Position numbers and translations under genes: made by a program
Assembly (NCBI GenBank): GCA_963724765.1
Contig: CAVRVY010000004.1
Span: 160,001 to 224,000, forward strand
From: an uncultured delta proteobacterium
Lineage (GTDB): Bacteria; Desulfobacterota; Binatia; Binatales; Binataceae
DNA length: 64,000 nucleotides
Direction: 5' to 3'
The notes under the pieces: generated by a model
The model's input: the letters and a program-made list of their open reading frames with translations, nothing else
What the model was told of the DNA's origin: nothing
The model's database searches: none
Part shown: positions 1-64,000 of the stretch, one piece after another
Layout of the letters: every line of letters starts with the position of its first letter
Position numbering within the stretch: the stretch's first letter is position 1

Positions 1-660
1 TATCGGCAGACGTCGCAAGAGGAATTGCGCGACGCGCCGCTGATTGTCGCGCTCGACTATGGAATCAAGCGCAACATCCTACATCGTCTGGTCGCCAGCG
101 GCTTTCGCGTGCGAGTGATGCCGGCTGCGGCGACCGCCGCGGAGATCCTCGCACCCAATCCCGACGGCGTCTTTCTTTCTAACGGTCCTGCCGATCCGGC
201 TGCGCTGCCCTACGCGAGCGAAGCGGTGCGCGGCGTGCTCGGGCGCAAGCCGATTTTCGGAATCTGTCTCGGCCATCAGATTCTCGGCCTCGCGCTCGGC
301 GGGCGAACTTACAAACTCGGCTTCGGCCATCACGGCGCGAACCATCCGGTGATGGACCTGCGTACGCGGAAGGTCGAGATTACTTCGCAGAACCACGGCT
401 TCGCAGTGGACGCCGACTCGCTCGCGGGACGCGCGGAGCTATCGCATCTCAACCTCAACGACAAAACGGTCGAGGGCCTCTGCGGCGTCGGCGTGCCGTT
501 CTTCTCGGTGCAGTACCATCCCGAGGCCTCGCCCGGACCGCATGACGCGGGCTACCTGTTCGCGCGTTTTCGCCGCCTGGTCGAGGAATTTCCACGATCG
601 GGCGCGAACGCGCTCGACCGTATCGCCGCCGAAGAGCGCGGCGCCGGCCTGGACGTTTAA
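1..660 (+). CDS. carA: Carbamoyl-phosphate synthase small subunit, 3' part (5' end outside window)
   Basis: GATase motifs [32 protein letters not shown]; directly upstream of carB. Confidence 0.97.
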
Positions 661-3930
<3,270 letters not shown>

Positions 3931-3974
3931 TCTGCTGCCGCGCCCTGGCGTATCAATCTCCGTGCTCACGCGCG

Positions 3975-6077
3975 ATGCCGCTTGAGATGCAGACTGTGCT
4001 GAGCGCGCTGAGCGGCGTCGGCCCCAAGCGCGCCGCGGCGCTCGCCGACCGTGGTATTGCGACCATCGCCGACCTGCTGTTCAACCTGCCGCTGCACTAC
4101 CAGGACTGGCGCTCGCGCACGCCGCTTACGGAACTCAAGCCCGCGACCTTGGCCGTCGTCGAGGGGCGTCTCGTCGGATTCAAGGAGCGCCCGATGCGCG
4201 GGATGCGCTGGCGGCGGATGGCGACCGGATGGCTCGAAGGCCTAGGCGGCGCGCGACTGCGCGTTGTCTGGTTCAATCTGCCGGTCTACATGAAGGGACG
4301 CATGCCCAACGGCGAGCGCGTCGTGATGCATGGCCGCGTGAGCGAGGCGCCCGACCGCGGTTTGGAAATCATTCATCCCGAAGTTTATCCGCTGGATTCG
4401 GGCTCGCCGCCCGCGGTGCGTCCCGTGTATGGCCTGCCCGCTGAGATTGGTCAACGGGTCTATGCCGGGCTGGTCGCGCAGGCGCTGGCTGCCCTCGGCG
4501 CGCGAATCGAGGGCGCGATGCCAGCCGCGCTGCGCGCTGAGGCCGGCGTGATGACGCTCGGCGAGGCGCTGCGGATGCTCCATCAGCCGCCCGCCGACGC
4601 CGACCCGGCGAAGTTCGAGTCCGGTGACAGCGCCGCGCATTTCGCGCTCGCCTTCGATGAGATGTTCGCGTTTCAACTCGCGATGGGAATCGATCGGATG
4701 CGAGCGGAGCGGCGCATCGGCGCACGAATGGACGCTCCGGCCAGGTTGACCGCGCGCCTGCTCGAGACGCTGCCGTTTGCTCCGACGCGAGCGCAACTTC
4801 GCGCGATCGAGGAAATCGGCGCGGACCTTGCGCGAGCGCATCCGATGAATCGCCTGCTGATGGGCGACGTCGGCAGCGGCAAAACGCTGGTCGCGCTATG
4901 GGCGGCGCTGCGTGCGGCCGAGTCGGGATGGCAGGTCGCGATGATGGCGCCGACGGAGTTGCTCGCCGAGCAGCACTATCGCAGCTTCATGGCGCTGTGC
5001 GGTGCGCTCGGCGTGCCGGCCGCGCTGCTGCTCGGCAAGACTCCGCCCTCCGAGCGCGCACGGACGCTTCGGCTGCTCGCCTCGGGCACGATTCCCGTGG
5101 TTTTTGGCACCCACGCGCTCATCCAGGAGGGCGTCGCGCTCAGGAGCCTGGGCCTCGCGGTTATCGACGAGCAGCATCGCTTCGGCGTTTTCGATCGCGC
5201 GCGCCTGAAAGCACTGGGCCCCAGCGCTCACGTATTGCTGATGACGGCGACGCCGATACCGCGAAGCCTCGCGCTCACGCTGCTTGCCAACCTTGATATT
5301 TCGGCGCTCGACGAGATGCCGCCGGGACGGACGCCGGTTCTGACCGAAATTTTTACCGAAGGACGGATCGCCGAGGTCGACGCGATCGTGCTCAAGGAAC
5401 TCGAGGCCGGACGGCGCGCGTACTATATCGTTCCACTGATCGAGGGCGAGGAGGAAGGCGACGAACGGCTGTCCGTGGCGGCGACGGCCAAGCGGCTCGG
5501 CGCGGGGCCGCTCGGCGGTTTCAAAATTGGCACGCTGCACGCCAGGATGCGCCCGGCGGACAAGGAGCGCGCGATGCGTGCGTTTCGCGACGGCGCGCTC
5601 GACGTGCTGGTCTCGACCACGGTGGTCGAGGTCGGAATTGATGTGCCCGAAGCCAGCGTGATCGTGGTGATCGCGGCGGAGCGTTATGGACTCGCGCAGC
5701 TTCATCAATTGCGTGGCAGGGTGGGGCGGGGCGCGGCGGCCTCGCGATGCTGCCTGGTGGTCTCGCGCGAGAACGCCCGCGGCCGGCTCGATGTGCGGCT
5801 CGATGTGATGGTCCGCGCTACCAGCGGGACCGAGGTCGCCCGCGCCGACCTCGAGCTGCGCGGCCCCGGCGATTTGCTCGGCGCAAGACAAAGCGGCGCA
5901 CTGCCGCTGCGCTTTGCCGACTTCATCCATGACGGCCGGCTTATCGAGCAGGCCCGGGCGATGGCGGAGAGCTGGCTTAAGCGTGACCCCTCGCTCGAAC
6001 GGCCTGATTCCGCCGGGGCCCGCGCGGCGCTTCTGCGGATGCTGGATTTCGGCTTCAGCCTCGGAGATATAGGCTAG
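3975..6077 (+). CDS. recG: ATP-dependent DNA helicase RecG
   Basis: GDVGSGKT, MAPTELLAEQH, DEQH, MTATPIPRSL, QLHQLRGRVGRG motifs. Confidence 0.97.
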   Translation: MPLEMQTVLSALSGVGPKRAAALADRGIATIADLLFNLPLHYQDWRSRTPLTELKPATLAVVEGRLVGFKERPMRGMRWRRMATGWLEGLGGARLRVVWFNLPVYMKGRMPNGERVVMHGRVSEAPDRGLEIIHPEVYPLDSGSPPAVRPVYGLPAEIGQRVYAGLVAQALAALGARIEGAMPAALRAEAGVMTLGEALRMLHQPPADADPAKFESGDSAAHFALAFDEMFAFQLAMGIDRMRAERRIGARMDAPARLTARLLETLPFAPTRAQLRAIEEIGADLARAHPMNRLLMGDVGSGKTLVALWAALRAAESGWQVAMMAPTELLAEQHYRSFMALCGALGVPAALLLGKTPPSERARTLRLLASGTIPVVFGTHALIQEGVALRSLGLAVIDEQHRFGVFDRARLKALGPSAHVLLMTATPIPRSLALTLLANLDISALDEMPPGRTPVLTEIFTEGRIAEVDAIVLKELEAGRRAYYIVPLIEGEEEGDERLSVAATAKRLGAGPLGGFKIGTLHARMRPADKERAMRAFRDGALDVLVSTTVVEVGIDVPEASVIVVIAAERYGLAQLHQLRGRVGRGAAASRCCLVVSRENARGRLDVRLDVMVRATSGTEVARADLELRGPGDLLGARQSGALPLRFADFIHDGRLIEQARAMAESWLKRDPSLERPDSAGARAALLRMLDFGFSLGDIG
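5784..5807. repeat. 12-bp tandem duplication inside recG (CGGCTCGATGTG x2, encodes RLDVRLDV)
   Basis: Direct tandem repeat read from sequence; in frame. Confidence 0.8.
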
Positions 6078-6571
6078 TGGTGATGGCGCAGGCGAAATCC
6101 AGATCGAAAGGGCAGGGCTCAGAGCGAAACATAAAGCATCGGCGGGAAATCTCCGCCGGCGGGCTCATCTGGCGGCGCCGCGGCGACGGGTCGATAAGCG
6201 TGGTGCTGGTAAGGCCGGCTGGACGCAGCACCTGGGTGCTGCCCAAGGGGCATGTAGAGGCCGGCGAGACGGTCCCGCAGGCCGCGATGCGCGAGGTGCG
6301 TGAGGAGAGCGGCCTTACGGTGGGAGCGATCGAGCCGCTCGGCGAAATCTCCTACGTTTATTCGTCACGCGAGCGCAACGGCGCGACGCTCACCCGGATT
6401 TTCAAGCGCGTGCATTTCTTCCTGATGGAACATACGGGTGGCGATCCCTCGGCGCACGACTCGGAAACCGAGGAGGTCGCCTGGTTGACCTTGGATGAAG
6501 CTCTGGCCCGCGCGACTCATCCGAGCGAGCAGGAGCTGATCGCCAAAGCGCGCGTGATGCTCGGCGCGTAA
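6077..6571 (+). CDS. NUDIX hydrolase
   Basis: Nudix box GHVEAGETVPQAAMREVREESG. Confidence 0.92.
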   Translation: MVMAQAKSRSKGQGSERNIKHRREISAGGLIWRRRGDGSISVVLVRPAGRSTWVLPKGHVEAGETVPQAAMREVREESGLTVGAIEPLGEISYVYSSRERNGATLTRIFKRVHFFLMEHTGGDPSAHDSETEEVAWLTLDEALARATHPSEQELIAKARVMLGA

Positions 6572-6589
6572 CATCGCGCCGAAAACGGC

Positions 6590-7894
6590 CTATGAGCGGG
6601 GCGGAGCGGGCGCCGCGGGCATGGATGCGGCGGCGCCGATCACGCTCGCACGCCACACCGCCGGCGCGAGTTCGGCCGATTGCATCGCGCCCGGGCCGAT
6701 GATCGCGAGCACCGCCGCGCCGCGGCGCTCAACATGATGCGCCGCCGGCGCGGTTCGGTCGAGGATCCCCTCGTAGGCCTGGGTGAAGGCCGCGGCGCTC
6801 GTATAGTCGCTCAACACCACGATCCAAATGATAGTGGTCGCGCCGCCGTTTTGCAGCACGGTCATCCGATCTCCGCGCCACGCGCGCGCCAGCGCAGCCC
6901 CTGCCTGATCGCCCGGACTGCGCGTAAGAATGACGCGCAGGAGCAACTCGCCGTAGGTGTCTTCCGCGACCTCGCGCCATCCCATGAGCGCCCGCGTCCA
7001 TCCGCCGACGGTTATCGCCAGCGGCGAGGAATGGCTGAAGTAGAGCGCTGGCTCGAGGATCTCCCGCGTCGAGAGCGGCGGGTTGCGATAGAGCGCATTC
7101 ACCGCCTTCCAGCCGCCGCGCAGGTAGGCCTCGCCGACGAAGCGGGTCCCGTCGGTGTACTGGAAGATGAGCGAATCGCGCAGCGCTGCCGGCGTGCCAG
7201 GCGATTGGACGTCGAACAGCGTGGGCATTTTCTCGAGATGGGTCAGCAGCGTGTGAATAGTGTCGGCGTCGATGAGCCCGGTGGTATAGCCGTAGCCAAC
7301 AAGCGTCGCGTCGCCCTCGGCCACCGATTTCAGCGCGAGCCGGCGATCGTCATTGTCGGTGATTCGATCGAGCGCGGCATGGACGCCGAAATACTGGTCC
7401 TGCAGCGCGTGGGTCAACTCGTGCGCGACCAGCATCTCGCGCGTCGAATCCTTGTGGGTGAAAAAACCCTTGATTTCCGACCACAGGCTGGGCTGGGATT
7501 TGCCCTTGACCAGGATCATTTCCCGATCCTGGGGATCGTAAAAGCCCACCACCTGTCTGCTCAGCACGCGCATCGTCTGCGCCTTGAGGTCAGTTCCCTG
7601 ATCATAAAGTCCCGTAAGCTCGCCAACTATGGCGGCGCGCTGGAGCTCAGCCTCGTCGTGATGGCGCTCCACTTCGCGTTCCAGCACGAGATTGGCCTGG
7701 CCCTGGTCCATCAGCAGCAGCGGCACGTCGGTTTGGAAGTTGAGCTGGCGCAATTCCTGTACGTCGGAATAAATCTGCTCGGCCCGTCGAAGGTTGACCT
7801 GGCCACCGCTCACCACCGCCCAGGCGCATCCGGAGAACCCGAGCAGAACCAGCGCGGCGCTTCGATAAAGCCGCGATGGATGCCGCGAACGCAT
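6590..7894 (-). CDS. Exported putative zinc metallopeptidase (HExxH...E), paralog 2
   Basis: VAHELTHALQDQYF...VAEGDAT; hydrophobic N-terminus; start placed at ATG 7894 next to the upstream stop at 7896. Confidence 0.7.
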   Translation of the reverse strand: MRSRHPSRLYRSAALVLLGFSGCAWAVVSGGQVNLRRAEQIYSDVQELRQLNFQTDVPLLLMDQGQANLVLEREVERHHDEAELQRAAIVGELTGLYDQGTDLKAQTMRVLSRQVVGFYDPQDREMILVKGKSQPSLWSEIKGFFTHKDSTREMLVAHELTHALQDQYFGVHAALDRITDNDDRRLALKSVAEGDATLVGYGYTTGLIDADTIHTLLTHLEKMPTLFDVQSPGTPAALRDSLIFQYTDGTRFVGEAYLRGGWKAVNALYRNPPLSTREILEPALYFSHSSPLAITVGGWTRALMGWREVAEDTYGELLLRVILTRSPGDQAGAALARAWRGDRMTVLQNGGATTIIWIVVLSDYTSAAAFTQAYEGILDRTAPAAHHVERRGAAVLAIIGPGAMQSAELAPAVWRASVIGAAASMPAAPAPPRS

Positions 7895-7895
7895 C

Positions 7896-9299
7896 TCAGC
7901 GCGCGGCGGCGAGCCGGCGAAGCGGCGCGGAGGGGGCGAGCGGCGCGCCGGCATGAAGCGACGGACCGCCCGGCGTGATCGCTGGTGGCGGAGCCGTGAT
8001 CGTGCTCGCCTTCCACACCGCCGGCCCAAGCCGGTCGAAATGCGCGGCCGCCTCGCCGACCGCCAGGAGCACCGCGTCGCCCTTGACTTCGACGCGATGC
8101 GTCGCCGGATGACCGTGCATGTGATCGAGCACCTTACGATAAACAGCCGCGAAGCGAGAGGCCGCATCGGCGTCGCGAAACGCCAGCATCCAAATGACGC
8201 TCACCGACTCGCCCTTGCGCAGCATCACGATCCGGTCGCCCGCCCATTTGGCGGCGAGCGCCAGGTCCGGCGACGCCGCGCCGCGCGTGTTTTCCAGGAT
8301 GATGCGCAGGCCAAGCTCGCCCAGCGTGTCTTCGTCGGATTTATGCCAGCCGCTGATCCGCGACTGGTAACCCGCAACGGTGACCGTATCGGGAAGGGTG
8401 GGGTGGTCGAAGTAGAGCGACGGATCGATGATCTGCTGGGTGGACTGCGGGGGATCGCCGTAGAGCTTGTCGACCGCCTTCCAGCCTCCGCGCTGGTAGG
8501 CCTCGGCGACGAACTTGACGCCGTCGGTGTACTGAAAAATCAGCGGCTCGGCTACGCCTCGCGGCACGCCGGCGGCTGCGCCAGTGAAGGTTTGCGAAAA
8601 GCTCTGCAGATTGCCGATCAGCGTAGAAAGGATGACCGAGTCCATGCGGCCCAGCATGCAGGCGTAACCCGCGATGGTCGCGTCGCCCTCGGCTACCGAG
8701 TGCAGCGCGAGCGCGCGGTCGCCGTTGCTCTTGAGCGCTTCATCTTTCGCGCCGAAGTCGAAGTTCTGATCCTGCAGTGCGTGGGTGAACTCGTGAGCCA
8801 GGATCATGTCCTCCAGTTTGGTCTGGAGTTCGGGTGGCTGGCCGGGAAACTCGCGCTCCAGCGCGCCGCTCACGATCACCATGGTCTTTTTCTTGAAGTC
8901 GTAAAACGCGATCACCTGGCTTTCGAGCAGGTTCATGTTGGCGGCCTTGAGATTGACCGCCGGCGGATACAGTCCAATCAGCGCGCCGGCGCGACCGTCG
9001 GTGTCGATCGCCTCGGGCGTGTATTCGCTTTCCAGTTCCGTCTCCAGCAACTTGCCCGCCTCCTCGGTGCTGCGGACTTCGACCGGAACCTTGTGCTTGA
9101 GCTTGAGCAGGCGCACTTCCTGGATGGTCTGCTCGACCGCGGCCGCCTGCTGTTCGTTGACCTTGCCGTTTTCCGCCTGCGCCTGTACGCATCGCGCGCT
9201 GGACACCGCCAAAAGAATCGCGGCGATTATCGAAAACAACAGCGGATGGCGCGGGGAGAACAACAGACGGTGCGGGAAGGGGCGGATGAGGTATTTCAT
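7896..9299 (-). CDS. Exported putative zinc metallopeptidase (HExxH...E), paralog 1
   Basis: LAHEFTHALQDQNF...VAEGDAT; signal peptide; colinear with downstream paralog (shared FQYTDG..FV.EAY.RGGWKAV). Confidence 0.72.
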   Translation of the reverse strand: MKYLIRPFPHRLLFSPRHPLLFSIIAAILLAVSSARCVQAQAENGKVNEQQAAAVEQTIQEVRLLKLKHKVPVEVRSTEEAGKLLETELESEYTPEAIDTDGRAGALIGLYPPAVNLKAANMNLLESQVIAFYDFKKKTMVIVSGALEREFPGQPPELQTKLEDMILAHEFTHALQDQNFDFGAKDEALKSNGDRALALHSVAEGDATIAGYACMLGRMDSVILSTLIGNLQSFSQTFTGAAAGVPRGVAEPLIFQYTDGVKFVAEAYQRGGWKAVDKLYGDPPQSTQQIIDPSLYFDHPTLPDTVTVAGYQSRISGWHKSDEDTLGELGLRIILENTRGAASPDLALAAKWAGDRIVMLRKGESVSVIWMLAFRDADAASRFAAVYRKVLDHMHGHPATHRVEVKGDAVLLAVGEAAAHFDRLGPAVWKASTITAPPPAITPGGPSLHAGAPLAPSAPLRRLAAAR

Positions 9300-9970
9300 T
9301 CGCTGATGATTATAACCGGCAGTCCCAAGCGTGCGGTCTGGACCGCACGCGCCTGGGCCTGCTCGCGGGTTGCGAATCCACCCATCCGCACACGGTAATA
9401 GCGCCTGCCTCCGGTATCAAGCTCACTCAGCTTCACGTCGGCGTAGTATGCGGCGAGGCGAACACGGATATTCTCAGCGTTGCCCGGGTCGGCGTACGAT
9501 CCGGCTTGCACGAAGTATTGCGGCTCGCCCGCGGGATCGAACTCCGGCGTCGACACCAGGTCCATCCGCACCAGTGCGGTGCCGGGCCCGACCATCCCGA
9601 GCGCACGCGCCGCGCCATAGGAAAGATCGATCTTGCGTCCCTTGCGAAACGGTCCGCGATCGTTGATTCGCACCTCGACCGCGCGTCCGCTGCCGAGATC
9701 GGTCACGATCACACGCGAACCCAGCGGAAAGATACTCGAAGCGGCGGTCATCTGGTCCTGGTTGTAGATTTCGCCGGTCGCGGTCGGATGGCCGTTGAAG
9801 CCCGGCCCATACCATGACGCCTTGCCGACGACGGAACGGATTGAACCCGGCCCGGACGGAACGAGCGCCAGCCCCGCGCTCGGCGACGGCTGGCGCGAGG
9901 CGCATCCCGCCGCCATCGCACACGCAGCCAACGCGAGCCCCAGCCACCGCCGCCTCATCATCATCCGCAC
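9296..9970 (-). CDS. rlpA: Septal ring lytic transglycosylase RlpA with SPOR domain
   Basis: Lipobox AAGC; GKASWYG..F.G..TATGE, VRINDRGPF, IDLS; C-terminal SPOR-like VQAGSY...YRVRMG. Confidence 0.93.
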   Translation of the reverse strand: MRMMMRRRWLGLALAACAMAAGCASRQPSPSAGLALVPSGPGSIRSVVGKASWYGPGFNGHPTATGEIYNQDQMTAASSIFPLGSRVIVTDLGSGRAVEVRINDRGPFRKGRKIDLSYGAARALGMVGPGTALVRMDLVSTPEFDPAGEPQYFVQAGSYADPGNAENIRVRLAAYYADVKLSELDTGGRRYYRVRMGGFATREQAQARAVQTARLGLPVIIISE

Positions 9971-10207
9971 CTATCGCGCACCCTCTTCGGGCACCGCAGC
10001 CGGCTTCGGCGCCCGGACCACAGGCGCCATCCCGCGCCTTCACCGGACGATTATAAGCGGTGGTGCGCGGGTTGAGAAATACGCCCCGGCGCGGCTCAAG
10101 CGCATCTCAGCCATATCTGTTGACAGCCGATGGTTCCGGCGTGTCGGCGCGCCGCACTTCGCATGGTAGCATCAAACGAGCGTGGCCGGCCCTGGCTACG
10201 CACCAGC

Positions 10208-11368
10208 ATGCTGCGAAACCGGGAGGATCTCGAGGAGTTGGAGGCGCGCACGCTCGCGCCTTACGCGATGCTGTCGCGGATGAGCCGCGGGCGGCGTTTC
10301 CCCGAGCCGCCGCATCCGATGCGCACGGCGTTCCAGCGCGACCGCGACCGTATCATTCATTCCGCCGCCTTCCGCCGCCTCGAATACAAGACCCAGGTCT
10401 TCGTCGACCACGAAGGCGATTACTACCGCACCCGTCTGACGCATACGGTGGAGGCCGCACAAATCACCCGCACGGTGGCGCGGGCGCTGGGCCTCAACTC
10501 GGAACTGGCCGAGGCGGTCGCGCTCGCGCACGATCTCGGCCACACGCCGTTCGGCCATGCCGGCGAGCGGGCGCTGCGCGCGCTGATGGAGCCCCACGGC
10601 GGTTTCGATCACAACGCGCAGAGCCTGCGCACGGTCGACTGGATCGAAGTGCGTTACCCGAATTTCCGCGGGCTCAACCTGACTTTCGAAGTCCGCGAGG
10701 GAATCATCAAGCACTCCGAGTTCAAGCTGCGCCCGGCGGCGGCCGAGTTCGACCCCTTGTTATTCCCGTGCCTGGAGGCGCAAATCGTCGACCTCGCCGA
10801 CGAAATCGCCTACCTCGCGCATGACGTCGACGACGGGCTGAAGGCCGAGATGCTGACGGTGGAAGACCTCGACCGTACGCACCTGTTCCACCAGGCCGCC
10901 GCCGCCGCGCACGAGGCGAGCCCGCGCGCCGAACCAGGGGTCGTGCGTTACCAGACCGTGATTCGCATGATCGACGCGATGGTGACCGACCTGGTCATCA
11001 ACATCAGCGGTGAACTCGAGCGCGGCTCGATTCGCAGCGTCGACGACGTGCGGCGCGCCGGGCGGGCGCTCGCGAACTTCGGCGGGGCGATGGCGCCGAT
11101 GGTGGAAGAGCTCAAACAACTGATGCGCGAGCGGCTGTATCGCCATTATCGGGTCAGCCGGATGACCGGCAAGGCGGGCAGGGTGCTCGAGCGCCTGTTC
11201 GAAACCTACATGGGCGAACCGCGCCAGATGCCCGGCCATGTGCTTCACCGTATCGAGGTCGACGGCGAGGCGCTCGCGCGCGTGGTCGCCGATTATATCG
11301 CGGGAATGACCGACCGCTTCGCGCTGGATGAATACCGCAAACTCTTCGACCCCGATGAACGTGTCTGA
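10208..11368 (+). CDS. dgt: Deoxyguanosinetriphosphate triphosphohydrolase (HD family)
   Basis: FQRDRDRIIHSAAFRRLEYKTQVF, RTRLTH, HDLGHTPFGHAGE, DYIAGMTD. Confidence 0.95.
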   Translation: MLRNREDLEELEARTLAPYAMLSRMSRGRRFPEPPHPMRTAFQRDRDRIIHSAAFRRLEYKTQVFVDHEGDYYRTRLTHTVEAAQITRTVARALGLNSELAEAVALAHDLGHTPFGHAGERALRALMEPHGGFDHNAQSLRTVDWIEVRYPNFRGLNLTFEVREGIIKHSEFKLRPAAAEFDPLLFPCLEAQIVDLADEIAYLAHDVDDGLKAEMLTVEDLDRTHLFHQAAAAAHEASPRAEPGVVRYQTVIRMIDAMVTDLVINISGELERGSIRSVDDVRRAGRALANFGGAMAPMVEELKQLMRERLYRHYRVSRMTGKAGRVLERLFETYMGEPRQMPGHVLHRIEVDGEALARVVADYIAGMTDRFALDEYRKLFDPDERV

Positions 11369-12035
11369 CGCGCCGCCAAACGGATCCGAAAGAAAGGGAC
11401 GGGCGGCGCGCGCGCGCGGCTCCACGGCGAGCATCGTCATCCGGCGCGAGGATCATATCGGCGACTCATTGGGGTTTATCTTTCTGGAAGCCGACAACGA
11501 CCACGATGCGATAATCGAGCGGCTGCGCGAATACCTCGGCCCGCGCATCAGGATCCTCAAGGCCGAAATCGGCGTCGAACGGATCGAAGTCGAGGCCGGC
11601 GGGCGGCGCTTCGCCGAGGAGGCGGCGCGGCTGGCCGAAGCCGCCCAGGGGTTGCGGCGCAAGGGTGCGTCGCGCAACGCGATGGCGCATTTCAAGGAAG
11701 CGCTCGCGCTTGACCCGCTCAACGTGATGGCGCTCTGCGGGCTGAGTGCGCTGTTGGCGGCGCGCGATGATTACTCGGGGGCGTTCACTATGCTGTGCAA
11801 GGCACGCGAGGCTGGCGGCGACAGCGCCGCGGTGCTGCACGAGCTCGGCCGCGTGGCGGCCCGGATGGGGCGAATCGCGACGGCAATCGTGTACCTCGAA
11901 CGCGCTTGCGAACTGGCGCCGGACGACCTGGCAATCCGGCGAACGCTGGCGGATCTTGGGCGCAAGCCGCGCGCGACGGTGAAGCTCAAGGAACGGGCGG
12001 CTTTGAGCCAACGCGATCGCGAAAAAGGCCGGTGA
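11355..12035 (+). CDS. Tetratricopeptide-repeat protein
   Basis: TPR-like helices (FKEALALDP, LHELGR, YLERACELAP); start uncertain. Confidence 0.7.
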   Translation: MNVSDAPPNGSERKGRAARARGSTASIVIRREDHIGDSLGFIFLEADNDHDAIIERLREYLGPRIRILKAEIGVERIEVEAGGRRFAEEAARLAEAAQGLRRKGASRNAMAHFKEALALDPLNVMALCGLSALLAARDDYSGAFTMLCKAREAGGDSAAVLHELGRVAARMGRIATAIVYLERACELAPDDLAIRRTLADLGRKPRATVKLKERAALSQRDREKGR

Positions 12036-12044
12036 CATTCTTCC

Positions 12045-12163
12045 GTCATCCTGAGCGAGCGTCGCGCGAGTCGAAGGACCCCGAATCTTTCTGAGCGCAC
12101 ATCGCGAGAGTCTCGGCGCGAGACGATCGGGGTCCCTCGACTCGCAGACCCGCTCGGGATTAC
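12045..12163. repeat. REP-like palindromic intergenic repeat (GTCATCCTGAGCG...GAGTCGAAGGAC / GTCCCTCGACTCG...CGCTCGGGATTAC)
   Basis: Long imperfect inverted repeat; related copies at 27166-27197 and 53483-53564. Confidence 0.75.
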
Positions 12164-12252
12164 AGATAAGAAGGATCTCGCGCGGCATCCTCTGCCTGTG
12201 GCTTGCTCTGTGGTTTTCTCGTCCACGGCACGAACGCTACAATCGTCCCACT

Positions 12253-12582
12253 GTGAGGCCCATCGATCTGCGGCACGCGGCTGCGTTCGGCCTGCTCGCC
12301 GCCTGGTATCTGCTGACGCCGCCCTTCGCTCCTGGCGATCCGCCCGGGCCGCTGCAGATCAACGCGCCCCTCAGCCAGTGGAGCCAGGCGGATTCGTCCG
12401 ACACCGCGTCGGGATGCGACGAGCAGCGCGACAACATGCTGAGGATGTACCGCAGCGCCGACATGACTTCAGTGGCGATCCAGTTCAAGCTTTTGCTCTA
12501 CCACAATTCCGTATGCGTCTCCTCGGCCGACCCGCGTCTCAAGCAATCCGCCAAACAGACTGCTCGCCATCCGCTTAAATAG
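12253..12582 (+). CDS. Small secreted or membrane-anchored hypothetical protein with two Cys (WYLLTPP...APLSQW...CVSSADPRLK)
   Basis: Hydrophobic N-terminus; TACAAT -10-like box just upstream. Confidence 0.65.
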   Translation: MRPIDLRHAAAFGLLAAWYLLTPPFAPGDPPGPLQINAPLSQWSQADSSDTASGCDEQRDNMLRMYRSADMTSVAIQFKLLLYHNSVCVSSADPRLKQSAKQTARHPLK

Positions 12583-13738
12583 TACGGGCCTGCGGCCGCG
12601 ATGGCCGCGCGGCGTCCTCGACGGCCGTGAGTATCGCTTCGCCCAGCCGCTTCACCTGGCGCTCGACGTCGCAGCATTTCATGACCCGCGCGGGTCCCGC
12701 GGAGCCCATGCGCGCGCGCAAATCTGGATCGCCGGCGAGTTTCCGGATGGCGCCCGCAACCGCGTTGGAATCTCCGGGAGCAACGATTATCGCGCATTCG
12801 TCGTCAAGGATATCGATCACGCCTGACAAGGATGTTCCGATTACCGGCAGCCGCGCCCACAGGGCCTCGATGAAGGTCAGGCCAAAACCTTCGGACCCGG
12901 AGTTCGGCTGGCAATAGATATCGGCGGCGGCAAGCAGCCGCGGAAGATCATCATAGTAGCCGATGAACCTGACTCTATCCGCGATACCCAGTCCGGCGGC
13001 CTCGGCCTTGAGGGTATCGAGATATCGAAGCTGGTAGTCAAGTTCCGCACGTCCGGCAAACCAGCAGACTAGGTTGGGCAATTCGGTGAGCTTGTTGAGC
13101 GCCTGGAGATTGATCCGATGGCCCTTGTACGGCTCCATCCGGCCGACCTGGACAATGACGGTTGCGTCGGGAGCGGTTGAGAGGCCGGCGCGGACCGCGT
13201 CGCGTTCGGCGGTGGAAAAAATGCGCTGGTCGGGGAGCTCGGCCGGAACGTAAATAATCTCGCAGCGAACTTCGGGAAAAAGCTTAGGCAGGCTTTCCGC
13301 GGCTGCCTTGCTGATCGCGATCGCGAGGCTGGGCTTGCCCGGGCTCAGCAACCGCTCGTACCAGCGCCGGCTGTCGGCGGGGTCGTAGTGGATCAGAATA
13401 GCCGGGAGGTGTGCCGCACGAACCGCCGGCGCGAGCAGCGTATAGATCCAGGGGGCGTGTAGCACCGCGCCGTCGATTTCGCGCGCGCGCAAAATGTCGC
13501 GAAGATGGCGATGGGCGCGCCAGAAGGTTCTGATTCTCGGGTCTTGGATGAGATGGACGGGCGCGCCGGTTGCGCGCAGCGCGGACGCCTGGTGGCCGTC
13601 AAAGCAGAGCGCGAATTCCAGTTCCAGACCGGGGTAGAGATCGCGATGGCGGGCGAGGGTGGTCATCACCGTCTCGACCCCGCCATAAACGTTGCCTACG
13701 CCGATGTGCAGGATCCTCTTTCGACGGCTCGACGACAT
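12575..13738 (-). CDS. Glycosyltransferase family 4
   Basis: GGVE N-terminal motif, VGRMEPYKG, EGFGLTFIEAL. Confidence 0.92.
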   Translation of the reverse strand: MSSSRRKRILHIGVGNVYGGVETVMTTLARHRDLYPGLELEFALCFDGHQASALRATGAPVHLIQDPRIRTFWRAHRHLRDILRAREIDGAVLHAPWIYTLLAPAVRAAHLPAILIHYDPADSRRWYERLLSPGKPSLAIAISKAAAESLPKLFPEVRCEIIYVPAELPDQRIFSTAERDAVRAGLSTAPDATVIVQVGRMEPYKGHRINLQALNKLTELPNLVCWFAGRAELDYQLRYLDTLKAEAAGLGIADRVRFIGYYDDLPRLLAAADIYCQPNSGSEGFGLTFIEALWARLPVIGTSLSGVIDILDDECAIIVAPGDSNAVAGAIRKLAGDPDLRARMGSAGPARVMKCCDVERQVKRLGEAILTAVEDAARPSRPQARTI

Positions 13739-13873
13739 CGTGGCAGAGAAATCATGACAGGAAGCCGGTAGGAGTTCATCTGCTCAAGCGCTCGTCGGAG
13801 CGCGCAGGCTCGCCGCCGCGTTCAGAATTTCGCGTTGAGTTTCTTTGACGGCGATTTAGATGCGCAGCGAAAT

Positions 13874-14350
13874 TCAGGCTTTGGACCAGTGCTCCCAGTC
13901 CTTGGCAAAGTCCTGCACTGTTATCGCTCGGCGCAGGCTGAAATCGGGATTCAGCAAGTCGTAGATGTGATCGTCCTTGCCACGCATGCTGAAATACACC
14001 ACCACTCCGTCGTCACCCCCACCTTCTATGTGAATTTCGTTTTCGGCTCCGCTCGAGAAAGCACCCGCCCGCTTTATCTTCTCGACGACGCCATTGGCAG
14101 TTTGTTCGAAGATGTGGAGCGAGCCCTCGAGCACCAGAGTTGTGGTCGCCGCTACGTGGCGATGGAAAAGACAGCGGCTCCCGGGCTCGAATTTGACCAG
14201 CATGTCAGCGGTGTGAGCCGCGACGTTGACGTCCAGAATCCGGTAGTAACAGCCTTCGGTAAGGAAGTCCTTCCACTCGATATTCGTGGTATCAAAGCGG
14301 AAGTTTGCCGGGCTGGTCTGGTGTCGCTCAACAGGCGTGGAGTCGTTCAT
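13874..14350 (-). CDS. Cupin-fold protein (ChrR-like cupin)
   Basis: KFEPGSRCLFHRH...LVLEG...IHIEGGG metal-binding cupin pattern; start placed at ATG 14350. Confidence 0.65.
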   Translation of the reverse strand: MNDSTPVERHQTSPANFRFDTTNIEWKDFLTEGCYYRILDVNVAAHTADMLVKFEPGSRCLFHRHVAATTTLVLEGSLHIFEQTANGVVEKIKRAGAFSSGAENEIHIEGGGDDGVVVYFSMRGKDDHIYDLLNPDFSLRRAITVQDFAKDWEHWSKA

Positions 14351-14545
14351 TCTGCTTCCCTCGTAATGGATTATCCCGGAGACATCAGGGAAGTCCCACG
14401 GTTCCCGGCTATGTTTATAGCACAGCAGCCGGTGAGCCCGAAGTGTTTCGCGTTGACCCGATATCTCGTGGGCCATTTTCGAAATTAGTTGCGCATGAGT
14501 CTGCGACATGAGCCTGGTTGACTGTCGGCGCGACTCGGGGCCCGT

Positions 14546-15817
14546 TCACTGCGTGTACAAATCCGTGGTGTTGAGTGACCCGAAGATGCCTCCACCGCCG
14601 GCAATGAGGACCTTGCCGTTGGGTAGCAGCGTGGCAGTTGCATCAAGGCGCTGATAATTCATGCTGGGAGTTAAAGAAGCCGGAAAAAAGCTGTTGGTTG
14701 CGGGATCGTAGATATCAACGATGCTCGTATCAATGCTCCCAGTTATTCCGCCTGCGATCAGCACATTGGCATTGTTCAGCAACGTGGCTGTGGCTTCCAC
14801 ACGAGCCTTGTTCATCAGCGGAGTCGAAGACGCCGGGGCGAAGGTATTGCTCGCTGGGTCATACAAATCCACGTCGTTAAGTATCGGGTTCAAGGTGCCC
14901 CCACTCAGACCCAGGCCGCCAGCGATGAGCACTTTGCCGTTGGCCAGCAAAGTCGCCGTGGCTTGTTCGCGCGCTTCGTTCATTAACGGGGTCGAGGTGG
15001 CGAAGCTATTGGTAGCTGGATCGTACAAGTCCACGCTATTGGTCGGGGACTCTGTGGCTAACGATTTGCCATCATCGCCGCCGGCAATCAGCACCTTGCC
15101 ATTCGGTAACAGTGTCGCTGTGGCGTCACCCCGCGCGTCGCTCATCGCAGGAAGTGACGCGGCGGCGGCGAAGCTGTTGGTCGCCGGATCGTACAACTCC
15201 ACGCTGTTTAGCTGTATCCCGGGAGGATAAGGAAGCGCCGCGAAGCCACCCCCCCTGCGATCAGCACCTTGCCGTTGGGCAACAATACGGCGGTGGCCTG
15301 AGTGCGCGCAGTGTTCATGACCGGAACTGACGCGGCTGTAGCAAAGCTGTTGGTCGCCGGGTCATACAACTCGATGCTGTTTAGCGGTCCTGGAACGCCC
15401 CCCCCCAAGGGCCTCACCGCCCGCTATCAGCACCTTGCCGTTCGGCAGCAACACGGCGGCGGCCTGATAGCGCGCCGTGTTCATCGTGGGAGTCGAAGCG
15501 GGCGGAGCAAAACTGTTGCTCGCGGAACCATACAACTCCACGCTGTCGAGATACGTTCCAAAAAAGGGAGAGAGCGAGGTGCGGCCAAAGCCGCCTGCGA
15601 TAAGCACGTTACCGTTGGGCAACAACGTGGCGGTGGCGCCTTGACGTTCCTGATTCATGGAGGGGGTGGTACCTAGCGCAGCAAAGCTGCCACCTGAGGC
15701 AGGCTGCGCCTGCGGCGAAGACCCTGCCGAAGGCGAGGCGGACGAACCGCCGCCACATCCGGCAAGCATCAGGATGACGCTGAAGATGAGACCGCACCAG
15801 CTGCGTCCACTGGTCAT
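14546..15817 (-). pseudogene. Kelch-repeat (7-blade beta-propeller) lipoprotein broken by two poly-G frameshifts
   Basis: Lipobox LAGC; seven ATxxLLxNGKVLIAGG...ELYDP repeats over three ORFs; frame changes at G9 (15398-15406) and G7 (15249-15255); G8 at both restores one 423-aa ORF. Confidence 0.85.
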
Positions 15818-15953
15818 GTTGTTCCTCTCTGAGATCTTCAAACCTTCGGGATTCGACCGCAGATGCTCGGGCGTCCGGACGCGCTGCGAGGCGGCGAGCG
15901 CGGCGCCAGCGCGCCATGCCGACAATGAAAGCAGCGCGCAGGTCGAATCGGCT

Positions 15954-15981
15954 AGCTGACATAATATTTCAAGCGCCTGTT
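15954..15981 (-). other. dif-like Xer site A
   Basis: + strand AGCTGACATAA-TATTTC-AAGCGCCTGTT; XerD arm 10/11 and spacer 6/6 identical to dif; XerC arm degenerate. Confidence 0.75.
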
Positions 15982-16057
15982 ACGAACTCTGCGTTCGCGC
16001 CACGCTTGCAATAGGAGTAAAGCCGGATGTGCGTGCTAGACGCGAAGGAGCCAAGCA

Positions 16058-16426
16058 ATGGCAGTTAAAGCGATAGGGGAATTTTCGTTCAAGGCCATCA
16101 CCAGCACCTACAGTCCCGGGCCGGCGGGAAGCGTTCTCGACCAAGTGAATTGGGAAGGGACGGCGGCGGGGTTCGGAACAGTCTTCGGCACGGCTACCTA
16201 CGTCGGTGGTTCCAAGAACGGGACCTTCAGTGCGTGTTGGGTCGCTTACCTGGACAACGGCGAGCAACTTTCGGGTATCGGTTCTGGCACCTATGAGAGC
16301 AGCGGCAAACACCACTGGCGCACGCAGCACGTAATTCACATATCCGACGGCACTAGTATCGTCAACGAAGGTGAGATCGACCTGGCCACTCGGTCGTGGA
16401 CGGGTAAAAATTTCGAGAATAGCTGA
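16058..16426 (+). CDS. Hypothetical beta-rich protein, sole gene between dif-like sites A and B
   Basis: 122-aa ORF with AAGGAG RBS. Confidence 0.75.
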   Translation: MAVKAIGEFSFKAITSTYSPGPAGSVLDQVNWEGTAAGFGTVFGTATYVGGSKNGTFSACWVAYLDNGEQLSGIGSGTYESSGKHHWRTQHVIHISDGTSIVNEGEIDLATRSWTGKNFENS

Positions 16427-16557
16427 ACGCGGGAGTCTCGCCTCCGCCGGCCCGGCGCGCATAAAGGAGGACTTTCGTCCAAAAATTCCTCTGCTGAAGG
16501 GTTGGTAAGCGCGGCGAGCCGGAATCGGTCGCCGCGCTTTTCATTCGCGGATAAGCA

Positions 16558-16585
16558 AGCAGACATAATATTTCTCACGCAACTG
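16558..16585 (-). other. dif-like Xer site B
   Basis: + strand AGCAGACATAA-TATTTC-TCACGCAACTG; same spacer as dif. Confidence 0.75.
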
Positions 16586-16587
16586 GA

Positions 16588-16615
16588 CCGAAGCGCTGGC
16601 GACGTTACGTCAACT
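16588..16615 (+). other. Inverted dif-like Xer site F
   Basis: CCGAAGCGCTG-GCGACG-TTACGTCAACT; XerD arm 10/11 to dif; lies 2 bp from site B. Confidence 0.65.
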
Positions 16616-17447
16616 ACGTTGGCGATTTTGTTGCAATCGACAGTCATTTCAAATAGGCTTGTCGAATGGCTCAGAATCTGGTCAGAGCGGCCAAGGCGAT
16701 AGCGCGAGCGACGGCGAGCCGAGTAGTAGTCCCGCTACTCGTCCACGGCGAGGTGCGCTGTGAGCCTCGCGAACCCGGATCTAGGAGAACTTGAAGTGAG
16801 GCCCTTTAACCTCCAGTACAAAGGCCCGCTTCATTCAATGCAATCGGATAAAGCTGATCGAAAAAAAGAAGTCCATGATATTCGGCGAGCGTTTCACGAC
16901 CAATTAAAGCGACCGTGGAAATCGACCGAATTGCTCCGCTTTAAGTCGCAACACGATTATCACGGGTTCCCTTATCGCGGACAGCGTTATCAATCCGGAG
17001 ATGGACGGTGGCTACCTCTTGATCTAGATTGGGCTGTTACAAAACGAACAAAAGCCGGGCGAGACATAAATTTCATTCCTTTAGTAATACGCGCTACAGG
17101 GATGGCCCTTACTTGTGAACTTGAAATGCGGATTGCCTGGCGCGAAAAGACTCAAGGTGGGATCGTTCGAGCGACCGCAGAAGGCTTCGATTTAGACAAT
17201 CGGCTTAAACACATTCTCGATGCATTGGCGATCCCACAAGACAATCAATTGCCTGACGACGTTGCGGCTGACCCGTCGCCATATTTTCTAACCTTGCTCG
17301 AAGACGACGGCTTGATAACTCGCATCGATGTAAAGGCACATCCGATTGGCTTGCCAAAGCAACCAACGGAGCTAGACGCTTATCTTGAGTGGAGTTGACC
17401 CGGTTTCGTGGACAGTGGCGGAGTGGGGAAAGTGAAGGAGAGCCACG

Positions 17448-17762
17448 ATGCCCAAGAGTCATGCACGGTATGCGCTGGAATACCGGCGCCGAATGGTGGA
17501 GCTGGCGCGGGCAGGGCGTAGTCCCGACGATCTCGCGAAGGAGTTCGAGCCGACCGCCCAGTCGATTCGCAACTGGGTGGCGCAGGCGGAGCGCGATGCG
17601 GGCCGTCGTCTTGATGGGCTGACCAGCGACGAGCGGCAGGAGCTTACCCGGCTGCGGCGTGAGAACCGGGTGCTGCGCGAAGAGCGCGAGATACTATCAA
17701 AAGCCGCGGCCTGGTTCGCGACGGAGACCGGTTCGGTGCCGTCACGGCGTTCGAATTCGTGA
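17448..17762 (+). CDS. IS3 transposase OrfA (HTH plus leucine zipper)
   Basis: YALEYRRRMVEL...SIRNWV...ELTRLRRENRVLREEREILSKAAAWF; AAAAG possible -1 slip site near 17699. Confidence 0.92.
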   Translation: MPKSHARYALEYRRRMVELARAGRSPDDLAKEFEPTAQSIRNWVAQAERDAGRRLDGLTSDERQELTRLRRENRVLREEREILSKAAAWFATETGSVPSRRSNS

Positions 17763-18643
17763 GCGCGAATCAGGCCATGTACCAGATTGCGACGATGTGC
17801 CGGGTGCTGGAGGTCTCCACCAGCGGATACTACGCGTGGTGCCAACGCTCGCCGTCCGCGCGCGCCCAGGCGGACGCGGAACTCACTTCACGGATGAACG
17901 CGATTCATGAGAGATCGTACGGGACCTACGGCGCACCGCGCATTCACGCCGAACTTGAGGCTGAAGGCATTCAAGTGGGGCGCAAGCGGGTGGCGCGGCT
18001 AATGCGCGCGGCAGGCTTGGCCGGCGTGAGCCGGCGCAAGTGGATAACCACCACGATGCGTGACCGCAATGCGCGTCCGGCGCCGGACCTGGTCGAGCGC
18101 AACTTCATGGCGCCAGGACCGAATCGGTTGTGGGTGGCTGACATCACCTATATCCCGACCTGGGCTGGTTTCCTGTATCTCGCGGTAGTGTTGGACGCCT
18201 TCAGCCGCCGGATCGTGGGCTGGGCGATGGCGACTCATCTGCGCACCGAGCTGGTGCTCGAAGCACTGAACATGGCGCTGGCGCAGCGGCGGCCCGCCGG
18301 GGTGATCCATCATTCCGACCAAGGCACACAGTACACGTCGATCGCCTTCGGGATACGTTGCCGGGAGGCCGGCGCGCGACCCTCGATGGGCTCGGTCGGT
18401 GATTGCTTCGACAATGCCATGTGCGAGAGCTTTTTCGCTACGCTCGAATGCGAGCTGCTCGACCGCCGCCGTTTCCACACCCAAGCCGAGGCGCGCATGG
18501 CGGTCTTCGAGTTCATCGAGGGCTGGTACAATCCCCATCGCCGCCACTCCGCCCTCGACTATCTGTCGCCAATCAACTACGAAAGGAGCCACGACCCAGA
18601 GGAGTCAACCGCAAGCCCTCCGCCGTCCACTGAACCGGGGTAA
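17759..18643 (+). CDS. IS3 transposase OrfB (DDE integrase core)
   Basis: WVADITY, HHSDQGTQY, DNAMCESFF motifs. Confidence 0.95.
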   Translation: MSANQAMYQIATMCRVLEVSTSGYYAWCQRSPSARAQADAELTSRMNAIHERSYGTYGAPRIHAELEAEGIQVGRKRVARLMRAAGLAGVSRRKWITTTMRDRNARPAPDLVERNFMAPGPNRLWVADITYIPTWAGFLYLAVVLDAFSRRIVGWAMATHLRTELVLEALNMALAQRRPAGVIHHSDQGTQYTSIAFGIRCREAGARPSMGSVGDCFDNAMCESFFATLECELLDRRRFHTQAEARMAVFEFIEGWYNPHRRHSALDYLSPINYERSHDPEESTASPPPSTEPG

Positions 18644-18764
18644 CTCCAGAGATCGACATTGATGTGACGGTCCAGAGCGATGCGCTCGATGATTTTTAAG
18701 CCTTTCTGAGACTCGTTGGCGCCTGTTGAGTCGCGCTTTAGTATGCTGCGCGGATGTTCGCGCC

Positions 18765-19217
18765 CTACTCCAATAAGTCCACCATTGAAGACCCTAATTG
18801 TTGGTGGATCTGCTCCCAACGTGCCGTCGCCGCAAGGAGTTTGTCGTGGGCCTTGTCGCGCTCTTTCTCAAGGTCTGTGATTTGCGTTTTCAATTCCCGC
18901 ACCGCGCTCTCGACTGATTGAACATTTTGGACGGCCGTATGGCGCGCTTGTGCTAGGCGCGCCAGTTCTGGCTCAAGTGAGGGTCTCACATTTGAAGTAG
19001 CAGTGTCACGATATTCTCGAAACTTCTGATAATTCAGTTCTGCTTTTTCTCGCAATTCGTTGACATATGGCAACGTGCCTTTCGTATTGTTCGCCTTTGT
19101 TCTTATGAGCATGAGCTGGTCGTCATATTTTTGGACGCGCTCGCTCGCTTGGATACGTTTGGCATTTTCCACTTCCAGAGCATGTTGAAGATTTTCTCTA
19201 ATGCCCACCTCGTTCAC
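18765..19217 (-). CDS. Coiled-coil passenger protein of IS1595 #1
   Basis: 150-aa heptad-rich ORF, coupled (GTGA overlap) to the upstream small ORF. Confidence 0.6.
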   Translation of the reverse strand: MNEVGIRENLQHALEVENAKRIQASERVQKYDDQLMLIRTKANNTKGTLPYVNELREKAELNYQKFREYRDTATSNVRPSLEPELARLAQARHTAVQNVQSVESAVRELKTQITDLEKERDKAHDKLLAATARWEQIHQQLGSSMVDLLE

Positions 19218-19381
19218 CTCTGCCCGATCCTTGTCTTTGGATCTGAATGAATTGCTTTTCCTAACAACTTGTCAAACTTTCCTAAGTCAATATGGCGGAT
19301 CTGCTCCCGCAGCTTGTCATCCTCTGCGCGCTGCTTTTCGCTGATCGGCTTGTGCTTTTGCCTACGCTTTTTTGTGGCCAC
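19214..19381 (-). CDS. Small basic protein downstream of transposase #1 (55 aa, not in ORF track)
   Basis: MATKKRRQKHKPISEKQRAEDDKLREQIRHIDLGKFDKLLGKAI…; homologous to 24699-24854; TAAAGT -10 box 6 nt before GTG. Confidence 0.72.
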   Translation of the reverse strand: MATKKRRQKHKPISEKQRAEDDKLREQIRHIDLGKFDKLLGKAIHSDPKTRIGQR

Positions 19382-19431
19382 GCTTGTACTTTAGCGCGGC
19401 CACGGAGCCTAGGCCATATGGTGCTTGCAAA

Positions 19432-20364
19432 CTATCCACTGCACGTTTCGACCATCGCAGCAAAGGCGTCTGCGCTGTGGCGATTGTTGTGGCGAAAGCT
19501 GAACTCATTTAGATACAGCGGCAGATAATCCTTGCTCACGTGGTGATAGGTGCCCACCACGCCACGCTTGAGCAATGCCCAGAACGATTCGATATTGTTT
19601 GTGTGAACCTCGCCGCGCACATATTCGCCGCGACCGTGATTCACAGCCTGATGCGGGATGCTTCTGTTCAGATAGCGATAGGCTTGATTTTCATCGGTCG
19701 CAACCAGTGAAACCTTGTCGCTCACAGTGCGATTAACGAAACCAGTCAGAGTTTGGGCGCCCATATCGCCAATGACCTTGGCGACGATGTTGCCCTTGCG
19801 CTCGATAGCGCCAATCACGCCGACTTTGCCGTAGCCGATGGCTTCGCCTAGAGGCTGTCGGCCTTTGGCCTTGCGTACCTGGGCGCTTTTCTTGCCGTAG
19901 TGGCGATTCCGATCCTTTCCACCGATGTAAGTTTCATCGACTTCGACTTGGCCAGTCAGCGAAAACGCATCGCCTTTCATCGCAGCACGCCAGCGATGGC
20001 AGATATACCAAGCTGTGCGCCAGTCTGTACCTGAATCCTCGCCAAACATAACGCGCCGAACCTGAAGCGAGCTAATGCCTTTCTTCGCGGTCAGCATCAT
20101 GTAGCCAATGCGAAACCAGATAACCAGTGAGACTTTGGTGTCTTGAAAAATCGTGGCTGTGGTGACGCTAAAGCGATAGCCCGCGCGCTTGCCGCAATCG
20201 GCGTTGCAGCAAGTCCAGCTAAAGGGTTTCTTTAACTTGTAGATTTTCTCCGCACGATTACAGCGAGGGCAGCGCACGCCGTTCGGCCAGCGCTTGGCGA
20301 CGATGTATTCTTTGCAGGCTTCATCGGTCGGAAACTGTTTCTCGAATAGCGCCAGTGTTTCCAT
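19432..20364 (-). CDS. IS1595-family transposase #1
   Basis: Zn ribbon (RWPNGVRCPRC), EVDETYIGG, VATDE, HTNNIESFW, YLNEFSFRHN. Confidence 0.95.
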   Translation of the reverse strand: METLALFEKQFPTDEACKEYIVAKRWPNGVRCPRCNRAEKIYKLKKPFSWTCCNADCGKRAGYRFSVTTATIFQDTKVSLVIWFRIGYMMLTAKKGISSLQVRRVMFGEDSGTDWRTAWYICHRWRAAMKGDAFSLTGQVEVDETYIGGKDRNRHYGKKSAQVRKAKGRQPLGEAIGYGKVGVIGAIERKGNIVAKVIGDMGAQTLTGFVNRTVSDKVSLVATDENQAYRYLNRSIPHQAVNHGRGEYVRGEVHTNNIESFWALLKRGVVGTYHHVSKDYLPLYLNEFSFRHNNRHSADAFAAMVETCSG

Positions 20365-20371
20365 GCTTCAG

Positions 20372-20400
20372 ATATTAGCGCTCTTTGCGTTGACTGTCAA
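20372..20400 (-). promoter_or_regulatory. sigma70-type promoter of transposase #1 (TTGACA-17-TAATAT), likely leaderless
   Basis: -35 box at TIR positions 17-22; -10 box ends 7 nt before ATG. Confidence 0.7.
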
Positions 20401-20420
20401 TACCAACAAAATAGCCACTA

Positions 20421-20449
20421 CGTAGACATAAATACTTGGAGTGCAAGTT
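20421..20449 (-). other. dif-like Xer site C (degenerate)
   Basis: + strand CGTAGACATAA-ATACTTG-GAGTGCAAGTT; XerC-side GTGCAA matches site D only with a 7-bp spacer. Confidence 0.55.
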
Positions 20450-20955
20450 CACCCTCTCAGGTCCGGAGTCGGCCTCGAAGCGGAAACCAGCAGGGAGATA
20501 AAGGCGATTACAGTTACACCAAGGATCCAAAGGGTCGCCAGCATGAATATGACCGCTTCCTCGCGGATGAGATAACCGGCAGCTGCCGCAAAGCTCGCGG
20601 CAGCGATTCCTAAGCCCATCACACTCGTAGTGGAAGAGCGAAGTATTTCAGTCCGATGTCGGGAGGTTTCGAGCACGAGACGACCGCCGCCGATGAGATG
20701 TATTAGACCAGACACTGCGTTGCAGATCTGCCATGCAATGTGCTCTTCGGATGCCAGATACACCAGCAGAAGCGCAGCGAAAAGGGACAGAAATAGAGCG
20801 CTCAGCGAGGAGTACATGAAATGAAACAGCGCCGAGGTTTGGCCCCTACCTAGACGGTGAGATCGCTCACCAAAAACAAAGACCACGCCGATGAATCCGG
20901 TCAGAGTCGCGGCCACTTGCGCGTAGGCGAGGAGAATAACCGCGTAACTACTCAT
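20449..20955 (-). CDS. Multi-pass membrane hypothetical protein, sole gene between dif-like sites C and D
   Basis: About 5 hydrophobic segments; stop codon abuts site C. Confidence 0.75.
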   Translation of the reverse strand: MSSYAVILLAYAQVAATLTGFIGVVFVFGERSHRLGRGQTSALFHFMYSSLSALFLSLFAALLLVYLASEEHIAWQICNAVSGLIHLIGGGRLVLETSRHRTEILRSSTTSVMGLGIAAASFAAAAGYLIREEAVIFMLATLWILGVTVIAFISLLVSASRPTPDLRG

Positions 20956-21000
20956 GTTGGGGTGCTAGGCTCTCTCGAAATCACGATAATTTTCGAGTCT

Positions 21001-21028
21001 GGTGAACATAATATTTCTCGTGCAACTG
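21001..21028 (-). other. dif-like Xer site D
   Basis: + strand GGTGAACATAA-TATTTC-TCGTGCAACTG; same spacer as dif; XerC arm 9/11 to site B. Confidence 0.75.
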
Positions 21029-21030
21029 CA

Positions 21031-21058
21031 AAGAAGCGGTCGCAAGATTATGTCAACT
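21031..21058 (+). other. Inverted dif-like Xer site E
   Basis: AAGAAGCGGTC-GCAAGA-TTATGTCAACT; XerD arm identical to dif; lies 2 bp from site D. Confidence 0.7.
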
Positions 21059-21084
21059 TGAATCAAGTGGCGATTATCCGGCGC

Positions 21085-21113
21085 TTGACACCGACCCAAT
21101 AAAGCGCTATTCT
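21085..21113 (+). promoter_or_regulatory. sigma70-type promoter of transposase #2 (TTGACA-17-TATTCT), likely leaderless
   Basis: -35 box at TIR positions 17-22; -10 box ends 7 nt before ATG 21121. Confidence 0.72.
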
Positions 21114-21120
21114 TTTCATC

Positions 21121-22101
21121 ATGAATACGAAGAGAAAGCCCGTTGTTCGGCAGATGCAATTGCGCGAGCTTCTGGCCCGTTTCTCGACTGAGGATGCTTG
21201 CAAAGAACACCTTGACCGAAGGCGCTGGCCGGATGGTGTGGTCAAGTGCCCGCGTTGCGGCGGCAAAGCATACCGGCTCAAGGCGCGCCCCTTCCACTAC
21301 CTGTGCAAGAGCGGCAAGCAATCGACCGATAAAGAGACCGGCGATGTCGTTACCTGCCACAAACAAAACGGCTATCGCTTCTCCGTCATCACGCGAACTG
21401 TGTTCGAGAATACGAACTACCCTCTTCGAGAATGGTTCCGGGTAATCTTCTTCATGCTGCACTCGAAGAAAGGAATGTCTGCCCATCAGATACACCGCAT
21501 GATCGGAACCGGCTCGTATGAAACCGCTTGGTATATGTGCATACGAATTCGCGCCGCAATGCGCGGCGATATGCTTTCGCTGAGCGGCATTGTAGAAGCG
21601 GACGAGACTTACATCGGCGGGAAGGATCGCAATCGACACTGGAACAAAAAGAGCCGTCAGCAACGTGAATTGGCTGGGCCACAACCGCTTGGCGAGGCCG
21701 TTGGATACGGGAAAAGCGGAGTCATCGGCGCAATCGCTCGCAAGGGTAACGTCGTCTGCCGCGTGATCGGCGATCAGGATGCTCGCACGCTTGCGGGTTT
21801 CGTTCGCAACGTCGTTGACGACAAGGTAACCCTCGTCGCGACGGACGAGAACCAAGCCTACAATTATTTGGACCGCGACATTCGCCATGAGGCGGTCAAG
21901 CACAGCGCTGGCGAATACGTGCGCGGCGAGGTCCATACGAACAACATCGAGAGTTTCTGGAGCCTTCTGAAGCGTGGCGTTGTGGGCACCTATCACAACG
22001 TGAGCAAGAAATATCTGCCGCTGTATCTGAATGAATTTTCCTTCCGATTCAACAATCGCGAGAACCCTGATATCTTCGACGCCATCCTTCGAGGATGCTG
22101 A
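21121..22101 (+). CDS. IS1595-family transposase #2
   Basis: RWPDGVVKCPRC, EADETYIGG, VATDE, HTNNIESFW, YLNEFSFRFNNR. Confidence 0.95.
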   Translation: MNTKRKPVVRQMQLRELLARFSTEDACKEHLDRRRWPDGVVKCPRCGGKAYRLKARPFHYLCKSGKQSTDKETGDVVTCHKQNGYRFSVITRTVFENTNYPLREWFRVIFFMLHSKKGMSAHQIHRMIGTGSYETAWYMCIRIRAAMRGDMLSLSGIVEADETYIGGKDRNRHWNKKSRQQRELAGPQPLGEAVGYGKSGVIGAIARKGNVVCRVIGDQDARTLAGFVRNVVDDKVTLVATDENQAYNYLDRDIRHEAVKHSAGEYVRGEVHTNNIESFWSLLKRGVVGTYHNVSKKYLPLYLNEFSFRFNNRENPDIFDAILRGC

Positions 22102-22177
22102 GTTCGCCACGCTGGCGGCGCCCTCAGCAACCGTCAAAGCCAGCGCAATTGCGGTTACCGTTTGCTGCGAGGGTGGG

Positions 22178-22453
22178 ATGGCACGGAAGAAAGCAAAACG
22201 ATCGGTTGGATCAGCTCGCGTTCCAATTTCCGATGAAAAATTGATCGCGCGCCTCCAAGAGAAAGCGCCGGAGCTATTGACTGCCAAGGTTTCGGAAGCG
22301 GCCTTTGATTCGGTCATAGACAATCTGCTTGCGGAATCGCCATCCGATGATCGTCCGCATTTCTATTGCCGCAAATGCGGGGAATATCACCTGAAAAGTC
22401 ATTTGCACTATCAACCTAGCGCCACTACGAAAACCACCCCAAAACAAGCTTGA
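22178..22453 (+). CDS. Small basic protein downstream of transposase #2, with C-terminal CxxC/His motif
   Basis: MARKKAKRS…AAFDSVIDNLL…YCRKCGEYHLKSH; GAGGG RBS before ATG 22178. Confidence 0.65.
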   Translation: MARKKAKRSVGSARVPISDEKLIARLQEKAPELLTAKVSEAAFDSVIDNLLAESPSDDRPHFYCRKCGEYHLKSHLHYQPSATTKTTPKQA

Positions 22454-23075
22454 GCGATCAAGAGAAGAAAGATTCCCCCGAACCCGCAGAGCGCGGAACG
22501 AAGGGGAGTCACCTGACGGGGCACTTCGAACTCGATCTCCCAAATCCCAACGAGGATACAACCGCAGGCGAAAGAATCAGAAATCCTTCAAGCGCCGCCT
22601 TTTTAACGACCTGCGAAACCCGCGCTTTTATATCGAAGGATTCGCTCTCATCGTTGTTGCCATCTATACCGGCTTCGCTGGATATCAATCGTGTCAGTTG
22701 GAACGCTCTACCATTGCGACCAAAGAAAGCGCTGATGCTGCGGTTGCGGCGACGCGTGCCTTGATCTTTCTCGAAGAGAAACCATTTTTCGGCAGTTATG
22801 GACCTGTATGCACTATGGGCTTGCAAAATGTCGGCAAGATTCCCGCTACTCAGATAATCGAAACGCACGAATTCAAGATCACCGCCAACGATAATGCCGT
22901 TCCGAGTTTTTCCCGATGTCCTGAAGGGAAGAAACTCCGCTTCCCGTATATCAGGCCTGATCATCCGAGAATCTTCGCAATCGCTCCACCGGTCGGAGCT
23001 TCCCAGACTCCGCCCACAGTCTGGATTCACGGCTGTATTCGCTATCGCGACTTCTTGAGCGCGCGTCTAGTTTAG
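22450..23075 (+). pseudogene. Membrane-anchored passenger protein, probably frameshifted
   Basis: The frame of the 22698-23075 ORF stays open upstream through a TM segment (FALIVVAIYTGFAGYQ) but has no start; the likely TTG start at 22450 is in another frame. Confidence 0.45.
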
Positions 23076-23240
23076 ACCCACGATCTGGTCGGTGTCGAGT
23101 ATCGGATAATCGCCCCTCAAGTGGGGACTAGGTGAATGTTGACACCCACTGAAAGTTGGCATAAAAAGAGTCGAGGACGGCTATGCAGGGAGGTTCTGCG
23201 GGCGGGGTTCCCGCCCGGTTACAAGGGCCGCGAGTGGTTT

Positions 23241-23979
23241 ATGATTCTCCACGCTTACTTTGACGAACACGGGCACGATGGATCGTCCGTATACGCCATC
23301 GCTGGTTACGTCGGGACCGATGAGCAATGGAGCACGTTCACTGAAAAGTGGAGCTCTACCCTAGAGCGTCATTATGCATTCGGCCCGTTCCACATGGTCG
23401 AGTTCGAGGCTTCAGACATAGACAAAAAGAGCCAGTTCCACGGCTGGAGCAAGGATCAAAAGGACGCGCTGGCGAAAGAGCTTTTTCCGCTCATCCCTGA
23501 CAGCGGTGTGCGCGGATTAGGCCAAGCGATACTGATGGACGCCTTTAATGGCCTTTCGGAGAATGCACAGCAACGGTTACGCGATCCTTATTGGGGTCTG
23601 CTTCCACAACTGTATCGAACGACTACTGAAGGACATTCCAGAGGACGACAAGGTTGATTTGGTTTTTGATCGCAAAGACAAATACACTGGCGAAGCGCTG
23701 GATCGCTATAGATTTCTCAAGGATGACTGGCTGCCGCCTGCACAGGCGAAAAAGCTAGTGGGTTGTGCATTCAGAGACGACGATATCATTATTCCGCTAC
23801 AAGCAGCGGACGTTCTCGTTTATGAAACCGGCAAATTATTTGAGAACGCCTTTCGTAGGCCAGATTTATCGGAGAGAAAGTCACTGCAAGTTCTCCGTGC
23901 GCGACAAAACGTACAAATCGGAGTCTGGGACAGGGATAATCTTGCCGCAGAGTTTAAAAAATACAACTCCCTACTCTAG
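23241..23979 (+). pseudogene. DUF3800-like protein with a +1 frameshift at a G4 run (23593-23596)
   Basis: AYFDEHG N-terminal and PLQAADVLVY C-terminal motifs in different frames; removing one G joins DPYW|VCFHNC; start may lie further upstream. Confidence 0.7.
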
Positions 23980-24179
23980 CCACTGCTGGTAAGACACGCC
24001 CAAAAAATAGCGGCGACCACCGCGACGGCGCCTAAAACCAGCGGAATCGCACAGCCGATAAGGCCGAGCGCATCGCCCACTCCCATCGGGCCGGGATGGC
24101 TTTGGCCGCAATGTGGGCAGACCTTCGCTTTCTCTGAAACAGGCGCGTGGCAGGTTTTGCAGTTGACCAGAGCGGCCAC
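23976..24179 (-). CDS. Small zinc-ribbon plus TM passenger protein
   Basis: CKTC...CPHCG followed by a hydrophobic helix. Confidence 0.65.
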   Translation of the reverse strand: MAALVNCKTCHAPVSEKAKVCPHCGQSHPGPMGVGDALGLIGCAIPLVLGAVAVVAAIFWACLTSSG

Positions 24180-24185
24180 GAACGT

Positions 24186-24674
24186 TCAACGGCCGAAGCG
24201 GCATACATTAGAAATCAGGCGCTGAGAGATGTCCTCGCACGACGTGTAGGTTGAGCCATCATCACAATCAAATCGTAGTTCATCGTTCTCAGCGACCTTG
24301 ATAGCGAGATATCTGGCATCAACGCGCCTATAAGACGCGAGGGGACCGTACAGCCGAGATTCGACAATACTGATGTATCGCCCAGCATTGCTGAATTCTA
24401 CTTCAATTTTTACATAAGGCAGTCGAGCGGTTGCGGTTAATACAAACTTCGTATCGCTGAGCTCTAGAAATGCGCAATGGCATTCTGGGTTCGCCTTAAG
24501 TTCTCGGCGAAGCTTTTCTGAATCGATAGAGATTCGATGCTTCAACGAATCCCAAAAAAGCGGCGCCTTGGCGGCAATAATAGCGGCGTTGTGTAGGCGC
24601 AGCCTGTCTCGAATGATCGCCCGTTCGTCTTGCTCGCGTTGCTGGCTCTTTAGTGTCTCTATCCAGTCGCTCAT
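24186..24674 (-). CDS. Hypothetical passenger protein of IS1595 #3
   Basis: Open frame co-oriented with transposase operon; no recognised motif. Confidence 0.55.
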   Translation of the reverse strand: MSDWIETLKSQQREQDERAIIRDRLRLHNAAIIAAKAPLFWDSLKHRISIDSEKLRRELKANPECHCAFLELSDTKFVLTATARLPYVKIEVEFSNAGRYISIVESRLYGPLASYRRVDARYLAIKVAENDELRFDCDDGSTYTSCEDISQRLISNVCRFGR

Positions 24675-24698
24675 AGTTCCATCCGCCACCACGTCTTT

Positions 24699-24854
24699 TC
24701 ATTTAGCCCCTTCCCGAGAACGGAAAAGTGGCTTGATGGCCCGCTTGAATTTCTCAGGGTCGGCGTACGCGAGTTCCTGTCTTAGGCGCTCGTCTTCGGC
24801 GCGCGTTTTCTCTTTCAACCTGCTTGGCTGCTTCGATTTGGTCTTGCGAGGCAC
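24699..24854 (-). CDS. Small basic protein downstream of transposase #3 (51 aa, not in ORF track)
   Basis: MPRKTKSKQPSRLKEKTRAEDERLRQELAYADPEKFKRAIKPLF…; shares EKxRAEDxxLR……DxxKF with 19214-19381; TATGCT -10 box 6 nt before GTG. Confidence 0.72.
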   Translation of the reverse strand: MPRKTKSKQPSRLKEKTRAEDERLRQELAYADPEKFKRAIKPLFRSREGAK

Positions 24855-24886
24855 GCTGAAAGCATAGCGCTTTCAAATCGCGCCGG

Positions 24887-25825
24887 CTACTGAGCGCACG
24901 TCGTAATCAAGTCGGCAAACATGTTCTCGTTCTTTCGATTGTTAAAGCGATAGCTGAATTCGTTCAAATAGAAGGGCAGATACTTCTTGCTGACGTTATG
25001 GTAGTTGCCGACGATTCCGCGCTTCAGCAACGCCCAGAACGATTCGATTGAGTTTGTGTGAACGTTGCCGCGCACGTATTCGCCGCGCGCGTGGCTCACG
25101 GCCTGATGCGGCATGCCTGCGCGAACAAACTTATAAGCTGGATTCTCGTCAGTCGCGACGAGCGTAACTTTCTCGTCTGTGGCGCGGCGCACGAATGAAC
25201 CGAGAGTAGGAGCATCCATCGAGCCGATAACGCGGGCCACGACGTTGCCCTTGCGCTCGATAGCCCCGATCACGCCGACCTTCCCGAATCCAACGGCCTC
25301 GCCAAGCCGTTGCGCGCCCTTGGCCTTGCGTACCTGGGCGCTCTTTTTGTTCTTGTGACGATTGCGGTCTTTCCCGCCGATATAAGTCTCGTCAACCTCG
25401 ACTTCGCCGCTCAGTGGACGGTACATATCGCCAGCCATCGCAGCGCGCCAGCGCATGCACATGAACCAGCTTGTGTGATAGTCGTGCGTGGAATTCTCGC
25501 CAAACATCACGCGATGAATCTGAAGCGCACTCATGCCTTTCTTTGAAGTCAGCATCAGATAGCCGACCTTAAACCAAAGATCGAGCGGCTTCTTTGTATT
25601 CTCGAAGATCGTTCCGCTGATGACCGAGAACCGAAAGCCCTGACGCTTGCCGCAATCCTCGTTCTTGCAGACCCAATGAAAGGGCCGCGCCTTGAGCGCG
25701 TAGACCTTTTCCTTGCGATCGCAGCGGGGGCAGCGCACGCCGTCCGGCCAGCGCATTTGAACCAGAAAGCGACGGCATTGCTCGTCGGTTCCAAACTCTC
25801 TATCGAAGTCGCCGATGGTCTGCAT
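24887..25825 (-). CDS. IS1595-family transposase #3
   Basis: RWPDGVRCPRC, EVDETYIGG, VATDE, HTNSIESFW, YLNEFSYRFNNR; start placed at ATG 25825. Confidence 0.95.
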   Translation of the reverse strand: MQTIGDFDREFGTDEQCRRFLVQMRWPDGVRCPRCDRKEKVYALKARPFHWVCKNEDCGKRQGFRFSVISGTIFENTKKPLDLWFKVGYLMLTSKKGMSALQIHRVMFGENSTHDYHTSWFMCMRWRAAMAGDMYRPLSGEVEVDETYIGGKDRNRHKNKKSAQVRKAKGAQRLGEAVGFGKVGVIGAIERKGNVVARVIGSMDAPTLGSFVRRATDEKVTLVATDENPAYKFVRAGMPHQAVSHARGEYVRGNVHTNSIESFWALLKRGIVGNYHNVSKKYLPFYLNEFSYRFNNRKNENMFADLITTCAQ

Positions 25826-25831
25826 GCTCAA

Positions 25832-25860
25832 AGAATAGCGCTAAACGAGACGAGTGTCAA
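25832..25860 (-). promoter_or_regulatory. sigma70-type promoter of transposase #3 (TTGACA-17-TATTCT), likely leaderless
   Basis: -35 box at TIR positions 17-22; -10 box ends 6 nt before ATG. Confidence 0.72.
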
Positions 25861-25881
25861 CATTCACCTAGTCCCCCCTCA

Positions 25882-25909
25882 AGTTGACATAATATTTCTT
25901 ATGCGAAGC
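25882..25909 (-). other. dif: Chromosomal dif site (XerC/XerD recombination site)
   Basis: GCTTCGCATAA-GAAATA-TTATGTCAACT versus E. coli GGTGCGCATAA-TGTATA-TTATGTTAAAT (9/11 in each arm); intergenic; KOPS-like motifs converge on it. Confidence 0.9.
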
Positions 25910-26058
25910 CGTACTAATGCAAACCAAAATAAACCGCAGTTAGGCTGGGTGTCAATGCCGCGGCCGCCGACAGACTCCTTCCGGATGCGCTCGTCCGATG
26001 TGCGTCGGTGCGACCTGCTGGCGCGCGCGCTCGCGCGTCTCTATGATTGGGAGCCGTT

Positions 26059-27117
26059 ATGACTTCAAAGCTTCAATTGCGATCGATCATCGTTGCTTTC
26101 GCCGCGCTGCTGGCGCTCACACCTTATGGCAGTGCGGCGCGGGCCGCCTCGGCGAGCGACACTCATGCCAGCTCCAGCGACGGCGCTTCCCAGAGCGTGC
26201 AGGTGCAGATCTTTCTCCAGCGTCATTTCCGCCTGCCCAGCGCCGCCGACGTCGATGTTGGTCCGCCGCAAGCTTCATCGATTCCCGGATTTTCCGTCAG
26301 GATCGTCAAGCTGCATAACGACGCCGGTCAGTCGGCCACCTTCGTCCTGTACACCGACGCCGCCGGCAAGACCGCGATTTTGAGCGACGTCGAAGTCGGC
26401 GCGGCCTCGCCCGGCCCGGCGCACGGCCTGTGGAGCCGCCCACTGCGCCCGGCCAACGAGCCGCCAGGCGCCCCGGCCAAGTCGGTATTGATCACTGACT
26501 CACCCGGCAAAGCGATCGTTGGCACCGAAATGGATTTGACCAAGGATCCATGGGGACGTGTCAACCTTGAGAAGCTGCATCTCGACGACCGCGCCACGCT
26601 TGGGCCCGACGACGCGCCGGTGACGATCCTCGAGTTCGGCGATCTCGAATGCCCCTTCTGCGCGCGCGCCTTCAGTGAGATCGAGACCGTGGTAAACACG
26701 ACCTACAAGGGCAAGGTGCGGCTCATCTTCAAGCACTTTCCCCTGAACATCCATCCGTGGGCGATGCAGGCCGCGATCGCGGCCGAGTGCGTGCGCCGCC
26801 AGAATCCCAAGGCCTTCTGGTCCTTCGTCGGCGACGTCTATCGCGACCAGGGCGCGATCAACCCGCAGAATTTGCGCCAGCACGTCAGCACTTACGTCGA
26901 GAAGCTCGGATTGGATCAGCAGGTGCTCAATGCCTGCATCATGGCGCCGGCGGCCGAAGCCCAGGTTACGCAGGACCGCGACGACGGCACCGCAATCGCG
27001 ATCAATTCCACGCCGACCTTTCTGGTCAACGGAATCGAGTTGGTAGGGTTGCCCTCGGACAAGACCTTCGATTACGTGGTCAACTCCGAAGTGAAGCAGC
27101 ATCAGGCGAGCAAATAG
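26059..27117 (+). CDS. DsbA-family thioredoxin-fold protein, exported
   Basis: Signal peptide; EFGDLECPFC, FKHFPL, STPTFLVNG. Confidence 0.9.
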   Translation: MTSKLQLRSIIVAFAALLALTPYGSAARAASASDTHASSSDGASQSVQVQIFLQRHFRLPSAADVDVGPPQASSIPGFSVRIVKLHNDAGQSATFVLYTDAAGKTAILSDVEVGAASPGPAHGLWSRPLRPANEPPGAPAKSVLITDSPGKAIVGTEMDLTKDPWGRVNLEKLHLDDRATLGPDDAPVTILEFGDLECPFCARAFSEIETVVNTTYKGKVRLIFKHFPLNIHPWAMQAAIAAECVRRQNPKAFWSFVGDVYRDQGAINPQNLRQHVSTYVEKLGLDQQVLNACIMAPAAEAQVTQDRDDGTAIAINSTPTFLVNGIELVGLPSDKTFDYVVNSEVKQHQASK

Positions 27118-27165
27118 CAGCTTGAGTCACAAACCCATTGCAGGCTCAGCATGCAACAAGCCGAA

Positions 27166-27197
27166 GTCCCTCGACTCGCGGGCTCGCTCAGGATGAC
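27166..27197. repeat. REP-like half repeat (GTCCCTCGACTCG...GCTCAGGATGAC)
   Basis: Matches the right arm of the 12045-12163 repeat. Confidence 0.7.
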
Positions 27198-27211
27198 AGG
27201 CAGGAGTAAAC

Positions 27212-27245
27212 CGGCAGAGGGTCGCTCGCGAGCGGCCCTCTGCCG
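27212..27245. terminator. GC-rich hairpin between convergent genes, probable terminator
   Basis: CGGCAGAGGGTCGCT-CGCG-AGCGGCCCTCTGCCG. Confidence 0.65.
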
Positions 27246-27253
27246 AAAGCTCT

Positions 27254-27988
27254 CTAGTGTTTCGCCGGTGCGCTTGCCGGCTTGATGATCTTGACTAATG
27301 GCGGCGAAGGCACGGCCGCAGGCGCAACCCCGAGTTGGGCCAGCGTTTCCATCACGACCGTGCGCTCGGGAGCGTACGGATGCTGCGCCAGGAAATCGCG
27401 GTAGACCGCGATCGCTTCGGCGCGTTTGCCCTGCTTTTGCAGCATCCGCGCCACCCCCATCTCTGCCCTCGCCTGCTCAGGCCCTTCGATCTGTGAGGCC
27501 TGGCGATACGCGTCTTCCGCCTGCTTGTAGTCACCCAGTTCTTCGTAAGTTACCGCAAGGTCGTCGAGCGCCGCGCCGCGGAAGACCGAGGCATCGTCCT
27601 GGGACAGGTAACGCAGTAGCGTGTCGCGCGCCTTGGCGGGCTCTTTTTGCGCCAGGTAAGCGGTGGCCAGGTAAAGGTTTGCCAGCCGTCCGACCGCACG
27701 ATGCGGTTCGGCGGCGGCGAGGCTCGATAGTTCCTTCTCCGCAGTTTCGTACTTGCCACCCTGGAGCTCGCTCAGCGCCTGATCGAAGCGTGCGGAGGCG
27801 GCGCGTCCGCGCCGGACCTGGTAGTAGTAAAGGCCGAGCGCGATTGCGACGATCACGATCAGCGCGGCAGCACCGAGCAGGACCTCGGTCATGTGGAGCT
27901 CGAAGAAGAGCGCGGCGGTTTCAAAGATACTTTGAAACTCGTCGGGCTGCTTGAGCTCTTTGCGGCTTATCTTGTGGCGGGTCGCCAA
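27254..27988 (-). CDS. Membrane-anchored TPR protein (YfgM-like)
   Basis: RKELKQPDEF N-terminus, one TM helix, TPR helices. Confidence 0.78.
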   Translation of the reverse strand: MATRHKISRKELKQPDEFQSIFETAALFFELHMTEVLLGAAALIVIVAIALGLYYYQVRRGRAASARFDQALSELQGGKYETAEKELSSLAAAEPHRAVGRLANLYLATAYLAQKEPAKARDTLLRYLSQDDASVFRGAALDDLAVTYEELGDYKQAEDAYRQASQIEGPEQARAEMGVARMLQKQGKRAEAIAVYRDFLAQHPYAPERTVVMETLAQLGVAPAAVPSPPLVKIIKPASAPAKH

Positions 27989-28039
27989 TTGAGTCTGCGG
28001 ACGCGCCCGGTGCGGGGCGCGAGAGTCGTCGCAGCCAAG

Positions 28040-28573
28040 CTACATTTTGTACTTGAAGTCGTCGGGCGACATCCGCTCGAGAATCTCGGACCATTTGTCG
28101 CGCGAGACGCTGGCCAGGTTCTGATCGGCGCCGGACGGCTCGGCAGCCTGTTCATGCAGCTCGCTCGACATCTCGAGCACTTTCTTGGCCACATAGATCG
28201 GCGACTTGGTGCGCAGCGCAATCGCGATCGCGTCCGAGGGTCTCGAGTCGACCTCCATGTCGCGGCCCTCGCGGGTGCGTACCAGGATGCGCGCGAAGTA
28301 GGTGTTCTCGCGCAACTCCGTGACCTCGACCGCCTCGACCGTCGCGCCCAGGTCGCCGAGCACGTTGCGGATGAGATCGTGCGTCATCGGGCGCTGGGGC
28401 CGGATACCCTCGAGCTCGGTCGCCATCGAGGCGGCCTCCAGCGGACCGATCCAGATCGGCAAATTGAGCTTGTTGTCGGGATCCTTGAGCACCACGATAG
28501 GCATCTTGGTGGTGGGGTCGAGCGTCAACCCGCCCACTATCATCAGAATGAAATCTTCTCTGCGCGCAGCCAT
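28040..28573 (-). CDS. Bifunctional nuclease family protein (DUF151)
   Basis: LPIWIGPLEA, RPMTHDL, DSRPSDAIAIALR; start placed at ATG 28573. Confidence 0.9.
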   Translation of the reverse strand: MAARREDFILMIVGGLTLDPTTKMPIVVLKDPDNKLNLPIWIGPLEAASMATELEGIRPQRPMTHDLIRNVLGDLGATVEAVEVTELRENTYFARILVRTREGRDMEVDSRPSDAIAIALRTKSPIYVAKKVLEMSSELHEQAAEPSGADQNLASVSRDKWSEILERMSPDDFKYKM

Positions 28574-28782
28574 GATGAATATTTTTGCCCTGCCGCCCCG
28601 CTCTCCGGCAATTCCGCCTTCGCTCTCACGGCGGACGGAATCACCCCCGGCGCGAGCGCCCAAACGCCAGTAATGGCGGTCGTCGCGTCTTGAAATAATT
28701 TTGGACCAAACCCGCGCCGCGGTCAACCTGAGGTTGCGCCACAGCGCGCTGAGATTGCGACACAGCACGCCGAGCGCGGCGT

Positions 28783-30195
28783 TCAGCGCGTAACGAGATG
28801 ATCCACGACGCGGTAAAGCTGGTTGAGATTGCGGCACTCCTCGACCAAATCGCAATGCGGCGCGTAGCGTTCCATCTCGCTATCGCCGAAGCCCCAGGTG
28901 TTGCGGCTCTCTGGGTTGAGCCAGATGATACGGCGGGCACGCTGGCGGATTTCGCGCAGGCACCAGTCGTGCGGCAGATTGTAGTTGTTGCGCGCGTCGC
29001 CCAGCACGATCACCGTGGTGCGCTTGTTGACCGCTCCGATATGGTCGCCCACGAAATTACGAAAGGCGCGGCCGAAATCGGAATGCGCGTAAACGTTGAT
29101 GATATCGCCCTTGAGCGCGATGTCGAGCGCTTCCTTGATGCCGTTGGAGCGGAAGTGCTCGGTAACCTCGCCGATGTCGGAGACGAAGACGAAGCTGCGC
29201 ACCCGCGAATAAAGGTCCTGCAGCGAATAGACGAATTGCAGCATGAAGCGCGAGGCGTTGCGCACCGAGTCCGAAACGTCGCACAGGATGACCACCTGCG
29301 GCTTCTCGCGCCGGCGCTTCTCGAAGCGCAGCTTGAACGGCACTCCGCCATACTCCAGGTTCTGACGCAGCGTGCGCTTGATGTCGAAGCGGCCCTTCTT
29401 GGCATGCTTGCGGCGCACCGCCAGCACGTTCTTGAGGCGCTGCGCCAGGCGCGCCACCGCCTCCTTCATGCGGTCCAGCTCTTCGTCGCTCAGGTAGTAG
29501 AAGCTCTTGTCGGATAGCTGGTTAAGGCGCTGCTCCTCGCGCGCGCGCAGATCGCGCTTCTCGCGCTCCATCCGCACGTAGCGCCGGATGATGTCCTCGA
29601 GCGCCTTCAGCCGGCGGTCGAGATATTTCTCGAGCTGGGCCTTGAGCGCCGCGCCGTAGTCGAGCTTCTGAAGCTGCTCGCGCAGCTCGCGGATCTCCTG
29701 CTCCAGCTTGTCCAGCCCGAGCGCGCGCGCAAGGGCGCGGGCGAAATAGTTCTCTTCGATCGTGCGTTCGACGCCCTGCAGGCGCACGGCGCGGGCGGCC
29801 TCGCGCAGGCGCTTCTCAAGTTGGCCCGAGCGATCCTGCAGCAGCTCACGCGCCAGTTCCGAGAGCTTATCGCCCTGCTCCCTGAGCATCTCCTCGACCT
29901 GGTCGAGGAATTTCTGGAACTCCTGGTCGGACATCGAGAGCGCGTCCTGCACGCCCTGCCCGGCCTGCTTGATTATTTCGCCAAGGCCCGAGAAATAGAC
30001 GTCGAACAGCTCCTCGAAGAGCGGCAGCTCGCTCGCGCGCTTGATCATCGTGGCGCGCAATGCTCCGCGAAACGCGTCGCGCTCGCCCAGGCCGACCATC
30101 CCCGAGGCGGCGAGCGCGTCGAGCGTCTCGGCCAGCGATACGCGGACGCCGTTTTGCCGCAGCAGGTTGGCGAATTCGACCAGCTTGTCTTCCAT
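28783..30195 (-). CDS. VWA-domain CoxE-like protein
   Basis: MIDAS DVSDSV, VLGDARNN, WLNPE; follows a MoxR ATPase. Confidence 0.88.
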   Translation of the reverse strand: MEDKLVEFANLLRQNGVRVSLAETLDALAASGMVGLGERDAFRGALRATMIKRASELPLFEELFDVYFSGLGEIIKQAGQGVQDALSMSDQEFQKFLDQVEEMLREQGDKLSELARELLQDRSGQLEKRLREAARAVRLQGVERTIEENYFARALARALGLDKLEQEIRELREQLQKLDYGAALKAQLEKYLDRRLKALEDIIRRYVRMEREKRDLRAREEQRLNQLSDKSFYYLSDEELDRMKEAVARLAQRLKNVLAVRRKHAKKGRFDIKRTLRQNLEYGGVPFKLRFEKRRREKPQVVILCDVSDSVRNASRFMLQFVYSLQDLYSRVRSFVFVSDIGEVTEHFRSNGIKEALDIALKGDIINVYAHSDFGRAFRNFVGDHIGAVNKRTTVIVLGDARNNYNLPHDWCLREIRQRARRIIWLNPESRNTWGFGDSEMERYAPHCDLVEECRNLNQLYRVVDHLVTR

Positions 30196-30263
30196 GATAA
30201 TCCGCGGCTAACGCGCGATACGCGCGTGCGCCGCCAGTTCAGTCAGATCCCAGTTAGCAGGCC

Positions 30264-31241
30264 CTAGTTGAGTAAATCCTTGTCGCTCGCCGGGCCACCG
30301 GCCGGGCCCGCGTCGGCGCCGCGGCGCGCGCGCGCGCGGCGCACGTATTCTTTGAGTTCCTCCTGCGCCTTGCGCACGTCGCCCTCGTACTTGACGATCG
30401 TGTCGAGCGTCTCGGTGACCAGCTCTTGGTCGAGATTCTGCACGTTGAGCAGAGTAAGCGCTTTGACCCAATCGATGGTCTCGCTGATGCCCGGGCTCTT
30501 CTTCAGATCGAGCTTGCGCAGCGACTGCACCACCGTCACCACTTCGGCGGCAAGCTTGTCGGCGGCCTCGGGCGCCTTGAGCTTGATGATCGCGAGTTCC
30601 TGGTCGCGCTCGGGAAAATCAATATACAGGTGCAGGCAACGGCGCTTGAGCGCGTCGGACATCTCGCGCGCGTTGTTCGAGGTCAGAACCACGAGCGGAA
30701 TCTGGCGCGCCTTGAAGGTCCCGATCTCGGGCACCGTGACCTGGAAATCCGAGAGCAGTTCGAGCAGGAAGGCTTCGAACTCGGCGTCGGCCTTGTCGAT
30801 CTCGTCGATCAAGAGCACCACTGGCTTCTCCGAAGTGATCGCCTTGAGCAGCGGGCGCGGCAGCACGAAGCGCTCGGAGAAGAAAACCTCGTCCTCCTTG
30901 GCGATCCGATCGACGGCGGCGGCCAGGCCCTGCGCACCCGTCAGCACCTCGCTTATCTTGTCCTTTAGAATCTGCGTGTAGAGCAGTTGCTTGGCGTACT
31001 CCCACTCGTACAGCGCCTTGCCCTCGTCGAGCCCCTCATAGCACTGCAAGCGGATGAGTTCGTGGCCGAGCGCGAGCGCCAGTACCTTGGCGAGATCGGT
31101 TTTGCCGACGCCGGCCGGCCCCTCGACCAGGATCGGCTTCTTAAGCGCGGCGGCCAGATACACCACGGTCGCGATCCGGCGGCTGGCGATGTACCTTTGG
31201 CCGGCAAACCGCTCGATTACCTCTTCGATCGACGCAAACAT
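30264..31241 (-). CDS. MoxR-family AAA+ ATPase (CoxD-like)
   Basis: EGPAGVGKT, RLQCYEGLD, LLIDEIDK, DALKRRC. Confidence 0.92.
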   Translation of the reverse strand: MFASIEEVIERFAGQRYIASRRIATVVYLAAALKKPILVEGPAGVGKTDLAKVLALALGHELIRLQCYEGLDEGKALYEWEYAKQLLYTQILKDKISEVLTGAQGLAAAVDRIAKEDEVFFSERFVLPRPLLKAITSEKPVVLLIDEIDKADAEFEAFLLELLSDFQVTVPEIGTFKARQIPLVVLTSNNAREMSDALKRRCLHLYIDFPERDQELAIIKLKAPEAADKLAAEVVTVVQSLRKLDLKKSPGISETIDWVKALTLLNVQNLDQELVTETLDTIVKYEGDVRKAQEELKEYVRRARARRGADAGPAGGPASDKDLLN

Positions 31242-31336
31242 TCATCCTCCTGGGCGCTGCGGATACCCGCAAAGGCTGCCGCGCAATCCCTCTTCAATAT
31301 CATGAGCCGCTTGGGCATTAAAACCGTCCGCGGCGC

Positions 31337-32566
31337 TCAAATGTGCAGCTCTTCGAGCACCAGCGCGCCGCGCTCGAAACGGTCGCGCCCAAGCGCGCTC
31401 GCGTCGAAGCGATCGTAGCGTCCGTGCGCGATCAAATCCGCCAGCGCCTGGCCGGCGCCCCAGGATTGCATCACGCCGCGCCCGCTGAATGAATGCGCCT
31501 CGAACACGCGCGGCGCCGCGCGCCCCACGATCGCGCTGCGGTCGGGCGATACTTCGTAGAGCCCGGCCCATCCGCGGACGTGGCGCAGGCGTTCGAAGGC
31601 GCTCATCCGCACATAGAGCCGCGGCCAGATTTCGTCCATGAAGAAGCGCTCGCCGTCGTAGTTGAAATGGTAGCCCGCCGGCTCCTCGGGCGGCGAGTAG
31701 CCGGCCAGGATGTAAGTGCCGTCGTTATGGAAATAAACGCCCGAGGTATCGACGATCATCCCGTAGGCCTCGAGGTTGGTCGCGCGATTGTCGACCAGGC
31801 AAATCTGGCGGCGAATCGGCTCGCTTAGGTTCTTCAGCCCCACCAGCTTTAGCGCGCTCGGCGACCATGCGCCGCCGGTTATCGCGATCGCTCCGGCGTT
31901 GAGCTCGACCAGATGCCCTGCGGCAGCCTCGCCGACGCCGCCTACCGGAATGTCTTGAGACATCATGCGCATCAATGTCTCGTCGGAGAGCGTCTCGTCC
32001 GCCCGCCAGCATCCGATTCGCACTTCGCTCTCGCCTGCTTCGATCGCGTGCACGTAGAGGCGGTCGAGGTATTCGGCGCCGAGCGCGCGCGAGCGCGAGC
32101 GGTAGTGCTCCTTGAGCAGGTTGGAATTGATGAGCCCGTCCTCGGGCGAAAAGGTTGCGCCGGCAATTCCGTCGAGCCGATCGATTTCGGGAACGCGGCG
32201 ATGCACCGTGGCGGCGTCCAGTTCCTCGATCGGATGGCCGAGTTCGCGCTGCAAAGCGAGATGTTGTTCGGCCTTGGCCCAGGTCGCGGCGTCGTAGAGC
32301 CAGAGGTAGCCCTTCTGACGGAAGCCCACCTCTTCGCGCACGCTTTCGTAATATTCGATCGAAGCGCGGCACAGCGTAATATTGACCGGTTGCCACCAGG
32401 TCGCGCGCACGCCGCCGGCATTCTTTTCGCTCGAGCTAAGCCGCCCGCTAAGATCGATATCCGCCACGGCGGTTTTGAGCCCGCGCTCGGCGAGCGCCAT
32501 CGCGACCGAGCTTCCGATAACCCCGCCGCCAATCAGTACCACGTCATAGTGCCGCCCGCCCGCCAT
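31337..32566 (-). CDS. FAD-dependent oxidoreductase (DAO/sarcosine oxidase beta-like)
   Basis: GGGVIG FAD motif, WAGLYEVSPD, FSGRGVMQS; TAGAAT -10 box 6 nt before ATG. Confidence 0.88.
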   Translation of the reverse strand: MAGGRHYDVVLIGGGVIGSSVAMALAERGLKTAVADIDLSGRLSSSEKNAGGVRATWWQPVNITLCRASIEYYESVREEVGFRQKGYLWLYDAATWAKAEQHLALQRELGHPIEELDAATVHRRVPEIDRLDGIAGATFSPEDGLINSNLLKEHYRSRSRALGAEYLDRLYVHAIEAGESEVRIGCWRADETLSDETLMRMMSQDIPVGGVGEAAAGHLVELNAGAIAITGGAWSPSALKLVGLKNLSEPIRRQICLVDNRATNLEAYGMIVDTSGVYFHNDGTYILAGYSPPEEPAGYHFNYDGERFFMDEIWPRLYVRMSAFERLRHVRGWAGLYEVSPDRSAIVGRAAPRVFEAHSFSGRGVMQSWGAGQALADLIAHGRYDRFDASALGRDRFERGALVLEELHI

Positions 32567-32707
32567 GCGTTGATTCTATCGCAAAGTCCTCCGCTGCGCG
32601 CTCACCTGCGGCAGGCGCGAGGAAGAATTTGGGACGGTTGTTCAAGCTTTCAGAAGGGGTTATCCTAAAGAGCGTAGACAATCTGCTACGCGACCACAAA
32701 CAGGGAC

Positions 32708-32956
32708 ATGAAAACCATACCCCAACGCGAGCTGCGCAATCGTGTAAGCCGCGTCCTGCGCCAAGTCGAAGCGGGCGAACGCATGCGAATCACCGTCGAC
32801 GGCCGCCCGGTTGCCGACCTGGTTCCGATCGGCGGCATACGCCGTACGTTCGTACCTCAGGATGAACTGTTGGACCTCCTCGCGCGCGCATCGCTTGACC
32901 GGAAATTTACCCGCGATATCGAAGGCGCGGCGGGCGCGACGATTGAGGAACTCTGA
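32708..32956 (+). CDS. Phd/YefM-family antitoxin
   Basis: QRELRN...VLRQVEAGE...ITVDGRPVADLVP; overlaps toxin start. Confidence 0.88.
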   Translation: MKTIPQRELRNRVSRVLRQVEAGERMRITVDGRPVADLVPIGGIRRTFVPQDELLDLLARASLDRKFTRDIEGAAGATIEEL

Positions 32957-33360
32957 TGCCGCCTGCTCCGGCCGCCCCGGATCGCGGGCTGCTCGACACT
33001 TCCATCTTCATCGCACGCGAAAGCAGCCGACCGTTGGGAAGTTTACCCGCCGCGGCGGCCATTTCTGTGGTGACGGTCGCTGAACTGCACCTGGGAGTAC
33101 TGATGGCGGATCGGCCTGCGGTGAGGATACGACGGTTGCGCACGCTAACGTCAGCGCAGAATCTGTTCGAGCCGCTGCCGGTTGATTCCGAAGTGGCTCG
33201 CGCATTTGCCGAGTTGGTCGCTGAGGCTCGGCGCACCGGCAAGCGACCAAAAATAATGGATACATGGATCGCGGCAACCGCATTAGCCCACGATCTTCCG
33301 ATTTATACGCAGGACGACGACTTTCTGGCGATTCCTCAAGTCAAAGTATTTCGGGTTTAA
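32956..33360 (+). CDS. vapC: VapC-family PIN-domain toxin
   Basis: LLDTSIFI, TVAEL, DTWIAATA, TQDDDF. Confidence 0.9.
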   Translation: MPPAPAAPDRGLLDTSIFIARESSRPLGSLPAAAAISVVTVAELHLGVLMADRPAVRIRRLRTLTSAQNLFEPLPVDSEVARAFAELVAEARRTGKRPKIMDTWIAATALAHDLPIYTQDDDFLAIPQVKVFRV

Positions 33361-33469
33361 TCTCACACCAATTGTCCATTTCGGGATTGCGCGAGAAGCG
33401 GAGAACGCTGCGCGCGCCGCGATGCCCCTCTTGTTTCGGCCCGGCGACTTTTGCCAAGTTTGAAAGACG

Positions 33470-34234
33470 ATGTGCACGCTCGCCATCTACTTCAAGGTCT
33501 TTCCCGACTATCCGGTCGTGATCGCGGCCAATCGCGACGAATATCTCGCGCGCCCTGCCCTGCCACCGACCACTCTGCTGGAGCTTCCGCACGTCGTCGG
33601 CGGCAAGGACCTCCAGGCGAGCGGCACCTGGCTCGGAATTAACGAGTACGGACTGGTGGCGGGCCTGCTCAACCGCCGGCGCGCCGACTATGGTGATCCC
33701 AATCCGGCGCTGCGCTCGCGGGGCCTGCTATGCCTCGACGCGCTGCGGCATCGGACGACGGCCGAGGCAGCGGCGTTCGTGCACGGCCAGCGGGGCGCGG
33801 ACTACAACGCGTTTAACCTGCTGGTCGCCTCGCGCGAGGCGGCCTTCGTCGCCTACAACCGCGGCGGCGGGCTCGAACTCGTGAATCTCACGCCCGGGAT
33901 GCATCTGCTGACCAATGTCGACCTGAACGATTTCGAGTGCCCGCGAATAAGCCGCGCGCACGACCGTTTCGCCTCGCTATGCGCGCCGGCGGAGTTCGCG
34001 CGCGACCCGCTGGCCCATCGCGAGCAACTCGCACATCTTCTGGCCGATCACTCCACGCAGCTCGACGCGCGCGAGGGACGGCCCAACGCGCTCTGCCAGC
34101 ACATGGGCGACTACGGCACGCGCTCGGCGAGCCTGATTTTCGAAGGGCGCGACGGGAGCGTCAGGCATTTCTTCGCACCGGGGCCGCCTTGTACGGCCCG
34201 CTTCGCGCCCGCGCCGGTTCCCGTGGCTGCGTGA
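33470..34234 (+). CDS. NRDE/TANGO2 family protein
   Basis: MCTL…ANRDE, GTWLG, YGTRS. Confidence 0.9.
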   Translation: MCTLAIYFKVFPDYPVVIAANRDEYLARPALPPTTLLELPHVVGGKDLQASGTWLGINEYGLVAGLLNRRRADYGDPNPALRSRGLLCLDALRHRTTAEAAAFVHGQRGADYNAFNLLVASREAAFVAYNRGGGLELVNLTPGMHLLTNVDLNDFECPRISRAHDRFASLCAPAEFARDPLAHREQLAHLLADHSTQLDAREGRPNALCQHMGDYGTRSASLIFEGRDGSVRHFFAPGPPCTARFAPAPVPVAA

Positions 34235-34237
34235 GAT

Positions 34238-34963
34238 TCAGGCGCGCCGCGGCGGCCGGCGCGCGTATTCGGTGGGGTCTGGAACTCCGGCTTCGCGAAA
34301 GCCCTCGATCCGCTCCGCGCATTTGGTACATCGCCCGCAATGCACGATGCCTTTGGGCCGCGCGCACGTCACGGTGAAACGCAACGGCAGATTCGCGCCG
34401 CGCCGGATCACTTCGCCCTTGGTCATCCCGACAAACGGGCTCAGAATTTTCAGCCTCAGCCCGACGCCGAGATCGATGGCGCGCTCGAGCGCGCGAAAAA
34501 ACTCCGGCCGCGCGTCGGGGAACGGATTACTCTCCAGCGGCGCCATCGCAATCTCGCCAATCCGGTTGTAGGCGCAGAAAATTGCGGCCTTTGCGAGCAA
34601 GCTCAAGTTGCGCCCCAGGATGTAGTTCGACGACACCGCCGCGCGATAGCCCGGCACTTTGCGCCCGGTCATGCTCCAATGGCCGCCGGCCACGTCGCCC
34701 ATCGGCAATTGCAGCACGCTTACCGCGTGGATGCCGGGCATTTTGAGCCGTCGGATGTAGCTTCTAAGCGCGCCGAGTTCGTGCCGCTCCCACATCAGGC
34801 CCGCGCGCATGTAGACCGGAAAAATTTCGCGTCCGCCGCGCGCCAGCTCGGCGAGCATCACCGAGCTGTCCAGTCCGCCGCTCGCCAGCACGGCGAGCCG
34901 CCGCTTGATGGGCACGATCCGGTAGTCGCGATTCACTGATGTTAGCGGGAGCCCGAGTTTCAT
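34238..34963 (-). CDS. queC: 7-cyano-7-deazaguanine synthase QueC-like
   Basis: SGGLDS PP-loop, GRNL, CGRCTKCAER zinc site; start uncertain. Confidence 0.85.
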   Translation of the reverse strand: MKLGLPLTSVNRDYRIVPIKRRLAVLASGGLDSSVMLAELARGGREIFPVYMRAGLMWERHELGALRSYIRRLKMPGIHAVSVLQLPMGDVAGGHWSMTGRKVPGYRAAVSSNYILGRNLSLLAKAAIFCAYNRIGEIAMAPLESNPFPDARPEFFRALERAIDLGVGLRLKILSPFVGMTKGEVIRRGANLPLRFTVTCARPKGIVHCGRCTKCAERIEGFREAGVPDPTEYARRPPRRA

Positions 34964-34964
34964 C

Positions 34965-36524
34965 TCAGCGCGACGAGCTTGCGCTCAGGGCGACGAGCTT
35001 GCGCGCATCAAGATAGGAAGTGATCAGCGCTGCGCCGCGCTCCGAAGCCGCTGTCGCCACGTAGCCGTCGGGTCGCACGAGATACACGGCATCGCGCCGC
35101 AGTCCGGACCGATCCATCTCTGGACGCCAGGGAAAAACGTGTAGCGGCAATTTTCGCTCCTCACACAACGTCCGGATTTCCTCCGGGGCGCCGCCGTATA
35201 CATGAACCTGCCAATCAAGCGAGGTCAGCGGAATGAAGTTGTCCTTGACGCCTTCGTCCGTCTTCGCCCACGGCAGACGGTCGCCACCGTGAACCGCGCC
35301 GACACGCCCCTCACTCAAGCTGCTTGCGCGGTAGTTCACCGCCGTCTGTGAGACCGTACGAAACATGAGGAGCCGCACCGACTTGAGCCTGGACAGGAGC
35401 GGGAGCAGAAGCGGCACGATTTGCATTCGCACCCGGCGAGCGACCGCGCCGGGGCTGGTAACGCCGGTAAACGCCCGATCGGTGGTTGCGACCAGGCGCC
35501 GCGCGAAAGCGATTCGCTCCGGCTCGTAGCTCTCCAGCAGCGACCCGTCCGCACGGCCCTTGACGACGGCAGCCAGTTTCCACGCGAGATTGACCGCGTC
35601 GCCGATGCCGGTGTTCATGCCCTGTCCACCCACGGGACTATGAATGTGCGCAGCGTCGCCGAGCACGAACGCGCGGCCCTTACGAAAATGATCGGCGACT
35701 CGATGATACACATGGTAAGTCGAGAACCAGTTCACGCGTTCAACGGCGATGCCCATCCAATCGATTACGCGCTTGCTGACGTCGTTCCAGGAAAGGTTTT
35801 CATGTCGTGGTTGGGTTTCGCGCACTGTGCCGACGAGCCGGGCGCGCCCCTCGCCCTTCAGCGGGAATACGGCCAGGAAGTCCGTCGTTTCCAGATCGAC
35901 GTGCACCTCGCCATTCATCGTCGATCCTTTCGCTTCAACGTCGGCGACGTAAAAAACGTGATCGTACGCTCCGCCCGGGAACCCGATCTCCAGTGCCTCG
36001 CGGACCCTGGAATGTGCGCCGTCGCATCCGGCTATATAGGCCGCCTCGCATTCCTGCGCGGCTCCGTCGGACCGTTTAAGGCGCGCGCGTACCCGACCGG
36101 CCGAATCTTCGAAGCCCAGTAGCTCCGTCCGGCGCTCGACCTCGACGCCGGCCTGGATCAGGCGATCAATCAACAGACGCTCGTGCTCGTCCTGAGGAAA
36201 AATCAGCGCGTAGGGGAACGGGCTTAGTTCGGCGCCCACATCGCCAAAGGCAAGACGTCCGACCTTTTTGCCGGACACCCATAAATTCACGGCGGCGGTT
36301 TTCCGTCCACGCTCGACCAGCGCGTCAGCCAGACCGATTTGGCTGTACAGCTCCAGCGTGCGTGCCTGCACGGCCAGCGCGCGCGACGTCGTCTCCGGCT
36401 CCGCCGCCTTGTCGATGATCCTCACGCGCACGCCCAGCCGCGTCAGCCACAGCGCCAACACCAAACCTGTCGGCCCTGCGCCGACGATGAGGACGTCCGT
36501 GTCGTGCATCGGTGATGTACTCAT
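34965..36524 (-). CDS. FAD-dependent monooxygenase (PheA/TfdB-like)
   Basis: GAGPTG, GCDGAHS, GDAAHIHSPVGGQGMNTGIGDA, VRPDGYV. Confidence 0.92.
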   Translation of the reverse strand: MSTSPMHDTDVLIVGAGPTGLVLALWLTRLGVRVRIIDKAAEPETTSRALAVQARTLELYSQIGLADALVERGRKTAAVNLWVSGKKVGRLAFGDVGAELSPFPYALIFPQDEHERLLIDRLIQAGVEVERRTELLGFEDSAGRVRARLKRSDGAAQECEAAYIAGCDGAHSRVREALEIGFPGGAYDHVFYVADVEAKGSTMNGEVHVDLETTDFLAVFPLKGEGRARLVGTVRETQPRHENLSWNDVSKRVIDWMGIAVERVNWFSTYHVYHRVADHFRKGRAFVLGDAAHIHSPVGGQGMNTGIGDAVNLAWKLAAVVKGRADGSLLESYEPERIAFARRLVATTDRAFTGVTSPGAVARRVRMQIVPLLLPLLSRLKSVRLLMFRTVSQTAVNYRASSLSEGRVGAVHGGDRLPWAKTDEGVKDNFIPLTSLDWQVHVYGGAPEEIRTLCEERKLPLHVFPWRPEMDRSGLRRDAVYLVRPDGYVATAASERGAALITSYLDARKLVALSASSSR

Positions 36525-36532
36525 CGTCTAAG

Positions 36533-36572
36533 TCAGTTCGGGTAAAATCAGTTCGGGTAAAATCAGTCAGGG
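36533..36572. repeat. 15-bp tandem repeat TCAGTTCGGGTAAAA (2 full copies plus 1 partial)
   Basis: Intergenic direct repeat. Confidence 0.85.
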
Positions 36573-36583
36573 CGCCAAAGCTG

Positions 36584-37318
36584 TCAGTTGAGCAGGCGGC
36601 CGCCGTCGAGCACCAGCGTCGCGCCGGTGGCGAAGTCGGTGCCCTCGCACAAGAACATCACCGCGCGCGCAACATCTTCCGGAGAGCCCAGCCGCTTGAC
36701 CAGCGTTCCCGCAACCATGCGAGCGGTTTCCTCGTCGCTGGAGTCCTCGGGCGGCATCACGGGCCCCAGCGCGACGCAGTTGACCTGGACCTCGGGCGCC
36801 AGCGCTTTGGCCAGCGCGCGCGTCAATCCGATGAGCCCGCTCTTGGAGACCGTGTACGGCAGGTAATTGTTGTAGGGGCGAATCCCGGCCCAGTCGCCGA
36901 TGTTGACGATTTTGCCCGCGCCCTGACGACGCATCGCCGCGCCCGCGAACTTGGAAAGAAAAAACGGAGCTTTCAGATTCGTGTCGAGGTTGACGTCCCA
37001 GTCGTGCTCGGTGACCTCCTCGAGCGGCTTGCGATAGAAGACCGACGCGCAGTTGACCAGCACGTCGATACGGCTAAACACGCTTAGCACTTCGCTGACC
37101 ATCCGCTCGATCTCGGCCACGCTTTCGAGATTCGCGCCGAAGGCGCGCGCGGCGCCGCCCGTGCGCGCGATCTCAGCGACAAACGATTCGGCCTCGGCGC
37201 GCGAGCGGTTGTAGTGCACCGCAACCGCGGCTCCGCGCTCGGCGAAGTGCTCCGCAATCGTACGGCCCACGCGGCGCGCGGCGCCGGTCACCAGTGCGAC
37301 CTTGCCCTTGAGTTCCAT
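36584..37318 (-). CDS. Short-chain dehydrogenase, pteridine reductase/FolM-like
   Basis: TGAARRVG, VHYNRS, YTVSK. Confidence 0.85.
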   Translation of the reverse strand: MELKGKVALVTGAARRVGRTIAEHFAERGAAVAVHYNRSRAEAESFVAEIARTGGAARAFGANLESVAEIERMVSEVLSVFSRIDVLVNCASVFYRKPLEEVTEHDWDVNLDTNLKAPFFLSKFAGAAMRRQGAGKIVNIGDWAGIRPYNNYLPYTVSKSGLIGLTRALAKALAPEVQVNCVALGPVMPPEDSSDEETARMVAGTLVKRLGSPEDVARAVMFLCEGTDFATGATLVLDGGRLLN

Positions 37319-37399
37319 CCGTTAGTGCAGGCTTCCGGCGTGCAAGCGCGATCCGCCGGATGGCTGCGGGGATATTGTTGCGAAGACCGCGGCGGCGGT

Positions 37400-38662
37400 C
37401 TATAGCGCAGCCTTCACCGCGCGCACTAGCGCGAGGTTGTCCGAATGGCCGGTCTTGTGCGCGATGACGTGGCCCAGGATCGGCCGTCCCAGCAGGTAGA
37501 GGTCGCCGATCAGGTCGAGCACCTTGTGGCGCGCGAATTCGTCAGCGAAGCGCAGCGTCGTGTTAACCACCTTCTCGTCGTCGATTAGGATCAGGTTGTC
37601 GAGCCGCCCGCCGCTGGCGAGACCCATCTCGGCCAGCTTGTGGAATTCATGCACGAAGCCGAAGGTCCGCGCGGGAGCGATCTCGCGTATGTAGGCCGCG
37701 GGTGAGGTCAACTCGAAATGCACGCTCTGGCGTCCGATCGGCCGCGGATATTCCAGGGTGTAGTCGACTATGAGGTGATCGGCGGGCTCGACGCGGATCG
37801 ACTCGCCGTTGTTGCCGACCACGATCGGACGCTCGACTTTGACCGGCTCGACCGCGGCTTCCTGCTCTTCCACACCCACTTCGGATATCTGCCGGCAGAA
37901 TTCGATCGCCGAACCGTCGAGCGCCGGCACTTCGTCGTCGGTCTTGATCAGCAGGTTGCTGATTCCCATCCCGTGCAGCGCGGACATCAGGTGCTCGACC
38001 GTGCGTACGGAACGTCCGCCCGCCGTAAGCGTGGTGTTGTAGCCCGTATCGGTGACGTTCTCCAGCCGCGCCGCGATCGCGGTCTCGTCGGCGACCGAGG
38101 AAAAGACGATTCCGAAGCCGGCCGGCGCGGGATGCAGGATCACCCCGGTCTTGAGCCCCGAATGGAGTCCCTGCCCTGCCGCGACCACCGAGCGCACCAG
38201 CGTGCGCTGTTTGAGTCCGGAAATCCCTGCGAGCGGCGTCGGTCGCGGCACCGCCCCGGCGTCAATTGCCGTCGCGCCTGGCATGCGCACGCCGCCTGCC
38301 TCGCGTTCGAGCACGCGTTCGATCGAAGTCAGCAGACCACTGACCGAAAACGGCTTCTCGATGAAGTCGGCGGCGCCAAGCCGGGTCGCGGCGACCGCGT
38401 TCTGGATGTTGCCGTGGCCCGAGATCATGATCACGCGGACCTCGGGCCGCTCGGCCTTGATCCGGCGGAGTAACTCGATGCCGTCGATGTTGGGCATCCA
38501 GATGTCGAGCAATACGAGCGCCGGGTTCTCGCGCGCGATAAGCGCCATCACGCCGGCGGGATCGCCGGTGTCGAGTACGCGAAAGCCCTCGTCGCCCAAA
38601 ATTCCACGGAGCGATGACCGAATCCGCTCCTCATCATCCACCACCAATACGGTCTCGTTCAC
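37400..38662 (-). CDS. lpxC: Response-regulator receiver domain fused to UDP-3-O-acyl-GlcNAc deacetylase LpxC
   Basis: N-terminal REC (VVDDEE, LLDIWMP, ISGHG, EKPF); LpxC from KQRTL (~38212): GLHSG, TVEHLMSAL, ARTFGF, HKVLDLIGDL, GH. Confidence 0.92.
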   Translation of the reverse strand: MNETVLVVDDEERIRSSLRGILGDEGFRVLDTGDPAGVMALIARENPALVLLDIWMPNIDGIELLRRIKAERPEVRVIMISGHGNIQNAVAATRLGAADFIEKPFSVSGLLTSIERVLEREAGGVRMPGATAIDAGAVPRPTPLAGISGLKQRTLVRSVVAAGQGLHSGLKTGVILHPAPAGFGIVFSSVADETAIAARLENVTDTGYNTTLTAGGRSVRTVEHLMSALHGMGISNLLIKTDDEVPALDGSAIEFCRQISEVGVEEQEAAVEPVKVERPIVVGNNGESIRVEPADHLIVDYTLEYPRPIGRQSVHFELTSPAAYIREIAPARTFGFVHEFHKLAEMGLASGGRLDNLILIDDEKVVNTTLRFADEFARHKVLDLIGDLYLLGRPILGHVIAHKTGHSDNLALVRAVKAAL

Positions 38663-38731
38663 TATTGTCCTTTGGATAGAATGGTTCGCGCCGATTGAAT
38701 AGAAGGCTGGCGCGCCGGGATGCCCGCGCGC

Positions 38732-40966
38732 CTAGCCGAGAACCTTGGCTGATAGCTGGTCTTTTATCGGAAACTCGAGCACGAATCTACTTCCCCTGGG
38801 CGGGTTGTCGCGCACCCGCACGAAGCCGTGATGGTCACCGACGATCGCAGAGACGATCGCCAGGCCGAGACCGGTGCCGCCCTTGCGGGTGGAAAAGTAG
38901 GGCTCGAAAATTCGCGACCGCAGCGCCAGTGGGATGCCGGGGCCGTTGTCGCCTACCTCCAGCGTGACCACGCCGCTTTGCGCGTCGAGCGCGGTGCGAA
39001 CTTCGATTCGCGGCCGTGCGCCGTTGGGGTTGGCCGTGACGGCGGCGTTGACCGCGTTCTCGAGCAGGTTGACCAGTGCACGCTTGAGCGCGTCGCGGTC
39101 GATCGCGATTTGTGGCAGCGCGGGCGCCAGCGCGACCCCGAAGTCGACGCCCGGGTTGGCGTCGCGAAAGGTCGCCACTGTCTCCTCCGTCAGCGGGTTG
39201 AGATCGCCCGGCGTGGGATTGAGATGCGGCATCCGGGCGAACGCTGAGAATTCGCTCACCAGGCGCTTTAGGTCCTCAACCTCACCGATAATAATGCGCG
39301 TGCATTCGTCGACCAGCTTGGCGTCGCCGCCGGAGCGCGTGGCGAGCTGGCGGCGTAGCCGCTCGGCCGAGAGCTGGATCGGAGTGAGCGGATTTTTAAT
39401 CTCGTGCGCGATCCTGCGGGCGACCTCGCGCCACGCTTCCATCCGCTCGACCTTGGCCAGCTGGCTCACGTCCTCCAGGAACAGTACCGTGCCCAACTCG
39501 CCGTCGCTGTCCTCGCCGAGCGCGCTCGCCGTGACCATCAGCTCGATTTCGCCGCCGCCCAGCGGCTGCAGCTTAATCGAGGAGCGGGCTTCATGGGGAC
39601 GGCGATGCTCGGCGAAAATTTCCTCCAGCGAGTGCGCCAATGCGGGCTGGAACACGGCGCGCCATCCGCGCCCCAGCACCTCTCCCGCCTTGAGCCCGAG
39701 TATCCTCTCCGCATACGGATTGATCGCGGTCACGATACCGTGAGGGTCCAGGCCGACCACGCCCGCGCTGACGTTACGCAGCAGCGTCTCGGTATACGCA
39801 CGGCGGCGCTCAAGCTCGGTCTGTGAAGCACGCAGGTCGGTCGTCATCCGGTTGAACGAGTTCACCAGTTGACCGATTTCGTCGTCGCCGACCGAGGGGA
39901 TTTCGTAATCGAGGTCGCCATGGGCGATCGCTTGCGTGCCTTCGGCCAACAACTTAATCGGAACCGTCACGCTGCGCGCGAGATACATACCAAACCAGCT
40001 CGCCAGCAGCACCACCACCAGCCCAATCAGCATCAGGGCGAGAAAGTAGCTGCGCATGATGGGCTGACGCAGCGTACGCAATTGAAAGTAATCCTCGAAA
40101 GTCTGCGAGATACCGGCCGCGCGCTGCGCCAGGCTGCGTGGCAGGTAATAGTCGACCACCACCGCGCCGGTCACCACGTCGGACTCCGGCGACGAATAGA
40201 TCGGCGCGGTGCCGCGAATCACGTCCGACTTTCCGAAGCGGTCGGTGCGCGTGACCGCGTGGCCGCCGAGTGTTTGCGCCAGCAATGGCGAGTCTGGCGC
40301 CACGCCGATCCCGGTCGGAGTCCTGGGGCTGAGTGCGATCAGCAGAAGACGGCGAGTGTTATCGAAGACCTCGATCGTACCGAGGTTGTAGTCCTGCTGA
40401 CGCTGCGCGACGAAACTTTTCAACTCGGCGCGCCGTTCGGGCCGCAGCAAGTCCTTGGCCGCGACCTCGCCAGCTATTTCGCGCGCGAAGTGGGCTGCGT
40501 TGTTGGCCGCGCTCAGGTAATAGACTTTCGCGATATCGAGCGAGTCGTCGAGTACGCGTTCATATTCGGGATTAAACCAGCTCGCGACGTCGGCGCGCAA
40601 AAACGCTCCCGCGACGATCAGCAGAAACAGACTTGGCACCAGGGCCACCGCGATGAAGCCGAGCACCAGGCGCACCTGGAACTTGGAGCCGATGAGGCCG
40701 CGGCGATGCTCGAAGATGACCTTGGCCAGGTTGCGTCCGACCAGTAGCAGGAGCAGGCCCAGCAGCAGGAAGCTGATGTCGAACAGCAGGATTACGACCA
40801 GGTTGGAGACCAGTGAAGTATGGCGGGTAAGCGGCGGCAGCTCGGTCTGCGCGAGCACGAAGGCAACCAGCACCGTGGCCGCCACACCCACCGCGATAAG
40901 CTCGCGGCGGCGCCGCTTGAGGTCGGCCTGGCGCGTGGAGTCGCGAGCGCTATGGTCACCGGTCAC
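38732..40966 (-). CDS. NtrY-like sensor histidine kinase (TM, HAMP, PAS, HisKA, HATPase)
   Basis: AWREVARRIAHEIKNPLTPIQLSAERL, NLLENA, DNGPG, GTGLGLAIV. Confidence 0.92.
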   Translation of the reverse strand: MTGDHSARDSTRQADLKRRRRELIAVGVAATVLVAFVLAQTELPPLTRHTSLVSNLVVILLFDISFLLLGLLLLLVGRNLAKVIFEHRRGLIGSKFQVRLVLGFIAVALVPSLFLLIVAGAFLRADVASWFNPEYERVLDDSLDIAKVYYLSAANNAAHFAREIAGEVAAKDLLRPERRAELKSFVAQRQQDYNLGTIEVFDNTRRLLLIALSPRTPTGIGVAPDSPLLAQTLGGHAVTRTDRFGKSDVIRGTAPIYSSPESDVVTGAVVVDYYLPRSLAQRAAGISQTFEDYFQLRTLRQPIMRSYFLALMLIGLVVVLLASWFGMYLARSVTVPIKLLAEGTQAIAHGDLDYEIPSVGDDEIGQLVNSFNRMTTDLRASQTELERRRAYTETLLRNVSAGVVGLDPHGIVTAINPYAERILGLKAGEVLGRGWRAVFQPALAHSLEEIFAEHRRPHEARSSIKLQPLGGGEIELMVTASALGEDSDGELGTVLFLEDVSQLAKVERMEAWREVARRIAHEIKNPLTPIQLSAERLRRQLATRSGGDAKLVDECTRIIIGEVEDLKRLVSEFSAFARMPHLNPTPGDLNPLTEETVATFRDANPGVDFGVALAPALPQIAIDRDALKRALVNLLENAVNAAVTANPNGARPRIEVRTALDAQSGVVTLEVGDNGPGIPLALRSRIFEPYFSTRKGGTGLGLAIVSAIVGDHHGFVRVRDNPPRGSRFVLEFPIKDQLSAKVLG

Positions 40967-40969
40967 GGC

Positions 40970-41182
40970 TCAGCGCCTCAGCCAAGCCACGATCAGGCTC
41001 AGCACGATGCTGACTACGATCGAAGTGGTGATCGGAAAGTAGAAGCTGAAGTTGCCGCCCCGTACGTAAATATCGCCGGGCAGCCGCGTCGGTATTGACC
41101 CCGATCCGAAGCCCCATACCGCCGCTCCCAGCACGACCAGTATCAGCCCCGTCACGATCAGTGCCTTCCCTAACGGCGCCAT
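40970..41182 (-). CDS. DUF2905-like small membrane protein
   Basis: RLPGDI...FYFPITTSIVVSIVLS. Confidence 0.85.
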   Translation of the reverse strand: MAPLGKALIVTGLILVVLGAAVWGFGSGSIPTRLPGDIYVRGGNFSFYFPITTSIVVSIVLSLIVAWLRR

Positions 41183-41230
41183 CGTCACGTATTCCGCGCG
41201 CATCCGCGCGCGGCCCAGGCGCTGCGTGCG

Positions 41231-43336
41231 CTAGGCGTGCGCGCGCTCCCTTTGCGCGGCCTCACGCGCCTCGCGCGCCTCCTTGACGATCTTTTCGGTG
41301 ACTGGCGGGGGCGCTTCCTCGTAGTGCGAGAAATGCGCCTCGAACGATCCGCGCCCCGAGGTCTTCGAGCGCAGGTCGGGCGCATACTTCAGGATCTCCG
41401 ACATCGGCACCAGCGCCTTGATGACCTGGCTCTGGCCCTTGCGATCCATCCCGAGCACCTTGCCGCGCCGCGCGTTGAGATCGCCGATCACGTCGCCCAT
41501 GCATTCGTCGGGGCAACTCACATCCAGCGCCATCACTGGCTCCAGGATGATCGGCCGGGCTTTTTCGAACGCCGCCTTAAGCCCCATCGAGGCCGCAATC
41601 TGGAAGGCCATGTCGGAGGAATCGACGTCGTGATAGCTGCCTTCGAAAACCGAGACTTTGATGTCCACCACCGGAAAGCCGGCCAGATAGCCCTCGACCA
41701 GCGTGTTGCGCACGCCCTTTTCGACCGACGGGATGAACTGGCGCGGGATCGCGCCGCCGACGATCTCGTCCTTGAACTCGAAACCGCCGCCGCGCGGGAG
41801 CGGCTCTACCTTGAGCCAGCAGTCGCCATACTGTCCGCGGCCGCCTGATTGGCGCTTGTACTTGCCCTGGGCTTCGGCGCGGCCCTTGATGGTTTCCTTG
41901 TAGGGCACCTTGGGCGGCTGAAGTTCAACTTCTACATTAAATTTTCGCTTGAGCTTCTCGACCGTGACCTCGATATGCATCTGCCCCGTGCCCGAGAGGA
42001 TGATCTCGTGGGTTTGCGGATCGCGATGAGTTTCCAGCGCCCGGTCCTCTTCGACCAGGTGCTGCAGCGCCTGTGAGGCTTTCTGCTCGTCGCCCTTGGT
42101 CTTCGGGCGAATCGCAAAGGAGATGACCGTGGCCGGCCGCTCGGGCGCCGGGAAGATGACCGGGGATTTTTCGTCGCACAGCGTGTCGCAGGTCGTGGTG
42201 TCTTTGAGCTTGGCGACCGCAACGATCTCACCCGGCAGCGCGGTTGCGATTGGCGACTGCTTCTTGCCCTCCAGCCGCAGGAGCTGGCCGAAGCGCTCGC
42301 GCACGCCGCGGGTCGAGTTGAGCACCGTAGCGTCGCTTAGGGCGCGGCCCGAGACCACGCGAAAAATCGACAGCTTGCCGGCAAACGGATCGATGACGGT
42401 TTTGAAGACGAAGGCTGAAAACGGCGCCGCCGGGTCGGGCGCGCGCTCGACCGGCTCGCTGTTTGTGCCGCTGAAGCCCTGGCGCGCCGGCCGCACGTTG
42501 GGCGCTGGGAGCAGCGTGTCGATCGCGTCGAGCAACGGCCCGATGCCGATATTCTTAAGCCCCGAGCCGCATAGTACCGGCGTGAGCTTGCCCGCGGCGG
42601 TGGCCGCGCGCAGCGCCGCGCGCAACTCATCGTCCTCCAGCACGCCCTTGTCGAGGTACTTCTCGAGCAGCGCGTCGTCGGTCTCCGCCACGGCCTCGCA
42701 CAGGCGCGTGCGCGCGGTTTCCGCGCGCTCCTTCTGCTCGGCGCTCAGCACTTCCTCCCTGGGTTTGCCACTGGCGTCGGCGTAAATCAGCGCCTTCATC
42801 GCGAGCACGTCGATCACGCCGTTGAACGTGAGTTCAGCACCGATCGGGAGCGTCAGCGCGACTGGATGCGCGTCGAGCGATTTCTCCAGGTCCGTCATCG
42901 CATGGTCAAAGCTGTTGCGTTCACGGTCCAGGCGCGAGACGAAAGCGATTCGCGGAAGGCCAAGCTCGTTCATCTCGGCCCAAATCTTTTCCGATTCGAC
43001 CTTGAGGTCGCCGCCGGCCGTGGCCACGAACACCAGGCTGTCGACCGCGCGCATGGTCGCAAACGAGTCGGGCAGGAACGCCTGGTAGCCGGGAGTGTCG
43101 GCGAGGATGACCTCGTCTTTTTTCCAGTTGTAGTGATGAAACGCCGAGCTGATCGAGATTTTCCGATGCAACTCCTCGGGCTCGAAGTCCATCGCGGCCG
43201 TGCCGTCGTCGGGCCGCCCCTGCCGGGTCAGCATGCCAGCCGTAAACAGCATCGCCTCGGCCAACTCGGTTTTGCCGGTCGCGCCCTGACCGACGATCGC
43301 GATGCTCCTCAGACGTCCGATTTCCTCCACAGCCAT
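41231..43336 (-). CDS. Elongation factor G paralog (EF-G2 type)
   Basis: Full five-domain EF-G (KRQSGGRGQYG, GSYHDVDSS, EPVM) with divergent G motifs; not in the str operon. Confidence 0.9.
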   Translation of the reverse strand: MAVEEIGRLRSIAIVGQGATGKTELAEAMLFTAGMLTRQGRPDDGTAAMDFEPEELHRKISISSAFHHYNWKKDEVILADTPGYQAFLPDSFATMRAVDSLVFVATAGGDLKVESEKIWAEMNELGLPRIAFVSRLDRERNSFDHAMTDLEKSLDAHPVALTLPIGAELTFNGVIDVLAMKALIYADASGKPREEVLSAEQKERAETARTRLCEAVAETDDALLEKYLDKGVLEDDELRAALRAATAAGKLTPVLCGSGLKNIGIGPLLDAIDTLLPAPNVRPARQGFSGTNSEPVERAPDPAAPFSAFVFKTVIDPFAGKLSIFRVVSGRALSDATVLNSTRGVRERFGQLLRLEGKKQSPIATALPGEIVAVAKLKDTTTCDTLCDEKSPVIFPAPERPATVISFAIRPKTKGDEQKASQALQHLVEEDRALETHRDPQTHEIILSGTGQMHIEVTVEKLKRKFNVEVELQPPKVPYKETIKGRAEAQGKYKRQSGGRGQYGDCWLKVEPLPRGGGFEFKDEIVGGAIPRQFIPSVEKGVRNTLVEGYLAGFPVVDIKVSVFEGSYHDVDSSDMAFQIAASMGLKAAFEKARPIILEPVMALDVSCPDECMGDVIGDLNARRGKVLGMDRKGQSQVIKALVPMSEILKYAPDLRSKTSGRGSFEAHFSHYEEAPPPVTEKIVKEAREAREAAQRERAHA

Positions 43337-43477
43337 AGCGTTTGCTCCTGGAGATGTTTTCTAGTTGCGCCTGGCCCCCTCGCGCGACGTCCTGCGCGAT
43401 GCTCTGCGACGCCCTGGACGACCCGCGACGGCTGCGATAGCCGCGGTGCCGATGCTCGCCATACTTTGCACCCTACG

Positions 43478-44278
43478 TCAATCGTACGCGCCCTCGATAC
43501 TTACGTCACCCGCCAGTATCCGTACGATTCGTCCCTCGGCCTCCAGCAACAGCGCGCCGTCCGGGCCGATTCCCCGGACCGTCCCGCCGATGCGGCTTTG
43601 ACCGTCGAGCACCGTGACCTGCCGGCCGGTCAGCGCCGAATAGCGCTCCCAGACGGGTCGCATGGCGGCGAACCCGCCGTCCATAGCCTCCATATAGCGG
43701 GAGTCAAGTCTGGAAAAAAGCTGGCCGGCGAGCTCCACCCGGTCACATGGCCTGCCCGTCGCCGCCATCAGCGAGGTCGCTCGCTCCCGCAGATCAGCCG
43801 GGATATCTTCGGGGGCGAGGTTGAGATTGAGGCCGATTCCCAGCAGGACGCAGACCAGGCGATGGCGCGAGTCGGTCACCGCCTCGGCGATCAGCCCGCC
43901 GGCCTTGCGCCCGCCAAGCCATATGTCGTTAGGCCACTTGAGCGCGACGATTCGCGGCGCGACCATCTCCATCGTTTCGGCCACCGCGACGCCGGCGACC
44001 AGGCTGAGCAGCGGGGCCTCGGCTACCGGCATCTCGGGGCGCAAGATGAAGGTGCCGTAAAAGTTGACGCCCGGCGGCGAATGCCAGGTCCGGCCCATCC
44101 GCCCCCGCCCCGCCGTCTGCCGCTCGGCGATCACGACCTCGCCATGAAGCGCGCTGCGGGAGGCCATCTCCGCCGCAGTCTGCTGCGTGGATTCCAAATC
44201 CTCAAAATAATGCACGCGCCATCCGATCGACCCGCTGCGGCGGCCGGCTTCGGCTGGGCGATAGGGGTTGTCAGTCAC
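43478..44278 (-). CDS. birA: Biotin-protein ligase (no HTH domain)
   Basis: QTAGRGRMGRTWHSP, KWPND, KAGG, GIGLN. Confidence 0.93.
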   Translation of the reverse strand: MTDNPYRPAEAGRRSGSIGWRVHYFEDLESTQQTAAEMASRSALHGEVVIAERQTAGRGRMGRTWHSPPGVNFYGTFILRPEMPVAEAPLLSLVAGVAVAETMEMVAPRIVALKWPNDIWLGGRKAGGLIAEAVTDSRHRLVCVLLGIGLNLNLAPEDIPADLRERATSLMAATGRPCDRVELAGQLFSRLDSRYMEAMDGGFAAMRPVWERYSALTGRQVTVLDGQSRIGGTVRGIGPDGALLLEAEGRIVRILAGDVSIEGAYD

Positions 44279-44315
44279 TTTGCAGCCGCTCTAATTGATC
44301 CGCGACGTTACTGCG

Positions 44316-44353
44316 GATCGATTCGCATGCTCAGCGATCGATTCGCATGCTCA
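44316..44353. repeat. 18-bp duplication (period 20) of the nadC 3' end
   Basis: GATCGATTCGCATGCTCA at 44316-44333 and 44336-44353. Confidence 0.8.
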
Positions 44354-45191
44354 AATCGATGGCGGGCGCCGAATGGGTCAGCGCACCGACGGAAATCAGA
44401 TCGACACCGGTCTCCGCGATCGCGCGCACGCCCTCGAGCGTCACCCCGCCGGAAACCTCGAGCAGCACGCGCCCGGCCGGAGCGAGCGCGCGCGCCCGGC
44501 GCACGTCGTCGAGCGTCATGTTGTCGAGCAGGATCGAATCGGCCCCGGCGGTCAGCGCCTCCTCGACCTGGGCCAGCGTCTCGCATTCAATTTCGAGCCG
44601 TAGCGTGTGCGGCGCGAGCTGGCGCGCGCGCTCCAGCGCATGGCGCACCGAGCCGGCCGCCGCGATATGGTTCTCCTTGATCAGGACGCCGCTATCGAGG
44701 CCGAAGCGATGGTTGAAGCCGCCGCCGGCGCGCACCGCGTATTTCTCGATCATGCGGAGCCCTGGATGGGTCTTGCGGGTGTCGATGATGCGCGCGCCAG
44801 TGCCGGCCACGGCGTCGACGTAGCGCCGGGTCATGGTCGCAATCCCCGACATCAATTGTGCGAAGTTGAGCGCAGTTCGCTCGCCGATCAGTAGCCCGGC
44901 AAGCTGGCCCCGTATCTCAGCCGCGCGCTCGCCCTGCGCGAGAATCTTGCCCTCCGGCGCGAGCGACTCGATCTCGGGCGCGGCGCCCGCCAGGTGAAAA
45001 ATCTCCGCCAGCAACACGCCGCCGCAAAACACGATGTGCGGCGACTCCTTCACCACGATCTGTGCCCGTCCGGGCTGTCCCGCAGCGACAGTCGCCGCCG
45101 TGGTGATGTCGCCCTGCCCCAGGTCTTCCTGCAAAGTAGCACGCAGCAGCGCGTTCAAATTAAGCCGTTCCACTTGATTGAACAGTTTCAT
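44331..45191 (-). CDS. nadC: Quinolinate phosphoribosyltransferase
   Basis: EDLGQGDITT, DTRKTHPG, HRFGLD, LLDNM, SGG, SVGALTHS; start placed at ATG 45191. Confidence 0.96.
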   Translation of the reverse strand: MKLFNQVERLNLNALLRATLQEDLGQGDITTAATVAAGQPGRAQIVVKESPHIVFCGGVLLAEIFHLAGAAPEIESLAPEGKILAQGERAAEIRGQLAGLLIGERTALNFAQLMSGIATMTRRYVDAVAGTGARIIDTRKTHPGLRMIEKYAVRAGGGFNHRFGLDSGVLIKENHIAAAGSVRHALERARQLAPHTLRLEIECETLAQVEEALTAGADSILLDNMTLDDVRRARALAPAGRVLLEVSGGVTLEGVRAIAETGVDLISVGALTHSAPAIDLSMRIDR

Positions 45192-45199
45192 GTCCGCCC

Positions 45200-47878
45200 T
45201 CAGTTCGCCTCCAGGAGCCGTAACTGCTTGCGCAGAAGCTCCTGCTGGCTCGCCAGTTCCTGGGCGCGTTGCTGCATCTGCTCCTGCATCTCGGGCGCCG
45301 CCTTGGCCACGAAATCGGGATTGTCCAGGCGCGCCTGATGCTGTTTGTGATGGGCGGTCACTTCGTCGAGTTTCTTGCGAATGGCGGCGCGCGCCCGCTC
45401 GAAATCGAATCCCTCGGGCGCCATCACGGCGACCTCGCCCCATCCCAGCACCGCCGTCACCATCCCGCCCGGCGTGTTGTCGGATGGTCCTGCCAATCCG
45501 AGGCTCGCCGCTTTGGCCATCGTCGCAGCGTAGGGTTTCCATCGCTCGAATTCCGCGCGGAACTCCGCAGCCGCACCGTCGGCGCCGAGAAACTTGATCC
45601 GCGCCTCGACTCGTTGTCCCGGATGATAGCCGAGCAGCGAGCGCAATGAATTGATCGCCTCGGTCGCCGCGATACACCGCTCCATCGCCGCCGCTTCGTT
45701 GGGGCCGAGCGCGTCCGCGGCCTGCGCCGAGGGAAACTTCGCGACCGCGAGATGCGGCGCGAGACCGGGCTCGTCAATATACGGCCGCAGCGCCTGCCAG
45801 ATTTCCTCGGTGATGAAAGGCATGAAGGGATGGAGCAGCCGGAGCAACCCGTCGAAGCATCGCACCAGCACCCAACGCACAGCGGTCTGCCGCTCGCCGT
45901 CCTGCTTGAGCGGCTCCTTGGCCAGTTCGATATACCAGTCACAGAACTCGTGCCAGATGAAGCTGTAGGCGCGCAACGCGGCGACGTTGAACTCATAACG
46001 ATCGATCGCGCCGCTGACCGCCGCGATCGCGCTGTCGAGCGAGGCCAGGATCCATCGCTCGGCCAGCGGGAGATCGACAACTTTGGCCGGCGGCAGCGGC
46101 TGCGGCGCGTCCGCGAGGTTCATCAGCACGAAACGCGCCGCGTTCCACACCTTGTTGGCGAAGGCGCGTGAGGCGGCCAGGCGATCGTCGGACAAGATCA
46201 GGTCGCGCCCCTGCACGCTTAGCTGCGCCAGCGTAAAACGAACCGCGTCGGTGCCGTAGCGCTCCATGATTTGCAGCGGATCGACCACGTTGCCGCGCGA
46301 CTTCGTCATCTTCTTGCCGAACTGATCGCGCACCAGCGGCGTGATATAAACGTCGCGAAACGGCACCTCGCCCGTGCACTTCAAGCCCATCATCATCATC
46401 CGCGCGACCCAGAAAAAAATGATGTCGAAGCCGGTGATGAGCAGGCTGGTTGGGTAGTAGCGCGCGAGCTCGGGTGTCTGCTCGGGCCATCCAAGGGTCG
46501 AAAAGGGCCACAGCGCCGAGCTGAACCAGGTGTCGAGCACGTCTTCTTCCTGGCGCAGATCGCCGCTGCCACACTTGGTGCACGCCGGCGGGCGCTCGGC
46601 CGCGACCATCATCTCGCCGCATCGCTCGCACCAATAAGCGGGGATACGATGGCCCCACCAGAGTTGGCGCGAGATGCACCAGTCGTAAACGTTCTCCATC
46701 CAGCTGAAATAGGTGTTCTCCCAGCGCTTCGGATGGAATGTCGTGCGGCCGTCGCGCACCGCCGCAAGCGCCTCGTCGGCGAGCGGCTTGACCCGCACGA
46801 ACCATTGGTTCGAGAGCATCGGCTCGACCACCGTCTCGCAGCGCGAGCAGACGCCGATCGCATGCTGATGCGGCTCCATCTTCTCGAGCAGGCCCAGCAC
46901 CGTGAGGTCGTCGACCACCTTGCTCCGGCAATCTTCGCGTGTCATCCCGCGATACGGGCCGGCCTCGTCGTTCATCCGCCCATGCGTATCCATCACGGAA
47001 ATCTGCGGAAGGTTGTGCCGCCGCCCCATCTGGAAGTCGTTGAAGTCGTGCCCCGGCGTGATCTTGACCGCGCCGGAGCCGAAAGCGGGATCGACGCTGG
47101 GGTCGGAGATTATCGGGATTTCGCGCTCGATGAGCGGCAGGATGATCTTCTTGCCGAACATCGCCTTGTAGCGCGCGTCATCCGGATGCACCGCCACGGC
47201 GGTGTCACCCAGCATCGTCTCCGGCCGCGTCGTCGCCACGGTCACCGCGCCCGAGCCGTCGGCCAGCGGATAGCGGATGTACCAGAGATGGCCGGGCGTA
47301 TCCTTGTGGTCGACTTCTAAATCGCTAAGTGCCGTTTCGCATCGCGGACACCAGTTGATGAGACTGAGCGCGCGGTAAATCAGTCCCTCGCGATAGAGCC
47401 TGACGAAAATTTCAGTCACTGCGCGCGAGAGCCCCGGGTCGAGCGTGAAACGCTCGCGGCTCCAGTCGCATGAGGCGCCCAGCCGGCGCAACTGGTTGAG
47501 AATCCGGCCGCCATAGGTCTCACGCCACTGCCATACGCGGGCGACGAACGCCTCGCGGCCGAGATCGTGGCGGTTCTTGCCCTCTTTTGCCAGTTCGCGC
47601 TCGACCACGTTTTGCGTGGCGATCCCGGCGTGGTCGGTGCCCGGCTGCCACAGCGTGTTGTAGCCCTGCATCCGGCGCGTGCGCACGATAACGTCGTGCA
47701 GGGTGACGTTGAGCGCGTGGCCGAGATGGAGCTGGCCGGTAACGTTGGGCGGCGGAATTACGATCGAGAAGACCGGGCCGGGGCGGGACGGGTCGGCCTT
47801 GAAGTAGCCGAGGTCAATCCAGCGGTGATACCAGTGATCTTCCGCGCTTTTCGGGTCGAAAGTCTTGCCTAATTCCAA
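45200..47878 (-). CDS. valS: Valine-tRNA ligase
   Basis: PPPNVTGQLHLGH, DWCISRQLWWGH, KMTKS, C-terminal coiled coil. Confidence 0.98.
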   Translation of the reverse strand: MELGKTFDPKSAEDHWYHRWIDLGYFKADPSRPGPVFSIVIPPPNVTGQLHLGHALNVTLHDVIVRTRRMQGYNTLWQPGTDHAGIATQNVVERELAKEGKNRHDLGREAFVARVWQWRETYGGRILNQLRRLGASCDWSRERFTLDPGLSRAVTEIFVRLYREGLIYRALSLINWCPRCETALSDLEVDHKDTPGHLWYIRYPLADGSGAVTVATTRPETMLGDTAVAVHPDDARYKAMFGKKIILPLIEREIPIISDPSVDPAFGSGAVKITPGHDFNDFQMGRRHNLPQISVMDTHGRMNDEAGPYRGMTREDCRSKVVDDLTVLGLLEKMEPHQHAIGVCSRCETVVEPMLSNQWFVRVKPLADEALAAVRDGRTTFHPKRWENTYFSWMENVYDWCISRQLWWGHRIPAYWCERCGEMMVAAERPPACTKCGSGDLRQEEDVLDTWFSSALWPFSTLGWPEQTPELARYYPTSLLITGFDIIFFWVARMMMMGLKCTGEVPFRDVYITPLVRDQFGKKMTKSRGNVVDPLQIMERYGTDAVRFTLAQLSVQGRDLILSDDRLAASRAFANKVWNAARFVLMNLADAPQPLPPAKVVDLPLAERWILASLDSAIAAVSGAIDRYEFNVAALRAYSFIWHEFCDWYIELAKEPLKQDGERQTAVRWVLVRCFDGLLRLLHPFMPFITEEIWQALRPYIDEPGLAPHLAVAKFPSAQAADALGPNEAAAMERCIAATEAINSLRSLLGYHPGQRVEARIKFLGADGAAAEFRAEFERWKPYAATMAKAASLGLAGPSDNTPGGMVTAVLGWGEVAVMAPEGFDFERARAAIRKKLDEVTAHHKQHQARLDNPDFVAKAAPEMQEQMQQRAQELASQQELLRKQLRLLEAN

Positions 47879-47925
47879 GAGGTGTCCATCTTACGGATAA
47901 TCGCGTCGCGCTCGACGGTCGAAAC

Positions 47926-48011
47926 TGGTGCGAGAGGGGGGACTTGAACCCCCACGAGCTTGCGCTCACAAGGTCCTGAGCCTTGCGCGTCTGCCGTTCC
48001 GCCACTCTCGC
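47926..48011 (-). tRNA. tRNA-Leu(CAG)
   Basis: GCGAGAG acceptor stem, anticodon arm CAAGG-CTCAGGA-CCTTG, long variable arm, GGTTCAAG T-loop, encoded CCA. Confidence 0.96.
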
Positions 48012-48109
48012 ACACCGGTAAGTGAAAGGGTTTAATCGGCTGGGGGAGCGAATTCAAGCTGCCGATCCTCAGCGCAGCATTGGCAGGCTGTTTTTGAGCG
48101 AAAATATTT

Positions 48110-49012
48110 TTGAAACTCTCGATCATAATCGCGACTCACGCGCGTCCCGACGCGCTCGAACGCCTGCTCGGTAGCCTGGCGCCCCAACTCGGCGGCACTG
48201 CCAGCGAAGCTTCGCACGAAATCCTCGTGGCGGAAAACGGCACGCCCGCGCCTTCGATGCTGTCCACGACAGCGCCGCCGCTCGAGCATCTGCACGACCC
48301 GCGCCCGGGCAAATGCCGAATCCAGAACGTCGCCATCCGCCACGCCGCAGGCGATATCATCGTATGCCTTGACGATGACCTCGTCGCCGCGCCGAACTAC
48401 CTCGCCGAGGTCGAGCGCTTTTTTACCGAGCATCCGGGATTCGCCGCGATGAAGGGGCGCATCCTGCCGGCCGAGGACCCAACGGCCAAGGTTGGCCCCG
48501 AGGCCGCGGCATGGCTCGACCTTCCGATCGTTGACCATGGCGAGGAAGTTATCGAGGTGCGCGGCGTGCTGGGCGCGAACATGGCGTTTCGCGCCACTGC
48601 TCTCGCGCGCGTCGGGCTCTTCGACGAACGCCTGGGGCCGGGAGCGGCCGGCCATGAAGAGGAGACCGAAATGTCGGCGCGCCTTGCACGCGCCGGATTC
48701 AGGATCGGTTACGCGCCGCGCGCGCTGGTCTACCACGACGTGGACCCGAGCCGGGCCGATCGCGCCCGCTTTCTGCGCATCGCGCGCGAGCGCGGACGAT
48801 GCCGGATGATCCACGAATCGCATCGCGCGTTTCCAGTGATCGCGGACAACGCGATAGCGGCTCTACGAGTATGGACCGCGCGGCTCGCGGGCGCCGGACC
48901 GCAGCGCCTCGCACGCGAGGAGCGGCGTCTGGCGGTCGCGCGAGGGATGCTCGACGGACTGCGGTCTAATGGATTTCGTTCCTGCGGATTGCGCTCTTGC
49001 GGCCGCGGCTAG
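48110..49012 (+). CDS. Glycosyltransferase family 2
   Basis: LSIIIATHAR, CLDDD, GANMAFR, GLFDERLG. Confidence 0.9.
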   Translation: MKLSIIIATHARPDALERLLGSLAPQLGGTASEASHEILVAENGTPAPSMLSTTAPPLEHLHDPRPGKCRIQNVAIRHAAGDIIVCLDDDLVAAPNYLAEVERFFTEHPGFAAMKGRILPAEDPTAKVGPEAAAWLDLPIVDHGEEVIEVRGVLGANMAFRATALARVGLFDERLGPGAAGHEEETEMSARLARAGFRIGYAPRALVYHDVDPSRADRARFLRIARERGRCRMIHESHRAFPVIADNAIAALRVWTARLAGAGPQRLAREERRLAVARGMLDGLRSNGFRSCGLRSCGRG

Positions 49013-50130
49013 TTTTTTAGCGAATCGACTATCTCGAGCAGCCTGGCGCAATAGCCACTCCACGGATGGGCCTCGGCCGCGGCGCGCACGATATCCTCGC
49101 ACTGATGCTCGGTCTGCAACAATGCCGTGAGGCGCTCGGCAATCTCGGCGGAGTTGGCCGGATCTTTCACGACGAACGGACGCATCGTGGCCGGCAGCAG
49201 TTCTGCGACTCCCGATTGCGCGCTGACCAGCACGCCGAGTCCGCCGGCCATCGCTTCCATCACGACATTCCCGAAGGGCTCAAAGAACGAGGGCAGCGCG
49301 AACGCGTCGGCGGCATGCAGCAGTTGCTCGATTTGGCCCATCGCGCCCAGAAAGCGCACCCGCGAGCCGACTCCAAGCCGATGGGCGAGGCGGATATAGC
49401 GGAGCGCCGAGCGGTCGGTGCCGGCGACCAGCAGATACGGATGCGATTTGAGCGCAGGCCACGCTTCGAGCAGCGGCCCGAGTCCTTTGCGCGCGAAACC
49501 GTTGCCCACGAACGCGACCACCGGAGTACCGGTTTCGACTTCGAACATCTGCCGAAAGCGCGCGCGCTCGGCCAGGCTGGAGGGATGGAAGCGTTCGAGG
49601 TCGACTCCATTATACAGCGTCACCGCTTTGTCCGAGTCGAGGGCGAACTCCTCGATTAGCTGGGCGCGAACCAGTTGCGAAACCGCGATCGCCCGGCGCA
49701 TGGTGGGAGATTTGAAGGCCGCCCGTTCGACTATAATTTGCGCGCGATGGTACGGCCGCAGGCGCATCGCAGCCGCCGCCCAGTTCCCGCGCCATCGCTG
49801 TGCCGCCCGCAGATAGGCGATGTGTGCGCCGCCGCCCGAGCGCAGGATGTCTGCGCCCACCGCCCGCGCAAAACTCAGCACCAGTTCGGCACCGTCGCGC
49901 CGCGCCTGCGCCGGCGCCTCCCAGGCAAAACGCATCAATCGGAACGGACCGCTCGGCCATCGCGAGCCAACCTGTACCACGCGCCATCGCTGCGAGGGTC
50001 CGCGCGCTTCAGCGGTATAGACGGTTATGTCGTGTCCCGCTTCGGCAAGACATTGCGCGGTGACGATCAAATCGCGCTCGGTGCCGCCGCCGCCCGGGTC
50101 GAAGCGCCGCGCGATCAATGCTACGCGCAT
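49009..50130 (-). CDS. Glycosyltransferase family 4 (WaaG/RfaG-like)
   Basis: GGGTER, FVGNGFARKG, EPFGNVVMEAMA; start placed at ATG 50130. Confidence 0.88.
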   Translation of the reverse strand: MRVALIARRFDPGGGGTERDLIVTAQCLAEAGHDITVYTAEARGPSQRWRVVQVGSRWPSGPFRLMRFAWEAPAQARRDGAELVLSFARAVGADILRSGGGAHIAYLRAAQRWRGNWAAAAMRLRPYHRAQIIVERAAFKSPTMRRAIAVSQLVRAQLIEEFALDSDKAVTLYNGVDLERFHPSSLAERARFRQMFEVETGTPVVAFVGNGFARKGLGPLLEAWPALKSHPYLLVAGTDRSALRYIRLAHRLGVGSRVRFLGAMGQIEQLLHAADAFALPSFFEPFGNVVMEAMAGGLGVLVSAQSGVAELLPATMRPFVVKDPANSAEIAERLTALLQTEHQCEDIVRAAAEAHPWSGYCARLLEIVDSLKN

Positions 50131-50139
50131 AGCGGTCCA

Positions 50140-50202
50140 GCCAGCGCGCTTCGCGCTTGTGCCAGCGCGCATCGCGCTTGTGCCAACGCGCTTCGCGCTT
50201 GC
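50140..50202. repeat. 21-bp tandem repeat x3 (GCCAGCGCGCTTCGCGCTTGT)
   Basis: Three near-identical copies in the 5' region of the GT4 gene. Confidence 0.85.
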
Positions 50203-50289
50203 GGCCAGTATCGTCGCGAACTCAAGAGATGCCTGACGCGTGGCCTTGTGTTAGCGTAATTGACCAGTGGAGAAAGGGGTGCGGATGCG

Positions 50290-51750
50290 ATGATCGAGAT
50301 CCAGTGCACAAGTTGTCAGACCCGCTATCGAATCGACGAACGGATTCTGCCTGAGGACACGCCTACGTTCAAATGCTCGCGTTGTGGGCATGTCTTTAGC
50401 GCCGAGCCGCGCCAGAAGGCGCCACGGCGCGCGAGCGCCGAGGCGCCGGTGAAATCCGCGCCGTCCTCCGTCGCCCCGGCGACGGAGGAGTCCCCACCAG
50501 CGGGCGGCGCGGCCGCGGGCGCCTCAGCGCCCGCAGCCGCACCGCCCGCGCAAGAGCCAGCCCCGCGACAGCGGGAGGAGGAGCCGCCGCCCGCCGCTGA
50601 CGCGGCGGTGGCGGCTCCTCCTCCTGCTACGCAGGGACCAGCGTCGCGGCCGCGCCAGGCGGGCGTAGCCGGCCGCCGCGCGGCCGCGACGCCGCCGCCT
50701 CCGGCAGCGGCGTCGCGCGCGGCAGAGCCGTCGCGCTCCGCGCCAGCGATGCAACGCGAGGAGCCCGCGGCGGTCCGTCCTGACATATATGACACCAAAG
50801 AACTGCTCCAGCGCCGCTTCGGTCTCATCCCTGACGATGGGGCCGACAAGCCAGGAGACAATCTCGCCTTCGATTTCAACGACGAATCCCAGTCGCCCGA
50901 TTCGACCGCTGATTCAACCTCGCGTACCTATGCGGAGGAAAAATGGGAGGTCGGCGATACTGACATTCCCCCACCGCCGCCCCCTCGTTCAAAGCGCCGC
51001 ATCCGCATCTCCGACATCGACGACGACCCGGAGGGAGAGCCCGGACTGGACCAGAGTTTCGGCCGCAATGAGGCCCGCGATCAGCGTTTGGATCGTGAGG
51101 CGGAGCAGGACTTCGAGCGCATACGTCCCGAGGAAGTCAGCGCGCAGGCGCACAGGCTGGAGACGGAACTGCGCGGCCGCTCGTACAAGCTTCATTCGGC
51201 CGGCTATTTCATCGGACTGTTCGCGATGGTGATCTTCGGCTTCGGGATCGTGACGATAGTGATCCAGAGCGCGCCGATCGCGAGCGCCGGACTGCTGAGC
51301 GCCCTGCCGATCGTCGGCGAGGGTCTCGAGCCACCGATCACGGCCGCCGAGCGCGTGGCGCTGGACCAGGTCCAGGCGCAGTACGCAAAGCTCAAGGGCG
51401 ACCAGACCGCATTGGTCATCAGCGGGACGGCCGAGAACCTGACCTCGGCGCCGCTCGGCGCGGTGCAGATCGAGGCGGCGCTGACCGCGTCCGGGCTGGA
51501 GCCGCTACGCAGCCAGGCGGTATACTGCGGCAACAGCCTGTCGTCGAAGATGATCGGCGAGATGACGCCGCACGAGATCGAGTTTTTCGAGAAGCTGGAC
51601 GCACCCAGGAACTTCACTCTTGCGCCGCAGGCGAGCGCGCCGTTCGTGATTGTCTTCATCGCGCCGCCCGCGGGCGCTGGCCACTTCCAACTGCGAATCG
51701 TGCGCGCCGACCCTGCTGCGGCGCCTCCGCCGTCTGCCGAGGGTGGCTAA
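50290..51750 (+). CDS. Zinc-ribbon / low-complexity linker / TM / DUF3426-like protein
   Basis: IQCTSCQTRY...KCSRCGHVF, Pro/Ala-rich linker, one TM, C-terminal beta domain. Confidence 0.78.
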   Translation: MIEIQCTSCQTRYRIDERILPEDTPTFKCSRCGHVFSAEPRQKAPRRASAEAPVKSAPSSVAPATEESPPAGGAAAGASAPAAAPPAQEPAPRQREEEPPPAADAAVAAPPPATQGPASRPRQAGVAGRRAAATPPPPAAASRAAEPSRSAPAMQREEPAAVRPDIYDTKELLQRRFGLIPDDGADKPGDNLAFDFNDESQSPDSTADSTSRTYAEEKWEVGDTDIPPPPPPRSKRRIRISDIDDDPEGEPGLDQSFGRNEARDQRLDREAEQDFERIRPEEVSAQAHRLETELRGRSYKLHSAGYFIGLFAMVIFGFGIVTIVIQSAPIASAGLLSALPIVGEGLEPPITAAERVALDQVQAQYAKLKGDQTALVISGTAENLTSAPLGAVQIEAALTASGLEPLRSQAVYCGNSLSSKMIGEMTPHEIEFFEKLDAPRNFTLAPQASAPFVIVFIAPPAGAGHFQLRIVRADPAAAPPPSAEGG

Positions 51751-51754
51751 CGCG

Positions 51755-52144
51755 CTACTCCTTGTCCTTGGCGACCATCTCCTCGTACTCTTCGCCGTCC
51801 ATCAGATCTTCCAGTTCGCTGAGGTCGCTTACCCTAACCTTGATCAGCCAGCCGTCGCCGTAGGGGTCTTCATTGATCACCTCCGGGCTTTCGGGCAAGC
51901 CTTCGTTGACCTCGACCACGGTGCCGCTTACCGGCGCATAGATGTCGGAAACGGCCTTGACCGATTCGACCACTCCGAAGGGATCGTCCTTGCTGATCTT
52001 TTCGCCGACCGACGGCAGTTCGAGGTAAACGATCTCCCCGAGTTGGTCCTGCGCATGGTCGGTGATACCAATCGTCGCAACCGATTCTTCGGCGGCGACC
52101 CATTCATGCTCCTTCGAGTATTTGAGCCCCGGCGGAACTTCCAT
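51755..52144 (-). CDS. gcvH: Glycine cleavage system H protein
   Basis: [23 protein letters not shown] lipoyl lysine, PYGDGWL. Confidence 0.96.
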
Positions 52145-52340
52145 ATCCTCCCCCTGAAACCCGCCTTCGGCGAGCCGGCGCCGCGATGGTGCGGTGTGGC
52201 TCTTACGTCCACGTACTTAATCACGCCCGGCGGAAATCCGCTTGTCAAGTTCCGGCGGGATACTATCCGAAGTTTTATGTTATGCGCACGCCCGCGGCGG
52301 TAAAGACGCGGCTAAACTCGCCCGAAAGGATTGGTTCAAG

Positions 52341-53447
52341 ATGATCGTCGGAGTACCCACCGAGATAAAGCCTGACGAGCGCCGCGTCGCGCTGACGCCG
52401 GCCGGCGCCGCCGCCTTTCGCAGCCACGGCCATCGCGTGCTCGTGCAAAGCGGAGCCGGCGCGGGCAGCGGCTTCAGCGACCGCGACTATAGCTCCGCTG
52501 GCGCGCAGATTGTGCGATCGGCCGCCGCGGTCTGGAAACGCGCGCGGATGGTGCTGAAGGTCAAGGAGCCGCAGCGCTCCGAATTCCGCTTCCTGCGCAG
52601 CGACCTCGTGCTCTTCACTTATCTTCATCTCGCGGCCGAGCCCGCGCTCACCCGCGAACTCGTGCGCTGCGGCACGGCGGCGCTTGGCTATGAGACCGTA
52701 CAGCTCGAAGACCAGAGTCTGCCGCTGCTCGCCCCGATGAGCGAAGTGGCCGGGCGGCTCGCGGTGCAGGTTGGCGGATGGTGTCTGGAGGCGCAGAACG
52801 GCGGATGCGGCGTGTTGCTGAGCGGAGCCTCGGGCGTGCGGCCTGCCCGCGTGGCGGTGCTGGGCGGCGGAATCGCGGGCGCCAACGCTGCGCGGGTTGC
52901 CGCCGGAGTCGGCGCCGAAGTGACGATCCTCGACGTCAATCCGACCCGCCTGCGCTACCTTGGCGATTTGCTGGACGGGCGTGTAACGACGTTGATGTCG
53001 AACCGGGCGACGCTGGAGGAGGAGGTGGTCAACGCCGACCTCGTGGTCGGGACGATATTGGTGGCCGGCGCGCGCACGCCGCGGCTGGTGACGCGTGCGA
53101 TGGTCTCACGGATGAAGCGCGGGGCGGCGCTGGTGGACCTGTCGATTGACCAGGGCGGATTGTCCGAGACCTCACGCCCGACCAGCCATCGGCGGCCGAT
53201 CTATGTTGCCCACGGCGTGGTCCACTACTGCGTGACCAACATGCCGGCAATCGTGCCGCACACCTCGACCTACGCACTAACCAATGCGACGCTGACCTAC
53301 GCGCTGGAACTCGCGGACCGCGGCGTACTCGAAGCGGGCGCGCGCAACGCGGCGCTGCGCAATGGAGTCAACACCTATGGCGGCCACGTTGTTCATCCAG
53401 CGGTGGCCGCGGCGCTGCACATGAAGCCGCACTCGCCGTGGGACTGA
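52341..53447 (+). CDS. ald: Alanine dehydrogenase
   Basis: GVPTEIKPDERRVALTP, KVKEP, FTYLHLAA, PMSEVAGR, HYCVTNMP. Confidence 0.95.
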   Translation: MIVGVPTEIKPDERRVALTPAGAAAFRSHGHRVLVQSGAGAGSGFSDRDYSSAGAQIVRSAAAVWKRARMVLKVKEPQRSEFRFLRSDLVLFTYLHLAAEPALTRELVRCGTAALGYETVQLEDQSLPLLAPMSEVAGRLAVQVGGWCLEAQNGGCGVLLSGASGVRPARVAVLGGGIAGANAARVAAGVGAEVTILDVNPTRLRYLGDLLDGRVTTLMSNRATLEEEVVNADLVVGTILVAGARTPRLVTRAMVSRMKRGAALVDLSIDQGGLSETSRPTSHRRPIYVAHGVVHYCVTNMPAIVPHTSTYALTNATLTYALELADRGVLEAGARNAALRNGVNTYGGHVVHPAVAAALHMKPHSPWD

Positions 53448-53482
53448 TTAAATACGGGGAGAAAGATTCATCGCTTCGCGGA

Positions 53483-53564
53483 GATCCTTTCGCTGATGCT
53501 CAGGATGACAGAGAGGGAGCTTTTTCGCTGTCATCCCGAACGAAGGTTGACGAAGTGAAGGATC
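53483..53564. repeat. REP-like repeat pair (GATCCTT…CTCAGGATGACA / TGTCATCCCGAA…GAAGGATC)
   Basis: Same GTCATCC core as 12045 and 27166; between convergent genes. Confidence 0.7.
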
Positions 53565-53646
53565 GACGCGGAGCGATTCTCGTGTCTATCGATATCCTGG
53601 CGCCGCGTGTAGCGAGCAAAATTGTTACCAGAGTCGATGCCCCCCC

Positions 53647-54414
53647 CTAATCCGCGTTCATCGTCGGCGGCATCGCCTGCGGCGACGCTGGAAGCGTGTA
53701 ACCGAGCTTTGATTTCAGATCGTCGAGCGCTTCATCGATGCCGCGCGAGGCGAGGTCCTGGGCGCGCACCCAGCGTCCGCGGTTGGCCAGGAAGTTGCCC
53801 ACGTTGAAGATGTTCTGAGTCAGCGCCTCCTGCTGGCGGGCGTAGCGCGCGGTCCACAGCACAACGCCGTTATGGACATCGATCAGGTGGAGCGCGAAGG
53901 CGACCGCCGCCGGACTCTTGGCGGCATAGTCGCTGCCCACGCGTTCCTGGTAACGGGTGACGGTGCCGAAGAGCACGGCGTCGGCGGAGAGCTGGCGACC
54001 GAGCTTCATCGCATTGTCCTGCATGTTGGCCAGCGTGGTCGGGGGCAGCTGCTGCATCACGCCGCGCACGTCGGATTCGGGCACCACTTCCCATCCCGAG
54101 ACCAGGGTAATTTGGCCCCAGACATCGGCGGTGATCGATTCGGCCGCGCCCTCCTCGATCGGCTCGCCGGTGGCGTTGGGATGATCGATGATCGGCATCA
54201 CGGCGACGCGATGCACTTTGATCGTACGGATGGCGCGCACCGAATGCAGCTCGAGCGACGAATCCTTTCCAACCAGCGGCAGCGACTCGACCGTGCCGGA
54301 CCACATCTGGCTGGCCGAAATACCACTGCCGCTGCTGCCGTTGCTGCTGCATCCGGGCGCCATCAGCGCCAGGCCGAGCGCCAGCACGTACGCGGCCGGC
54401 AAGCGAATTCTCAC
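53647..54414 (-). CDS. Putative lipoprotein (CsgG/GNA1162-like alpha/beta fold)
   Basis: Lipobox APGC; RVAVMP, ADAVLFGTVTRY. Confidence 0.65.
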   Translation of the reverse strand: MRIRLPAAYVLALGLALMAPGCSSNGSSGSGISASQMWSGTVESLPLVGKDSSLELHSVRAIRTIKVHRVAVMPIIDHPNATGEPIEEGAAESITADVWGQITLVSGWEVVPESDVRGVMQQLPPTTLANMQDNAMKLGRQLSADAVLFGTVTRYQERVGSDYAAKSPAAVAFALHLIDVHNGVVLWTARYARQQEALTQNIFNVGNFLANRGRWVRAQDLASRGIDEALDDLKSKLGYTLPASPQAMPPTMNAD

Positions 54415-56204
54415 GATGTCACCTTGATTGAAAGTTCGCGCAGCTGGCGCGCGTCGACCTCGGAGGGCGCCCCGCTCATCGGGTCGACCGCCTTCTGTGT
54501 CTTAGGAAAAGCCATCACGTCGCGCAACGAGTCGGTGCCGCAGAGCAGCATCGAAATTCGCTCCACGCCGAATGCGATTCCCCCGTGTGGCGGCGCACCA
54601 TAGCCCAGCGCCTCGATTAGAAAACCGAACTTGCGCATTGCTTCGTCACGCGAAAAACCCAGGTGCTCGAACACCTTGAGCTGGAGCTCGGGATGGTGAA
54701 TACGAATCGAACCGCCGCCCAACTCTTCGCCATTAAGTACCATATCGTAGGCGAGCGCGCGCGCCTTGAGCGGAGCGGAGTCCAGCAGGTCGAGGTCGTC
54801 GGGATGCGGCGCGGTGAACGGATGGTTGACCGCAACCATCCGCTTTTCCTCTTCGTTGTACTCGAGCAGCGGGAATTCGACCACCCACAGAAACTTCAGC
54901 TCGCCGGTCTCGCGCAGCTTGAACTTGCCGCCGAGCTGAAGGCGCAAGTCGCCCAGGATCGGACGCACGCGCTCGGGCGCGCCCGCCACCATCAGCAACG
55001 TGTCGCCCGCCACCAGGCCGGCCGCCTCTGCGGCGCGCGTCCGCTCGGCGGCGCCCAGATGGCGCGCGAGCGGCCCCTGCCATCCGTCGCTTGCGACTTT
55101 GGCGTATGCGAGGCCAAGCCCATAGCGTGCGCGCACGCCCTCGGTCATCTCGTCAAGCTCGCGGCGGCTCAACTGATGCGCCGCGGGGAGCACGATTCCG
55201 TAGATACTCTCGCCGCGGCCGAGCACTTCGGCGAAAACCTTGAACTGCGTGCCGACAAACGCGGCGCTGAGGTTCTTAAGCTCCATCGCGAAGCGCATGT
55301 CGGGTTTGTCGACGCCAAAGCGTTCCATCGCCTCCGCGTAAGGCAGGCGCAAAAACGGCAAGTTCAGCTCGACCCCGAGCACACGCCGGTAAATCTCCGC
55401 CATCATGCCCTCGCCCGTCGCCACCACGTCGTCCACGCGCGGACAGGTCAGCTCGATATCGATCTGGCTGAACTCGGGCTGGCGATTGGCGCGCAGGTCC
55501 TCGTCGCGAAAGCATCGCGCGATCTGATAATAGCGGTCGAAGCCGCTCACCATCAGGAGCTGCTTCAAAAGCTGCGGCGATTGCGGCAGCGCATAGAAGC
55601 GGCCCGGGTTGACGCGGCTCGGCACCAGGTAGTCGCGCGCGCCCTCGGGAGTGGCGCGCCACAGGATCGGAGTTTCGATTTCGACGAAGCCGTTCGCGTC
55701 GAGAAACGAGCGCGTGGCCTGCACGGCTAGCGCGCGCCGGCGCAGGTTGCGCTGCATCGAGGGCCGTCGCAGATCGATATAGCGATAGCGCAGGCGCAGG
55801 TCCTCGGCGGTGATGTTGGCGTCGACCGGAAACGGCGGCGGTTGCGAGCTATTGAGGATGTGCGCCTCGCTCACCGCGATTTCCACTTCGCCGGTCGGAA
55901 GCTCCGCGTTGACCGTACCCTCGGAGCGCATCACCACCTTGCCGCGCGCGGCAAGGTAATACTCCGAGCGGGCGCGCCCGGCTACCTCATGGGCCTCGGG
56001 AGCCTGCGCGGGGTTGAAGACGAGCTGAAGGAGGCCCTCGCGGTCGCGCAGATCGATAAAGATGAGTCCGCCGTGGTCGCGGCGCGAGGCGACCCATCCC
56101 CACAGTGCGACTTCGCGCCCGGCATCGGCGGCGCGCAGTGCGCCGCAATAGTCCGTGCGCTGCCAGGGCGGCAGCGGTGAATATTCGTGCGGGCTGGCCA
56201 TCAA
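54411..56204 (-). CDS. aspS: Aspartate-tRNA ligase, probably non-discriminating Asp/Asn type
   Basis: RRDHGG, EGARDYLVPSR, LPQSPQ, FRDED, GGGSIRIH, PPHGG. Confidence 0.97.
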   Translation of the reverse strand: MMASPHEYSPLPPWQRTDYCGALRAADAGREVALWGWVASRRDHGGLIFIDLRDREGLLQLVFNPAQAPEAHEVAGRARSEYYLAARGKVVMRSEGTVNAELPTGEVEIAVSEAHILNSSQPPPFPVDANITAEDLRLRYRYIDLRRPSMQRNLRRRALAVQATRSFLDANGFVEIETPILWRATPEGARDYLVPSRVNPGRFYALPQSPQLLKQLLMVSGFDRYYQIARCFRDEDLRANRQPEFSQIDIELTCPRVDDVVATGEGMMAEIYRRVLGVELNLPFLRLPYAEAMERFGVDKPDMRFAMELKNLSAAFVGTQFKVFAEVLGRGESIYGIVLPAAHQLSRRELDEMTEGVRARYGLGLAYAKVASDGWQGPLARHLGAAERTRAAEAAGLVAGDTLLMVAGAPERVRPILGDLRLQLGGKFKLRETGELKFLWVVEFPLLEYNEEEKRMVAVNHPFTAPHPDDLDLLDSAPLKARALAYDMVLNGEELGGGSIRIHHPELQLKVFEHLGFSRDEAMRKFGFLIEALGYGAPPHGGIAFGVERISMLLCGTDSLRDVMAFPKTQKAVDPMSGAPSEVDARQLRELSIKVTS

Positions 56205-56239
56205 ATTACGTCGCTGGAAGAATACCTGCGCCGGGCGGG

Positions 56240-57502
56240 CTACGGAATAGCGGGTTCGCCGCGAAGGTGGCCGAGTTCCGCGACGATCTGATGCTGAGCT
56301 ATTTCGCGTTGCACGCTCTGTTTAAGATCGCGCAACATGACGGCGCTGCGCTTAAGTTCCTCATCGCCGATAATCACCGCGTAGCGCGCGCCGATCTTGT
56401 CCGCGCGGCGCAGCAGCGCCTTGAGCCCGCGCCCGGGCGAGAGCAGCTCGACCCGCAGTCCCGCCGCGCGCATTTCGGCCGCCAGCGTCATCCCGCGGCG
56501 CATCGCGGCGTCGCCCAGGGCGGCCAGCGCCACGTCGGCGCGCGAATCAAACCGGGCCGCATCCAGCGCCAGGGCGAGTCGATCGATGCCGATTGCGAAG
56601 CCGGTCCCCGCGACCGCCGCACCGCCCAGCGACTCGACCAAGCCGTCGTAACGGCCGCCTGCCGCCACCGCGCTCTGTGCGCCGACCGCGGTCGAGGTGA
56701 CCTCGAAGGTAGTGCGCGTGTAGTAATCCAGCCCGCGCACCAGGCGCGAATTGACGGCGTGCGGCACGCCGGCGTCCGTCAGCAACTCGCGTACGGTTGC
56801 GAAATGCGCGCGGCAGTTGTCGCACAGGTAGTCCTGGCTCCTGGGCGCGGCCTCGGCCAGCTTGACGTCGATCTTGCAGTCGAGCAGGCGCAGCGGATTG
56901 CGCTCGAGGCGATGACGGCAATCCTCGCACAGCTCGGAGAGATGGGCGCGGCCGTATTCCAGCACCGCCTGGCGAAAGCGCGGACGGCATTCGCCGTCGC
57001 CCAGCGAATTGATCTCGAAATTCAGCTCCAGCCCGAGCTCGCGGCGCAACTCGTCTATCATCACCATCAGCTCGGCATCAGTGGCGGCGTCGGCGCGGCC
57101 GAAAATCTCCACTCCGAACTGCGAGAACTGGCGAAAGCGGCCCTTCTGCGGACGCTCGCGCCGGAACATCGGGCCAACGTAGTAGAAGCGCTGCTCGGGA
57201 TCGCTGCGGTCCATCCCGGTCTCGATATACGCGCGCACCACGCCCGGCGTACCCTCGGGCCGCAGCGCCAGCGTGGTCTCGGCCTCATCGCGGTCGACGA
57301 ACGCGTACATTTGCTTTTCAACGATATCCGAGGTCTCGCCGCTGGAGTGCTGGAACAGCTCCAGCCGCTCGAGCACCGGGATGCGGATTTCGCCGACGTT
57401 GTGGCGCTCGACCACCTTGCGCGCGCAGTCCTCGATCGTGGCGAGGGTGCGCGCCTGCACACCGAGCGTATCCTGGAATCCTCTAAGCCGTGTCAGTTGC
57501 AC
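56240..57502 (-). CDS. hisS: Histidine-tRNA ligase
   Basis: LRPEGT, RERPQKGRFRQF, LVRGLDYY, GGRYD. Confidence 0.97.
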   Translation of the reverse strand: MQLTRLRGFQDTLGVQARTLATIEDCARKVVERHNVGEIRIPVLERLELFQHSSGETSDIVEKQMYAFVDRDEAETTLALRPEGTPGVVRAYIETGMDRSDPEQRFYYVGPMFRRERPQKGRFRQFSQFGVEIFGRADAATDAELMVMIDELRRELGLELNFEINSLGDGECRPRFRQAVLEYGRAHLSELCEDCRHRLERNPLRLLDCKIDVKLAEAAPRSQDYLCDNCRAHFATVRELLTDAGVPHAVNSRLVRGLDYYTRTTFEVTSTAVGAQSAVAAGGRYDGLVESLGGAAVAGTGFAIGIDRLALALDAARFDSRADVALAALGDAAMRRGMTLAAEMRAAGLRVELLSPGRGLKALLRRADKIGARYAVIIGDEELKRSAVMLRDLKQSVQREIAQHQIVAELGHLRGEPAIP

Positions 57503-57595
57503 AGTGAGCCGAGCAGTTGATCAGTTAAACAGTTAAATCGGCGTTCTCGATGGCGGCGTCACGTCCCAGAGAATTTATCCGCGCAAGCGGACGAG

Positions 57596-57621
57596 AAAAA
57601 GGGCCGCCTCGCGGGCGGCCC
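57596..57621 (-). terminator. Rho-independent terminator of the thiolase operon
   Basis: GGGCCGCC-loop-GGCGGCCC hairpin followed by a U-tract on the minus strand. Confidence 0.75.
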
Positions 57622-57697
57622 TCCATCCTATCAGCGAAAAATCGCGGCCGCTCGAACGACGGCCCATCCTGGACGAAGCAGAATCAGCGAGCCAGCA

Positions 57698-58861
57698 TCA
57701 AATCGTCAGGACATGAATCGTGCAGGCCGAGCCGAGCCCGATAACGTGGGCCTGTCCGACCTTGGCGTTAGGCACCAGACGATCCTTGGCGCGATCGTCT
57801 TCGGTGAGATGCCACACGACCTCGCAGATGTTGGCGACGCCGGTCGCGCCCAGCGGATGGCCCTTGCTGAGCAAGCCTCCCGAGACATTGACCGGGTCGT
57901 GGCCGCCGAGGCTCGGATGCTTGCCGCCGCCCGAGTCGATAAACACGCCGGCCTCGCCGTCGCCGCACAAGCCGAGGTTCTCGTAATGCACCAGTTCCGC
58001 CGTGGCGAAGCAATCATGCAGCTCGGTCAGCGCGATATCCTTGGGGCCGACGCCCGCCTTTTCGTAGGCCTGCTTGGAGGCGCGCCGCGTGAGCGTGCTC
58101 ACGTCGGGAAGCGCCGCGGTGCGGTCGGTCCACGGGTCGGAGGTCAACACGGAGGCCGCCACGCGCGGACGCTTGCGGCCGGCGGCGAGCTGCTTGAGCT
58201 TGCTCTCGGAGACCAGGATCGCGGCCGCCGCGCCGTCGCCGGTGGGGCAGCACATGTAGAGCGTGTTGGGATACGAAATCATGCGCGCGTTGAGCACGTC
58301 CTCGAGCGTGACCTCGTTGCGATACTGCGAGTACGGATTCTTGGTGGCGTGCTGATGGGACTTCACCGAGATCTTGGCGAAGTGCTCCATCTTGGTGCCG
58401 TACTTGCGCATGTGCTCGATCCCGGCCTGTCCGAACACCGCCGGCATCAGGCCCGAGCCCAGCCTGCCCTCCGCGCTGTAGGCCGGATCGCTGCCGCCGC
58501 CGCCACCGCCAAGCAATCCCTGCTTGCCCATCTGCTCGACGCCAACCGCCATCGCGACGTCGTACATCCCCGACGCGACCGCCATGAAGGCCTCGCGAAA
58601 CGCGGTCGAGCCGGTGGCGCAGGCGTTGGCGACATTGACCACCGGGATACCGGTCTGGCCGATTTGCTGCAGGATGCGCTGGCCCACCATAGCGTTGGAC
58701 TGGTAGAGGTTGCCGCAGGCGAACATCTCGACGTCCTTGATTGTGACGCCGGCGTCCTTGAGCGCGAGGATAGCAGCCTCGCCGCCGAGCTCGGGCACCG
58801 TCTTGGTGGGATAGCGGCCGAACTTGATCATTCCGGTTCCCAGTACGTAGACGTTTTGCAT
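57698..58861 (-). CDS. Thiolase family protein (SCP2/lipid-transfer-protein type)
   Basis: NACATGS, CPTGDGAAA, ELHDCF, SKGHPLGATG. Confidence 0.92.
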   Translation of the reverse strand: MQNVYVLGTGMIKFGRYPTKTVPELGGEAAILALKDAGVTIKDVEMFACGNLYQSNAMVGQRILQQIGQTGIPVVNVANACATGSTAFREAFMAVASGMYDVAMAVGVEQMGKQGLLGGGGGGSDPAYSAEGRLGSGLMPAVFGQAGIEHMRKYGTKMEHFAKISVKSHQHATKNPYSQYRNEVTLEDVLNARMISYPNTLYMCCPTGDGAAAAILVSESKLKQLAAGRKRPRVAASVLTSDPWTDRTAALPDVSTLTRRASKQAYEKAGVGPKDIALTELHDCFATAELVHYENLGLCGDGEAGVFIDSGGGKHPSLGGHDPVNVSGGLLSKGHPLGATGVANICEVVWHLTEDDRAKDRLVPNAKVGQAHVIGLGSACTIHVLTI

Positions 58862-58960
58862 TTCGGATTCTCCTGCCGGGCGACCCGGCGATGGGGCGCG
58901 CTTAGCTCCGCCCCCGATCCCAATATCGCGTAATCTTTAAACTATAGCTCTATTTCAGGC

Positions 58961-59404
58961 TTATTTCCTGCTCGGCTTGAAGGCGAACGCCACCACGTCG
59001 TGGCCCTCGCGATCCTTGGCCACGACGTTGGTGACCATCTCGACCGGCATATCGAACATCTGCTTGGGATTCTTCTGCGCGTCCTCGGGATCGACGTCGA
59101 TTATGTTGCTGCGCACGCTGACACCCTCGGGCAGGTCGACGATCGCCGTGATGTAGGGCGTCTTGATTCCGGGGAACGACTGGTGCACGACCGAGAAGAC
59201 GTAGACCTTGCCCTTGTCGGAAAGCTGGATCGGCTTGAAGCCCTCGGTCGCGCCGCACTTGGAGCAGGCAATCCGCGTGGTATCGATAAAAACCGAGCCG
59301 CAGGTCCCGCATTTCGAGCCCATCAGATGCGGTTTGGGTTGAAGCTTGAGAAAGGGAACGATCGGACGCGGACCGCTATCGATTGCTTGAGCCTGCTCAG
59401 CCAT
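58961..59404 (-). CDS. Zn-ribbon/OB-fold DUF35 protein (thiolase partner)
   Basis: CGTCG...CSKCG followed by OB fold; adjacent to thiolase. Confidence 0.9.
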   Translation of the reverse strand: MAEQAQAIDSGPRPIVPFLKLQPKPHLMGSKCGTCGSVFIDTTRIACSKCGATEGFKPIQLSDKGKVYVFSVVHQSFPGIKTPYITAIVDLPEGVSVRSNIIDVDPEDAQKNPKQMFDMPVEMVTNVVAKDREGHDVVAFAFKPSRK

Positions 59405-59682
59405 TACGATGCCTCCAGAACTTCGAGATCCATGCCACGTCGGCCAGCGCGACTAGGGCGCCAACGACGAGGGGACGGCGACGACAAAAAACGTAAAAAC
59501 GCCCGGGAGGCGGTCAATTCGCCACTTCCCGGCCGCACAGTGAAGTTTCCCACAGCCGCCAGCGAAGCGTCAACCCTGAGAATTCTACCGCGAAGTCGGA
59601 TAGCCCTGAAATCTTCGGCATTTGGGCACGTCGAGCGACGTTCGGGCGAATCTTGTCAGGCTCGCTTCCACGAAACGAGACT

Positions 59683-60651
59683 TCACATCGAGTCCCAGAA
59701 CTCGGCCATGCGGCGGCGAGCGGCAGCGTCGGGCATCGGTGCGTACCCCGTTTTGAGATCGTCGGCCAGATGCGCCAGGTCGGCGGTCGCCGGAATCACG
59801 CAGGTCACCGCAGGATGCGACACGATATATTTTAGGAAGAACTGTGCCCAGCTCGCGCATCTGAGTTCCGCCGCCCACGGCGGCAGAGTTTTTCCGCGCA
59901 CCTGGCGGAACAGGCCGCCGCCGCCGAACGGACGATTCACCATCACCGCGACGCGGCGCTCGGCCGCCAGCGGCAGCATCCGCTTTTCCGCGTCCCGCAC
60001 GTCAATTGAACAGGGCAACTGCACGAAGTCGATTTCCTCGCGCTCGATTATGCCGGCGAGGTCGGCGAACGCCGACGGCGTATAGTGGGTAATCCCGACG
60101 TATCTCACCTGCCCCGCTTCTTTCATCTTGCGGAGCGTCGCGAGTTGCGTGCGCCAGTCGACCAGGTTGTGAATCTGCATCAGGTCGATGACGCGCGTCT
60201 TCAAAAGCTCGGCCGAGCGCCGCATCTCGGCGATTCCTTCCTCGCGCCCGGAGGTCCATACCTTAGTCGCGAGAAACGCGCGCTCGCGGTCGTGCATTTT
60301 CGCGAGCAGCTCACCGACGACGGCCTCGGCCCGCCCATACATCGGCGAGCTGTCGATCACCTTGCCGCCGCCGTCGAAGAAGAGCCGCAGGACCGCGCTC
60401 AGGTTCTCCAAAGCGGCCGGATTGTTGCTGACGTCAAACGTCTGCCAGGTGCCAAGCCCGATCACCGGCAGCATCTCGCCGCTTTTGGGTATTGGCCGCG
60501 AAATCATCTGGCCATTGGGGCCGTTGGTTTTGTCCATTGCGATAGTCTCCGAAGCGCCCGCGAGGCCGCCGAGCGCCACGGCACCCAGCGCGCCCGCAAT
60601 GACACGCAAGAACTCGGCCCGCGACAGCGTCACGGAAATCGCTTTTACCAT
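59683..60651 (-). CDS. Aldo/keto reductase
   Basis: GLGTWQTF, DSSPMYG, ATKVW, IDLMQIHN; Tat-like SRAEFL N-terminus. Confidence 0.9.
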   Translation of the reverse strand: MVKAISVTLSRAEFLRVIAGALGAVALGGLAGASETIAMDKTNGPNGQMISRPIPKSGEMLPVIGLGTWQTFDVSNNPAALENLSAVLRLFFDGGGKVIDSSPMYGRAEAVVGELLAKMHDRERAFLATKVWTSGREEGIAEMRRSAELLKTRVIDLMQIHNLVDWRTQLATLRKMKEAGQVRYVGITHYTPSAFADLAGIIEREEIDFVQLPCSIDVRDAEKRMLPLAAERRVAVMVNRPFGGGGLFRQVRGKTLPPWAAELRCASWAQFFLKYIVSHPAVTCVIPATADLAHLADDLKTGYAPMPDAAARRRMAEFWDSM

Positions 60652-60721
60652 ATCGGCCGCAGTTACCCCGAATTATCCGCGATGCGCTAGACTTCGATCA
60701 GTTTGCAGGGGAGGTAGCGCT

Positions 60722-61267
60722 ATGGCCACGCCATCGGTCGCAAGGCTCGGACACGTCGGTCTGCACGTCGAGGATCTCGAGAAGGAAAAAGCTTTCTACC
60801 GCGACATCATCGGCTTGACCGTAACCGACGAGGACCCGGAGATGGGGATGGTGTTCATGAGCGCCCGCCCCGAGGAAGAGCATCACGAACTGTTGCTTTG
60901 CCGCGGGCGCAACGTCGGCACCGAGGCCCGGGTGGTGCAGCAGGTTTCGTTTCGATGCAACTCGCTCGACGACGTGCTCGGATTTTATCAGCGCTTCAAG
61001 GAGCATGGCGTAAAGTTCGACGTCATCCTCTCCCACGGCAATGCCATTGGCATTTACGTTTACGATCCAGAAGGCAACCGCTGCGAGACCTATTGGAATA
61101 CCGGTCTCAAGGCGAAGCAGCCGTATGGGCAGGTCCTGGATCTGGAAAAGCCGGCGGCCGAGTTGATGAAGGAGGTCGAGGAGTCGGTCCGCAAGTACGG
61201 CAAGACCGGATTCCTCGACCGCGAACGGCTGGCGCTCCAGAACATCGGACCGGCGCCGAAAAAGTAG
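60722..61267 (+). CDS. VOC/glyoxalase family protein
   Basis: LGHVGLHV...FYRDIIGL, HHEL, YVYDPEGN; GGAGG RBS. Confidence 0.88.
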   Translation: MATPSVARLGHVGLHVEDLEKEKAFYRDIIGLTVTDEDPEMGMVFMSARPEEEHHELLLCRGRNVGTEARVVQQVSFRCNSLDDVLGFYQRFKEHGVKFDVILSHGNAIGIYVYDPEGNRCETYWNTGLKAKQPYGQVLDLEKPAAELMKEVEESVRKYGKTGFLDRERLALQNIGPAPKK

Positions 61268-61276
61268 GCGCCTCGG

Positions 61277-63967
61277 CTACTGCGATTCGGCGTTGTACGC
61301 GCGCACCAATATCGGACGTGCCGCGCGACCTTCGCTGAAGTCCACGCTGACCGCGCCACTGCGATCGGTCCTGAACACGCGCGCTCCCGCCGCGAGGTAA
61401 CGATCGACGACCTCGGTGGCCGGAAATCCAAAACGGTTGCGATAGCCGAGCGAAAGCACGACCACCTGCGGACGCACTGCCGCGACAAACGCGCTGGAGG
61501 ACGACGTGCGGCTGCCGTGATGCGGCGCCTTGAGCACGGTCGCCGCGAGCATCGCAGCCGGCGTGCGCGCAAGCAGCGCTCGCTCGCCCACGGCCTCGAT
61601 ATCGCCGGTGAAAAGCATGCTTTGCGAGGTCGCGTTTTGAGAACCCTGGGCAATCCGCAGCACCATCGAGAGATTATTGTCCCTGGTCGCGGCCTCGTCC
61701 GGCGCGGGACCGAGGCATCGCACCGACGCGCCGCCCAGCCTCAGCGGACGCATCGACGAGTCGACAATCCGCAGCGGAATTTTTTCCGCGGCAACCTCGG
61801 CCATCAGCGCCGTGTACATCGGCTCGCGCTTGACCGCGCTGGTGATCCAGCACTCGCGGGGCGAGAAATTGCGCGCCACGAAAAACATCCCGCCGAAATG
61901 GTCAAGGTCGGGATGGCTCACCACCAGGTAATCGACGCGCATGATCTTCTCGGCCCAGAGATAACGCGCGACCACGCGCTCGCCGAAGTCGAAACCGCCG
62001 GGCCATGCGCTGCCCGCGTCGATCAACATCACGCGCCCGCCCGCAAAACGCACCACCGCGGCGTCGCCCTCACCCACCGAGAGGAACGTGACGCGCAAGC
62101 CAGGTGTGAACCATCGATCGTACGTCCACCATCCCGCGTCCGCGGCCAGTATCACGCCCAGAATTAGGAAGCACGCTAGGCGCCATCGGACAGCGGATCG
62201 CGCGGAAGGTTGCGGCAGCGGGCTCATCGCGGCGCGCTCGATTGGCCTCGTCAGCCACAGGAGCAGGAATCCATAAACGATCGCGATTTCGAGCGGAGTC
62301 GGGGTGAAAATTCCGAAATACGCCGCCGGCCATCGCACGAACCATCCGGCAAGCCACGTGCCCGCCGCAAGCGACCATCCGGCGACGATCAGCAGCGGCG
62401 CGCCGAACGCCGGTGCGATCATCCCGATCGCGCACGCTATCAATCCAAGGATTACCCCGCCGACAGCCATGATCGGCACGACTATCGAGTTGGCGATCAC
62501 GCCAACCGCCGAGAACTGGTTGAAGTGATGGGCAGTGAGCGGCGCAACGCCGATTAGCGCCCAGAACGAGACGGCGACGTAGCCCGCAATCGCAGCGCCG
62601 GCGCGCGGAATCCATTGCCGCGTACGCGCCGCGCCCGGCGGATGCTTCGCCACGTCGTGTATTACAATCCGCCGCCGCCACCACGGCACGAAACGGCGCA
62701 TTCCGAGCACGATCGCCAGCACCGAGGCGAACGATAGCTGGAAACCGATGTCCGCGGTCGAGCCCGGCAGCGCCAGGCAAATCACGATCGCCGCCAGCGC
62801 GAGGCTCGCCAGCAATGCGCGCGCGCGGTCGGCTATCACCGCCAGCGCGTACGCGAGCACCATCACCAGCGCCCGCGCGGTCGAGACGTGAGGCATCGCA
62901 ATCGCGGCATAGGCGCTCGCGGCGAGCGCCGCGGCGAGCGCCGCCGCCTTGTTGGCGTAACCGCGCGCCGTCAGCGCCGGCAACAGCATCATCAGCAGCC
63001 GCACGAAGCTGAACGCGGCGGCGGCGACGAATCCCAGATGCAGTCCGGAGATAACCAGCATGTGCGCCAGTCCGGCCAGCGCGAACCGCTGGCGCAGGGC
63101 TTCGCCGATACCGCCGCGGTCGCCGATTATCAGCGCTCGCATCTCGGCGCGCTCTTCGCCGGCGAGGTTGGCGTCGATAAAGCCGCCGATTCGCGCGCGA
63201 ATCGCGGCGATTTGCGAAGCCGGAAACTCGCGGCGGTAACCGATTACCGCAAGCCGCGTGCGGGCGCCCGCGTTCAGCACCATCGTTGCGGCGATTCCCT
63301 GGCGCGCCAGGTATGTCGCGTAATCGAACTCGCCCGGATCGCCGAAGTTGCGCACAAAGCGCAGCGCACCTTCGACCCGCACCTCGTCGCCGACGCGAAC
63401 GGGCGCGGGCGCGCCCACAACCGTCAAGCGAATAGTGCCCCCTGAAGCCCGAAGCCTGGAGGCGGACGCGCCGGCGCGCTCGACGTCGACGAATACGTAC
63501 TCGCGATCCGGGTATTGTTGCGAGGCGCGGTTGATTCGTCCCTCGAGCGTGAGCGCCGCGCCGTCGGAAAAATTGCGGATGCTGTGCGCTGAGTAATGCG
63601 GCGCGACGGATTCGCGCGCCGGCATCGAAGCGGCCGCGGCGATCGCAAGCATCGCGACGGCGATCGCCGCCGGCGCCGCACGCCGCATGAAGAGTGCGGC
63701 CGATGCTATCGCGAGCGTCGCGGCCAGCCATAGCGGCACGCTAAAGAGGCTCACGCCTATCGCGTCGCCCGCCAGGATCGCGACGGCGACGAGATAGATC
63801 GGCGCAATTTCAAGCAGCAAGCCGAACGATATAAACGCATACGCCGGCGGAGCGCGCGAAGGGGTGAGCGTTGCGGACGGGAGCGCGCGCACTCGCGCTG
63901 GCGTTGGCGCGTTCGCGGCTGCGGCGGCCGCAAGCGGAGCGTTGCTACCGGCCGCCATTGCGCGCAC
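61277..63967 (-). CDS. comEC: DNA internalization competence protein ComEC/Rec2
   Basis: AHMLVISGLH, GFQLSF, VGEGDA, SHPDLDHFGG, HHGS; start uncertain. Confidence 0.93.
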   Translation of the reverse strand: MRAMAAGSNAPLAAAAAANAPTPARVRALPSATLTPSRAPPAYAFISFGLLLEIAPIYLVAVAILAGDAIGVSLFSVPLWLAATLAIASAALFMRRAAPAAIAVAMLAIAAAASMPARESVAPHYSAHSIRNFSDGAALTLEGRINRASQQYPDREYVFVDVERAGASASRLRASGGTIRLTVVGAPAPVRVGDEVRVEGALRFVRNFGDPGEFDYATYLARQGIAATMVLNAGARTRLAVIGYRREFPASQIAAIRARIGGFIDANLAGEERAEMRALIIGDRGGIGEALRQRFALAGLAHMLVISGLHLGFVAAAAFSFVRLLMMLLPALTARGYANKAAALAAALAASAYAAIAMPHVSTARALVMVLAYALAVIADRARALLASLALAAIVICLALPGSTADIGFQLSFASVLAIVLGMRRFVPWWRRRIVIHDVAKHPPGAARTRQWIPRAGAAIAGYVAVSFWALIGVAPLTAHHFNQFSAVGVIANSIVVPIMAVGGVILGLIACAIGMIAPAFGAPLLIVAGWSLAAGTWLAGWFVRWPAAYFGIFTPTPLEIAIVYGFLLLWLTRPIERAAMSPLPQPSARSAVRWRLACFLILGVILAADAGWWTYDRWFTPGLRVTFLSVGEGDAAVVRFAGGRVMLIDAGSAWPGGFDFGERVVARYLWAEKIMRVDYLVVSHPDLDHFGGMFFVARNFSPRECWITSAVKREPMYTALMAEVAAEKIPLRIVDSSMRPLRLGGASVRCLGPAPDEAATRDNNLSMVLRIAQGSQNATSQSMLFTGDIEAVGERALLARTPAAMLAATVLKAPHHGSRTSSSSAFVAAVRPQVVVLSLGYRNRFGFPATEVVDRYLAAGARVFRTDRSGAVSVDFSEGRAARPILVRAYNAESQ

Positions 63968-64000
63968 CGGAGCCAGCTCTAAATCGGGATGGCCCGAATC

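Follow-up and report, generated by a model that had tools for sequence, protein, structure and literature searches.

Single-gene dif-mimic modules beside the chromosomal dif of a Candidatus Binataceae bacterium are probably shuffled by host Xer recombinases at a spot also targeted by IS1595-family transposons

The window analysed in this study is a 64,000-nt stretch of contig C4, which carries the dif island of G000, the genome of a soil bacterium belonging to Candidatus Binataceae; every genome compared is metagenome-assembled. The features identified at the locus are listed in Table 1. The site at the right end of the island is the chromosome dimer-resolution site (dif), as the first-pass annotation had proposed: it is the only full dif match in G000, and along contig C4 the cumulative GC skew peaks at 180 kb (approximately 20 kb in the window), in the dif region. 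Its half-sites were set against the dif sequences of E. coli, B. subtilis and Frankia printed in PMC3025954. One dif match each was found in 16 of the 17 genus genomes (0 for the reversed-pattern control), and a looser dif pattern was matched in 69 of the 81 family genomes.

On the XerC side, the DsbA-like gene lies within 0.4 kb of dif in 15 of the 16 genus loci and is the first gene of a 41.5-kb segment that runs past the window to C4:227395. On the side of the XerD arm lies a low-G+C zone of accretion. The kelch-repeat gene had been taken as the left boundary of this zone, but the GT4, cupin and kelch genes are themselves variable: among the genus dif loci, GT4 is present only in G001, and the cupin and kelch genes only in G009. 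The conserved backbone of the relatives stops near position 12590 of the window (in blastn of the genus dif loci against G000, nine loci end at C4:172545-172592). No dif-like sites with three or fewer mismatches were detected in 12000-15950.

Table 1. Features of the dif island and its flanks (positions in the window)
Feature	Position	Strand	Description
GT4 glycosyltransferase	12575-13738	-	Pfam; left part of variable zone (12575-15925)
ChrR-type cupin	13874-14509	-	Pfam; variable zone
Kelch-repeat gene	14546-15925	-	Pfam; split into ORFs in this assembly
Site A	15954-15981	+	XerD-type arm AGCTGACATAA, spacer TATTTC, class-1 non-dif half-site AAGCGCCTGTT
cas1 module	15982-16557	+	Conserved leader 15982-16057, 122-aa gene 16058-16426, hairpin, conserved right end
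Site B	16558-16585	+	28-mer; left half of double site B.F (16558-16615)
Site F	16588-16615	inverted	Back to back with B, 2 nt between XerC-side halves
IS1595a (IS#1)	16621-20416	-	3.8-kb IS1595-family transposon; transposase 19432-20364 (-)
IS1595a passenger ORFs	16760-17398, 18765-19217 (-), 19214-19381 (-)		First ORF interrupted by IS3
IS3-family element	17387-18648	+	orfA 17448-17762, orfB 17759-18643; Pfam HTH_Tnp_1, rve
Site C	20421-20448	+	XerD-type arm CGTAGACATAA, deviant spacer, class-3-like half-site
C-D cargo gene	20449-20955	-	168-aa protein, no known family
Site D	21001-21028	+	28-mer; left half of double site D.E (21001-21058)
Site E	21031-21058	inverted	Back to back with D
IS#2	21069-23114	+	IS1595-family; transposase 21121-22101; flanks AATCAAGT / CCTCAAGT
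IS#3	23123-25876	-	IS1595-family transposon; transposase 24887-25831 (-)
IS#3 passengers	23136-23979, 24186-24692 (-)		First frameshifted
dif	25882-25909	+	XerD arm AGTTGACATAA, spacer TATTTC, XerC arm TTATGCGAAGC
DsbA-like thioredoxin-fold gene	26047-27117	+	Pfam Thioredoxin_4, DSBA; conserved XerC-arm-side neighbour

All seven dif or dif-like sites were found where the first-pass annotation had placed them, the upstream six on the XerD-arm side of dif. The common orientation, core and spacer reported for A, B, D and dif correspond to an exact 12-mer, ACATAATATTTC, which comprises the inner XerD arm and the spacer and lies on the plus strand in all four. E and F are both inverted and form back-to-back double sites with D and B, respectively. 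The 58-bp layout seen in B.F also occurs in G016, G013 and G015, with a looser version in G014, and E duplicates exactly 15 bp of the XerD arm of dif and its outer flank. With two or fewer mismatches, the 12-mer has six matches in the window against 0.70 expected, a number reached in none of 100 shuffles; its exact form occurs 10 times in the 5.4 Mb of G000 searched, including four times in the 10-kb island (0.011 expected from the remaining genome). The XerD-arm-like sequence GTTGACATAA (one or no mismatch) occurs seven times in the island against 0.16 expected, and two of these matches, at 19059 and 23155, had escaped the earlier list of sites.

On the other half of the sites, the GC described at XerC-side positions 5-6 is present in A, B, D, E, F and dif, and in C only when the spacer is taken as 7 bp, which makes its half-site GAGTGCAAGT. 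In the mimics, the XerC arm is replaced by a different conserved half-site with the consensus RAGYGCC. Among 43 distinct secondary sites from the relatives, G3 is found in 42 (versus A at this position in dif), G5 in 33, C6 in 36 and C7 in 30; the secondary half-sites are conserved, not decayed. In G013 and G014, the spacers of secondary sites and dif disagree (TATTTC versus TGTTTC).

Of the proposed cassettes of approximately 0.6 kb with one gene each, only A-B (604 bp) and C-D (585 bp) fit this description; F-C and E-dif contain nothing but IS1595-family transposons. In the A-B module, the 122-aa gene (labelled cas1) is followed by a terminator-like hairpin (about 16507-16539, then TTTTC; -26.7 kcal/mol, z -3.46) and a conserved right end (...GCGGATAAGCA), and the module ends are conserved among paralogues. 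The left junction of the module is site A. AlphaFold modelled the cas1 protein as an eight-strand beta barrel (mean pLDDT 93.7), the closest solved folds being DUF3237 proteins (TM 0.61-0.69, E about 0.01). The 168-aa C-D product is read from its sequence as a membrane protein. Neither protein matched Pfam, PHROGs or PADLOC entries; in addition, PHROGs and PADLOC gave nothing for the 13 non-transposase ORFs of the island (13/13), Rfam gave no match in 12000-28000, and no cas1 carriers were found among plasmids, phages and viral contigs.

The cassette genes do not represent a diverse pool here: the 122-aa gene recurs five times in G000, and its family is present in 21 of the 61 relatives. Outside the genus, most homologues of the two genes are not flanked by sites that can be recognised. 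Only 2 of the 52 cas1 loci across the family have exact flanking repeats of at least 13 bp, and the sole homologue of the 168-aa gene (54% identical; found in one of the 60 other family genomes) has no dif-like site nearby. The class-1 half-site and a leader of ~130 nt precede three unrelated cargo genes, namely cas1, a gene for a 100-aa secreted protein in G003 and one for a 194-aa secreted protein in G005.

The order of features given by the first-pass annotation was correct overall, except that its IS#1 is IS1595a, a transposon with passenger ORFs and an IS3-family element nested in one of them. This IS3 is missing in other samples, in which run X2 and X4 contigs join 17386 to 18649 (1262 bp skipped). 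The IRs of IS1595a begin with GGCGATTTTGTTGC and GGCTATTTTGTTGG, its flanking repeat is ACTACGTT/ACTACGTA, and it sits 5 bp outside the XerD-type arm of F. Its transposase matched Pfam DDE_Tnp_IS1595 (6e-41) and a Zn ribbon, and all three IS1595-type transposases matched PF12762 (4e-38 to 6e-41) and PF12760. The elements thus have the ISXO2-like DDE domain, N-terminal zinc ribbon, terminal IRs and 8-bp duplication of the IS1595 family. The duplication is perfect for IS#3 (CCTCAAGT at 23115-23122 and 25877-25884, the right-hand copy overlapping the first 3 nt of dif), 7/8 for IS1595a and 6/8 for IS#2, and perfect duplications were found in five genus genomes. IS1595-family ends abut XerD arms in 11 of the 16 genus genomes; in 3 of the 20 genomes from other genera, the IS lies on the XerC side. 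The intact G005 homologue of the frameshifted IS#3 passenger showed a weak DUF3800 match (E 0.0013), below the cut-off of Pfam.

Comparison of the dif locus among relatives bore out the prediction of variable content: modules vary on the XerD side, with breakpoints exactly at the 12-mer. In 17 kb on the XerD side of each of 13 genus genomes, we found 27 extra sites (two or fewer mismatches) against about 3.4 expected from the genome-wide rate of G000; 25 of the 27 keep the orientation of dif, and 9 of the 13 genomes have at least one. One metagenome contig contains 10 sites in a single orientation within 6.6 kb. Outside the genus, such sites are rare (3 in 20 genomes x 10 kb). A second copy of the cassette, on contig C3, matches at ~95% identity, with homology ending at the last base of the 12-mer. 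Contigs L170 and L168 share 99.3% identity in the cassette and 100% to its right, versus 51.5% to the left of the left 12-mer; the remaining cassette pairs, L168/L169 being left out as one locus (both flanks 100% alike), show 69-84% identity inside versus 42-60% outside. In G015, the cas1 module directly abuts the true dif, in the order cassette, 17-mer and XerC arm, whereas G005 has cassette, 17-mer, 3889 bp, 17-mer and XerC arm; the extra 3.9 kb lies exactly between the 12-mer and the XerC arm of dif. Furthermore, a 1349-bp module segment is 99.6% identical in the species G013 and G014, dif-adjacent in both, which argues for transfer. No circular or excised module form was found among assembled contigs.

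As to the enzyme, none of the 19 island and flanking ORFs matched a tyrosine or serine recombinase in Pfam, and G000 encodes a XerD-like protein at C2:373047-373922 (316 bits) and a XerC-like protein at C3:1107052-1107933 (306 bits), each of which scores best with the model of the other's partner and slightly below the curated cut-offs. The earlier statement that the island encodes no integrase stands for site-specific recombinases; the island does encode four DDE transposases.

Taken as a whole, the locus is best explained by dif-mimic modules that are moved by site-specific recombination, most likely by host XerC/XerD, together with IS1595-family insertions, an explanation we consider probable; the Xer-built cassette array of the first-pass annotation is partly supported. 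Self-contained modules (leader, one gene and terminator) lie between 28-bp mimics that keep the inner XerD arm and central region of dif with the XerC arm swapped. Conservative site-specific recombination within the 12-mer would insert and stack these modules, exchange them and delete them. XerC/XerD would act on a module mimic and on dif or a resident mimic, as in IMEX elements and the dif modules of Acinetobacter, presumably through a circular intermediate, and the poor XerC-side half-site may stop the excision of integrated modules. From sequence we infer both that Xer is the recombining enzyme and the order in which the modules were acquired. Inverted mimics, namely E, F and the whole second array, which lies inverted 42 kb away in G000, could be partners for inversion, which fits the finding that the 41.5-kb segment between the two arrays is inverted in 3 of the 14 genus genomes with a typable flank. 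IS#1 to IS#3 are explained by ordinary DDE transposition of IS1595-family elements, which generates 8-bp duplications and always hits the same position, 5 bp beyond Xer-binding arms. In short, the host's Xer recombinases probably rearrange the modules at dif, and transposons target the same spot.

Several observations sit uneasily with the Xer reading. In the XerC-side half-sites of secondary sites, the inner TTAT typical of a Xer arm is missing, which makes XerC binding to them doubtful, and a protein other than XerC could read them. Modules ending in AGCAG were never found directly against the XerC arm of dif, which counts against Xer because simple insertion at dif would give such ends first. 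The same holds for the scarcity of flanking repeats at cas1 loci and of extra sites beyond the genus, the site-free homologue of the 168-aa gene, the spacer mismatch in G013 and G014, and the negative results for circular or excised forms and for cas1 carriers. An alternative is that a dedicated recombinase encoded elsewhere reads the RAGYGCC half-site and uses dif as a landing pad only. The half-site consensus, unlike the XerC arm of dif at its inner positions, at least seven further tyrosine-recombinase homologues in G000, and the occurrence of arrays largely within this genus despite a family-wide dif all agree with this alternative. We nevertheless regard it as unlikely: the modules bring no recombinase gene with them and none lies within any island examined, the identity common to the sites is exactly the inner XerD arm and central region of dif, and modules directly abut the true dif in G015.

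It is less plausible still that the array is immobile, having arisen when the dif region and a resident gene family were duplicated locally, decayed and were rearranged by homologous recombination. The multiple copies of cas1, the lack of recognisable sites at most copies outside the genus and the clear decay of some sites would be expected from such a history. However, cas1 paralogues within one array are only 62-71% identical in protein and would therefore recombine poorly by homology, the left flanks of near-identical cassettes are unrelated from exactly the 12-mer on, one end and leader are common to unrelated cargo genes, and the consensus of the secondary half-sites is maintained. Cas1 cassettes with at least 92% protein identity occur between unrelated neighbours, in five left and four right contexts, with junctions at the 12-mer.

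Equally little probability attaches to the dif-like sites being by-products of the IS1595-family transposons, as captured target or surrogate ends, with the island as a pile-up at a preferred target. The frequent abutment of IS ends on XerD arms, the XerD-arm-like GTTGACA in the IRs, the location of E and F directly beside IS ends and the near-palindromic E-dif and F-C pairs left after IS removal speak for this origin, but cas1 and other small modules lack IS ends and 8-bp duplications, arrays without IS between their sites exist (the second array of G000; 12392-13653 of G005), and the IS duplications span only 3 nt of the arm. Finally, an assembly artefact of a long-read metagenome bin is hardly credible despite homopolymer errors (an extra C at 15248 in contigs from other samples, a base missing at 23593 in one contig) and the 5.16% contamination of G000, because contigs from other studies (X4 records 18 and 19) span A, cas1, B and F and show 0-3 differences there, and the same architecture recurs in at least nine other genomes and four metagenome contigs.

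Mobile modules and targeting transposons both have counterparts in known systems. The IS1202-family dif hunters (ISAjo2 group) are described in PMC10132070 as DDE ISs located 5 bp from a Xer-binding arm of dif/pdif, with a TnsB-like transposase of 441-457 aa, a 5-bp duplication, ends TGT..ACA and a position on the XerC side. The elements found here are instead ISXO2-like DDE with a zinc ribbon (310-326 aa), generate an 8-bp duplication, often carry passenger genes and lie mostly on the XerD side; membership in the IS1202 family is ruled out by Pfam domains, size and duplication length, and the agreement is one of behaviour only. The likeness to integrons noted in the first-pass annotation holds for the layout: an ordered one-directional array of mostly single-gene units at a fixed recombination site, with content varying between relatives. 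No intI or attI is present (no intI/Phage_integrase-type match in Pfam among the ORFs of 12575-27117), and integron cassettes are promoterless according to PMC5027507, whereas the modules here have their own leader and terminator-like hairpin, and their sites are 28-bp dif mimics.

The pdif modules of Acinetobacter, as described in PMC6449649, are small, often single-ORF units with 28-bp XerC/XerD-type sites and no recombinase of their own that occur in varied contexts; chromosomal ones lie far from dif1, and the authors state that such modules are not commonly found outside Acinetobacter. IS elements hunt dif/pdif sites in that genus as well (PMC10132070). Our modules likewise occur in different sequence contexts. 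However, the flanking sites in Acinetobacter are inverted, whereas the cas1 and C-D modules lie between direct repeats, inverted flanks being limited to F..C, E..dif and the 7489-9259 unit of G013 (the G013/G014 module); moreover, the sites here follow one another right beside the chromosomal dif, and the phylum is an unrelated, uncultured one. The array is also IMEX-like in its integration at dif with a full dif at the array end, the absence of its own integrase, the presence of host Xer genes and the exact 12-mer at both module ends. The known IMEXs, which are phages, satellites or large islands, range from 4.7 to 57 kb, unlike the units here, which measure 0.3-0.7 kb, contain just one gene and encode nothing for replication or transfer. 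IMEXs such as CTX-phi, VGJ-phi, TLC-phi and the gonococcal genetic island (GGI), among which Legionella LME-1 is also counted, are presented in PMC5357621 as integrase-less, stackable elements integrated at dif that bring a dif mimic and re-form dif. In the mimics of TLC-phi and GGI, the same source describes a conserved XerC arm and centre with a divergent XerD arm; the polarity found here is the reverse, in that the mimics retain the XerD side and centre of dif and have a different conserved half-site in place of the XerC side.

The seven dif and dif-like sites claimed by the first-pass annotation are all present where it placed them. The 12-mer ACATAATATTTC, which consists of the inner XerD arm and spacer of dif, is found exactly four times here, and its six matches with up to two mismatches were reached in 0 of 100 shuffles; the site array is real and far above chance. 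The source genome (G000; 5.4 Mb in four contigs, 62% G+C) contains ten exact copies, namely these four, four on the opposite strand just past the window's end, and single copies on contigs C2 and C3. On contig C4 (window, C4:160001-224000), the cumulative GC skew has its maximum at 180 kb, or ~20 kb in the window, and the G+C content at 16-26 kb is 52-57%, versus 62-69% in the left backbone (1-13 kb) and 62-64% to the right.

A 25-mer of dif has exactly one match in 16 of 17 genus genomes (a reversed control has none), and a looser dif pattern matches 69 of 81 family genomes, a tally including five unpublished genomes that were used nowhere else. A DsbA-like gene lies ≤0.4 kb from dif on the XerC side in 15 of 16 genus loci. 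Half-site matches were counted by hand on the dif sequences printed in the available part of PMC3025954, with the XerC and XerD sides as given in the available part of PMC5357621. The right half of dif, on the other strand, agrees with the right (XerD/RipX) halves of Escherichia coli, Bacillus subtilis and Frankia at 9, 10 and 10 of 11 positions, and the left half agrees with the E. coli XerC half at 9 of 11. Because it is the sole full site, occurs once in nearly all genus genomes, matches these half-sites and has the DsbA-like neighbour, the last site of the array is the chromosomal dif. XerC-like and XerD-like genes are encoded elsewhere in the genome.

Positions of the array components and related loci (window coordinates unless a contig, C2-C4, or an extracted locus, L, is named)
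Feature	Position	Content	Basis
12-mer, exact	15959, 16563, 21006, 25887	all + strand
A-B unit		in order: ~100-nt leader; 122-aa gene; terminator-like hairpin; conserved right end
IS1595a (IS#1)	16621-20416	passenger ORFs; IS3 nested at 17387-18648	Pfam, ends
IS#2	21069-23114	IS1595 family	Pfam, ends
IS#3	23123-25876	passengers; perfect duplication CCTCAAGT, right copy at 25877-25884	Pfam, ends
XerD-arm-like AGTTGGCATAA	23155-23165	32 nt inside left end of IS#3
Chromosomal dif	25882-25909	only place in G000 with both full arms
41.5-kb segment	C4:186002-227395	begins (window 26002) with dsbA-like gene
Second array	C4:227300-230300 (L001 3300-6300)	3-6 kb past window; seven dif-like sites, all opposite strand
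12-mers past window	C4:228010-230235	four, opposite strand
Lone class-1 junction	C2:291729 (L002 5730)	close to cluster of IS1595 copies
Truncated cas1 copy	C3:832431-832960 (L003 5432-5960)	5'-truncated; then ~50-nt unit ending in another XerD-like arm
~110-nt conserved sequence	L048 7500-7610, 9321-9430; L042 11149-11260	after inverted XerD arm
1349-bp stretch	L048 7748-9096 (G013); L043 14935-16283 (G014)	cupin-like gene
2.35-kb element	L052 raw 11329-13745 (G015)	RES-domain ORF

When the IS1595-family elements are subtracted, the array consists of site A, the module of the 122-aa gene (labelled cas1), site B and the inverted site F, which stands against site C, followed by the 168-aa gene, site D, the inverted site E, 8 nt and dif. 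B.F and D.E are pairs of 28-bp sites placed back to back, 2 nt apart, a layout also present in relatives G016, G013 and G015 and, in looser form, in G014. Such double sites flank units with inverted flanks, resembling in this respect the dif modules of Acinetobacter, and also serve as IS targets. Folding of the double sites as a CTX-like attP hairpin was rejected in its full form, because the spacers and inner halves are unpaired and only the two XerD arms pair (over 12 bp in G016, G013 and G015); a single-strand hairpin reminiscent of the folded attP of CTX is a possibility.

Among 43 distinct secondary sites, AGYWG is shared at the outer XerD side and RAGYGCC at the other side, and 42 have G3, where dif itself has A, which shows that they are a maintained kind of site of their own and not decayed dif. 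An Rfam search of 12000-28000 gave no matches. The dif spacer of G013 is TGTTTC and that of its secondary sites TATTTC, with the reverse situation in G014 (loci L048 and L043), suggesting movement of arrays or modules across lineages that differ in the dif spacer.

The terminator-like hairpin of the A-B unit has a folding energy of -26.7 kcal/mol (z -3.46); a promoter/terminator consensus scan gave no gain over shuffles. No family was assigned to the cas1 protein by Pfam, PHROGs or PADLOC, and the latter two gave no matches on 13 ORFs. Its predicted fold is an eight-strand barrel (mean pLDDT 93.7), to which the closest solved folds are, weakly, DUF3237 proteins (best E 0.013). None of 337 metagenome homologues is named, and the relatives with homologues are MAGs of Candidatus Binataceae, Candidatus Binatus or 'uncultured delta proteobacterium'. 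The source genome has five cas1 copies, three of them in the second array with an identical end type. The class-1 half-site, which replaces the XerC arm at site A, and the leader are also found upstream of two unrelated secreted-protein genes (G003 and G005), and signal peptides are present on three of the cargoes seen. Other half-site classes accompany other small genes, such as an 88-aa gene in G003, G001 and G005. A lone class-1 junction lies on C2, the ~50-nt unit behind the truncated C3 copy of cas1 also follows the G016 cassette, and a ~110-nt conserved sequence follows the inverted XerD arm of three units (table).

The C3 cassette copy is ~95% identical as far as the 12-mer's final base; past that point the sequence is unrelated, and the copy's left end is cut elsewhere. 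In two metagenome contigs, the cassette is 99.3% and the right flank 100% identical, versus 51.5% (chance level) for the left flank from the 12-mer. Cassettes with at least 92% protein identity have five distinct left and four distinct right neighbours. G015 and G005 have the left flank and first cassette in common (81% over 1.27 kb), after which G015 continues into the XerC arm of dif and G005 into 3889 bp and then the same XerC arm; these 3889 bp comprise two modules and an IS, bounded by identical 17-mers. On the XerD side of dif, 13 genus genomes contain 27 extra sites versus ~3.4 expected, 25 of them in the orientation of dif, and 9 of the 13 have at least one; ten same-orientation sites occupy a 6.6-kb stretch of one metagenome contig. 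The 1349-bp stretch common to the two species G013 and G014, 99.6% identical and in both located in a dif-adjacent unit with inverted XerD arms, points to recent transfer. The sole XerC-side insertion seen in the genus is the 2.35-kb RES element of G015, located between the XerC arm of dif and the dsbA-like gene and ending in an inverted double site.

Dif-like sites flank cas1 copies in the second array and in genus relatives, and are mostly missing from cas1 homologues outside the genus. Family-wide, only 2 of 52 cas1 loci have exact flanking repeats, and loose motifs detected the conserved left end at 8 and the terminator hairpin at 18; as a family, cas1 is therefore not generally organised in modules. 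The 168-aa gene has a homologue in one of 60 other family genomes, with no flanking sites. In 20 genomes from other genera, the surroundings of dif hold three extra sites on the XerD side and zero on the XerC side, and no carrier replicon of cas1 was found among plasmids, phages and viral contigs. Twenty public runs were listed and the contigs of four compared with the window. Among them is the form without the nested IS3, and site A, cas1 and the double site B.F are covered; no circular or excised module was found in them, rare forms being invisible in contigs, and other joints, with sides of only 20-28 nt, were not relied on. In other samples' contigs, the C-run at 15248 (kelch gene) is one C longer, and at 23593 (DUF3800-like passenger) a base is missing from one contig; homopolymer errors or strain differences may account for the ORF breaks at these positions.

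On one side of the second array a 41.5-kb conserved segment ends, and on its opposite side lies the other backbone flank; the array itself contains small unnamed units and three paralogues of cas1. To the left of dif, three kinds of flank are found: the G000-type backbone (10 genomes including G000), the reverse of C4:230527-241131, which flanks the second array (G016, G005 and G015), and another sequence (G007); G010 and G011 could not be typed, their loci being too short. At the far end of the segment, the reversed G000-type left backbone follows in G016 and G005, and the other flank in G001 and G014; the far end in G016 holds a window-type cassette (92% nucleotide identity), inverted. The segment is inverted against both flanks in G016, G005 and G015, and these swapped flanks indicate that it flipped between species together with dif at its dsbA end. 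Arrays lie at both ends of the segment, directed towards it, which is exactly the flipped, two-array arrangement expected if dif recombined with an inverted mimic. Because the junction sequences at the far end differ between genomes, a single common site there was rejected, and the inversion breakpoints cannot firmly be placed at sites.

In 11 of 16 genus genomes (read by eye), the end of an IS1595-type inverted repeat lies 5-6 nt ahead of the AGTTGACATAA of dif. A partner repeat and a perfect 8-bp duplication (form NNNNWAGT) were identified in five genomes (G016, G001, G013, G002 and G000). Stacking of elements is evident in three of these five, where an older IS end directly adjoins on the left. 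IS1595a has the identical 5-bp geometry relative to F on the opposite strand, and its nested IS3 is missing from contigs of two other samples. In the 20 genomes of other genera, a motif flagged five, and inspection by eye found an XerD-side end in eight and an XerC-side end, 5 nt past the arm, in three. The target preference is not absolute, because related copies elsewhere in the source genome lie away from such sites, among them a C3 copy that duplicated TCGTCAAG. The whole IS group carries GTTGACA, resembling the XerD arm, in its inverted repeats, and IS#3 holds a further XerD-arm-like sequence (table). As a precedent, members of the unrelated IS1202 family sit 5 bp away on the XerC side (PMC10132070, available part); the IS1595 elements here are mostly on the XerD side, and both groups lie 5 bp off the arm. 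Our literature search found no published link between IS1595 and dif. These insertions represent a second IS family, unrelated to IS1202, homing to dif, and suggest that transposons have repeatedly used the Xer-dif complex, or the sequence beside it, as a safe harbour.

The first-pass annotation had proposed that host Xer recombinases gathered the modules at dif. Such gathering, with Xer as the probable enzyme, accounts best for A-B, C-D and their relatives, once corrected for the transposons and the inverted sites. A protein other than Xer could read the secondary half-sites, which is conceivable because these half-sites are without the inner Xer motif. In the Xer-based reading, each cassette would be expression-ready, with the shared leader, one small gene and a terminator, and would bring a specialised half-dif composed of the XerD side, the centre and a dedicated non-dif half-site. 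Cassettes would be captured at dif and then stacked; recombination of dif with an inverted mimic would flip the 41.5-kb terminus segment and shift dif to its other end, leaving the old array parked, so that two opposed arrays result; and the IS1595 group would have evolved to home in beside the Xer-dif complex. That the genus runs an integrase-less cassette system on housekeeping Xer with all of these parts, the half-dif, the dif-flipping inversion and the dif-homing IS1595, is a tentative proposal, which we regard as possible but on balance not probable.

The known elements that exploit Xer are mainly phages, satellites and large islands of a few pathogens. Here, in an uncultured soil/peat phylum, modules of less than 1 kb, each with a single gene, are stacked in order at the chromosomal dif itself, and the module half-site is unlike either dif arm. 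If the process is Xer-driven, the dimer-resolution machinery can act as a general cassette capture system without a dedicated integrase, Xer substrates may retain the XerD side and centre and not the XerC side, and dif is able to relocate by inversion. No comparable system was found described for this phylum in the literature searched, and dif modules are held to be peculiar to Acinetobacter plasmids in the available part of PMC6449649. Compared with both IMEX elements and dif modules, the array differs in the size of its units, in the polarity of its sites and in its place at the chromosomal dif.

What the first reader, a model, noticed from the sequence alone, without database searches (positions are those of the whole stretch)
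16558..21058. Repeated 58-bp back-to-back double Xer site (B+F and D+E)
Seen in sequence: 16558-16615 AGCAGACATAA TATTTC TCACGCAACTG GA CCGAAGCGCTG GCGACG TTACGTCAACT and 21001-21058 GGTGAACATAA TATTTC TCGTGCAACTG CA AAGAAGCGGTC GCAAGA TTATGTCAACT. Both have the same length and layout: two inverted 28-bp sites whose XerC arms are 2 bp apart, with XerD arms facing outward. They have diverged but keep the spacing, and each sits between a cassette gene and an IS1595. Inference: this is a conserved att module, perhaps an accessory Xer binding site that controls directionality, or a remnant of a folded ssDNA attP as in CTX phage. The XerC arms are not complementary, which argues against a simple hairpin.
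Basis: partly seen in the sequence, partly recalled or inferred. Interest (0 to 1): 0.75.

Follow-up and report, generated by a model that had tools for sequence, protein, structure and literature searches.

The report
Xer cassette junction with inverted XerD arm
The repeated 58-bp unit is real: it is the conserved end of a small mobile module lying in an array of gene cassettes at the chromosome's dimer-resolution site (dif), made of one working-looking Xer recombination site plus a lone, strictly conserved, inverted XerD-binding arm whose role is still unknown.

Summary
Both 58-bp units are present at the stated coordinates and are not chance. The window holds the chromosome's only canonical dif (25882-25909) in a Binataceae genome. 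On the XerD side of dif lies a low-GC array of small Xer-bounded cassettes, into which three IS1595-family elements have inserted.

Five more full units exist: three in other species of the same genus and two in metagenome contigs. All share the same layout. None was found elsewhere.

The left half is a real cassette junction, because homology of neighbouring cassettes stops exactly at its 6-bp central region. It consists of a XerD arm, the dif central region and a conserved variant XerC arm (C').

The right half is not a full site. Only its outer 11-bp XerD arm is conserved: 97% identity between subtypes, against 35% for the 19 nt before it and 24% for the flank. It always lies 19 nt past the C' arm (7 of 7 units).

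A CTX-like hairpin is not supported.

The neighbouring IS1595 elements are there because this IS clade targets XerD arms. They sit 5 nt outside the arm, with an 8-bp duplication, next to dif in 35 of 163 family genomes. One sits at the inverted arm of unit A.

The function of the inverted arm, possibly accessory XerD binding, is inferred and not shown.

The parts
15954..15981 (-). Leftmost Xer-type junction of the array: XerD-like arm, dif-type central region, and the XerC-side arm of the E1 cassette
   Evidence: Homology of E1 copies starts here.
15982..16557 (+). E1 cassette: one 122-aa gene (16058-16426), then a GC-rich hairpin with a T run, then the cassette's own XerD arm
   Evidence: Five copies of the gene in this genome, and copies in G005, G014, G015, L165 and L174.
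16558..16585 (-). Unit A, left half: Xer-type site made of the E1 cassette's XerD arm, central region TATTTC and C' arm TCACGCAACTG
   Evidence: E1 homology ends at 16574, the last base of the central region.
16586..16604 (.).
   Evidence: 35% identity between subtypes.
16605..16615 (+). Unit A, inverted XerD arm TTACGTCAACT
   Evidence: An IS1595-type end lies exactly 5 nt beyond it.
16621..20416 (-). IS1595-family element IS#1 (transposase 19432-20364, passenger ORFs, nested IS3-family IS at 17448-18643). Not part of the unit. Flanked by ACTACGTT (16613-16620) and ACTACGTA (20417-20424).
20421..20448 (-). Decayed Xer-like site (XerD-like arm with 2 mismatches, altered central region). Before IS#1 inserted, it lay 1 nt from the inverted arm of unit A.
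   Evidence: Homology to L174 begins at its right edge.
20449..20955 (-). Cassette gene ORF168, a predicted membrane protein with no Pfam family. It ends in its own XerD arm GGTGAACATAA.
   Evidence: 93% aa identity to L174:1118-1624. 95% DNA identity over 20447-21017.
21001..21028 (-). Unit B, left half: the ORF168 cassette's XerD arm, central region TATTTC and C' arm TCGTGCAACTG
   Evidence: Homology with L174 stops at 21017, the end of the central region.
21029..21047 (.). Unit B, 19-nt non-conserved spacer
21048..21058 (+). Unit B, inverted XerD arm TTATGTCAACT, identical to the XerD arm of dif
21069..23114 (+). IS1595-family element IS#2 (transposase 21121-22101). Inverted repeats at 21066-21096 and 23087-23117. 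Flanking 8-mers match at 6 of 8 positions.
   Evidence: (I18).
23123..25876 (-). IS1595-family element IS#3 (transposase 24887-25831, passenger ORFs). Perfect 8-bp duplication at 23115-23122 and 25877-25884, the latter overlapping the outer 3 nt of the dif XerD arm.
25882..25909 (-). Chromosomal dif: XerC arm GCTTCGCATAA, central region GAAATA, XerD arm TTATGTCAACT. With IS#2 and IS#3 removed it lies 7 bp from unit B.
   Evidence: the only canonical site in the genome; family-wide motif, 146 of 165 genomes; cumulative GC skew of the contig peaks at 180 kb; dif is at 185.9 kb.

Best explanation
The 58-bp unit is the conserved XerC-side end of a small module (called here the C' module). The module lies in an array of Xer-dependent cassettes stacked on the XerD side of the chromosomal dif.

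Its left 28 bp are a working-type Xer site: a XerD arm donated by whichever cassette lies to the left, the dif central region, and a conserved variant XerC arm (C'). Host XerC/XerD have joined different cassettes to the same C' module at this site.

Its right 30 bp are a 19-nt free spacer followed by a single inverted copy of the dif XerD arm. This arm is kept by selection at a fixed distance. It most likely binds XerD as an accessory or architectural element on the XerC side of the site. In that role it could modulate or insulate recombination at this junction, for example by stabilising a weak XerC' site or by biasing which partners it recombines with.

Shown from sequence: the crossover junctions, the conservation pattern, and recognition of the inverted arm by the arm-targeting IS. 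Inferred: XerD binding and any regulatory role.
For: 1. dif context. There is one canonical dif in the genome. It sits at the GC-skew maximum of the contig. The dif motif is conserved in 146 of 165 family genomes. XerC-like and XerD-like genes are present.

2. Array. The window holds four sites in direct orientation that share the inner XerD arm and the central region but have different XerC-side arms. Similar arrays occur in G005, G013, G014, G016 and L174.

3. Crossovers at the left half. E1 paralog homology ends at 16574. ORF168-module homology with L174 ends at 21017. The seven units carry six different outer pentamers in the left arm.

4. Seven full units (window A and B, G013, G015, G016, L165, L174) keep the same spacing. 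Between the two subtypes, identity is 0.89 for the C' arm, 0.35 for the spacer, 0.97 for the inverted arm and 0.24 for the right flank.

5. Of 38 distinct Xer-type sites examined in the genus, 7 of 7 with the C' arm have the inverted arm at +19. Only 1 of the 31 others has a weaker arm (8 of 11, at +21). Controls gave 0.

6. An IS1595-type end lies 5 nt outside the inverted arm of unit A, with an 8-bp duplication starting at the arm's outer ACT. This is the same geometry as at dif in G000, G001, G013 and G016. The same arrangement occurs at dif in 37 of 165 family genomes, with 0 in the control.
Against: No protein binding or recombination was tested.

The unit was found in only 4 of 17 genomes of one genus (G000 included), plus 2 full metagenome contigs and 1 cut one. 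The instances are homologous copies, not independent inventions, so conservation could partly reflect shared descent.

The cargo to the right of the unit is not conserved. In the window the C' module is almost empty (59-65 bp between crossover points once the IS are removed), which is too small to move as a circle.

In G015 the unit lies on the XerC side of dif and is inverted. This is not explained.

The IS may recognise the arm sequence itself rather than bound XerD. Its own inverted repeats contain a similar GTTGACA motif.
Confidence: 0.5

Rival explanations
1. The right half is a decaying relic of a once complete, inverted Xer site, for example the boundary of an oppositely oriented module as in Acinetobacter dif-module arrays. 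It has no present function. The arm looks conserved only because the copies are related.
For: All units are homologous copies from one genus. A decayed paralog exists in G013 (L063 6063-6184). It has a degenerate C' arm, a 23-nt spacer and no left arm, which shows that such units do erode. In the window the inverted arm is followed within 1-7 bp by another site in the opposite orientation. This gives three alternating sites.
Against: An 11-nt island at 97% identity sits between a 35% spacer and a 24% flank, at an invariant distance. Neutral decay does not explain this well. The arm is 11 of 11 identical to the dif XerD arm in 6 of 7 units.
Confidence: 0.22
2. The inverted arm is a host terminus feature: a stand-alone XerD binding site that serves chromosome organisation rather than cassette recombination. 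The comparison is with the XerD binding sites that unload SMC complexes in Bacillus subtilis.
For: It lies in the terminus region next to dif. Only the XerD arm is conserved.
Against: It is present in 4 of 17 genomes of the genus and in none of the other 148 family genomes searched. There are two copies in one genome. It travels with the C' arm inside cassette arrays, including within an array on the metagenome contig L174. No other isolated XerD arms occur in the 64-kb window outside the array.
Confidence: 0.08
3. The unit is the double-stranded trace of a folded single-stranded attP, as in CTX phage. Two inverted dif-like halves would pair into a hairpin that XerCD recombines with dif.
For: There are two inverted XerD-like arms. 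In G013, G015 and G016 the outer arms can pair, with z-scores of -3.2 to -6.0.
Against: The interior does not pair consistently. Unit A does not form the outer stem at all (z +0.76). The central region and inner arms are not complementary (read directly from the sequence). No phage or rolling-circle genes were found by Pfam in any neighbourhood. Viral contigs gave 0 matches.
Confidence: 0.03
4. The unit is a by-product or a part of the neighbouring IS1595 elements: an extended IS end, a target-site footprint or a MITE.
For: Both window units abut IS1595-family ends. The IS inverted repeats contain a GTTGACA motif like the XerD arm.
Against: Five of the seven units have no IS next to them. The IS have their own inverted repeats and 8-bp duplications that lie outside the unit. 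The left arm varies as expected for Xer exchange, not for a transposon end.
Confidence: 0.04

Closest known systems
IMEX: integrative mobile elements exploiting Xer (CTX/VGJ/TLC phages of Vibrio, gonococcal genetic island). Abstracts of PMC4246890 and PMC9226527 were seen in listings; the rest is recalled.
   Same: Elements without their own integrase sit at dif, in tandem, bounded by hybrid dif-like sites in direct orientation. Host XerC and XerD are presumed to do the recombination.
   Different: Here the units are cassettes of roughly 0.35-1 kb with mostly a single gene. No replication or phage genes were found by Pfam. The XerD arm and central region are conserved while the XerC arms are degenerate. 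One module type carries an extra inverted XerD arm 19 nt beyond its XerC-side arm.
Acinetobacter plasmid dif (pdif) modules. Abstracts of PMC13141974 and PMC7399989 were seen in listings; passages of 10.1101/2022.12.17.520857 were read.
   Same: Small gene modules bounded by XerC/XerD sites, with no recombinase of their own, shuffled between replicons. IS elements that home to these sites exist.
   Different: pdif sites alternate in orientation and lie on plasmids. In this array the sites are direct repeats at the chromosomal dif. The 58-bp unit would correspond to two inverted sites only 2 bp apart, of which just one is complete.
Accessory sequences of the plasmid sites cer and psi. Mentioned in the discussion of 10.1101/2022.12.17.520857; details are recalled.
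   Same: Extra DNA on the XerC side of a Xer core site that could shape the recombination complex.
   Different: cer and psi use about 180 bp bound by PepA, ArgR or ArcA. Here the only conserved extra element is an 11-bp XerD arm at +19. Nothing is known about its topology or directionality.
IS1202-family 'dif hunters' (ISAjo2 / ISAba32 group). PMC10132070 abstract and outline, and 10.1101/2022.12.17.520857 passages.
   Same: Insertion sequences that insert at a fixed short distance from Xer sites, repeatedly and in tandem, on chromosomes and plasmids. Some carry passenger genes.
   Different: Those insert 5 bp from the XerC arm, always with IRL next to the site, and make 5-6 bp duplications. 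The IS here belong to the IS1595 family (Pfam PF12762 and PF12760). They insert next to the XerD arm, make 8-bp duplications that include the arm's outer 3 nt, and occur in either orientation. A search for IS1595 together with 'dif site' found 2 papers, of which the 1 listed is a general Acinetobacter review judged by its title and abstract. IS1595 occurs 0 times in the IS1202 preprint.

Membership tests
Xer recombination site (dif-like, 11+6+11), left half of the unit | 11-bp XerD arm, 6-bp central region and 11-bp XerC-type arm | tested here: met
   The inner 6 nt of the XerD arm are identical in 7 of 7 units. The central region equals that of dif in 6 of 7, with 1 change in G015. The C' arm shares the T..TGC.A core with the dif XerC arm (5 of 11).; the arm comparison is read directly from the sequence.
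Xer recombination site, left half of the unit | Evidence that exchange happens within the central region | tested here: met
   Homology of E1 copies ends at 16574 and homology of the ORF168 module ends at 21017. Both positions are the last base of the central region. The C' arm is joined to six different left-arm outer pentamers.
Xer recombination site, right half of the unit | Conserved XerC arm, and a central region compatible with a partner site | tested here: not met
   The 19 nt before the arm are 35% identical between subtypes. The 6 nt next to the arm never equal the dif central region in 7 units.
Xer recombination site, either half | Binding and cleavage by XerC and XerD | not testable with these tools
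   XerC-like and XerD-like genes exist in the genome. No binding data are available.
CTX-type folded ssDNA attP | The two inverted halves pair into a stem that imitates dif | tested here: not met
   Only the outer arms pair. The interior is inconsistent among 6 units folded, and unit A has no stem.
CTX-type folded ssDNA attP | Carried by a filamentous or rolling-circle element | tested here: not met
   Pfam found no such genes near any unit. Viral contigs gave 0 matches.
IMEX / Xer-dependent cassette | Sits at dif, bounded by direct dif-like repeats, with no integrase of its own | tested here: met
   No Phage_integrase match lies within the window's range of contig C4 (160001-224000) in the genome-wide scan.
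IMEX / Xer-dependent cassette | Excised circles or empty sites observed | tested here: inconclusive
   Logan contigs of 4 runs are short and show no informative joints. Unit B has the configuration expected of a circle junction (the ORF168 cassette's own XerD arm joined to C'), but this is indirect.
Acinetobacter-type dif module array | Sites alternate in orientation along the array | tested here: not met
   Array sites are direct repeats. Only the arm inside the unit is inverted.

The most novel reading that the evidence does not exclude
A lone inverted XerD arm placed 19 nt beyond a weak XerC-type arm is a new kind of accessory element for Xer recombination, one that uses XerD itself as the architectural factor. 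It would give one junction in a chromosomal cassette array special properties, such as a protected docking site or a directional gate. The array would then work as an integron-like gene-capture platform built entirely on the host's dimer-resolution machinery, and IS1595 'XerD-arm hunters' would exploit the same landmark.
Probability: 0.2. Interest if true: 0.7.

Novelty: new variant of a known kind. Interest (0 to 1): 0.55.

Why it matters
Xer-dependent mobile DNA is known mainly from Vibrio phages, the gonococcal island and Acinetobacter plasmids.

Here an uncultured soil and peat lineage (Binataceae) shows single-gene cassettes stacked at the chromosomal dif. One recurring junction carries an extra XerD arm. 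If that arm binds XerD and changes the outcome of recombination, it would be a simple, testable example of how a host recombination site is modified to hold foreign DNA stably.

The same data show that an IS1595 clade homes precisely to XerD arms. This extends the only described case of dif-targeting IS (the IS1202 family, on the XerC side) to a second IS family and to the other arm. It also makes the targeting cue, bound recombinase or bare sequence, open to experiment.

Tried and rejected
- Hairpin or ssDNA attP: six units were folded as DNA and showed no conserved interior pairing.
- RNA families: Rfam on L165 and L174 gave only a sub-threshold miRNA match. The roughly 100-nt conserved flank 'U' of the G013/G016/L165/L174 subtype has a predicted fold but 0 compensatory pairs. 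It is absent from this genome.
- Promoter role: no promoter-like site was found inside either unit. The only strong ones are the IS transposase promoters.
- Phage origin: one viral scan had a miscounted gap and was invalid. The corrected scan with a 15-30 nt gap found 0 matches. The dif motif in viral contigs also gave 0.
- General architecture: inverted XerD arms with exact 10-nt arms at any spacing from 1 to 60 matched 3 of 165 family genomes, all at spacing 36. A looser left arm matched 5 of 165 genomes, all in one genus.
- Scan of 185,579 species genomes: 85 stretches matched and 80 were read. Seven had spacing 36, but only the 3 Binataceae ones share the interior.
- A 1-mismatch version of the arm pattern gave matches in 19 genomes, with a similar number of controls, so only the exact matches count.
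- C' site as the dif of another lineage: 40 of 401 phylum genomes matched a 1-mismatch pattern, about as many as the control, and none was convincing.
- Shared cargo that might encode a Xer cofactor: Pfam on 61 ORFs around the units (21+19+21) gave transposases, TPR, RES, DUF29, DUF4412, methyltransferase and glycosyltransferase. Nothing is common to the units.
- The minus-strand ORF 15980-16462 and ORF168 are unrelated.
- Sequencing runs: 22 runs were listed and 4 were laid. All are short Logan contigs. Joints have short sides and come from IS paralogs, so there is no evidence for or against cassette excision.


Full report
**What is in the sequence**

The two strings are present exactly as quoted, at 16558-16615 (unit A) and 21001-21058 (unit B). 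They are 79% identical over 53 nt (family D17). A pattern taken from B matches once in the window, with 0.00 expected from shuffles.

**Context: the window holds the chromosomal dif**

- The window is about 65% G+C, but 14-26 kb is 52-62%.
- Cumulative GC skew peaks at 17-18 kb in the window. On the whole 1.75-Mb contig it peaks at 180 kb, and the site described next lies at 185.9 kb.
- A genome-wide list of ATAA-N6-TTAT sites holds 14 entries. Only one looks like dif: window 25882-25909, minus strand, with XerC arm GCTTCGCATAA, central region GAAATA and XerD arm TTATGTCAACT.
- The same motif, TTCGCATAA-N6-TTATGT[A/C]AACT, occurs in 146 of 165 genomes of the family, mostly once per genome, with almost no control matches.
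- The genome has one XerC-like and one XerD-like gene. Both score just under NCBIfam's equivalog cut-offs, and the XerD-like one passes the PRK00283 subfamily cut-off.
- Record titles of three relatives name the lineage as Binataceae or 'uncultured delta proteobacterium' MAGs.

**An array of Xer-bounded cassettes lies on the XerD side of dif**

The 12-mer made of the inner XerD arm plus the central region (ACATAATATTTC) occurs 10 times in the genome and 0 times in the control. Four of these are in the window, all in the same orientation: 15954, 16558 (A, left half), 21001 (B, left half) and 25882 (dif). They differ in their XerC-side arms.

Between them lie small cassettes:

- E1 (15982-16557) carries a 122-aa gene. 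The gene has five copies in this genome, and further copies in G005, G014, G015 and two metagenome contigs.
- The ORF168 module (20449-21000) encodes a predicted membrane protein. It is 93% identical to an ORF in metagenome contig L174.

Homology between E1 copies ends at 16574. Homology of the ORF168 module with L174 (95% over 572 nt) ends at 21017. Both positions are the last base of the 6-bp central region. This is the signature of site-specific exchange at these sites.

Comparable arrays of direct dif-like sites, 350 bp to a few kb apart, lie next to dif in G005, G013, G014 and G016 and on L174. No integrase, phage gene or replication gene was found by Pfam among 61 ORFs around the units.

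**The IS elements are later insertions**

Three IS1595-family elements (Pfam PF12762 and PF12760) interrupt the array:

- IS#1, 16621-20416, with an IS3-family IS nested inside it.
- IS#2, 21069-23114.
- IS#3, 23123-25876.

IS#3 has a perfect 8-bp duplication. IS#1 matches at 7 of 8 positions and IS#2 at 6 of 8.

With the IS removed, unit B lies 7 bp from dif. Unit A lies 1 nt from a decayed Xer-like site at 20421-20448, which precedes ORF168.

**More instances of the unit**

- A search of 61 relatives with the left-half pattern found one unit each in G013, G015 and G016, all in the same genus (4 of 61 genomes, G000 included).
- Across the 165 family genomes, exact inverted 10-nt arms at any spacing from 1 to 60 occur only in these three, always 36 apart.
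- With only ACATAA required on the left, the matches are the five known units plus one weaker case in G014.
- A scan of one genome for each of 185,579 species gave 85 stretches, of which 80 were read. Seven had spacing 36, and only the three Binataceae ones share the interior.
- A metagenome scan gave 16 stretches. Two hold full units (L165, L174), one is cut at a contig end (L162), and 13 are low-GC chance matches.
- Viral contigs gave none.

The unit is, however, a lineage-restricted family of homologous copies, not a widespread architecture.

**Anatomy from seven units**

| Segment | Identity |
|---|---|
| Left XerD arm, inner 6 nt | 1.0 |
| Left XerD arm, outer 5 nt | variable (six different pentamers) |
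| Central region | 0.94-0.95 |
| C' arm (TCGTGCAACTG and close variants) | 0.89-0.90 |
| Next 19 nt | 0.35 between the two subtypes |
| Inverted XerD arm | 0.97 (11 of 11 identical to the dif arm in six units, one change in A) |
| 30 nt to the right | 0.24 between subtypes |

The variable outer pentamers are what is expected if each neighbouring cassette brings its own arm.

Of 38 distinct Xer-type sites collected from the genus, all 7 with a C' arm have the inverted arm at exactly +19. One of the other 31 (G014) has an 8-of-11 arm at +21. None of the dif sites has one, and a control motif gave 0.

The unit is therefore one full Xer-type site plus a lone inverted XerD arm at a fixed distance.

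There are two subtypes:

- G013, G016, L165 and L174 continue with a conserved flank of about 100 nt ('U'). It has no Rfam match and no compensatory pairs, and it is absent from this genome.
- A, B and G015 do not have this flank.

In L165 and L174 the unit is followed by U, about 240 nt and then ORF168. In the window, unit A is likewise followed (IS removed) by ORF168. This adjacency is therefore conserved.

Unit B joins the ORF168 cassette's own XerD arm (GGTGAACATAA, also found in L174 at the cassette's end) to a second C' arm. That is the configuration expected of a circle junction or a tandem insertion. The second module is almost empty.

**What the inverted arm might do**

- A CTX-like hairpin is not supported. 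Only the outer arms can pair, the interior differs from unit to unit, and unit A does not fold this way.
- No promoter-like site lies in the units.
- The best reading is that the arm is a XerD binding site kept by selection on the XerC side of a weak site, that is, an accessory or architectural element. Binding and effect are inferred, not shown.
- One indirect observation supports recognisability. The IS1595 clade inserts so that its tip lies 5 nt outside a XerD arm and its 8-bp duplication begins with the arm's outer ACT. The duplication is perfect in G000 IS#3, G001, G013 and G016. IS#1 has the same geometry at the inverted arm of unit A.
- This cue could be bound XerD or the bare sequence. 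The IS inverted repeats carry a similar GTTGACA motif.

**Results against the reading, or left unexplained**

- The C' modules in the window are only 59-65 bp between crossover points once the IS are removed. That is too small to move alone.
- Cargo to the right of the unit differs in every genome.
- In G015 the unit lies on the XerC side of dif, inverted, 107 bp from the conserved right-hand flank. I could not derive this arrangement by a single Xer event, and the genome is a 74%-complete MAG.
- A decayed paralog in G013 (L063 6063-6184) shows that units can erode.
- Short Logan contigs from four runs gave no usable joints.

**The IS side-finding**

A strict pattern (XerD arm, 2-8 nt, then an IS1595-type inverted repeat) matches 37 of 165 family genomes. 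Leaving out the unpublished G187 and G188, that is 35 of 163. The control gave 0. There is one match per genome, and in 36 of 37 the gap is exactly 5 nt. A by-eye reading of the dif flanks suggests a few more variant ends.

Other copies of related IS in this genome are not next to XerD arms.

Targeting of Xer sites by IS is described for the IS1202 family. Those insert 5 bp from the XerC arm, in a fixed orientation, with 5-6 bp duplications (PMC10132070 abstract and outline; passages of 10.1101/2022.12.17.520857).

A full-text search for IS1595 together with 'dif site' found 2 papers. The 1 listed is a general Acinetobacter review, judged by its title and abstract only. IS1595 does not occur in the IS1202 preprint. 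Supplementary tables of those papers were not examined.

**Verdict**

It is a new variant within the known kind of Xer-dependent mobile modules. Its interest is moderate on its own and higher together with the cassette array and the IS that hunts XerD arms.

Noticed in passing
window 16621-20416, 21069-23114, 23123-25876; dif flanks of family genomes: An IS1595-family clade (2.7-3.8 kb, with passenger ORFs) inserts with its tip 5 nt outside the XerD arm of dif and makes an 8-bp duplication that starts with the arm's outer ACT. It was found at dif in 35 of 163 published family genomes (control 0), sometimes stacked in tandem (G000, G001). This appears to be a second IS family that targets Xer sites, and on the XerD side.
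   Followed up: partly
window 15954-16585; G000 C4:227626-230240 (L155 3626-6240); C3:832893; C2:291724: The E1 cassette family (122-aa gene, hairpin with a T run, own XerD arm) has five gene copies in this genome. Three of them lie in a second array of about five Xer-type sites in the opposite orientation, 42 kb to the right of dif. This shows integration at sites other than dif.
   Followed up: partly
L063 6348-7696 and L066 10035-11383: A 1349-bp segment is 99.6% identical between two different species (G013, G014). It lies inside the dif-side array in both. In G014 its cassette abuts dif, and in G013 it abuts the 58-bp unit. This suggests recent horizontal movement.
   Followed up: no
genus g45 genomes, listing: A second conserved near-palindromic site, TTCACAT[T/A]AGGAGATTTATGTCAACT, recurs in many genomes of a sister genus (about 18 published genomes by eye). 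Where it lies on the same contig as dif, it is about 250-580 kb away. Its function is unknown.
   Followed up: no
L065 7329-7386 and 9724-9751 (G015): In G015 the unit sits on the XerC side of dif, in inverted orientation, next to the conserved right-hand flank. A RES-domain ORF lies between the unit and dif. This could be a rearrangement or an assembly problem.
   Followed up: partly
L063 7912-8011, L064 9540-9640, L165 2054-2153, L174 (minus strand), L063 6091-6184: A conserved flank of about 100 nt ('U') follows the inverted arm in one subtype of the unit. It has no Rfam match and no covariation, and it is absent from this genome.
   Followed up: partly
L066 9946-9999 (G014): A different array site (XerC-side arm GAGTGCCATCT) has an 8-of-11 XerD-like arm in inverted orientation 21 nt beyond it. 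This could be a second, weaker example of the same layout, or chance.
   Followed up: no
window 14546-15925: Kelch-repeat genes with seven internal DNA repeats of about 160 bp lie at the left edge of the low-GC island (families D1, D2 and D4).
   Followed up: no

What the first reader, a model, noticed from the sequence alone, without database searches (positions are those of the whole stretch)
16605..25909. Three different IS1595 cargo transposons inserted at a fixed offset from the XerD arm of dif or dif-like sites: candidate dif-targeting transposon system
Seen in sequence: element #3 (23123-25876) has a perfect 8-bp duplication CCTCAAGT, made of the outer 3 bp of the dif XerD arm plus the next 5 bp. 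Element #1 (16621-20416) has the same geometry against site F (TTACGTCA|ACT+ACGTT; other flank ACTACGTA). Element #2 (21069-23114) ends at the same CCTCAAGT, so removing #3 places it at the identical position beside dif. The three transposases and TIRs are clearly different, so these are independent insertions. Established: IS1595 elements make 8-bp duplications and can carry passengers; an IS1202 subgroup is known to target Xer sites on the XerC side. I know of no report of IS1595 targeting the XerD side. Inference: these elements home to XerD-bound DNA, leave dif intact and stack outward, with the newest (#3) closest to dif.
Basis: partly seen in the sequence, partly recalled or inferred. 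Interest (0 to 1): 0.95.

Follow-up and report, generated by a model that had tools for sequence, protein, structure and literature searches.

The report
IS1595 cargo transposons homing to dif
A group of small cargo-carrying jumping genes in an uncultured bacterial family inserts, to the base, at the outer edge of the chromosome's dimer-resolution site (dif) and piles up there without breaking it; only one other, unrelated transposon family was known to aim at this kind of site.

Summary
The window spans the replication terminus. The dif site lies at 25882-25909. Three different IS1595-family cargo elements (transposases 60-65% identical) lie on its XerD side. Element 3 has a perfect 8-bp duplication made of the outer 3 bp of the XerD arm plus 5 bp.

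Comparative data settle the targeting. In 23 genomes I mapped 32 related elements:
- 27 have perfect 8-bp duplications.
- 25 lie exactly 5 bp outside an Xer half-site.
- 6 are stacked behind another element and share its duplication.
- 1 lies elsewhere.

In a census of 165 genomes of the host family, 128 carry one recognisable dif. An IS1595-type end sits at +5 bp in 39 of them, against 5 at +4 and 1 at +6; about 0.25 is expected by chance. Empty and filled sites align.

New points:
- Both orientations occur.
- A few elements lie on the XerC side, all in one genus.
- A lone XerD arm can serve as target.
- A conserved 50-aa basic ORF and a basic loop in the transposase mark the dif-associated lineages.

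Whether XerD protein or the arm's DNA sequence is recognised is open. Pseudo-dif sites in the window point to Xer-integrated modules interleaved with the stacks. I found no report of this for IS1595.

The parts
25882..25909 (-). Chromosomal dif: XerD arm 25882-25892 (AGTTGACATAA on +), central region 25893-25898, XerC arm 25899-25909
   Evidence: Sequence. It lies at the GC-skew maximum. The dif pattern occurs once in this genome and once in each of 127 of the 128 family genomes that hold it (twice in G150).
23123..25876 (-). IS1595-family cargo element 3 (2754 bp), transposase-proximal end next to dif
   Evidence: TIR 23/24 and a perfect 8/8 duplication. Single copy in the genome.
23115..23122 (.). 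Distal copy of the 8-bp duplication CCTCAAGT of element 3; also the right flank of element 2
25877..25884 (.). dif-proximal copy of CCTCAAGT; its last 3 bp are the outer 3 bp of the XerD arm
24887..25831 (-). Transposase of element 3 (314 aa)
   Evidence: Pfam PF12762 and PF12760; NCBIfam NF033547 at 172.6 bits, cut-off 75.
24699..24854 (-). Conserved small basic ORF (51 aa) just downstream of the transposase
   Evidence: This family is present in 26 of 31 mapped elements. Its HMM hits only dif-clade loci among L001-L080 and the own genome. No Pfam or NCBIfam family.
23136..23979 (+). Cargo: DUF3800-type gene, split into two ORFs here (23136-23657 and 23548-23979)
   Evidence: It clusters with 294-316 aa intact proteins in 7 other elements. 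Representatives hit PF12686.
24186..24692 (-). Cargo ORF of 168 aa, no known family
21069..23114 (+). IS1595-family cargo element 2 (2046 bp), stacked behind element 3; its transposase-distal end faces dif
   Evidence: TIR 20/24; flanks AATCAAGT/CCTCAAGT match 6/8.
21121..22101 (+). Transposase of element 2 (326 aa)
16621..20416 (-). IS1595-family cargo element 1 (3796 bp including a nested IS3-family element)
   Evidence: TIR 20/24; flanks ACTACGTT/ACTACGTA match 7/8.
19432..20364 (-). Transposase of element 1 (310 aa)
19214..19381 (-). Small basic ORF (55 aa) of element 1, same family as 24699-24854
16760..17398 (+). Cargo ORF of 212 aa; the family recurs in 6 elements; no known family
17390..18649 (+). 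Nested IS3-family insertion sequence (orfA/orfB)
   Evidence: A 100% identical copy lies at C4:1088436-1089695. Pfam rve and HTH_21.
16605..16615 (+). Site F: lone XerD-like arm TTACGTCAACT; element 1 begins 5 bp beyond it
   Evidence: The homologous arm exists in L007 and L113 with no IS beside it.
21048..21058 (+). Site G: lone XerD arm TTATGTCAACT, inverted relative to the dif arm; element 2 starts 10 bp beyond it
   Evidence: (I20)
16558..16585 (-). Pseudo-dif site A (XerD arm + TATTTC + degenerate XerC arm TCACGCAACTG)
   Evidence: (D5, D7)
21001..21028 (-). Pseudo-dif site B (XerD arm + TATTTC + TCGTGCAACTG)
15954..15981 (-). Pseudo-dif site 0, left border of a 604-bp module (15959-16563, 122-aa ORF) that has paralogues elsewhere in the genome

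Best explanation
The three elements belong to a lineage of IS1595-family 'transporter' insertion sequences: a DDE transposase with an N-terminal zinc ribbon, a conserved 50-aa basic ORF, and 1-3 passenger genes.

They transpose site-specifically to the outer edge of an Xer recombinase half-site. The half-site is nearly always the XerD arm of chromosomal dif.

How the insertion is placed:
- The transpososome makes 8-bp staggered cuts.
- One cut falls between arm positions 8 and 9.
- The other falls 5 bp outside the arm.
- After repair the element therefore lies 5 bp from an intact arm, flanked by ACT+N5.

Consequences:
- dif is regenerated, so it stays functional and stays a target.
- Later arrivals insert at the same phosphodiester bonds and push older elements outward. 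This builds stacks.

Shown here:
- the geometry;
- its recurrence in many genomes;
- empty versus filled sites;
- restriction to certain lineages;
- stacking.

Inferred:
- My committed view (about 45%) is that recognition is of the half-site DNA (about TTATG-NN-AA-S-T) by element-encoded protein. Candidates are the transposase, with its lineage-specific basic loop after the first catalytic Asp, and/or the small basic ORF.
- Capture through XerD/XerC bound there is the close second (about 35%).

In this window the stacks are interleaved with small modules bounded by pseudo-dif sites. I read these as Xer-integrated (IMEX-like) insertions. Each one moved the then-current XerD arm, with its IS neighbour, away from the functional dif.
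For: Window:
- Geometry and duplications of elements 1-3.
- Terminus position.
- Each element is single-copy in the genome.

Relatives chosen only by transposase similarity, 32 elements in 23 genomes:
- 27 have 8/8 duplications, 2 have 7/8 and 2 have 6/8.
- 25 abut a half-site at exactly 5 bp (22 XerD-type, 3 XerC-type).
- 6 are stacked and share a neighbour's duplication.
- 1 is elsewhere (L128).
- The same duplication is repeated three times in L003 (including a 68-bp transposase-less derivative) and L114, and four times in L122.

Unbiased census of 165 family genomes:
- A dif pattern occurs in 128 genomes, with 0 reverse-read control hits.
- A TIR start GGSNANT lies at +5 in 39 genomes of 13 genera, at +4 in 5 and at +6 in 1. 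Chance is about 129/512 = 0.25.
- The 5-bp flanks differ between genomes, so these are many separate events.

Empty versus filled sites:
- The DNA beyond the IS in four genomes of genus g2 aligns (56-62 of 70-73 positions) with the DNA that directly follows the XerD arm in unoccupied G001.

Phylogeny (careful tree):
- All 32 Xer-associated rows fall in three clades: 33 rows (100/98), 3 rows and 3 rows.
- None of the 24 rows in the other clades is Xer-associated.

Lineage markers:
- The small ORF is present in 26 of 31 elements, and its HMM hits only dif-clade loci.
- The basic loop is at least 17 aa in 24 of 25 Xer-associated rows caught by my regex, and at most 14 aa in 8 of 10 other rows caught.

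Support for direct DNA reading:
- Sister lineages have other fixed targets. L013 and own C3 share the identical duplication CTTGACGA. L012 and own C2:279 share a second target.
- The lone arm F is used.
Against: Exceptions to the rule:
- L128 has a 7-8 bp duplication at a site without any half-site.
- L112 shows one end only and no half-site within 20 kb.
- L129 lies 6 bp from the arm with mismatched flanks.
- L121 has hybrid ends.
- Element 2 of the window matches only 6/8, and I could not explain that.

Limits of the data:
- Hosts are metagenome-assembled genomes and are related to each other, so counts are not independent events.
- The XerC-side cases (5 genomes, one genus) could stem from as few as two events.
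- Tree labels were assigned from the same flanks that define the feature.

Against pure DNA reading:
- An 11-mer identical to site F at C3:674869 is unoccupied. So are three other relaxed matches and 16 of 18 ATGTCAACT 9-mers. With single-copy elements this is weak evidence.

No experiment shows transposition, and no test here separates DNA from protein recognition.
Confidence: 0.85

Rival explanations
1. Protein-guided targeting. The transpososome is recruited by XerD (or by XerC in one sublineage) bound to its arm. The cut positions are set by the protein-DNA complex and not by reading bases.
For: - The geometry is measured from the arm edge on either side of dif: TSD = 3 arm bp + 5 bp for both XerD-side and XerC-side cases. 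XerC and XerD are paralogues.
- Both genes are present in the genome.
- The 5-bp flank has no conservation beyond what empty dif sites also show.
- Targets include arms TTATGTC/A/TAACT that differ at position 7.
- The authors of the IS1202 preprint also leave this possibility open for their family (section 11 read).
Against: - The cut lies 3 bp inside the arm, where a bound recombinase would sit.
- Sister lineages of the same transposase group hit unrelated fixed sequences. That points to a DNA-reading capacity.
- The XerC and XerD arms share TTATG..AA.T, so one DNA-reading module could explain both sides.
- No binding evidence of any kind exists.
Confidence: 0.35
2. The elements are not transposed next to dif. 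They are IMEX-type elements, or parts of them, integrated by XerCD recombination. The IS ends only happen to lie near the crossover site.
For: - The window has three pseudo-dif sites in direct repeat with dif.
- Two homologous 53-nt units (A-F and B-G, 79% identical; D5) each precede an IS.
- In L111 a T3-like element abuts a pseudo-dif 2.2 kb from the real dif.
Against: - Xer integration makes no target duplication and needs no inverted repeats. Here 27 of 32 elements have perfect 8-bp duplications and 18-24 of 24 TIR matches.
- Empty and filled sites differ by exactly the element plus 8 bp.
- Most occupied dif sites have no second dif-like site beside the element.
- The A-F type unit exists without any IS in L007 and L113.

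Xer recombination may still move whole stacks secondarily. That is part of the novel case, not a replacement for transposition.
Confidence: 0.04
3. Insertion is random or only regionally biased towards the terminus, and selection keeps only harmless copies next to dif.
For: The flank of dif is non-coding and variable, and foreign DNA accumulates there. GC is 52-59% at 14-26 kb against 62-68% around it.
Against: - Selection cannot give base-exact placement: 39 genomes at +5 against 5 at +4 and 1 at +6.
- It cannot explain identical duplications repeated inside stacks.
- It cannot explain one copy per genome.
Confidence: 0.02

Closest known systems
IS1202 family, ISAba32/ISAjo2 subgroup (Harmer, Pong & Hall 2023, PMC10132070, abstract and passages read; Siguier et al. 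2022 preprint 10.1101/2022.12.17.520857, abstract and section 11 read)
   Same: - DDE insertion sequences that insert 5 bp from an Xer recombination site, both plasmid pdif/xrs and chromosomal dif.
- One site can receive several insertions.
- The recognition mechanism is unknown.
- A 'safe haven' role is discussed.
   Different: - The transposase is unrelated: TnsB-like, 441-457 aa, against a 310-326 aa IS1595 type with a zinc ribbon here.
- The duplication is 5 bp and lies outside the arm, against 8 bp including 3 arm bp here.
- Insertion is always on the XerC side with IRL towards the site. Here it is mostly on the XerD side and in both orientations (12:10).
- Those IS carry no passenger genes. 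These elements do.
- Hosts are Acinetobacter, enterobacteria and others, against Binataceae genomes here.
IS1595 family (Pfam PF12762/PF12760, NCBIfam NF033547).
   Same: Transposase domains, TIRs beginning GG, 8-bp duplication and occasional passenger genes.
   Different: I found no report of sequence- or site-specific targeting in this family, and none of dif. The conserved 50-aa ORF has no named family.
IMEX elements (CTX-phi, TLC-phi and similar) and Acinetobacter dif modules
   Same: They occupy the flank of dif and leave arrays of dif plus degenerate dif-like sites. The window's sites 0, A and B look like such junctions.
   Different: - IMEXs integrate by XerCD strand exchange inside the site, with no TIRs and no duplication.
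- The IS1595 elements insert beside the site by transposition.
- The window's modules have a good XerD arm and a degenerate XerC arm, and they encode no recognisable function.
Tn7 at attTn7 (TnsD pathway); recalled
   Same: - A single, highly conserved chromosomal landing site is used without damaging the host function.
- One copy per genome.
- Cargo is carried.
   Different: - There is no TnsABC+D machinery and no target immunity, since stacks form here.
- Orientation is not fixed.
- The target is a recombination site and not a gene end.

Membership tests
IS1595 family | DDE transposase of ISXO2/IS1595 type | tested here: met
   PF12762 E = 4e-38 to 6e-41. NF033547 at 172-200 bits against a cut-off of 75, for all three ORFs.
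IS1595 family | N-terminal zinc-ribbon domain | tested here: met
   PF12760 above cut-off in all three.
IS1595 family | Terminal inverted repeats and an 8-bp target duplication (definition recalled) | tested here: met
   TIR 20-23 of 24 in the window. 27 of 32 related elements have perfect 8-bp duplications.
IS1202 family, ISAba32 subgroup (Xer-site targeting IS) | Large TnsB-like transposase of 441-457 aa | tested here: not met
   Transposases here are 310-326 aa and of IS1595 type.
IS1202 family, ISAba32 subgroup (Xer-site targeting IS) | 5-bp duplication, XerC side, IRL always towards the site | tested here: not met
   The duplication is 8 bp and overlaps the arm by 3 bp. 22 of 25 abutting elements are on the XerD side. 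Orientation is 12:10. Only the 5-bp spacing is shared.
IMEX (Xer-integrated element), for the IS elements | Bounded by dif and a dif-like site, with no TIR and no duplication | tested here: not met
   TIRs and duplications are present. Empty and filled sites differ by the element plus 8 bp.
IMEX (Xer-integrated element), for the modules site0-A, A-B and B-dif | Direct repeats of dif-like sites sharing the central region, with one arm from the element | tested here: inconclusive
   Four direct sites share ACATAATATTTC. The module 15959-16563 has paralogues bounded by the same motif. The A/B unit is conserved in L007 and L113. No circular form, empty site or recombination was tested.
Chromosomal dif | A 28-bp XerC arm / 6 bp / XerD arm site, single copy, at the replication terminus, with XerC and XerD in the host | tested here: met
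   Sequence. GC-skew maximum. One pattern hit in this genome and in each of 127 of the 128 family genomes that hold it, two in G150. Two Xer-like genes at 316 and 267 bits to TIGR02225, both under its 329.6 cut-off.

The most novel reading that the evidence does not exclude
The dif flank of these bacteria is a two-tier mobile 'landing pad'.

- Tier 1: IS1595 cargo elements carry their own reader of Xer half-sites. Sublineages are retuned to the XerD arm, the XerC arm or unrelated fixed sequences. This would be a minimal, evolvable targeting module in one of the simplest DDE transposons.
- Tier 2: the stacks they build are bracketed by pseudo-dif sites. XerCD can then excise and reintegrate them as IMEX-like circles, so a transposon that has only one target per genome still spreads between genomes.
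Probability: 0.2. Interest if true: 0.9.

Novelty: new variant of a known kind. Interest (0 to 1): 0.78.

Why it matters
- Aiming at Xer sites was known for one transposon family (IS1202). A second, unrelated and much simpler family does it with a different geometry, on the other arm, in either orientation and with cargo. Xer sites therefore look like a recurrent safe haven that transposons have found independently.
- The sublineages differ in target: XerD arm, XerC arm and two unrelated fixed sequences. This gives a natural comparative series for finding which residues of a small DDE transposase, or of its 50-aa partner, choose the target. That question is open for most insertion sequences, and such a minimal module could be useful for targeted insertion tools.
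- It explains why the XerD-side flank of dif is hypervariable in this bacterial family.
- It gives a simple marker (dif + 5 bp + GGSGATT) for finding new cargo genes, including recurrent DUF3800 proteins of unknown role.

Tried and rejected
- TIR mimicry. The inner TIR box TTGACA also occurs in the reverse complement of the arm TTATGTCAACT. I dropped this as an explanation for two reasons. Many targeted arms read TTATGTAAACT, which lacks the box. Non-dif sister lineages keep the same TIR box.
- CTX-like folded attP for the inverted arm pairs (A-F, B-G; ACATAA-36 bp-TTAYGT). Only the XerD arm would pair, and no XerC arm lies in the stem, so I rejected it. The role of the inverted arm stays unexplained.
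- Attempts to explain element 2's 6/8 flanks. I considered Xer deletion between an E-like site and dif, and recombination between two copies. None is supported, and Xer deletion would not change the flank.
- Complex prediction of the small ORF (alignment A2) with the host XerD-like protein returned 'no answer'. It counts neither for nor against binding.
- PADLOC gave only coiled-coil noise for one cargo ORF. Pfam and NCBIfam gave nothing for the small ORF, the 168-aa ORFs, the 122-aa module ORF and the L113 module ORFs.
- First TIR-pairing regex found nothing because its spacer was too long. I replaced it.
- The quick tree was superseded by the careful tree. The 39-row grouping of the quick tree is not resolved in the careful one.
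- Supplementary tables of the two IS1202 papers could not be opened. They may list other IS next to xrs sites.
- Not run: metagenome contigs and viral-contig scans, plasmid and phage collections, structure prediction, sequencing-run look-ups.

Full report
**What is in the window**

The window is G000:C4:160001-224000. Cumulative GC skew peaks at about 16-24 kb of the window and at 180 kb of contig C4, so the region is the replication terminus.

At 25882-25909 lies a canonical dif in reverse orientation: AGTTGACATAA|TATTTC|TTATGCGAAGC. The pattern CGCATAAGNNNNATTATGTNAACT is single-copy in this genome. It occurs in 128 of 165 genomes of the host family, once in each except G150, which has two (129 hits). 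The reverse-read control gave 0 hits. Two Xer-like recombinase genes are present, at 316 and 267 bits to TIGR02225, both under its cut-off.

GC content drops to 52-59% between 14 and 26 kb, against 62-68% around it.

**The three elements**

The ORFs 19432-20364(-), 21121-22101(+) and 24887-25831(-) carry Pfam DDE_Tnp_IS1595 and Zn_ribbon_IS1595 and NCBIfam NF033547. They are 60-65% identical to each other.

- Element 1, 16621-20416: flanks ACTACGTT/ACTACGTA. It carries a nested IS3-family element at 17390-18649.
- Element 2, 21069-23114: flanks AATCAAGT/CCTCAAGT.
- Element 3, 23123-25876: flanks CCTCAAGT/CCTCAAGT.

The inverted repeats are I9, I10 and I11; the flanks are. The AGT of element 3's proximal duplication is the outer 3 bp of the XerD arm. 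Each element is single-copy in the genome.

**Test with relatives**

I collected relatives by transposase similarity alone.
- The 80 best of 572 confirmed hits in genome contigs. Record titles name Binataceae/Binatia or 'delta proteobacterium' MAGs.
- The best hits in 165 genomes of the host order, which is a single family. 104 genomes have a match at E <= 1e-60, and 6 of those are unpublished.

Upstream of the transposase gene:
- L001, L002, L003, L007 and L017 show a full dif, 5 bp and then the inverted repeat.
- L006 shows the XerD arm with an atypical left half.
- L005 abuts another IS end.
- None of L008-L016 or L018-L030 shows this.

I fetched +-10 kb around 20 further hits and paired inverted repeats with flanks. 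Together with the window this gives 32 elements in 23 genomes.

Duplications:
- 27 match 8/8.
- 2 match 7/8 (element 1; L005 second element).
- 2 match 6/8 (element 2; L111).
- 1 lies at a site without a half-site (L128, 7 of 8 if the boundary is shifted by one base).

Position:
- 25 abut a half-site at exactly 5 bp. 22 of these arms are XerD-type, 3 are XerC-type.
- 6 are stacked behind a neighbour and share its duplication.

The same 8 bp is repeated three times in L003 (one unit is a 68-bp transposase-less derivative) and in L114, and four times in L122.

Among the 22 XerD-side elements the transposase-proximal end faces dif in 12 and the distal end in 10.

Loci that do not fit:
- L112: one end only, with no half-site in 20 kb.
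- L129: 6-bp offset with flanks matching 5/8.
- L121: ends from two different elements.
- L120 and L002: contig ends before the second end.
- L004: short contig without dif.

**Unbiased census**

This census starts from dif and not from the transposase.

| Position of IS1595-type end (GGSNANT) | Genomes |
|---|---|
| XerD arm +4 bp | 5 (two or three ambiguous because of G runs) |
| XerD arm +5 bp | 39, in 13 of 30 genera |
| XerD arm +6 bp | 1 (G132 = L129) |
| XerC arm, mirror pattern, +5 bp | 5, all in genus g11 |

The base is the 128 genomes with a recognisable dif. Chance expectation is about 129/512 = 0.25.

Excluding the seven unpublished genomes, the figures are: dif in 122 of 158 genomes, 36 at +5 and 3 at +4.

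The count of 39 is a lower bound. Of 20 'unoccupied' dif flanks that I read, two (G131, G053) carry variant ends that the pattern missed. G066 is also missed.

The 5-bp flanks differ between genomes. Their first base is A or T in occupied and unoccupied sites alike (39/39 and 20/20), so that is a property of the dif flank and not of the IS.

**Empty versus filled sites**

In four genomes of genus g2 the DNA beyond the element aligns, at 56-62 of 70-73 positions, with the DNA that directly follows the XerD arm in unoccupied G001. The elements are thus simple insertions plus 8 bp. This excludes Xer-mediated integration as their mode of arrival.

**Lineage restriction**

In a careful ML tree of 63 transposases, all 32 rows that I labelled Xer-associated fall in three clades:
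- one of 33 rows (support 100/98: 28 Xer-associated, 3 not, 1 unknown, 1 one-ended);
- one of 3 rows holding element 2 and L005_4942;
- one of 3 rows holding L114_2642 and L116_12895.

None of the 24 rows in the remaining clades is Xer-associated.

The labels come from the same flanks that define the feature, and near-relatives cluster by descent. The tree therefore shows restriction, not the number of origins.

The three XerC-side elements with ends GGG(G/A)ATTAG form one subclade (100/99). A second, unrelated element is stacked on the XerC side in L116. At least two XerC-side events therefore occurred, all within one genus.

**Markers of the dif-associated lineages**

A 45-59 aa basic ORF (consensus about MxxKxSKxxKPISEKTRxSDExLREELxxADxxKFKRL) follows the transposase in 26 of 31 elements.
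- Three elements of another subclade have a different small ORF.
- An HMM of the main family hits only dif-clade loci among L001-L080 and the whole own genome.
- It matches no Pfam or NCBIfam family.

The transposases of Xer-associated rows carry a basic insertion after the first catalytic Asp.
- A regex that caught 38 of 63 rows was used to measure the loop.
- The loop is at least 17 aa in 24 of 25 Xer-associated rows, and at most 14 aa in 8 of 10 others.
- L013 and L016 lie in or near the dif clades but insert elsewhere, and they lack the insertion.
- L128 has it and lies elsewhere.

These are correlations only.

**How the target is read**

Sister lineages have other fixed targets.
- L013 and the own-genome copy at C3:1205343-1208150 share the identical duplication CTTGACGA inside the shared sequence CTTGACGAATAGCG.
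- L012 and own C2:279 share AAATATTT/AAATACTT inside a palindrome.

This favours a DNA-reading function that has diversified. Element 1's use of the lone arm F shows that a full dif is not needed. The same arm, inside the same 53-nt unit, exists without an IS in L007 and L113.

The XerC and XerD arms share TTATG..AA.T, so one reader could serve both. Against this, an 11-mer identical to F elsewhere in the genome is empty. Recognition through bound XerD/XerC remains fully possible. The only test I could run gave no answer (see Tried and rejected).

**The rest of the region**

Sites 0, A and B (15954-15981, 16558-16585, 21001-21028) have a good XerD arm and the dif central region, but unrelated 'XerC arms'. 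They lie in direct repeat with dif.
- The 604-bp module between site 0 and A has paralogues bounded by the same motif at C4:228-230 kb and C3:832 kb.
- In L111 a 92%-identical relative of element 3 abuts a pseudo-dif, while the real dif lies 2.2 kb further on.

I read these as Xer-integrated modules. Each one separated the older XerD arm, with its IS neighbours, from the functional dif. This is inference: no empty site or circle was examined.

The XerC side of dif is conserved chromosome; a DsbA-like gene lies at 26047-27117.

**Cargo**

Recurrent passengers:
- two DUF3800 families, in 8 and 3 elements (split in element 3);
- a 211-235 aa family, in 6 elements, including 16760-17398;
- a 292-311 aa family, in 5 elements.

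None matches a PADLOC defence model.

**Literature**

Full-text searches found no report of IS1595-family elements at dif or Xer sites.

The known parallel is the IS1202 family. I read the abstract and passages of PMC10132070, and the abstract and section 11 of the 2022 preprint. That family differs in transposase type, duplication length, side and orientation.

PMC11014353 (passages read) describes an element-borne XerC-like recombinase acting with host XerD at a dif-like site. It does not describe transposition to dif.

Features of the IS1595 family beyond the domain models are recalled and were not read here.

**Verdict**

The finding is a new variant of a known kind (a Xer-site-targeting IS). 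The recognition mechanism is open.

Noticed in passing
window 15959-16563; G000 C4:228010-230235 (minus strand), C3:832430-832898, C2:291729: A 604-bp module with a 122-aa ORF of no known family is bounded by ACATAATATTTC sites. It has 4 paralogues (70-86% identical), three of them in tandem about 42 kb on the other side of dif and in inverted orientation. It looks like a family of miniature Xer-type modules.
   Followed up: partly
window 16563-16615 and 21006-21058; L007 15657-15714; L113 6782-6839: A conserved unit: XerD arm (reverse) + TATTTC + TCRYGCAACYG + 19 bp + inverted XerD arm, so two XerD arms face away from each other exactly 36 bp apart. It occurs in at least three genomes, with or without an IS beside it. 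Its function is unexplained.
   Followed up: partly
L013 7949-11256; G000 C3:1205343-1208150: A sister IS1595 lineage has the identical 8-bp duplication CTTGACGA within the shared sequence CTTGACGAATAGCG in two different genomes. This is a second fixed target in the same transposase group.
   Followed up: partly
G000 C2:279438-279475; L012 7890-7911 and 10034-10050: Another sister lineage lies in the palindrome GGGTGAAATATTTCACCC (duplication AAATATTT/AAATACTT). In the own genome this follows directly on GCTTCGCATAA, which is identical to the XerC arm of dif.
   Followed up: no
window 20422-20447: Just right of element 1 lies CGTAGACATAA|ATACTT|GGAGTGCAAGT, a weak further dif-like site. Homology with the L007/L113 version of the module breaks at this point.
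   Followed up: no
L003 10245-10312: A 68-bp transposase-less element made of two IS1595-type inverted repeats is stacked at dif with the same duplication ACTTAGCT. It is a MITE-like derivative that still obeyed the targeting rule.
   Followed up: partly
window 17390-18649: An IS3-family element is nested in element 1, with an identical second copy at C4:1088436-1089695 and partial copies on C1.
   Followed up: partly
G000 C2:250-284 kb: A cluster of at least four further IS1595-family transposase genes (36-58% identical to those of the window) lies within about 35 kb, away from the terminus.
   Followed up: no
window 14546-15925: Kelch-repeat ORFs on the minus strand (14546-15202 and 15362-15925) lie in the low-GC stretch left of pseudo-dif site 0.
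   Followed up: no

Follow-up and report, generated by a model that had tools for sequence, protein, structure and literature searches.

A small basic protein gene beside the transposase is the second conserved gene of a cargo-carrying IS1595 lineage in Binataceae soil bacteria. Two members of the family, 51 and 55 aa long, lie in the window, that is, the whole 64,000-nt stretch of DNA that was analysed. From comparative sequence evidence, they are almost certainly real genes of one family linked to the elements. The best explanation of the data is that such an element-linked gene encodes a nucleic-acid-binding accessory or regulatory factor of transposition, and to this blended reading we give an even chance. 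A whole IS1595 lineage in an uncultured soil phylum thus keeps a small gene next to its transposase and swaps all else, which brings a testable accessory factor to view.

The elements and small genes of the window

The window holds three IS1595-family elements and a chromosomal dif site, with the following features:

16620..20417, minus strand: element 1, with 37-nt terminal inverted repeats (78%) and flanking 8-mers matching at 7/8 positions
about 17387-18648: IS3-family element nested in element 1
19214..19381, minus strand: small basic protein gene of element 1, 55 aa, GTG start, same family as the 51-aa protein
19388..19393, minus strand: -10-like hexamer of the 55-aa gene, GTG 6 nt downstream
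19432..20364, minus strand: IS1595-family transposase of element 1
21066..23117, plus strand: element 2, with 31-nt terminal inverted repeats (84%) and flanking 8-mers matching at 6/8 positions
21121..22101, plus strand: IS1595-family transposase of element 2
22178..22453, plus strand: 91-aa protein gene of element 2, positional equivalent, second family
23120..25879, minus strand: element 3, with 26-nt terminal inverted repeats (96% complementary) and a perfect 8-bp target duplication
24699..24854, minus strand: small basic protein gene of element 3, 51 aa, GTG start
24861..24866, minus strand: -10-like hexamer of the 51-aa gene, GTG 6 nt downstream
24887..25831, minus strand: IS1595-family transposase of element 3 (Zn ribbon and DDE_Tnp_IS1595)
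25882..25909, minus strand: chromosomal dif site (XerC arm, 6-nt centre, XerD arm)

All three transposases (310-326 aa) matched PF12762 at E 4e-38 to 6e-41 and carried the N-terminal zinc ribbon PF12760 at E 1e-8 to 1e-11; an NF033547 match was obtained at E 1e-50. The terminal inverted repeats all start with GG, and all three elements have the transposase promoter within the terminal repeat; in element 3, the transposase-proximal repeat contains a sigma-70-like promoter whose end lies 6-7 nt ahead of the transposase ATG. The Zn-ribbon and DDE_Tnp_IS1595 domains, GG-starting repeats, 8-bp duplications and genes between the transposase and the far end are all shared with the IS1595 family. The canonical form, in which the transposase is the only ORF, does not apply here: the small ORF and cargo fit the passenger-carrying ("transporter IS") members, whose subgroup names we take to be ISNwi1 and ISNha5. 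PMC8101967 describes the family with a single transposase gene; the present lineage differs in that most members have a conserved gene for a small basic protein after the transposase, and in that many members lie at a fixed distance from dif.

The two ORFs that the preliminary description had reported, each with a -10-like box 6 nt before a GTG start, are indeed present on the minus strand (55 and 51 aa), and the box was found at both. It recurs at homologous loci, with a TANNNT hexamer 5-7 nt ahead of the start codon at 34 of 37 distinct family loci; the three misses comprise two mis-called starts, one of which has a box 6 nt ahead of a nearby GTG, and one box located 9 nt upstream. Across the 5.4-Mb genome the combination of box motif and start codon occurs 35 times, six of them at IS1595 copies. 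This arrangement suggests that most members have their own -10 element, positioned for transcription to start at the start codon, and the box position likewise suggests a leaderless mRNA. The 91-aa gene, unlike the other two, is preceded at its ATG by a Shine-Dalgarno-like stretch and not by a -10 box. The small genes of elements 1 and 3 adjoin the following same-strand ORF or overlap it; in element 1 the stop of the 55-aa gene overlaps the GTG start of the ORF at 18765-19217.

Coding signal, protein types and linkage to the transposase

The likeness of the 55-aa and 51-aa proteins, which the preliminary description had noticed, is far above chance (35% identity over 34 residues, pairwise E 4e-7), and the 55-aa protein (row L002) matched the family profile at E 4e-22. 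Searching with the 51-aa protein gave 44 matches at E<=0.01, with no identical entry among them, whereas the 91-aa protein is represented by the window's own entry, P0045. Family members have ~45-60 residues. They could in principle be non-functional as proteins, being either chance ORFs or a by-product of DNA or RNA signals conserved at the 3' flank of the transposase; the ORFs are very short, a known domain is absent and fold confidence is only moderate. We regard this as barely credible, since the substitution pattern depends on the reading frame: substitutions at the three codon positions (3939/2836/6504) favour the third, and the median dN/dS was 0.21 in frame versus 0.92 and 1.40 in the shifted frames. 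Against it also stand a protein-level profile that extends to 131 representative clusters at E<=1e-3, nearly all of 35-100 aa, the joint conservation of the promoter-like box and the start codon, and the fact that other protein types fill the same slot.

The 51-aa protein was predicted to have a disordered Lys/Arg tail (residues 1-14) followed by helices at 15-29 and 33-47, with a mean pLDDT of 70; K16, R18, D21, L24, D32 and K35 are invariant in its numbering. The predicted fold of the first family would accordingly be a disordered basic tail and then a two-helix hairpin with conserved charged residues. The 91-aa protein of element 2 had been put forward as a positional equivalent with weaker similarity, and it proved to belong to a real second family with 58 homologues, whose profile resembles that of the first only at the borderline (hhalign probability 49%, E 1.7e-4, 34 N-terminal columns aligned). 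Its N-terminus is basic, and it has three helices and, at the C-terminal end, a zinc knuckle in which H61, C64, C67, H71 and H77 are invariant; for this type, structure prediction gave a tail, helices and a knuckle built as a beta-hairpin (mean pLDDT 75). No model in Pfam, NCBIfam or PADLOC matched the small-protein family. The family is so far undescribed, and routine annotation misses it for want of such a model; the one comparable ORF found on a RefSeq plasmid is likewise unannotated.

Linkage was analysed from both sides. Among 29 loci anchored on the small protein, 23 have an IS1595 transposase that ends shortly upstream in the same orientation, and one further locus retains a remnant; the small gene starts 30-50 nt past the transposase stop. 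The transposase-anchored sample comprised 79 distinct full-length copies from the window's genome and 80 relatives. Of the 27 copies with >=60% transposase identity, 26 have the first family and one, element 2, has the 91-aa type. By single linkage, the first family reaches 42 of the 79 copies. A third type was present in a further 8 and zinc-knuckle or 91-aa-type proteins in another 8, while 7 more had a zinc-knuckle ORF in convergent orientation, 134-149 nt from the end of the transposase. The protein type tracks the transposase clade, with 37 of 38 rows in one clade (support 93, quick tree). In sister clades the same slot holds either a helix module with a C-terminal basic tail or a zinc knuckle with a basic tail, the latter sometimes on the opposite strand; both modules, helix and zinc knuckle, are fused in the protein of element 2. 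Gene calls fusing transposase and small protein were found twice among 8000 scored candidates and may be artefacts.

The window's genome contains a pair of identical 2.27-kb elements, each with an intact small ORF; from their sequence identity they appear to be recently active copies that kept the gene. Some cargo-carrying relatives, e.g. L078, L084, L097 and L112, show no small ORF, and the gene is therefore not indispensable in cis. Of nine distant plasmid-borne IS1595 copies (31-38% identity), 8 likewise showed no comparable ORF; the gene is therefore a feature of this lineage and not a requirement across the IS1595 family.

Relation to dif and XerD

The dif site of the window is the genome's sole match at up to 7 mismatches and coincides with the cumulative GC-skew maximum of the contig. 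Element 3 ends 5 nt past its XerD arm, and the window elements are inserted 4-5 nt beyond the XerD arm. Pseudo-dif repeats were also observed around the element array. The elements do not fit integrative mobile elements exploiting Xer (IMEX), which integrate through XerCD by recombining a dif-like site of their own with dif, and which have neither a transposase nor a target duplication: each element here has a DDE transposase, inverted repeats and 8-bp duplications.

The preliminary description had proposed that the small protein acts as a bridge between the transposase and XerD or dif, steering insertion beside dif, by analogy with XafT. XafT of the TLC satellite phage combines an XRE HTH with DUF3653 and activates XerD without FtsK (PMC6744903). 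Both are small element-encoded factors in elements located at dif, and several observations favour such a link: all three window copies lie in an array at the true dif site, at least 15 copies of the transposase-anchored sample stand beside a dif motif, a dif motif adjoins 5 of 22 examined small-protein-anchored loci, and the terminal repeat of dif-adjacent copies typically begins 3-6 nt past the XerD arm. A direct contact with a dif-bound Xer protein has moreover been proposed for the dif-hunting IS1202 family (PMC10132070).

The protein itself differs, however. The small protein has no HTH, and DUF3653 was not found, either at E<=1 in Pfam searches of 29 first-family and 53 second-family members or at E<=0.01 among the window proteins; the elements here also rely for movement on a DDE transposase, with repeats and target duplications, and not on Xer recombination as TLC does. 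The family is just as common away from dif, an outcome that the preliminary description had named as refuting its proposal. No dif motif was found in the 1.5-2.5 kb flanks of about half of the 27 closest copies, as is the case for the great majority of the wider family in the flanks analysed, and one relative has three family-bearing copies scattered over a single 3.4-Mb contig with no dif motif nearby. REP-like palindromes were found at 6 loci, and one protein subtype occurs both at dif (L044, L073) and at REP-like sites (L036-L040). Conversely, other types are found at the same distance from the XerD arm (type C in L080, a convergent zinc knuckle in L066 and the 91-aa type in element 2), as is L078, in which no small protein was detected. 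A dif- or XerD-specific adaptor is thus not supported, and we consider it highly improbable. Of the earlier proposal of a bridge or a regulator, this half is disfavoured, while regulation or assistance of transposition would be the preferred reading. With the attractive XerD-adaptor idea removed, two questions become separable: what the small protein does, and how the elements find the XerD side of dif.

In their behaviour, the elements resemble the ISAjo2 group of the IS1202 family, which PMC10132070 describes as dif/pdif-hunting elements with TnsB-like transposases of 441-457 aa and 5-bp duplications, inserted 5 bp from the XerC arm, and as encoding no further protein. In both cases a DDE-type IS lies a few bp, at fixed distance, from one arm of dif or a dif-like site. 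The resemblance is one of behaviour only, as the present elements have an IS1595-type transposase of about 310 aa and 8-bp duplications and lie on the XerD-arm side.

Cargo and possible role in transposition

The elements are about 1.6-3.5 kb long with the small ORF and cargo. In 31 related elements bounded by inverted repeats, the cargo was as diverse as had been claimed, with 53 ORFs of >=150 aa falling into 42 clusters, the largest of 6 members. Together with the position beside the transposase, this variability bears out the core-like behaviour ascribed to the small gene. Its product might nevertheless serve the cargo or the interface with the host instead of transposition, e.g. as a regulator or leader for passenger-gene expression, or as a counter-silencing or nucleoid-associated factor for low-GC foreign DNA. 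Consistent with this, the promoter-like signal of the small gene is separate from that of the transposase, in elements 1 and 3 the small gene adjoins or overlaps the following same-strand ORF (an arrangement that also counts against a transposition role in that it fits cargo expression), and every relative bounded by inverted repeats carries at least about 0.66 kb beyond the transposase. The elements, with about 52% GC against 65% for the genome, also form a visible low-GC island. Four related genomes have a copy in which no transposase-proximal repeat can be recognised but the small ORF is intact, with the transposase frameshifted or truncated in 3 of 4; by our own estimate, however, at this 3/4 decay rate a 150-nt ORF would outlast a decayed 940-nt gene by chance in ~40% of cases. 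The genes following the small ORF lie on the opposite strand in L039, L041, L058 and L079, and the small gene is therefore not a cargo leader; a cargo-specific regulator is unlikely because the cargo is so variable. Overall we consider a cargo or host function unlikely, though clearly less so than the XerD adaptor.

A role in transposition or in its control, taken by itself, is our favoured reading and is put forward tentatively, at somewhat below even chances. The basic tail would bind nucleic acid, and the protein would work with the transposase at the element ends, either regulating the promoter inside the terminal repeat or acting as an architectural, chaperone-like helper of transpososome assembly. 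Given that placement of the transposase promoter, a protein that binds the repeat could regulate it. Against a functional interaction, co-inheritance in one mobile unit would give the same clade pattern.

Small basic regulators encoded by insertion sequences include InsA of IS1 and OrfA of IS911/IS3, which are encoded upstream and share the N-terminal DNA-binding domain of the transposase via frameshifting. The present proteins are likewise small, basic and element-encoded, some variants have a zinc knuckle, and a repeat-binder could repress the transposase promoter in the terminal repeat. They differ in having a gene of their own after the transposase stop, in some cases on the opposite strand, and in their dissimilarity to the transposase, against whose alignment the family gave an hhalign probability of 0.07%.

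A bolder and rather doubtful version, to which we give less weight than to a cargo or host function, would see this lineage as a two-component transposition system, in which the small basic protein, whether helix-hairpin, zinc-knuckle or fused, serves as an obligatory nucleic-acid-chaperone-like subunit, helping a compact DDE transposase to recognise or open hairpin-forming targets (dif, REP-like palindromes) and to carry kilobases of cargo. If so, the interchangeable small-protein types would represent modular solutions to one task.

Three IS1595-family elements in a low-GC island

Between about 16.6 and 25.9 kb, the GC content drops to 0.52-0.57, compared with ~0.65 in the surroundings, and this low-GC island contains three elements of the IS1595 family. 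All three encode a transposase in which the IS1595 zinc ribbon is combined with a DDE domain, are bounded by terminal inverted repeats, and carry a small ORF in the slot just behind the transposase, as listed below.

Elements, small ORFs, promoters and dif site of the island
16620-20417, element 1, 8-bp flanking repeats matching at 7/8 positions
19214-19381, transposase strand, 55-aa small ORF of element 1, 50 nt past the transposase stop
20372-20400, sigma-70-like promoter (10 of 12) in the transposase-proximal repeat of element 1
21066-23117, element 2, 8-bp flanking repeats matching at 6/8 positions
21085-21113, sigma-70-like promoter (10 of 12) in the transposase-proximal repeat of element 2
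22178-22453, transposase strand, 91-aa small ORF of element 2, 76 nt past the transposase stop
23120-25879, element 3, 8-bp flanking repeats perfect
24699-24854, transposase strand, 51-aa small ORF of element 3, 32 nt past the transposase stop
25832-25860, sigma-70-like promoter (10 of 12) in the transposase-proximal repeat of element 3
25882-25909, minus strand, 28-nt dif site with canonical arm-centre-arm layout

An IS3-family element is nested in element 1 (~17387-18648; HTH_Tnp_1 ORF 17448-17762 and rve ORF 17759-18643). When metagenome contigs were aligned to the region, a contig of sequencing run X3 joined 17386 to 18649, and a form of element 1 without the IS3-family insert thus exists. 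The far-end cargo gene of element 3 is broken by a frameshift at 23593 (ORFs 23136-23657 and 23548-23979). Contigs of runs X1 and X2 are one base shorter at this position, implying a one-base difference in frame, which might give a single continuous ORF; the frameshift reflects a recent mutation or else an error of assembly.

Conservation of the small proteins and linkage to the transposase

The small protein is a real, selected gene linked to the element. As the preliminary description had claimed, the 55-aa and 51-aa proteins share sequence, with 35% identity over 34 aligned residues (pairwise E 4e-7). A collection of 5.8 billion proteins contained 44 homologues of the 51-aa protein (39-77 aa), every one unnamed or “hypothetical”, and a profile built from 29 members of this first family reached 131 representative clusters at E ≤ 1e-3, of which 26 were at E ≤ 1e-10; lengths were 35-100 aa in nearly every case. 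No tblastn match to the 51-aa protein was obtained in the plasmid collection. Six residues (R18, D21, L24, R25, D32, and K35) are invariant in a 46-row alignment of the family. Codon evolution was analyzed over the 435 pairs that can be formed among 30 core sequences of the window and of genomes related to it, in which codon positions 1, 2, and 3 held 3939, 2836, and 6504 substitutions, respectively. For the 290 pairs in which dN/dS was computable, the median was 0.21 in frame, versus 0.92 and 1.40 with the frame moved by one and two bases, indicating that selection acts at the protein level.

The 91-aa ORF of element 2 represents a second family, likewise conserved (58 homologues), which combines a basic N-terminus and helices with an invariant H-C-C-H-H zinc-knuckle pattern. 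Its likeness to the first-family profile is confined to 34 N-terminal columns (hhalign probability 49%, E 1.7e-4), in agreement with the weaker similarity reported initially for this positional equivalent. The search for longer homologues gave only two fused forms among 8000 candidates scored. The transposase C-terminus is joined to the small protein in gene calls P0157 and P0164 (homologue protein entries), and these fusions were not counted as Rosetta-stone evidence.

To describe the linkage, counts are given without statistical tests for two samples, since both were drawn from one bacterial family and kin are non-independent. The small-protein-anchored scan covered one genome for each species and found 29 loci, nearly all from Candidatus Binataceae/Binatus or from MAGs named “uncultured delta proteobacterium”. 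An IS1595 transposase ended just upstream on the same strand at 23 of these loci, one had a remnant only, and five had none adjacent. The transposase-anchored sample comprised 79 distinct full-length copies from the window's genome and 80 genomes of its family, with loci of genomes flagged as unpublished left out. Such genomes do enter the per-genome tallies of the transposase search and of the 91-aa profile search, on which no claim about individual loci depends. In all 27 copies at least 60% identical to the element 3 transposase, the slot held a small ORF, from the first family in 26 copies and from the 91-aa family in element 2, and profile matches to the first and second family were found for 11 and 7, respectively, of the 52 more distant copies. 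By single-linkage clustering, the first family and its variants, which have the second helix only and then a C-terminal basic tail, accounted for 42 of the 79 copies, a third type for 8, and a short zinc knuckle with basic tail for 5 further copies. Searching with the 91-aa profile revealed 7 more copies with a zinc-knuckle ORF on the opposite strand, 134-149 nt from the transposase end. When this profile served as the anchor, an IS1595 transposase was present at 20 of 28 loci, and 6/6 full-length matches sat 80-136 nt behind an IS1595 transposase or its remnant. In a quick maximum-likelihood tree, the small-protein type tracks the transposase clade, a single clade (support 93) containing 37 of the 38 rows.

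Two observations speak against the small protein being indispensable to the element: no small ORF was detected in some relatives, and the slot lacked one in 8/9 distant plasmid IS1595 copies. The exception was locus L114 on Methylocystis rosea plasmid pGW6_1 (transposase at locus positions 1459-2376), where an unannotated ORF of 60 aa has a 4-nt overlap with the transposase stop. Judged by eye, its helix motif is of a similar kind and leads into a tail that is basic and proline-rich; the slot may be in use outside Binataceae too.

At one locus common to four related species (L015, identical to L072, L016, L018, and L019), the upstream sequence is near-identical and no transposase-proximal repeat is recognizable. 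The transposase is frameshifted or truncated in 3/4 and the small ORF intact in 4/4, so that the locus looks like an immobilized, vertically inherited copy. A programmed in-frame TGA, suspected from an internal-stop tally in transposases of 52-56% identity, was rejected, as the copies translate without an internal stop; it was most likely the normal stop codon, across which the alignment had continued.

The -10-like box initially described 6 nt ahead of the GTG start was confirmed for both the 51-aa and 55-aa genes, and a TANNNT motif lies 5-7 nt ahead of the called start at 34 of 37 distinct loci. Of the other three, two have mis-called starts and the third has its box 9 nt upstream. The 37 loci start with GTG (25), ATG (10), and TTG (2). 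The transposase genes show a matching geometry: the transposase-proximal repeats hold a TTGACA-17-nt-TA...T promoter, the -10 of which ends 6-7 nt before the transposase ATG. As judged from the sequence, the transposase and small-protein mRNAs would be leaderless. Ahead of the ATG of the 91-aa gene, a purine-rich, Shine-Dalgarno-like stretch is found instead of the -10 box.

Insertion at dif and the choice of target

With up to 7 mismatches allowed, the dif site at 25882-25909 has no second match in the 5.4-Mb genome, and it lies at the cumulative GC-skew peak of its contig (peak at 180 kb; the window begins at 160 kb). The repeat of element 3 begins 5 nt past its XerD arm. This XerD-side geometry recurred at 5 of the 22 small-protein-anchored loci examined and at the transposase-proximal end of 10/79 transposase-anchored copies, further copies showing it distally or in tandem arrays; a dif motif was present somewhere in the locus for 15/79. 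Terminal repeats 3-6 nt past the XerD arm were seen in the window and in many genomes (loci L021-L023, L026, L027, L044, L047, L052, L055, L065, and L073). Such a recurrent fixed geometry indicates that the lineage includes genuine dif-side insertions, and suggests that IS1595-family elements hunt dif on the XerD side. No publication linking IS1595 to dif was found in the literature searched. The IS1202 family is described as a hunter of dif/pdif sites that inserts 5 bp away from the XerC arm and lacks any additional protein (PMC10132070). The two families are unrelated; dif hunting is known so far for IS1202 and on the XerC side, whereas the elements of the window sit on the XerD side.

A 53-nt repeat at 16556-16615 and 20999-21058 (79% identical) consists of a degenerate reversed dif followed by a good XerD arm; the stretch 20420-20447 was noted together with these pseudo-dif repeats. 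With the elements removed in silico, the junctions form near-perfect palindromes of two XerD arms placed tail-to-tail. In a metagenome contig of run X3, 20416 is followed directly by 21056, so that 639 nt are missing. The repeats and palindromic junctions may represent Xer-mediated modules, as in pdif modules, or a target structure. At L036-L041, which carry the same small protein, C/T-rich REP-like palindromes lie 100 nt upstream of the transposase, and their 3' arm continues into the GGGG with which the terminal repeat opens. They may constitute a second, hairpin-type target.

It had been proposed that the small protein bridges the transposase to XerD or dif, by analogy to XafT, and this was not borne out. 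XafT works via DUF3653 (PMC6744903), and no member of either small-protein family matched DUF3653 at E ≤ 1. The suggested comparison of dif and non-dif copies placed the first family in 26 of the 27 closest copies irrespective of dif, about half of them without a dif motif in flanks of 1.5-2.5 kb. In one relative, three copies bearing the family are scattered over a 3.4-Mb contig, although the chromosomal dif is unique within a genome. Six loci adjoin REP-like palindromes, and one protein subtype is common to dif and REP-like sites. Conversely, the same distance from the XerD arm was found with the third type (L080), a convergent zinc knuckle (L066), the 91-aa type (element 2), and no detectable small protein (L078). 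Target choice thus fails to follow the small protein.

Predicted structure, likely role and cargo

AlphaFold2, run with the family alignment, modelled the 51-aa protein with a disordered tail (1-14) and two helices (15-29 and 33-47; mean pLDDT 70), and for the 91-aa protein, the model consists of a tail and three helices, with a beta hairpin where the knuckle lies (mean pLDDT 75). No family in Pfam, NCBIfam, or PADLOC reached the threshold for the small proteins. NitrOD5 was matched by 9/29 first-family members below the cut-off (best E 0.0026), which was taken as compositional. Foldseek gave no PDB match for the 91-aa model at E ≤ 0.001, profile searches against solved structures gave none under E 0.27, and ESM Atlas returned unnamed clusters only (scores ≤ 0.88).

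The small protein thus combines a basic tail with a small structured module, has modular alternatives in the same slot, and is independent in orientation in some clades. Together with the linkage of a real gene to the element, these features lead us to infer that the protein binds nucleic acid and serves transposition as an accessory or regulatory factor. It may act at the terminal repeats, the site of the transposase promoter, or as a chaperone-like helper.

Alternatively, the small ORF could be a mere leader of the cargo. The cargo is unrelated from element to element, the following genes are on the other strand in several elements, and opposite-strand variants of the small ORF exist, all of which speak against a leader; the accessory or regulatory factor is the preferred reading. 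Cargo differences, already described for the three elements, extend to the relatives: in 31 with recognizable repeats, 53 ORFs of at least 150 aa fell into 42 clusters, although overlaps between opposite strands are frequent among these ORFs, some of which are therefore spurious. Element sizes are ~1.6-3.5 kb. Pfam matches were to DUF3800 in 6 elements (e.g. L026, L038-L040, L052, and L096), PIN in one ORF (L082), and an AAA_15/AAA_21 ATPase adjoining DUF3226 (L041). These recognizable passenger genes resemble defence or abortive-infection-type genes; most cargo matches no family. The element 3 cargo gene was also considered as DUF3800, but showed no significant pairwise similarity to a cargo protein of that family.
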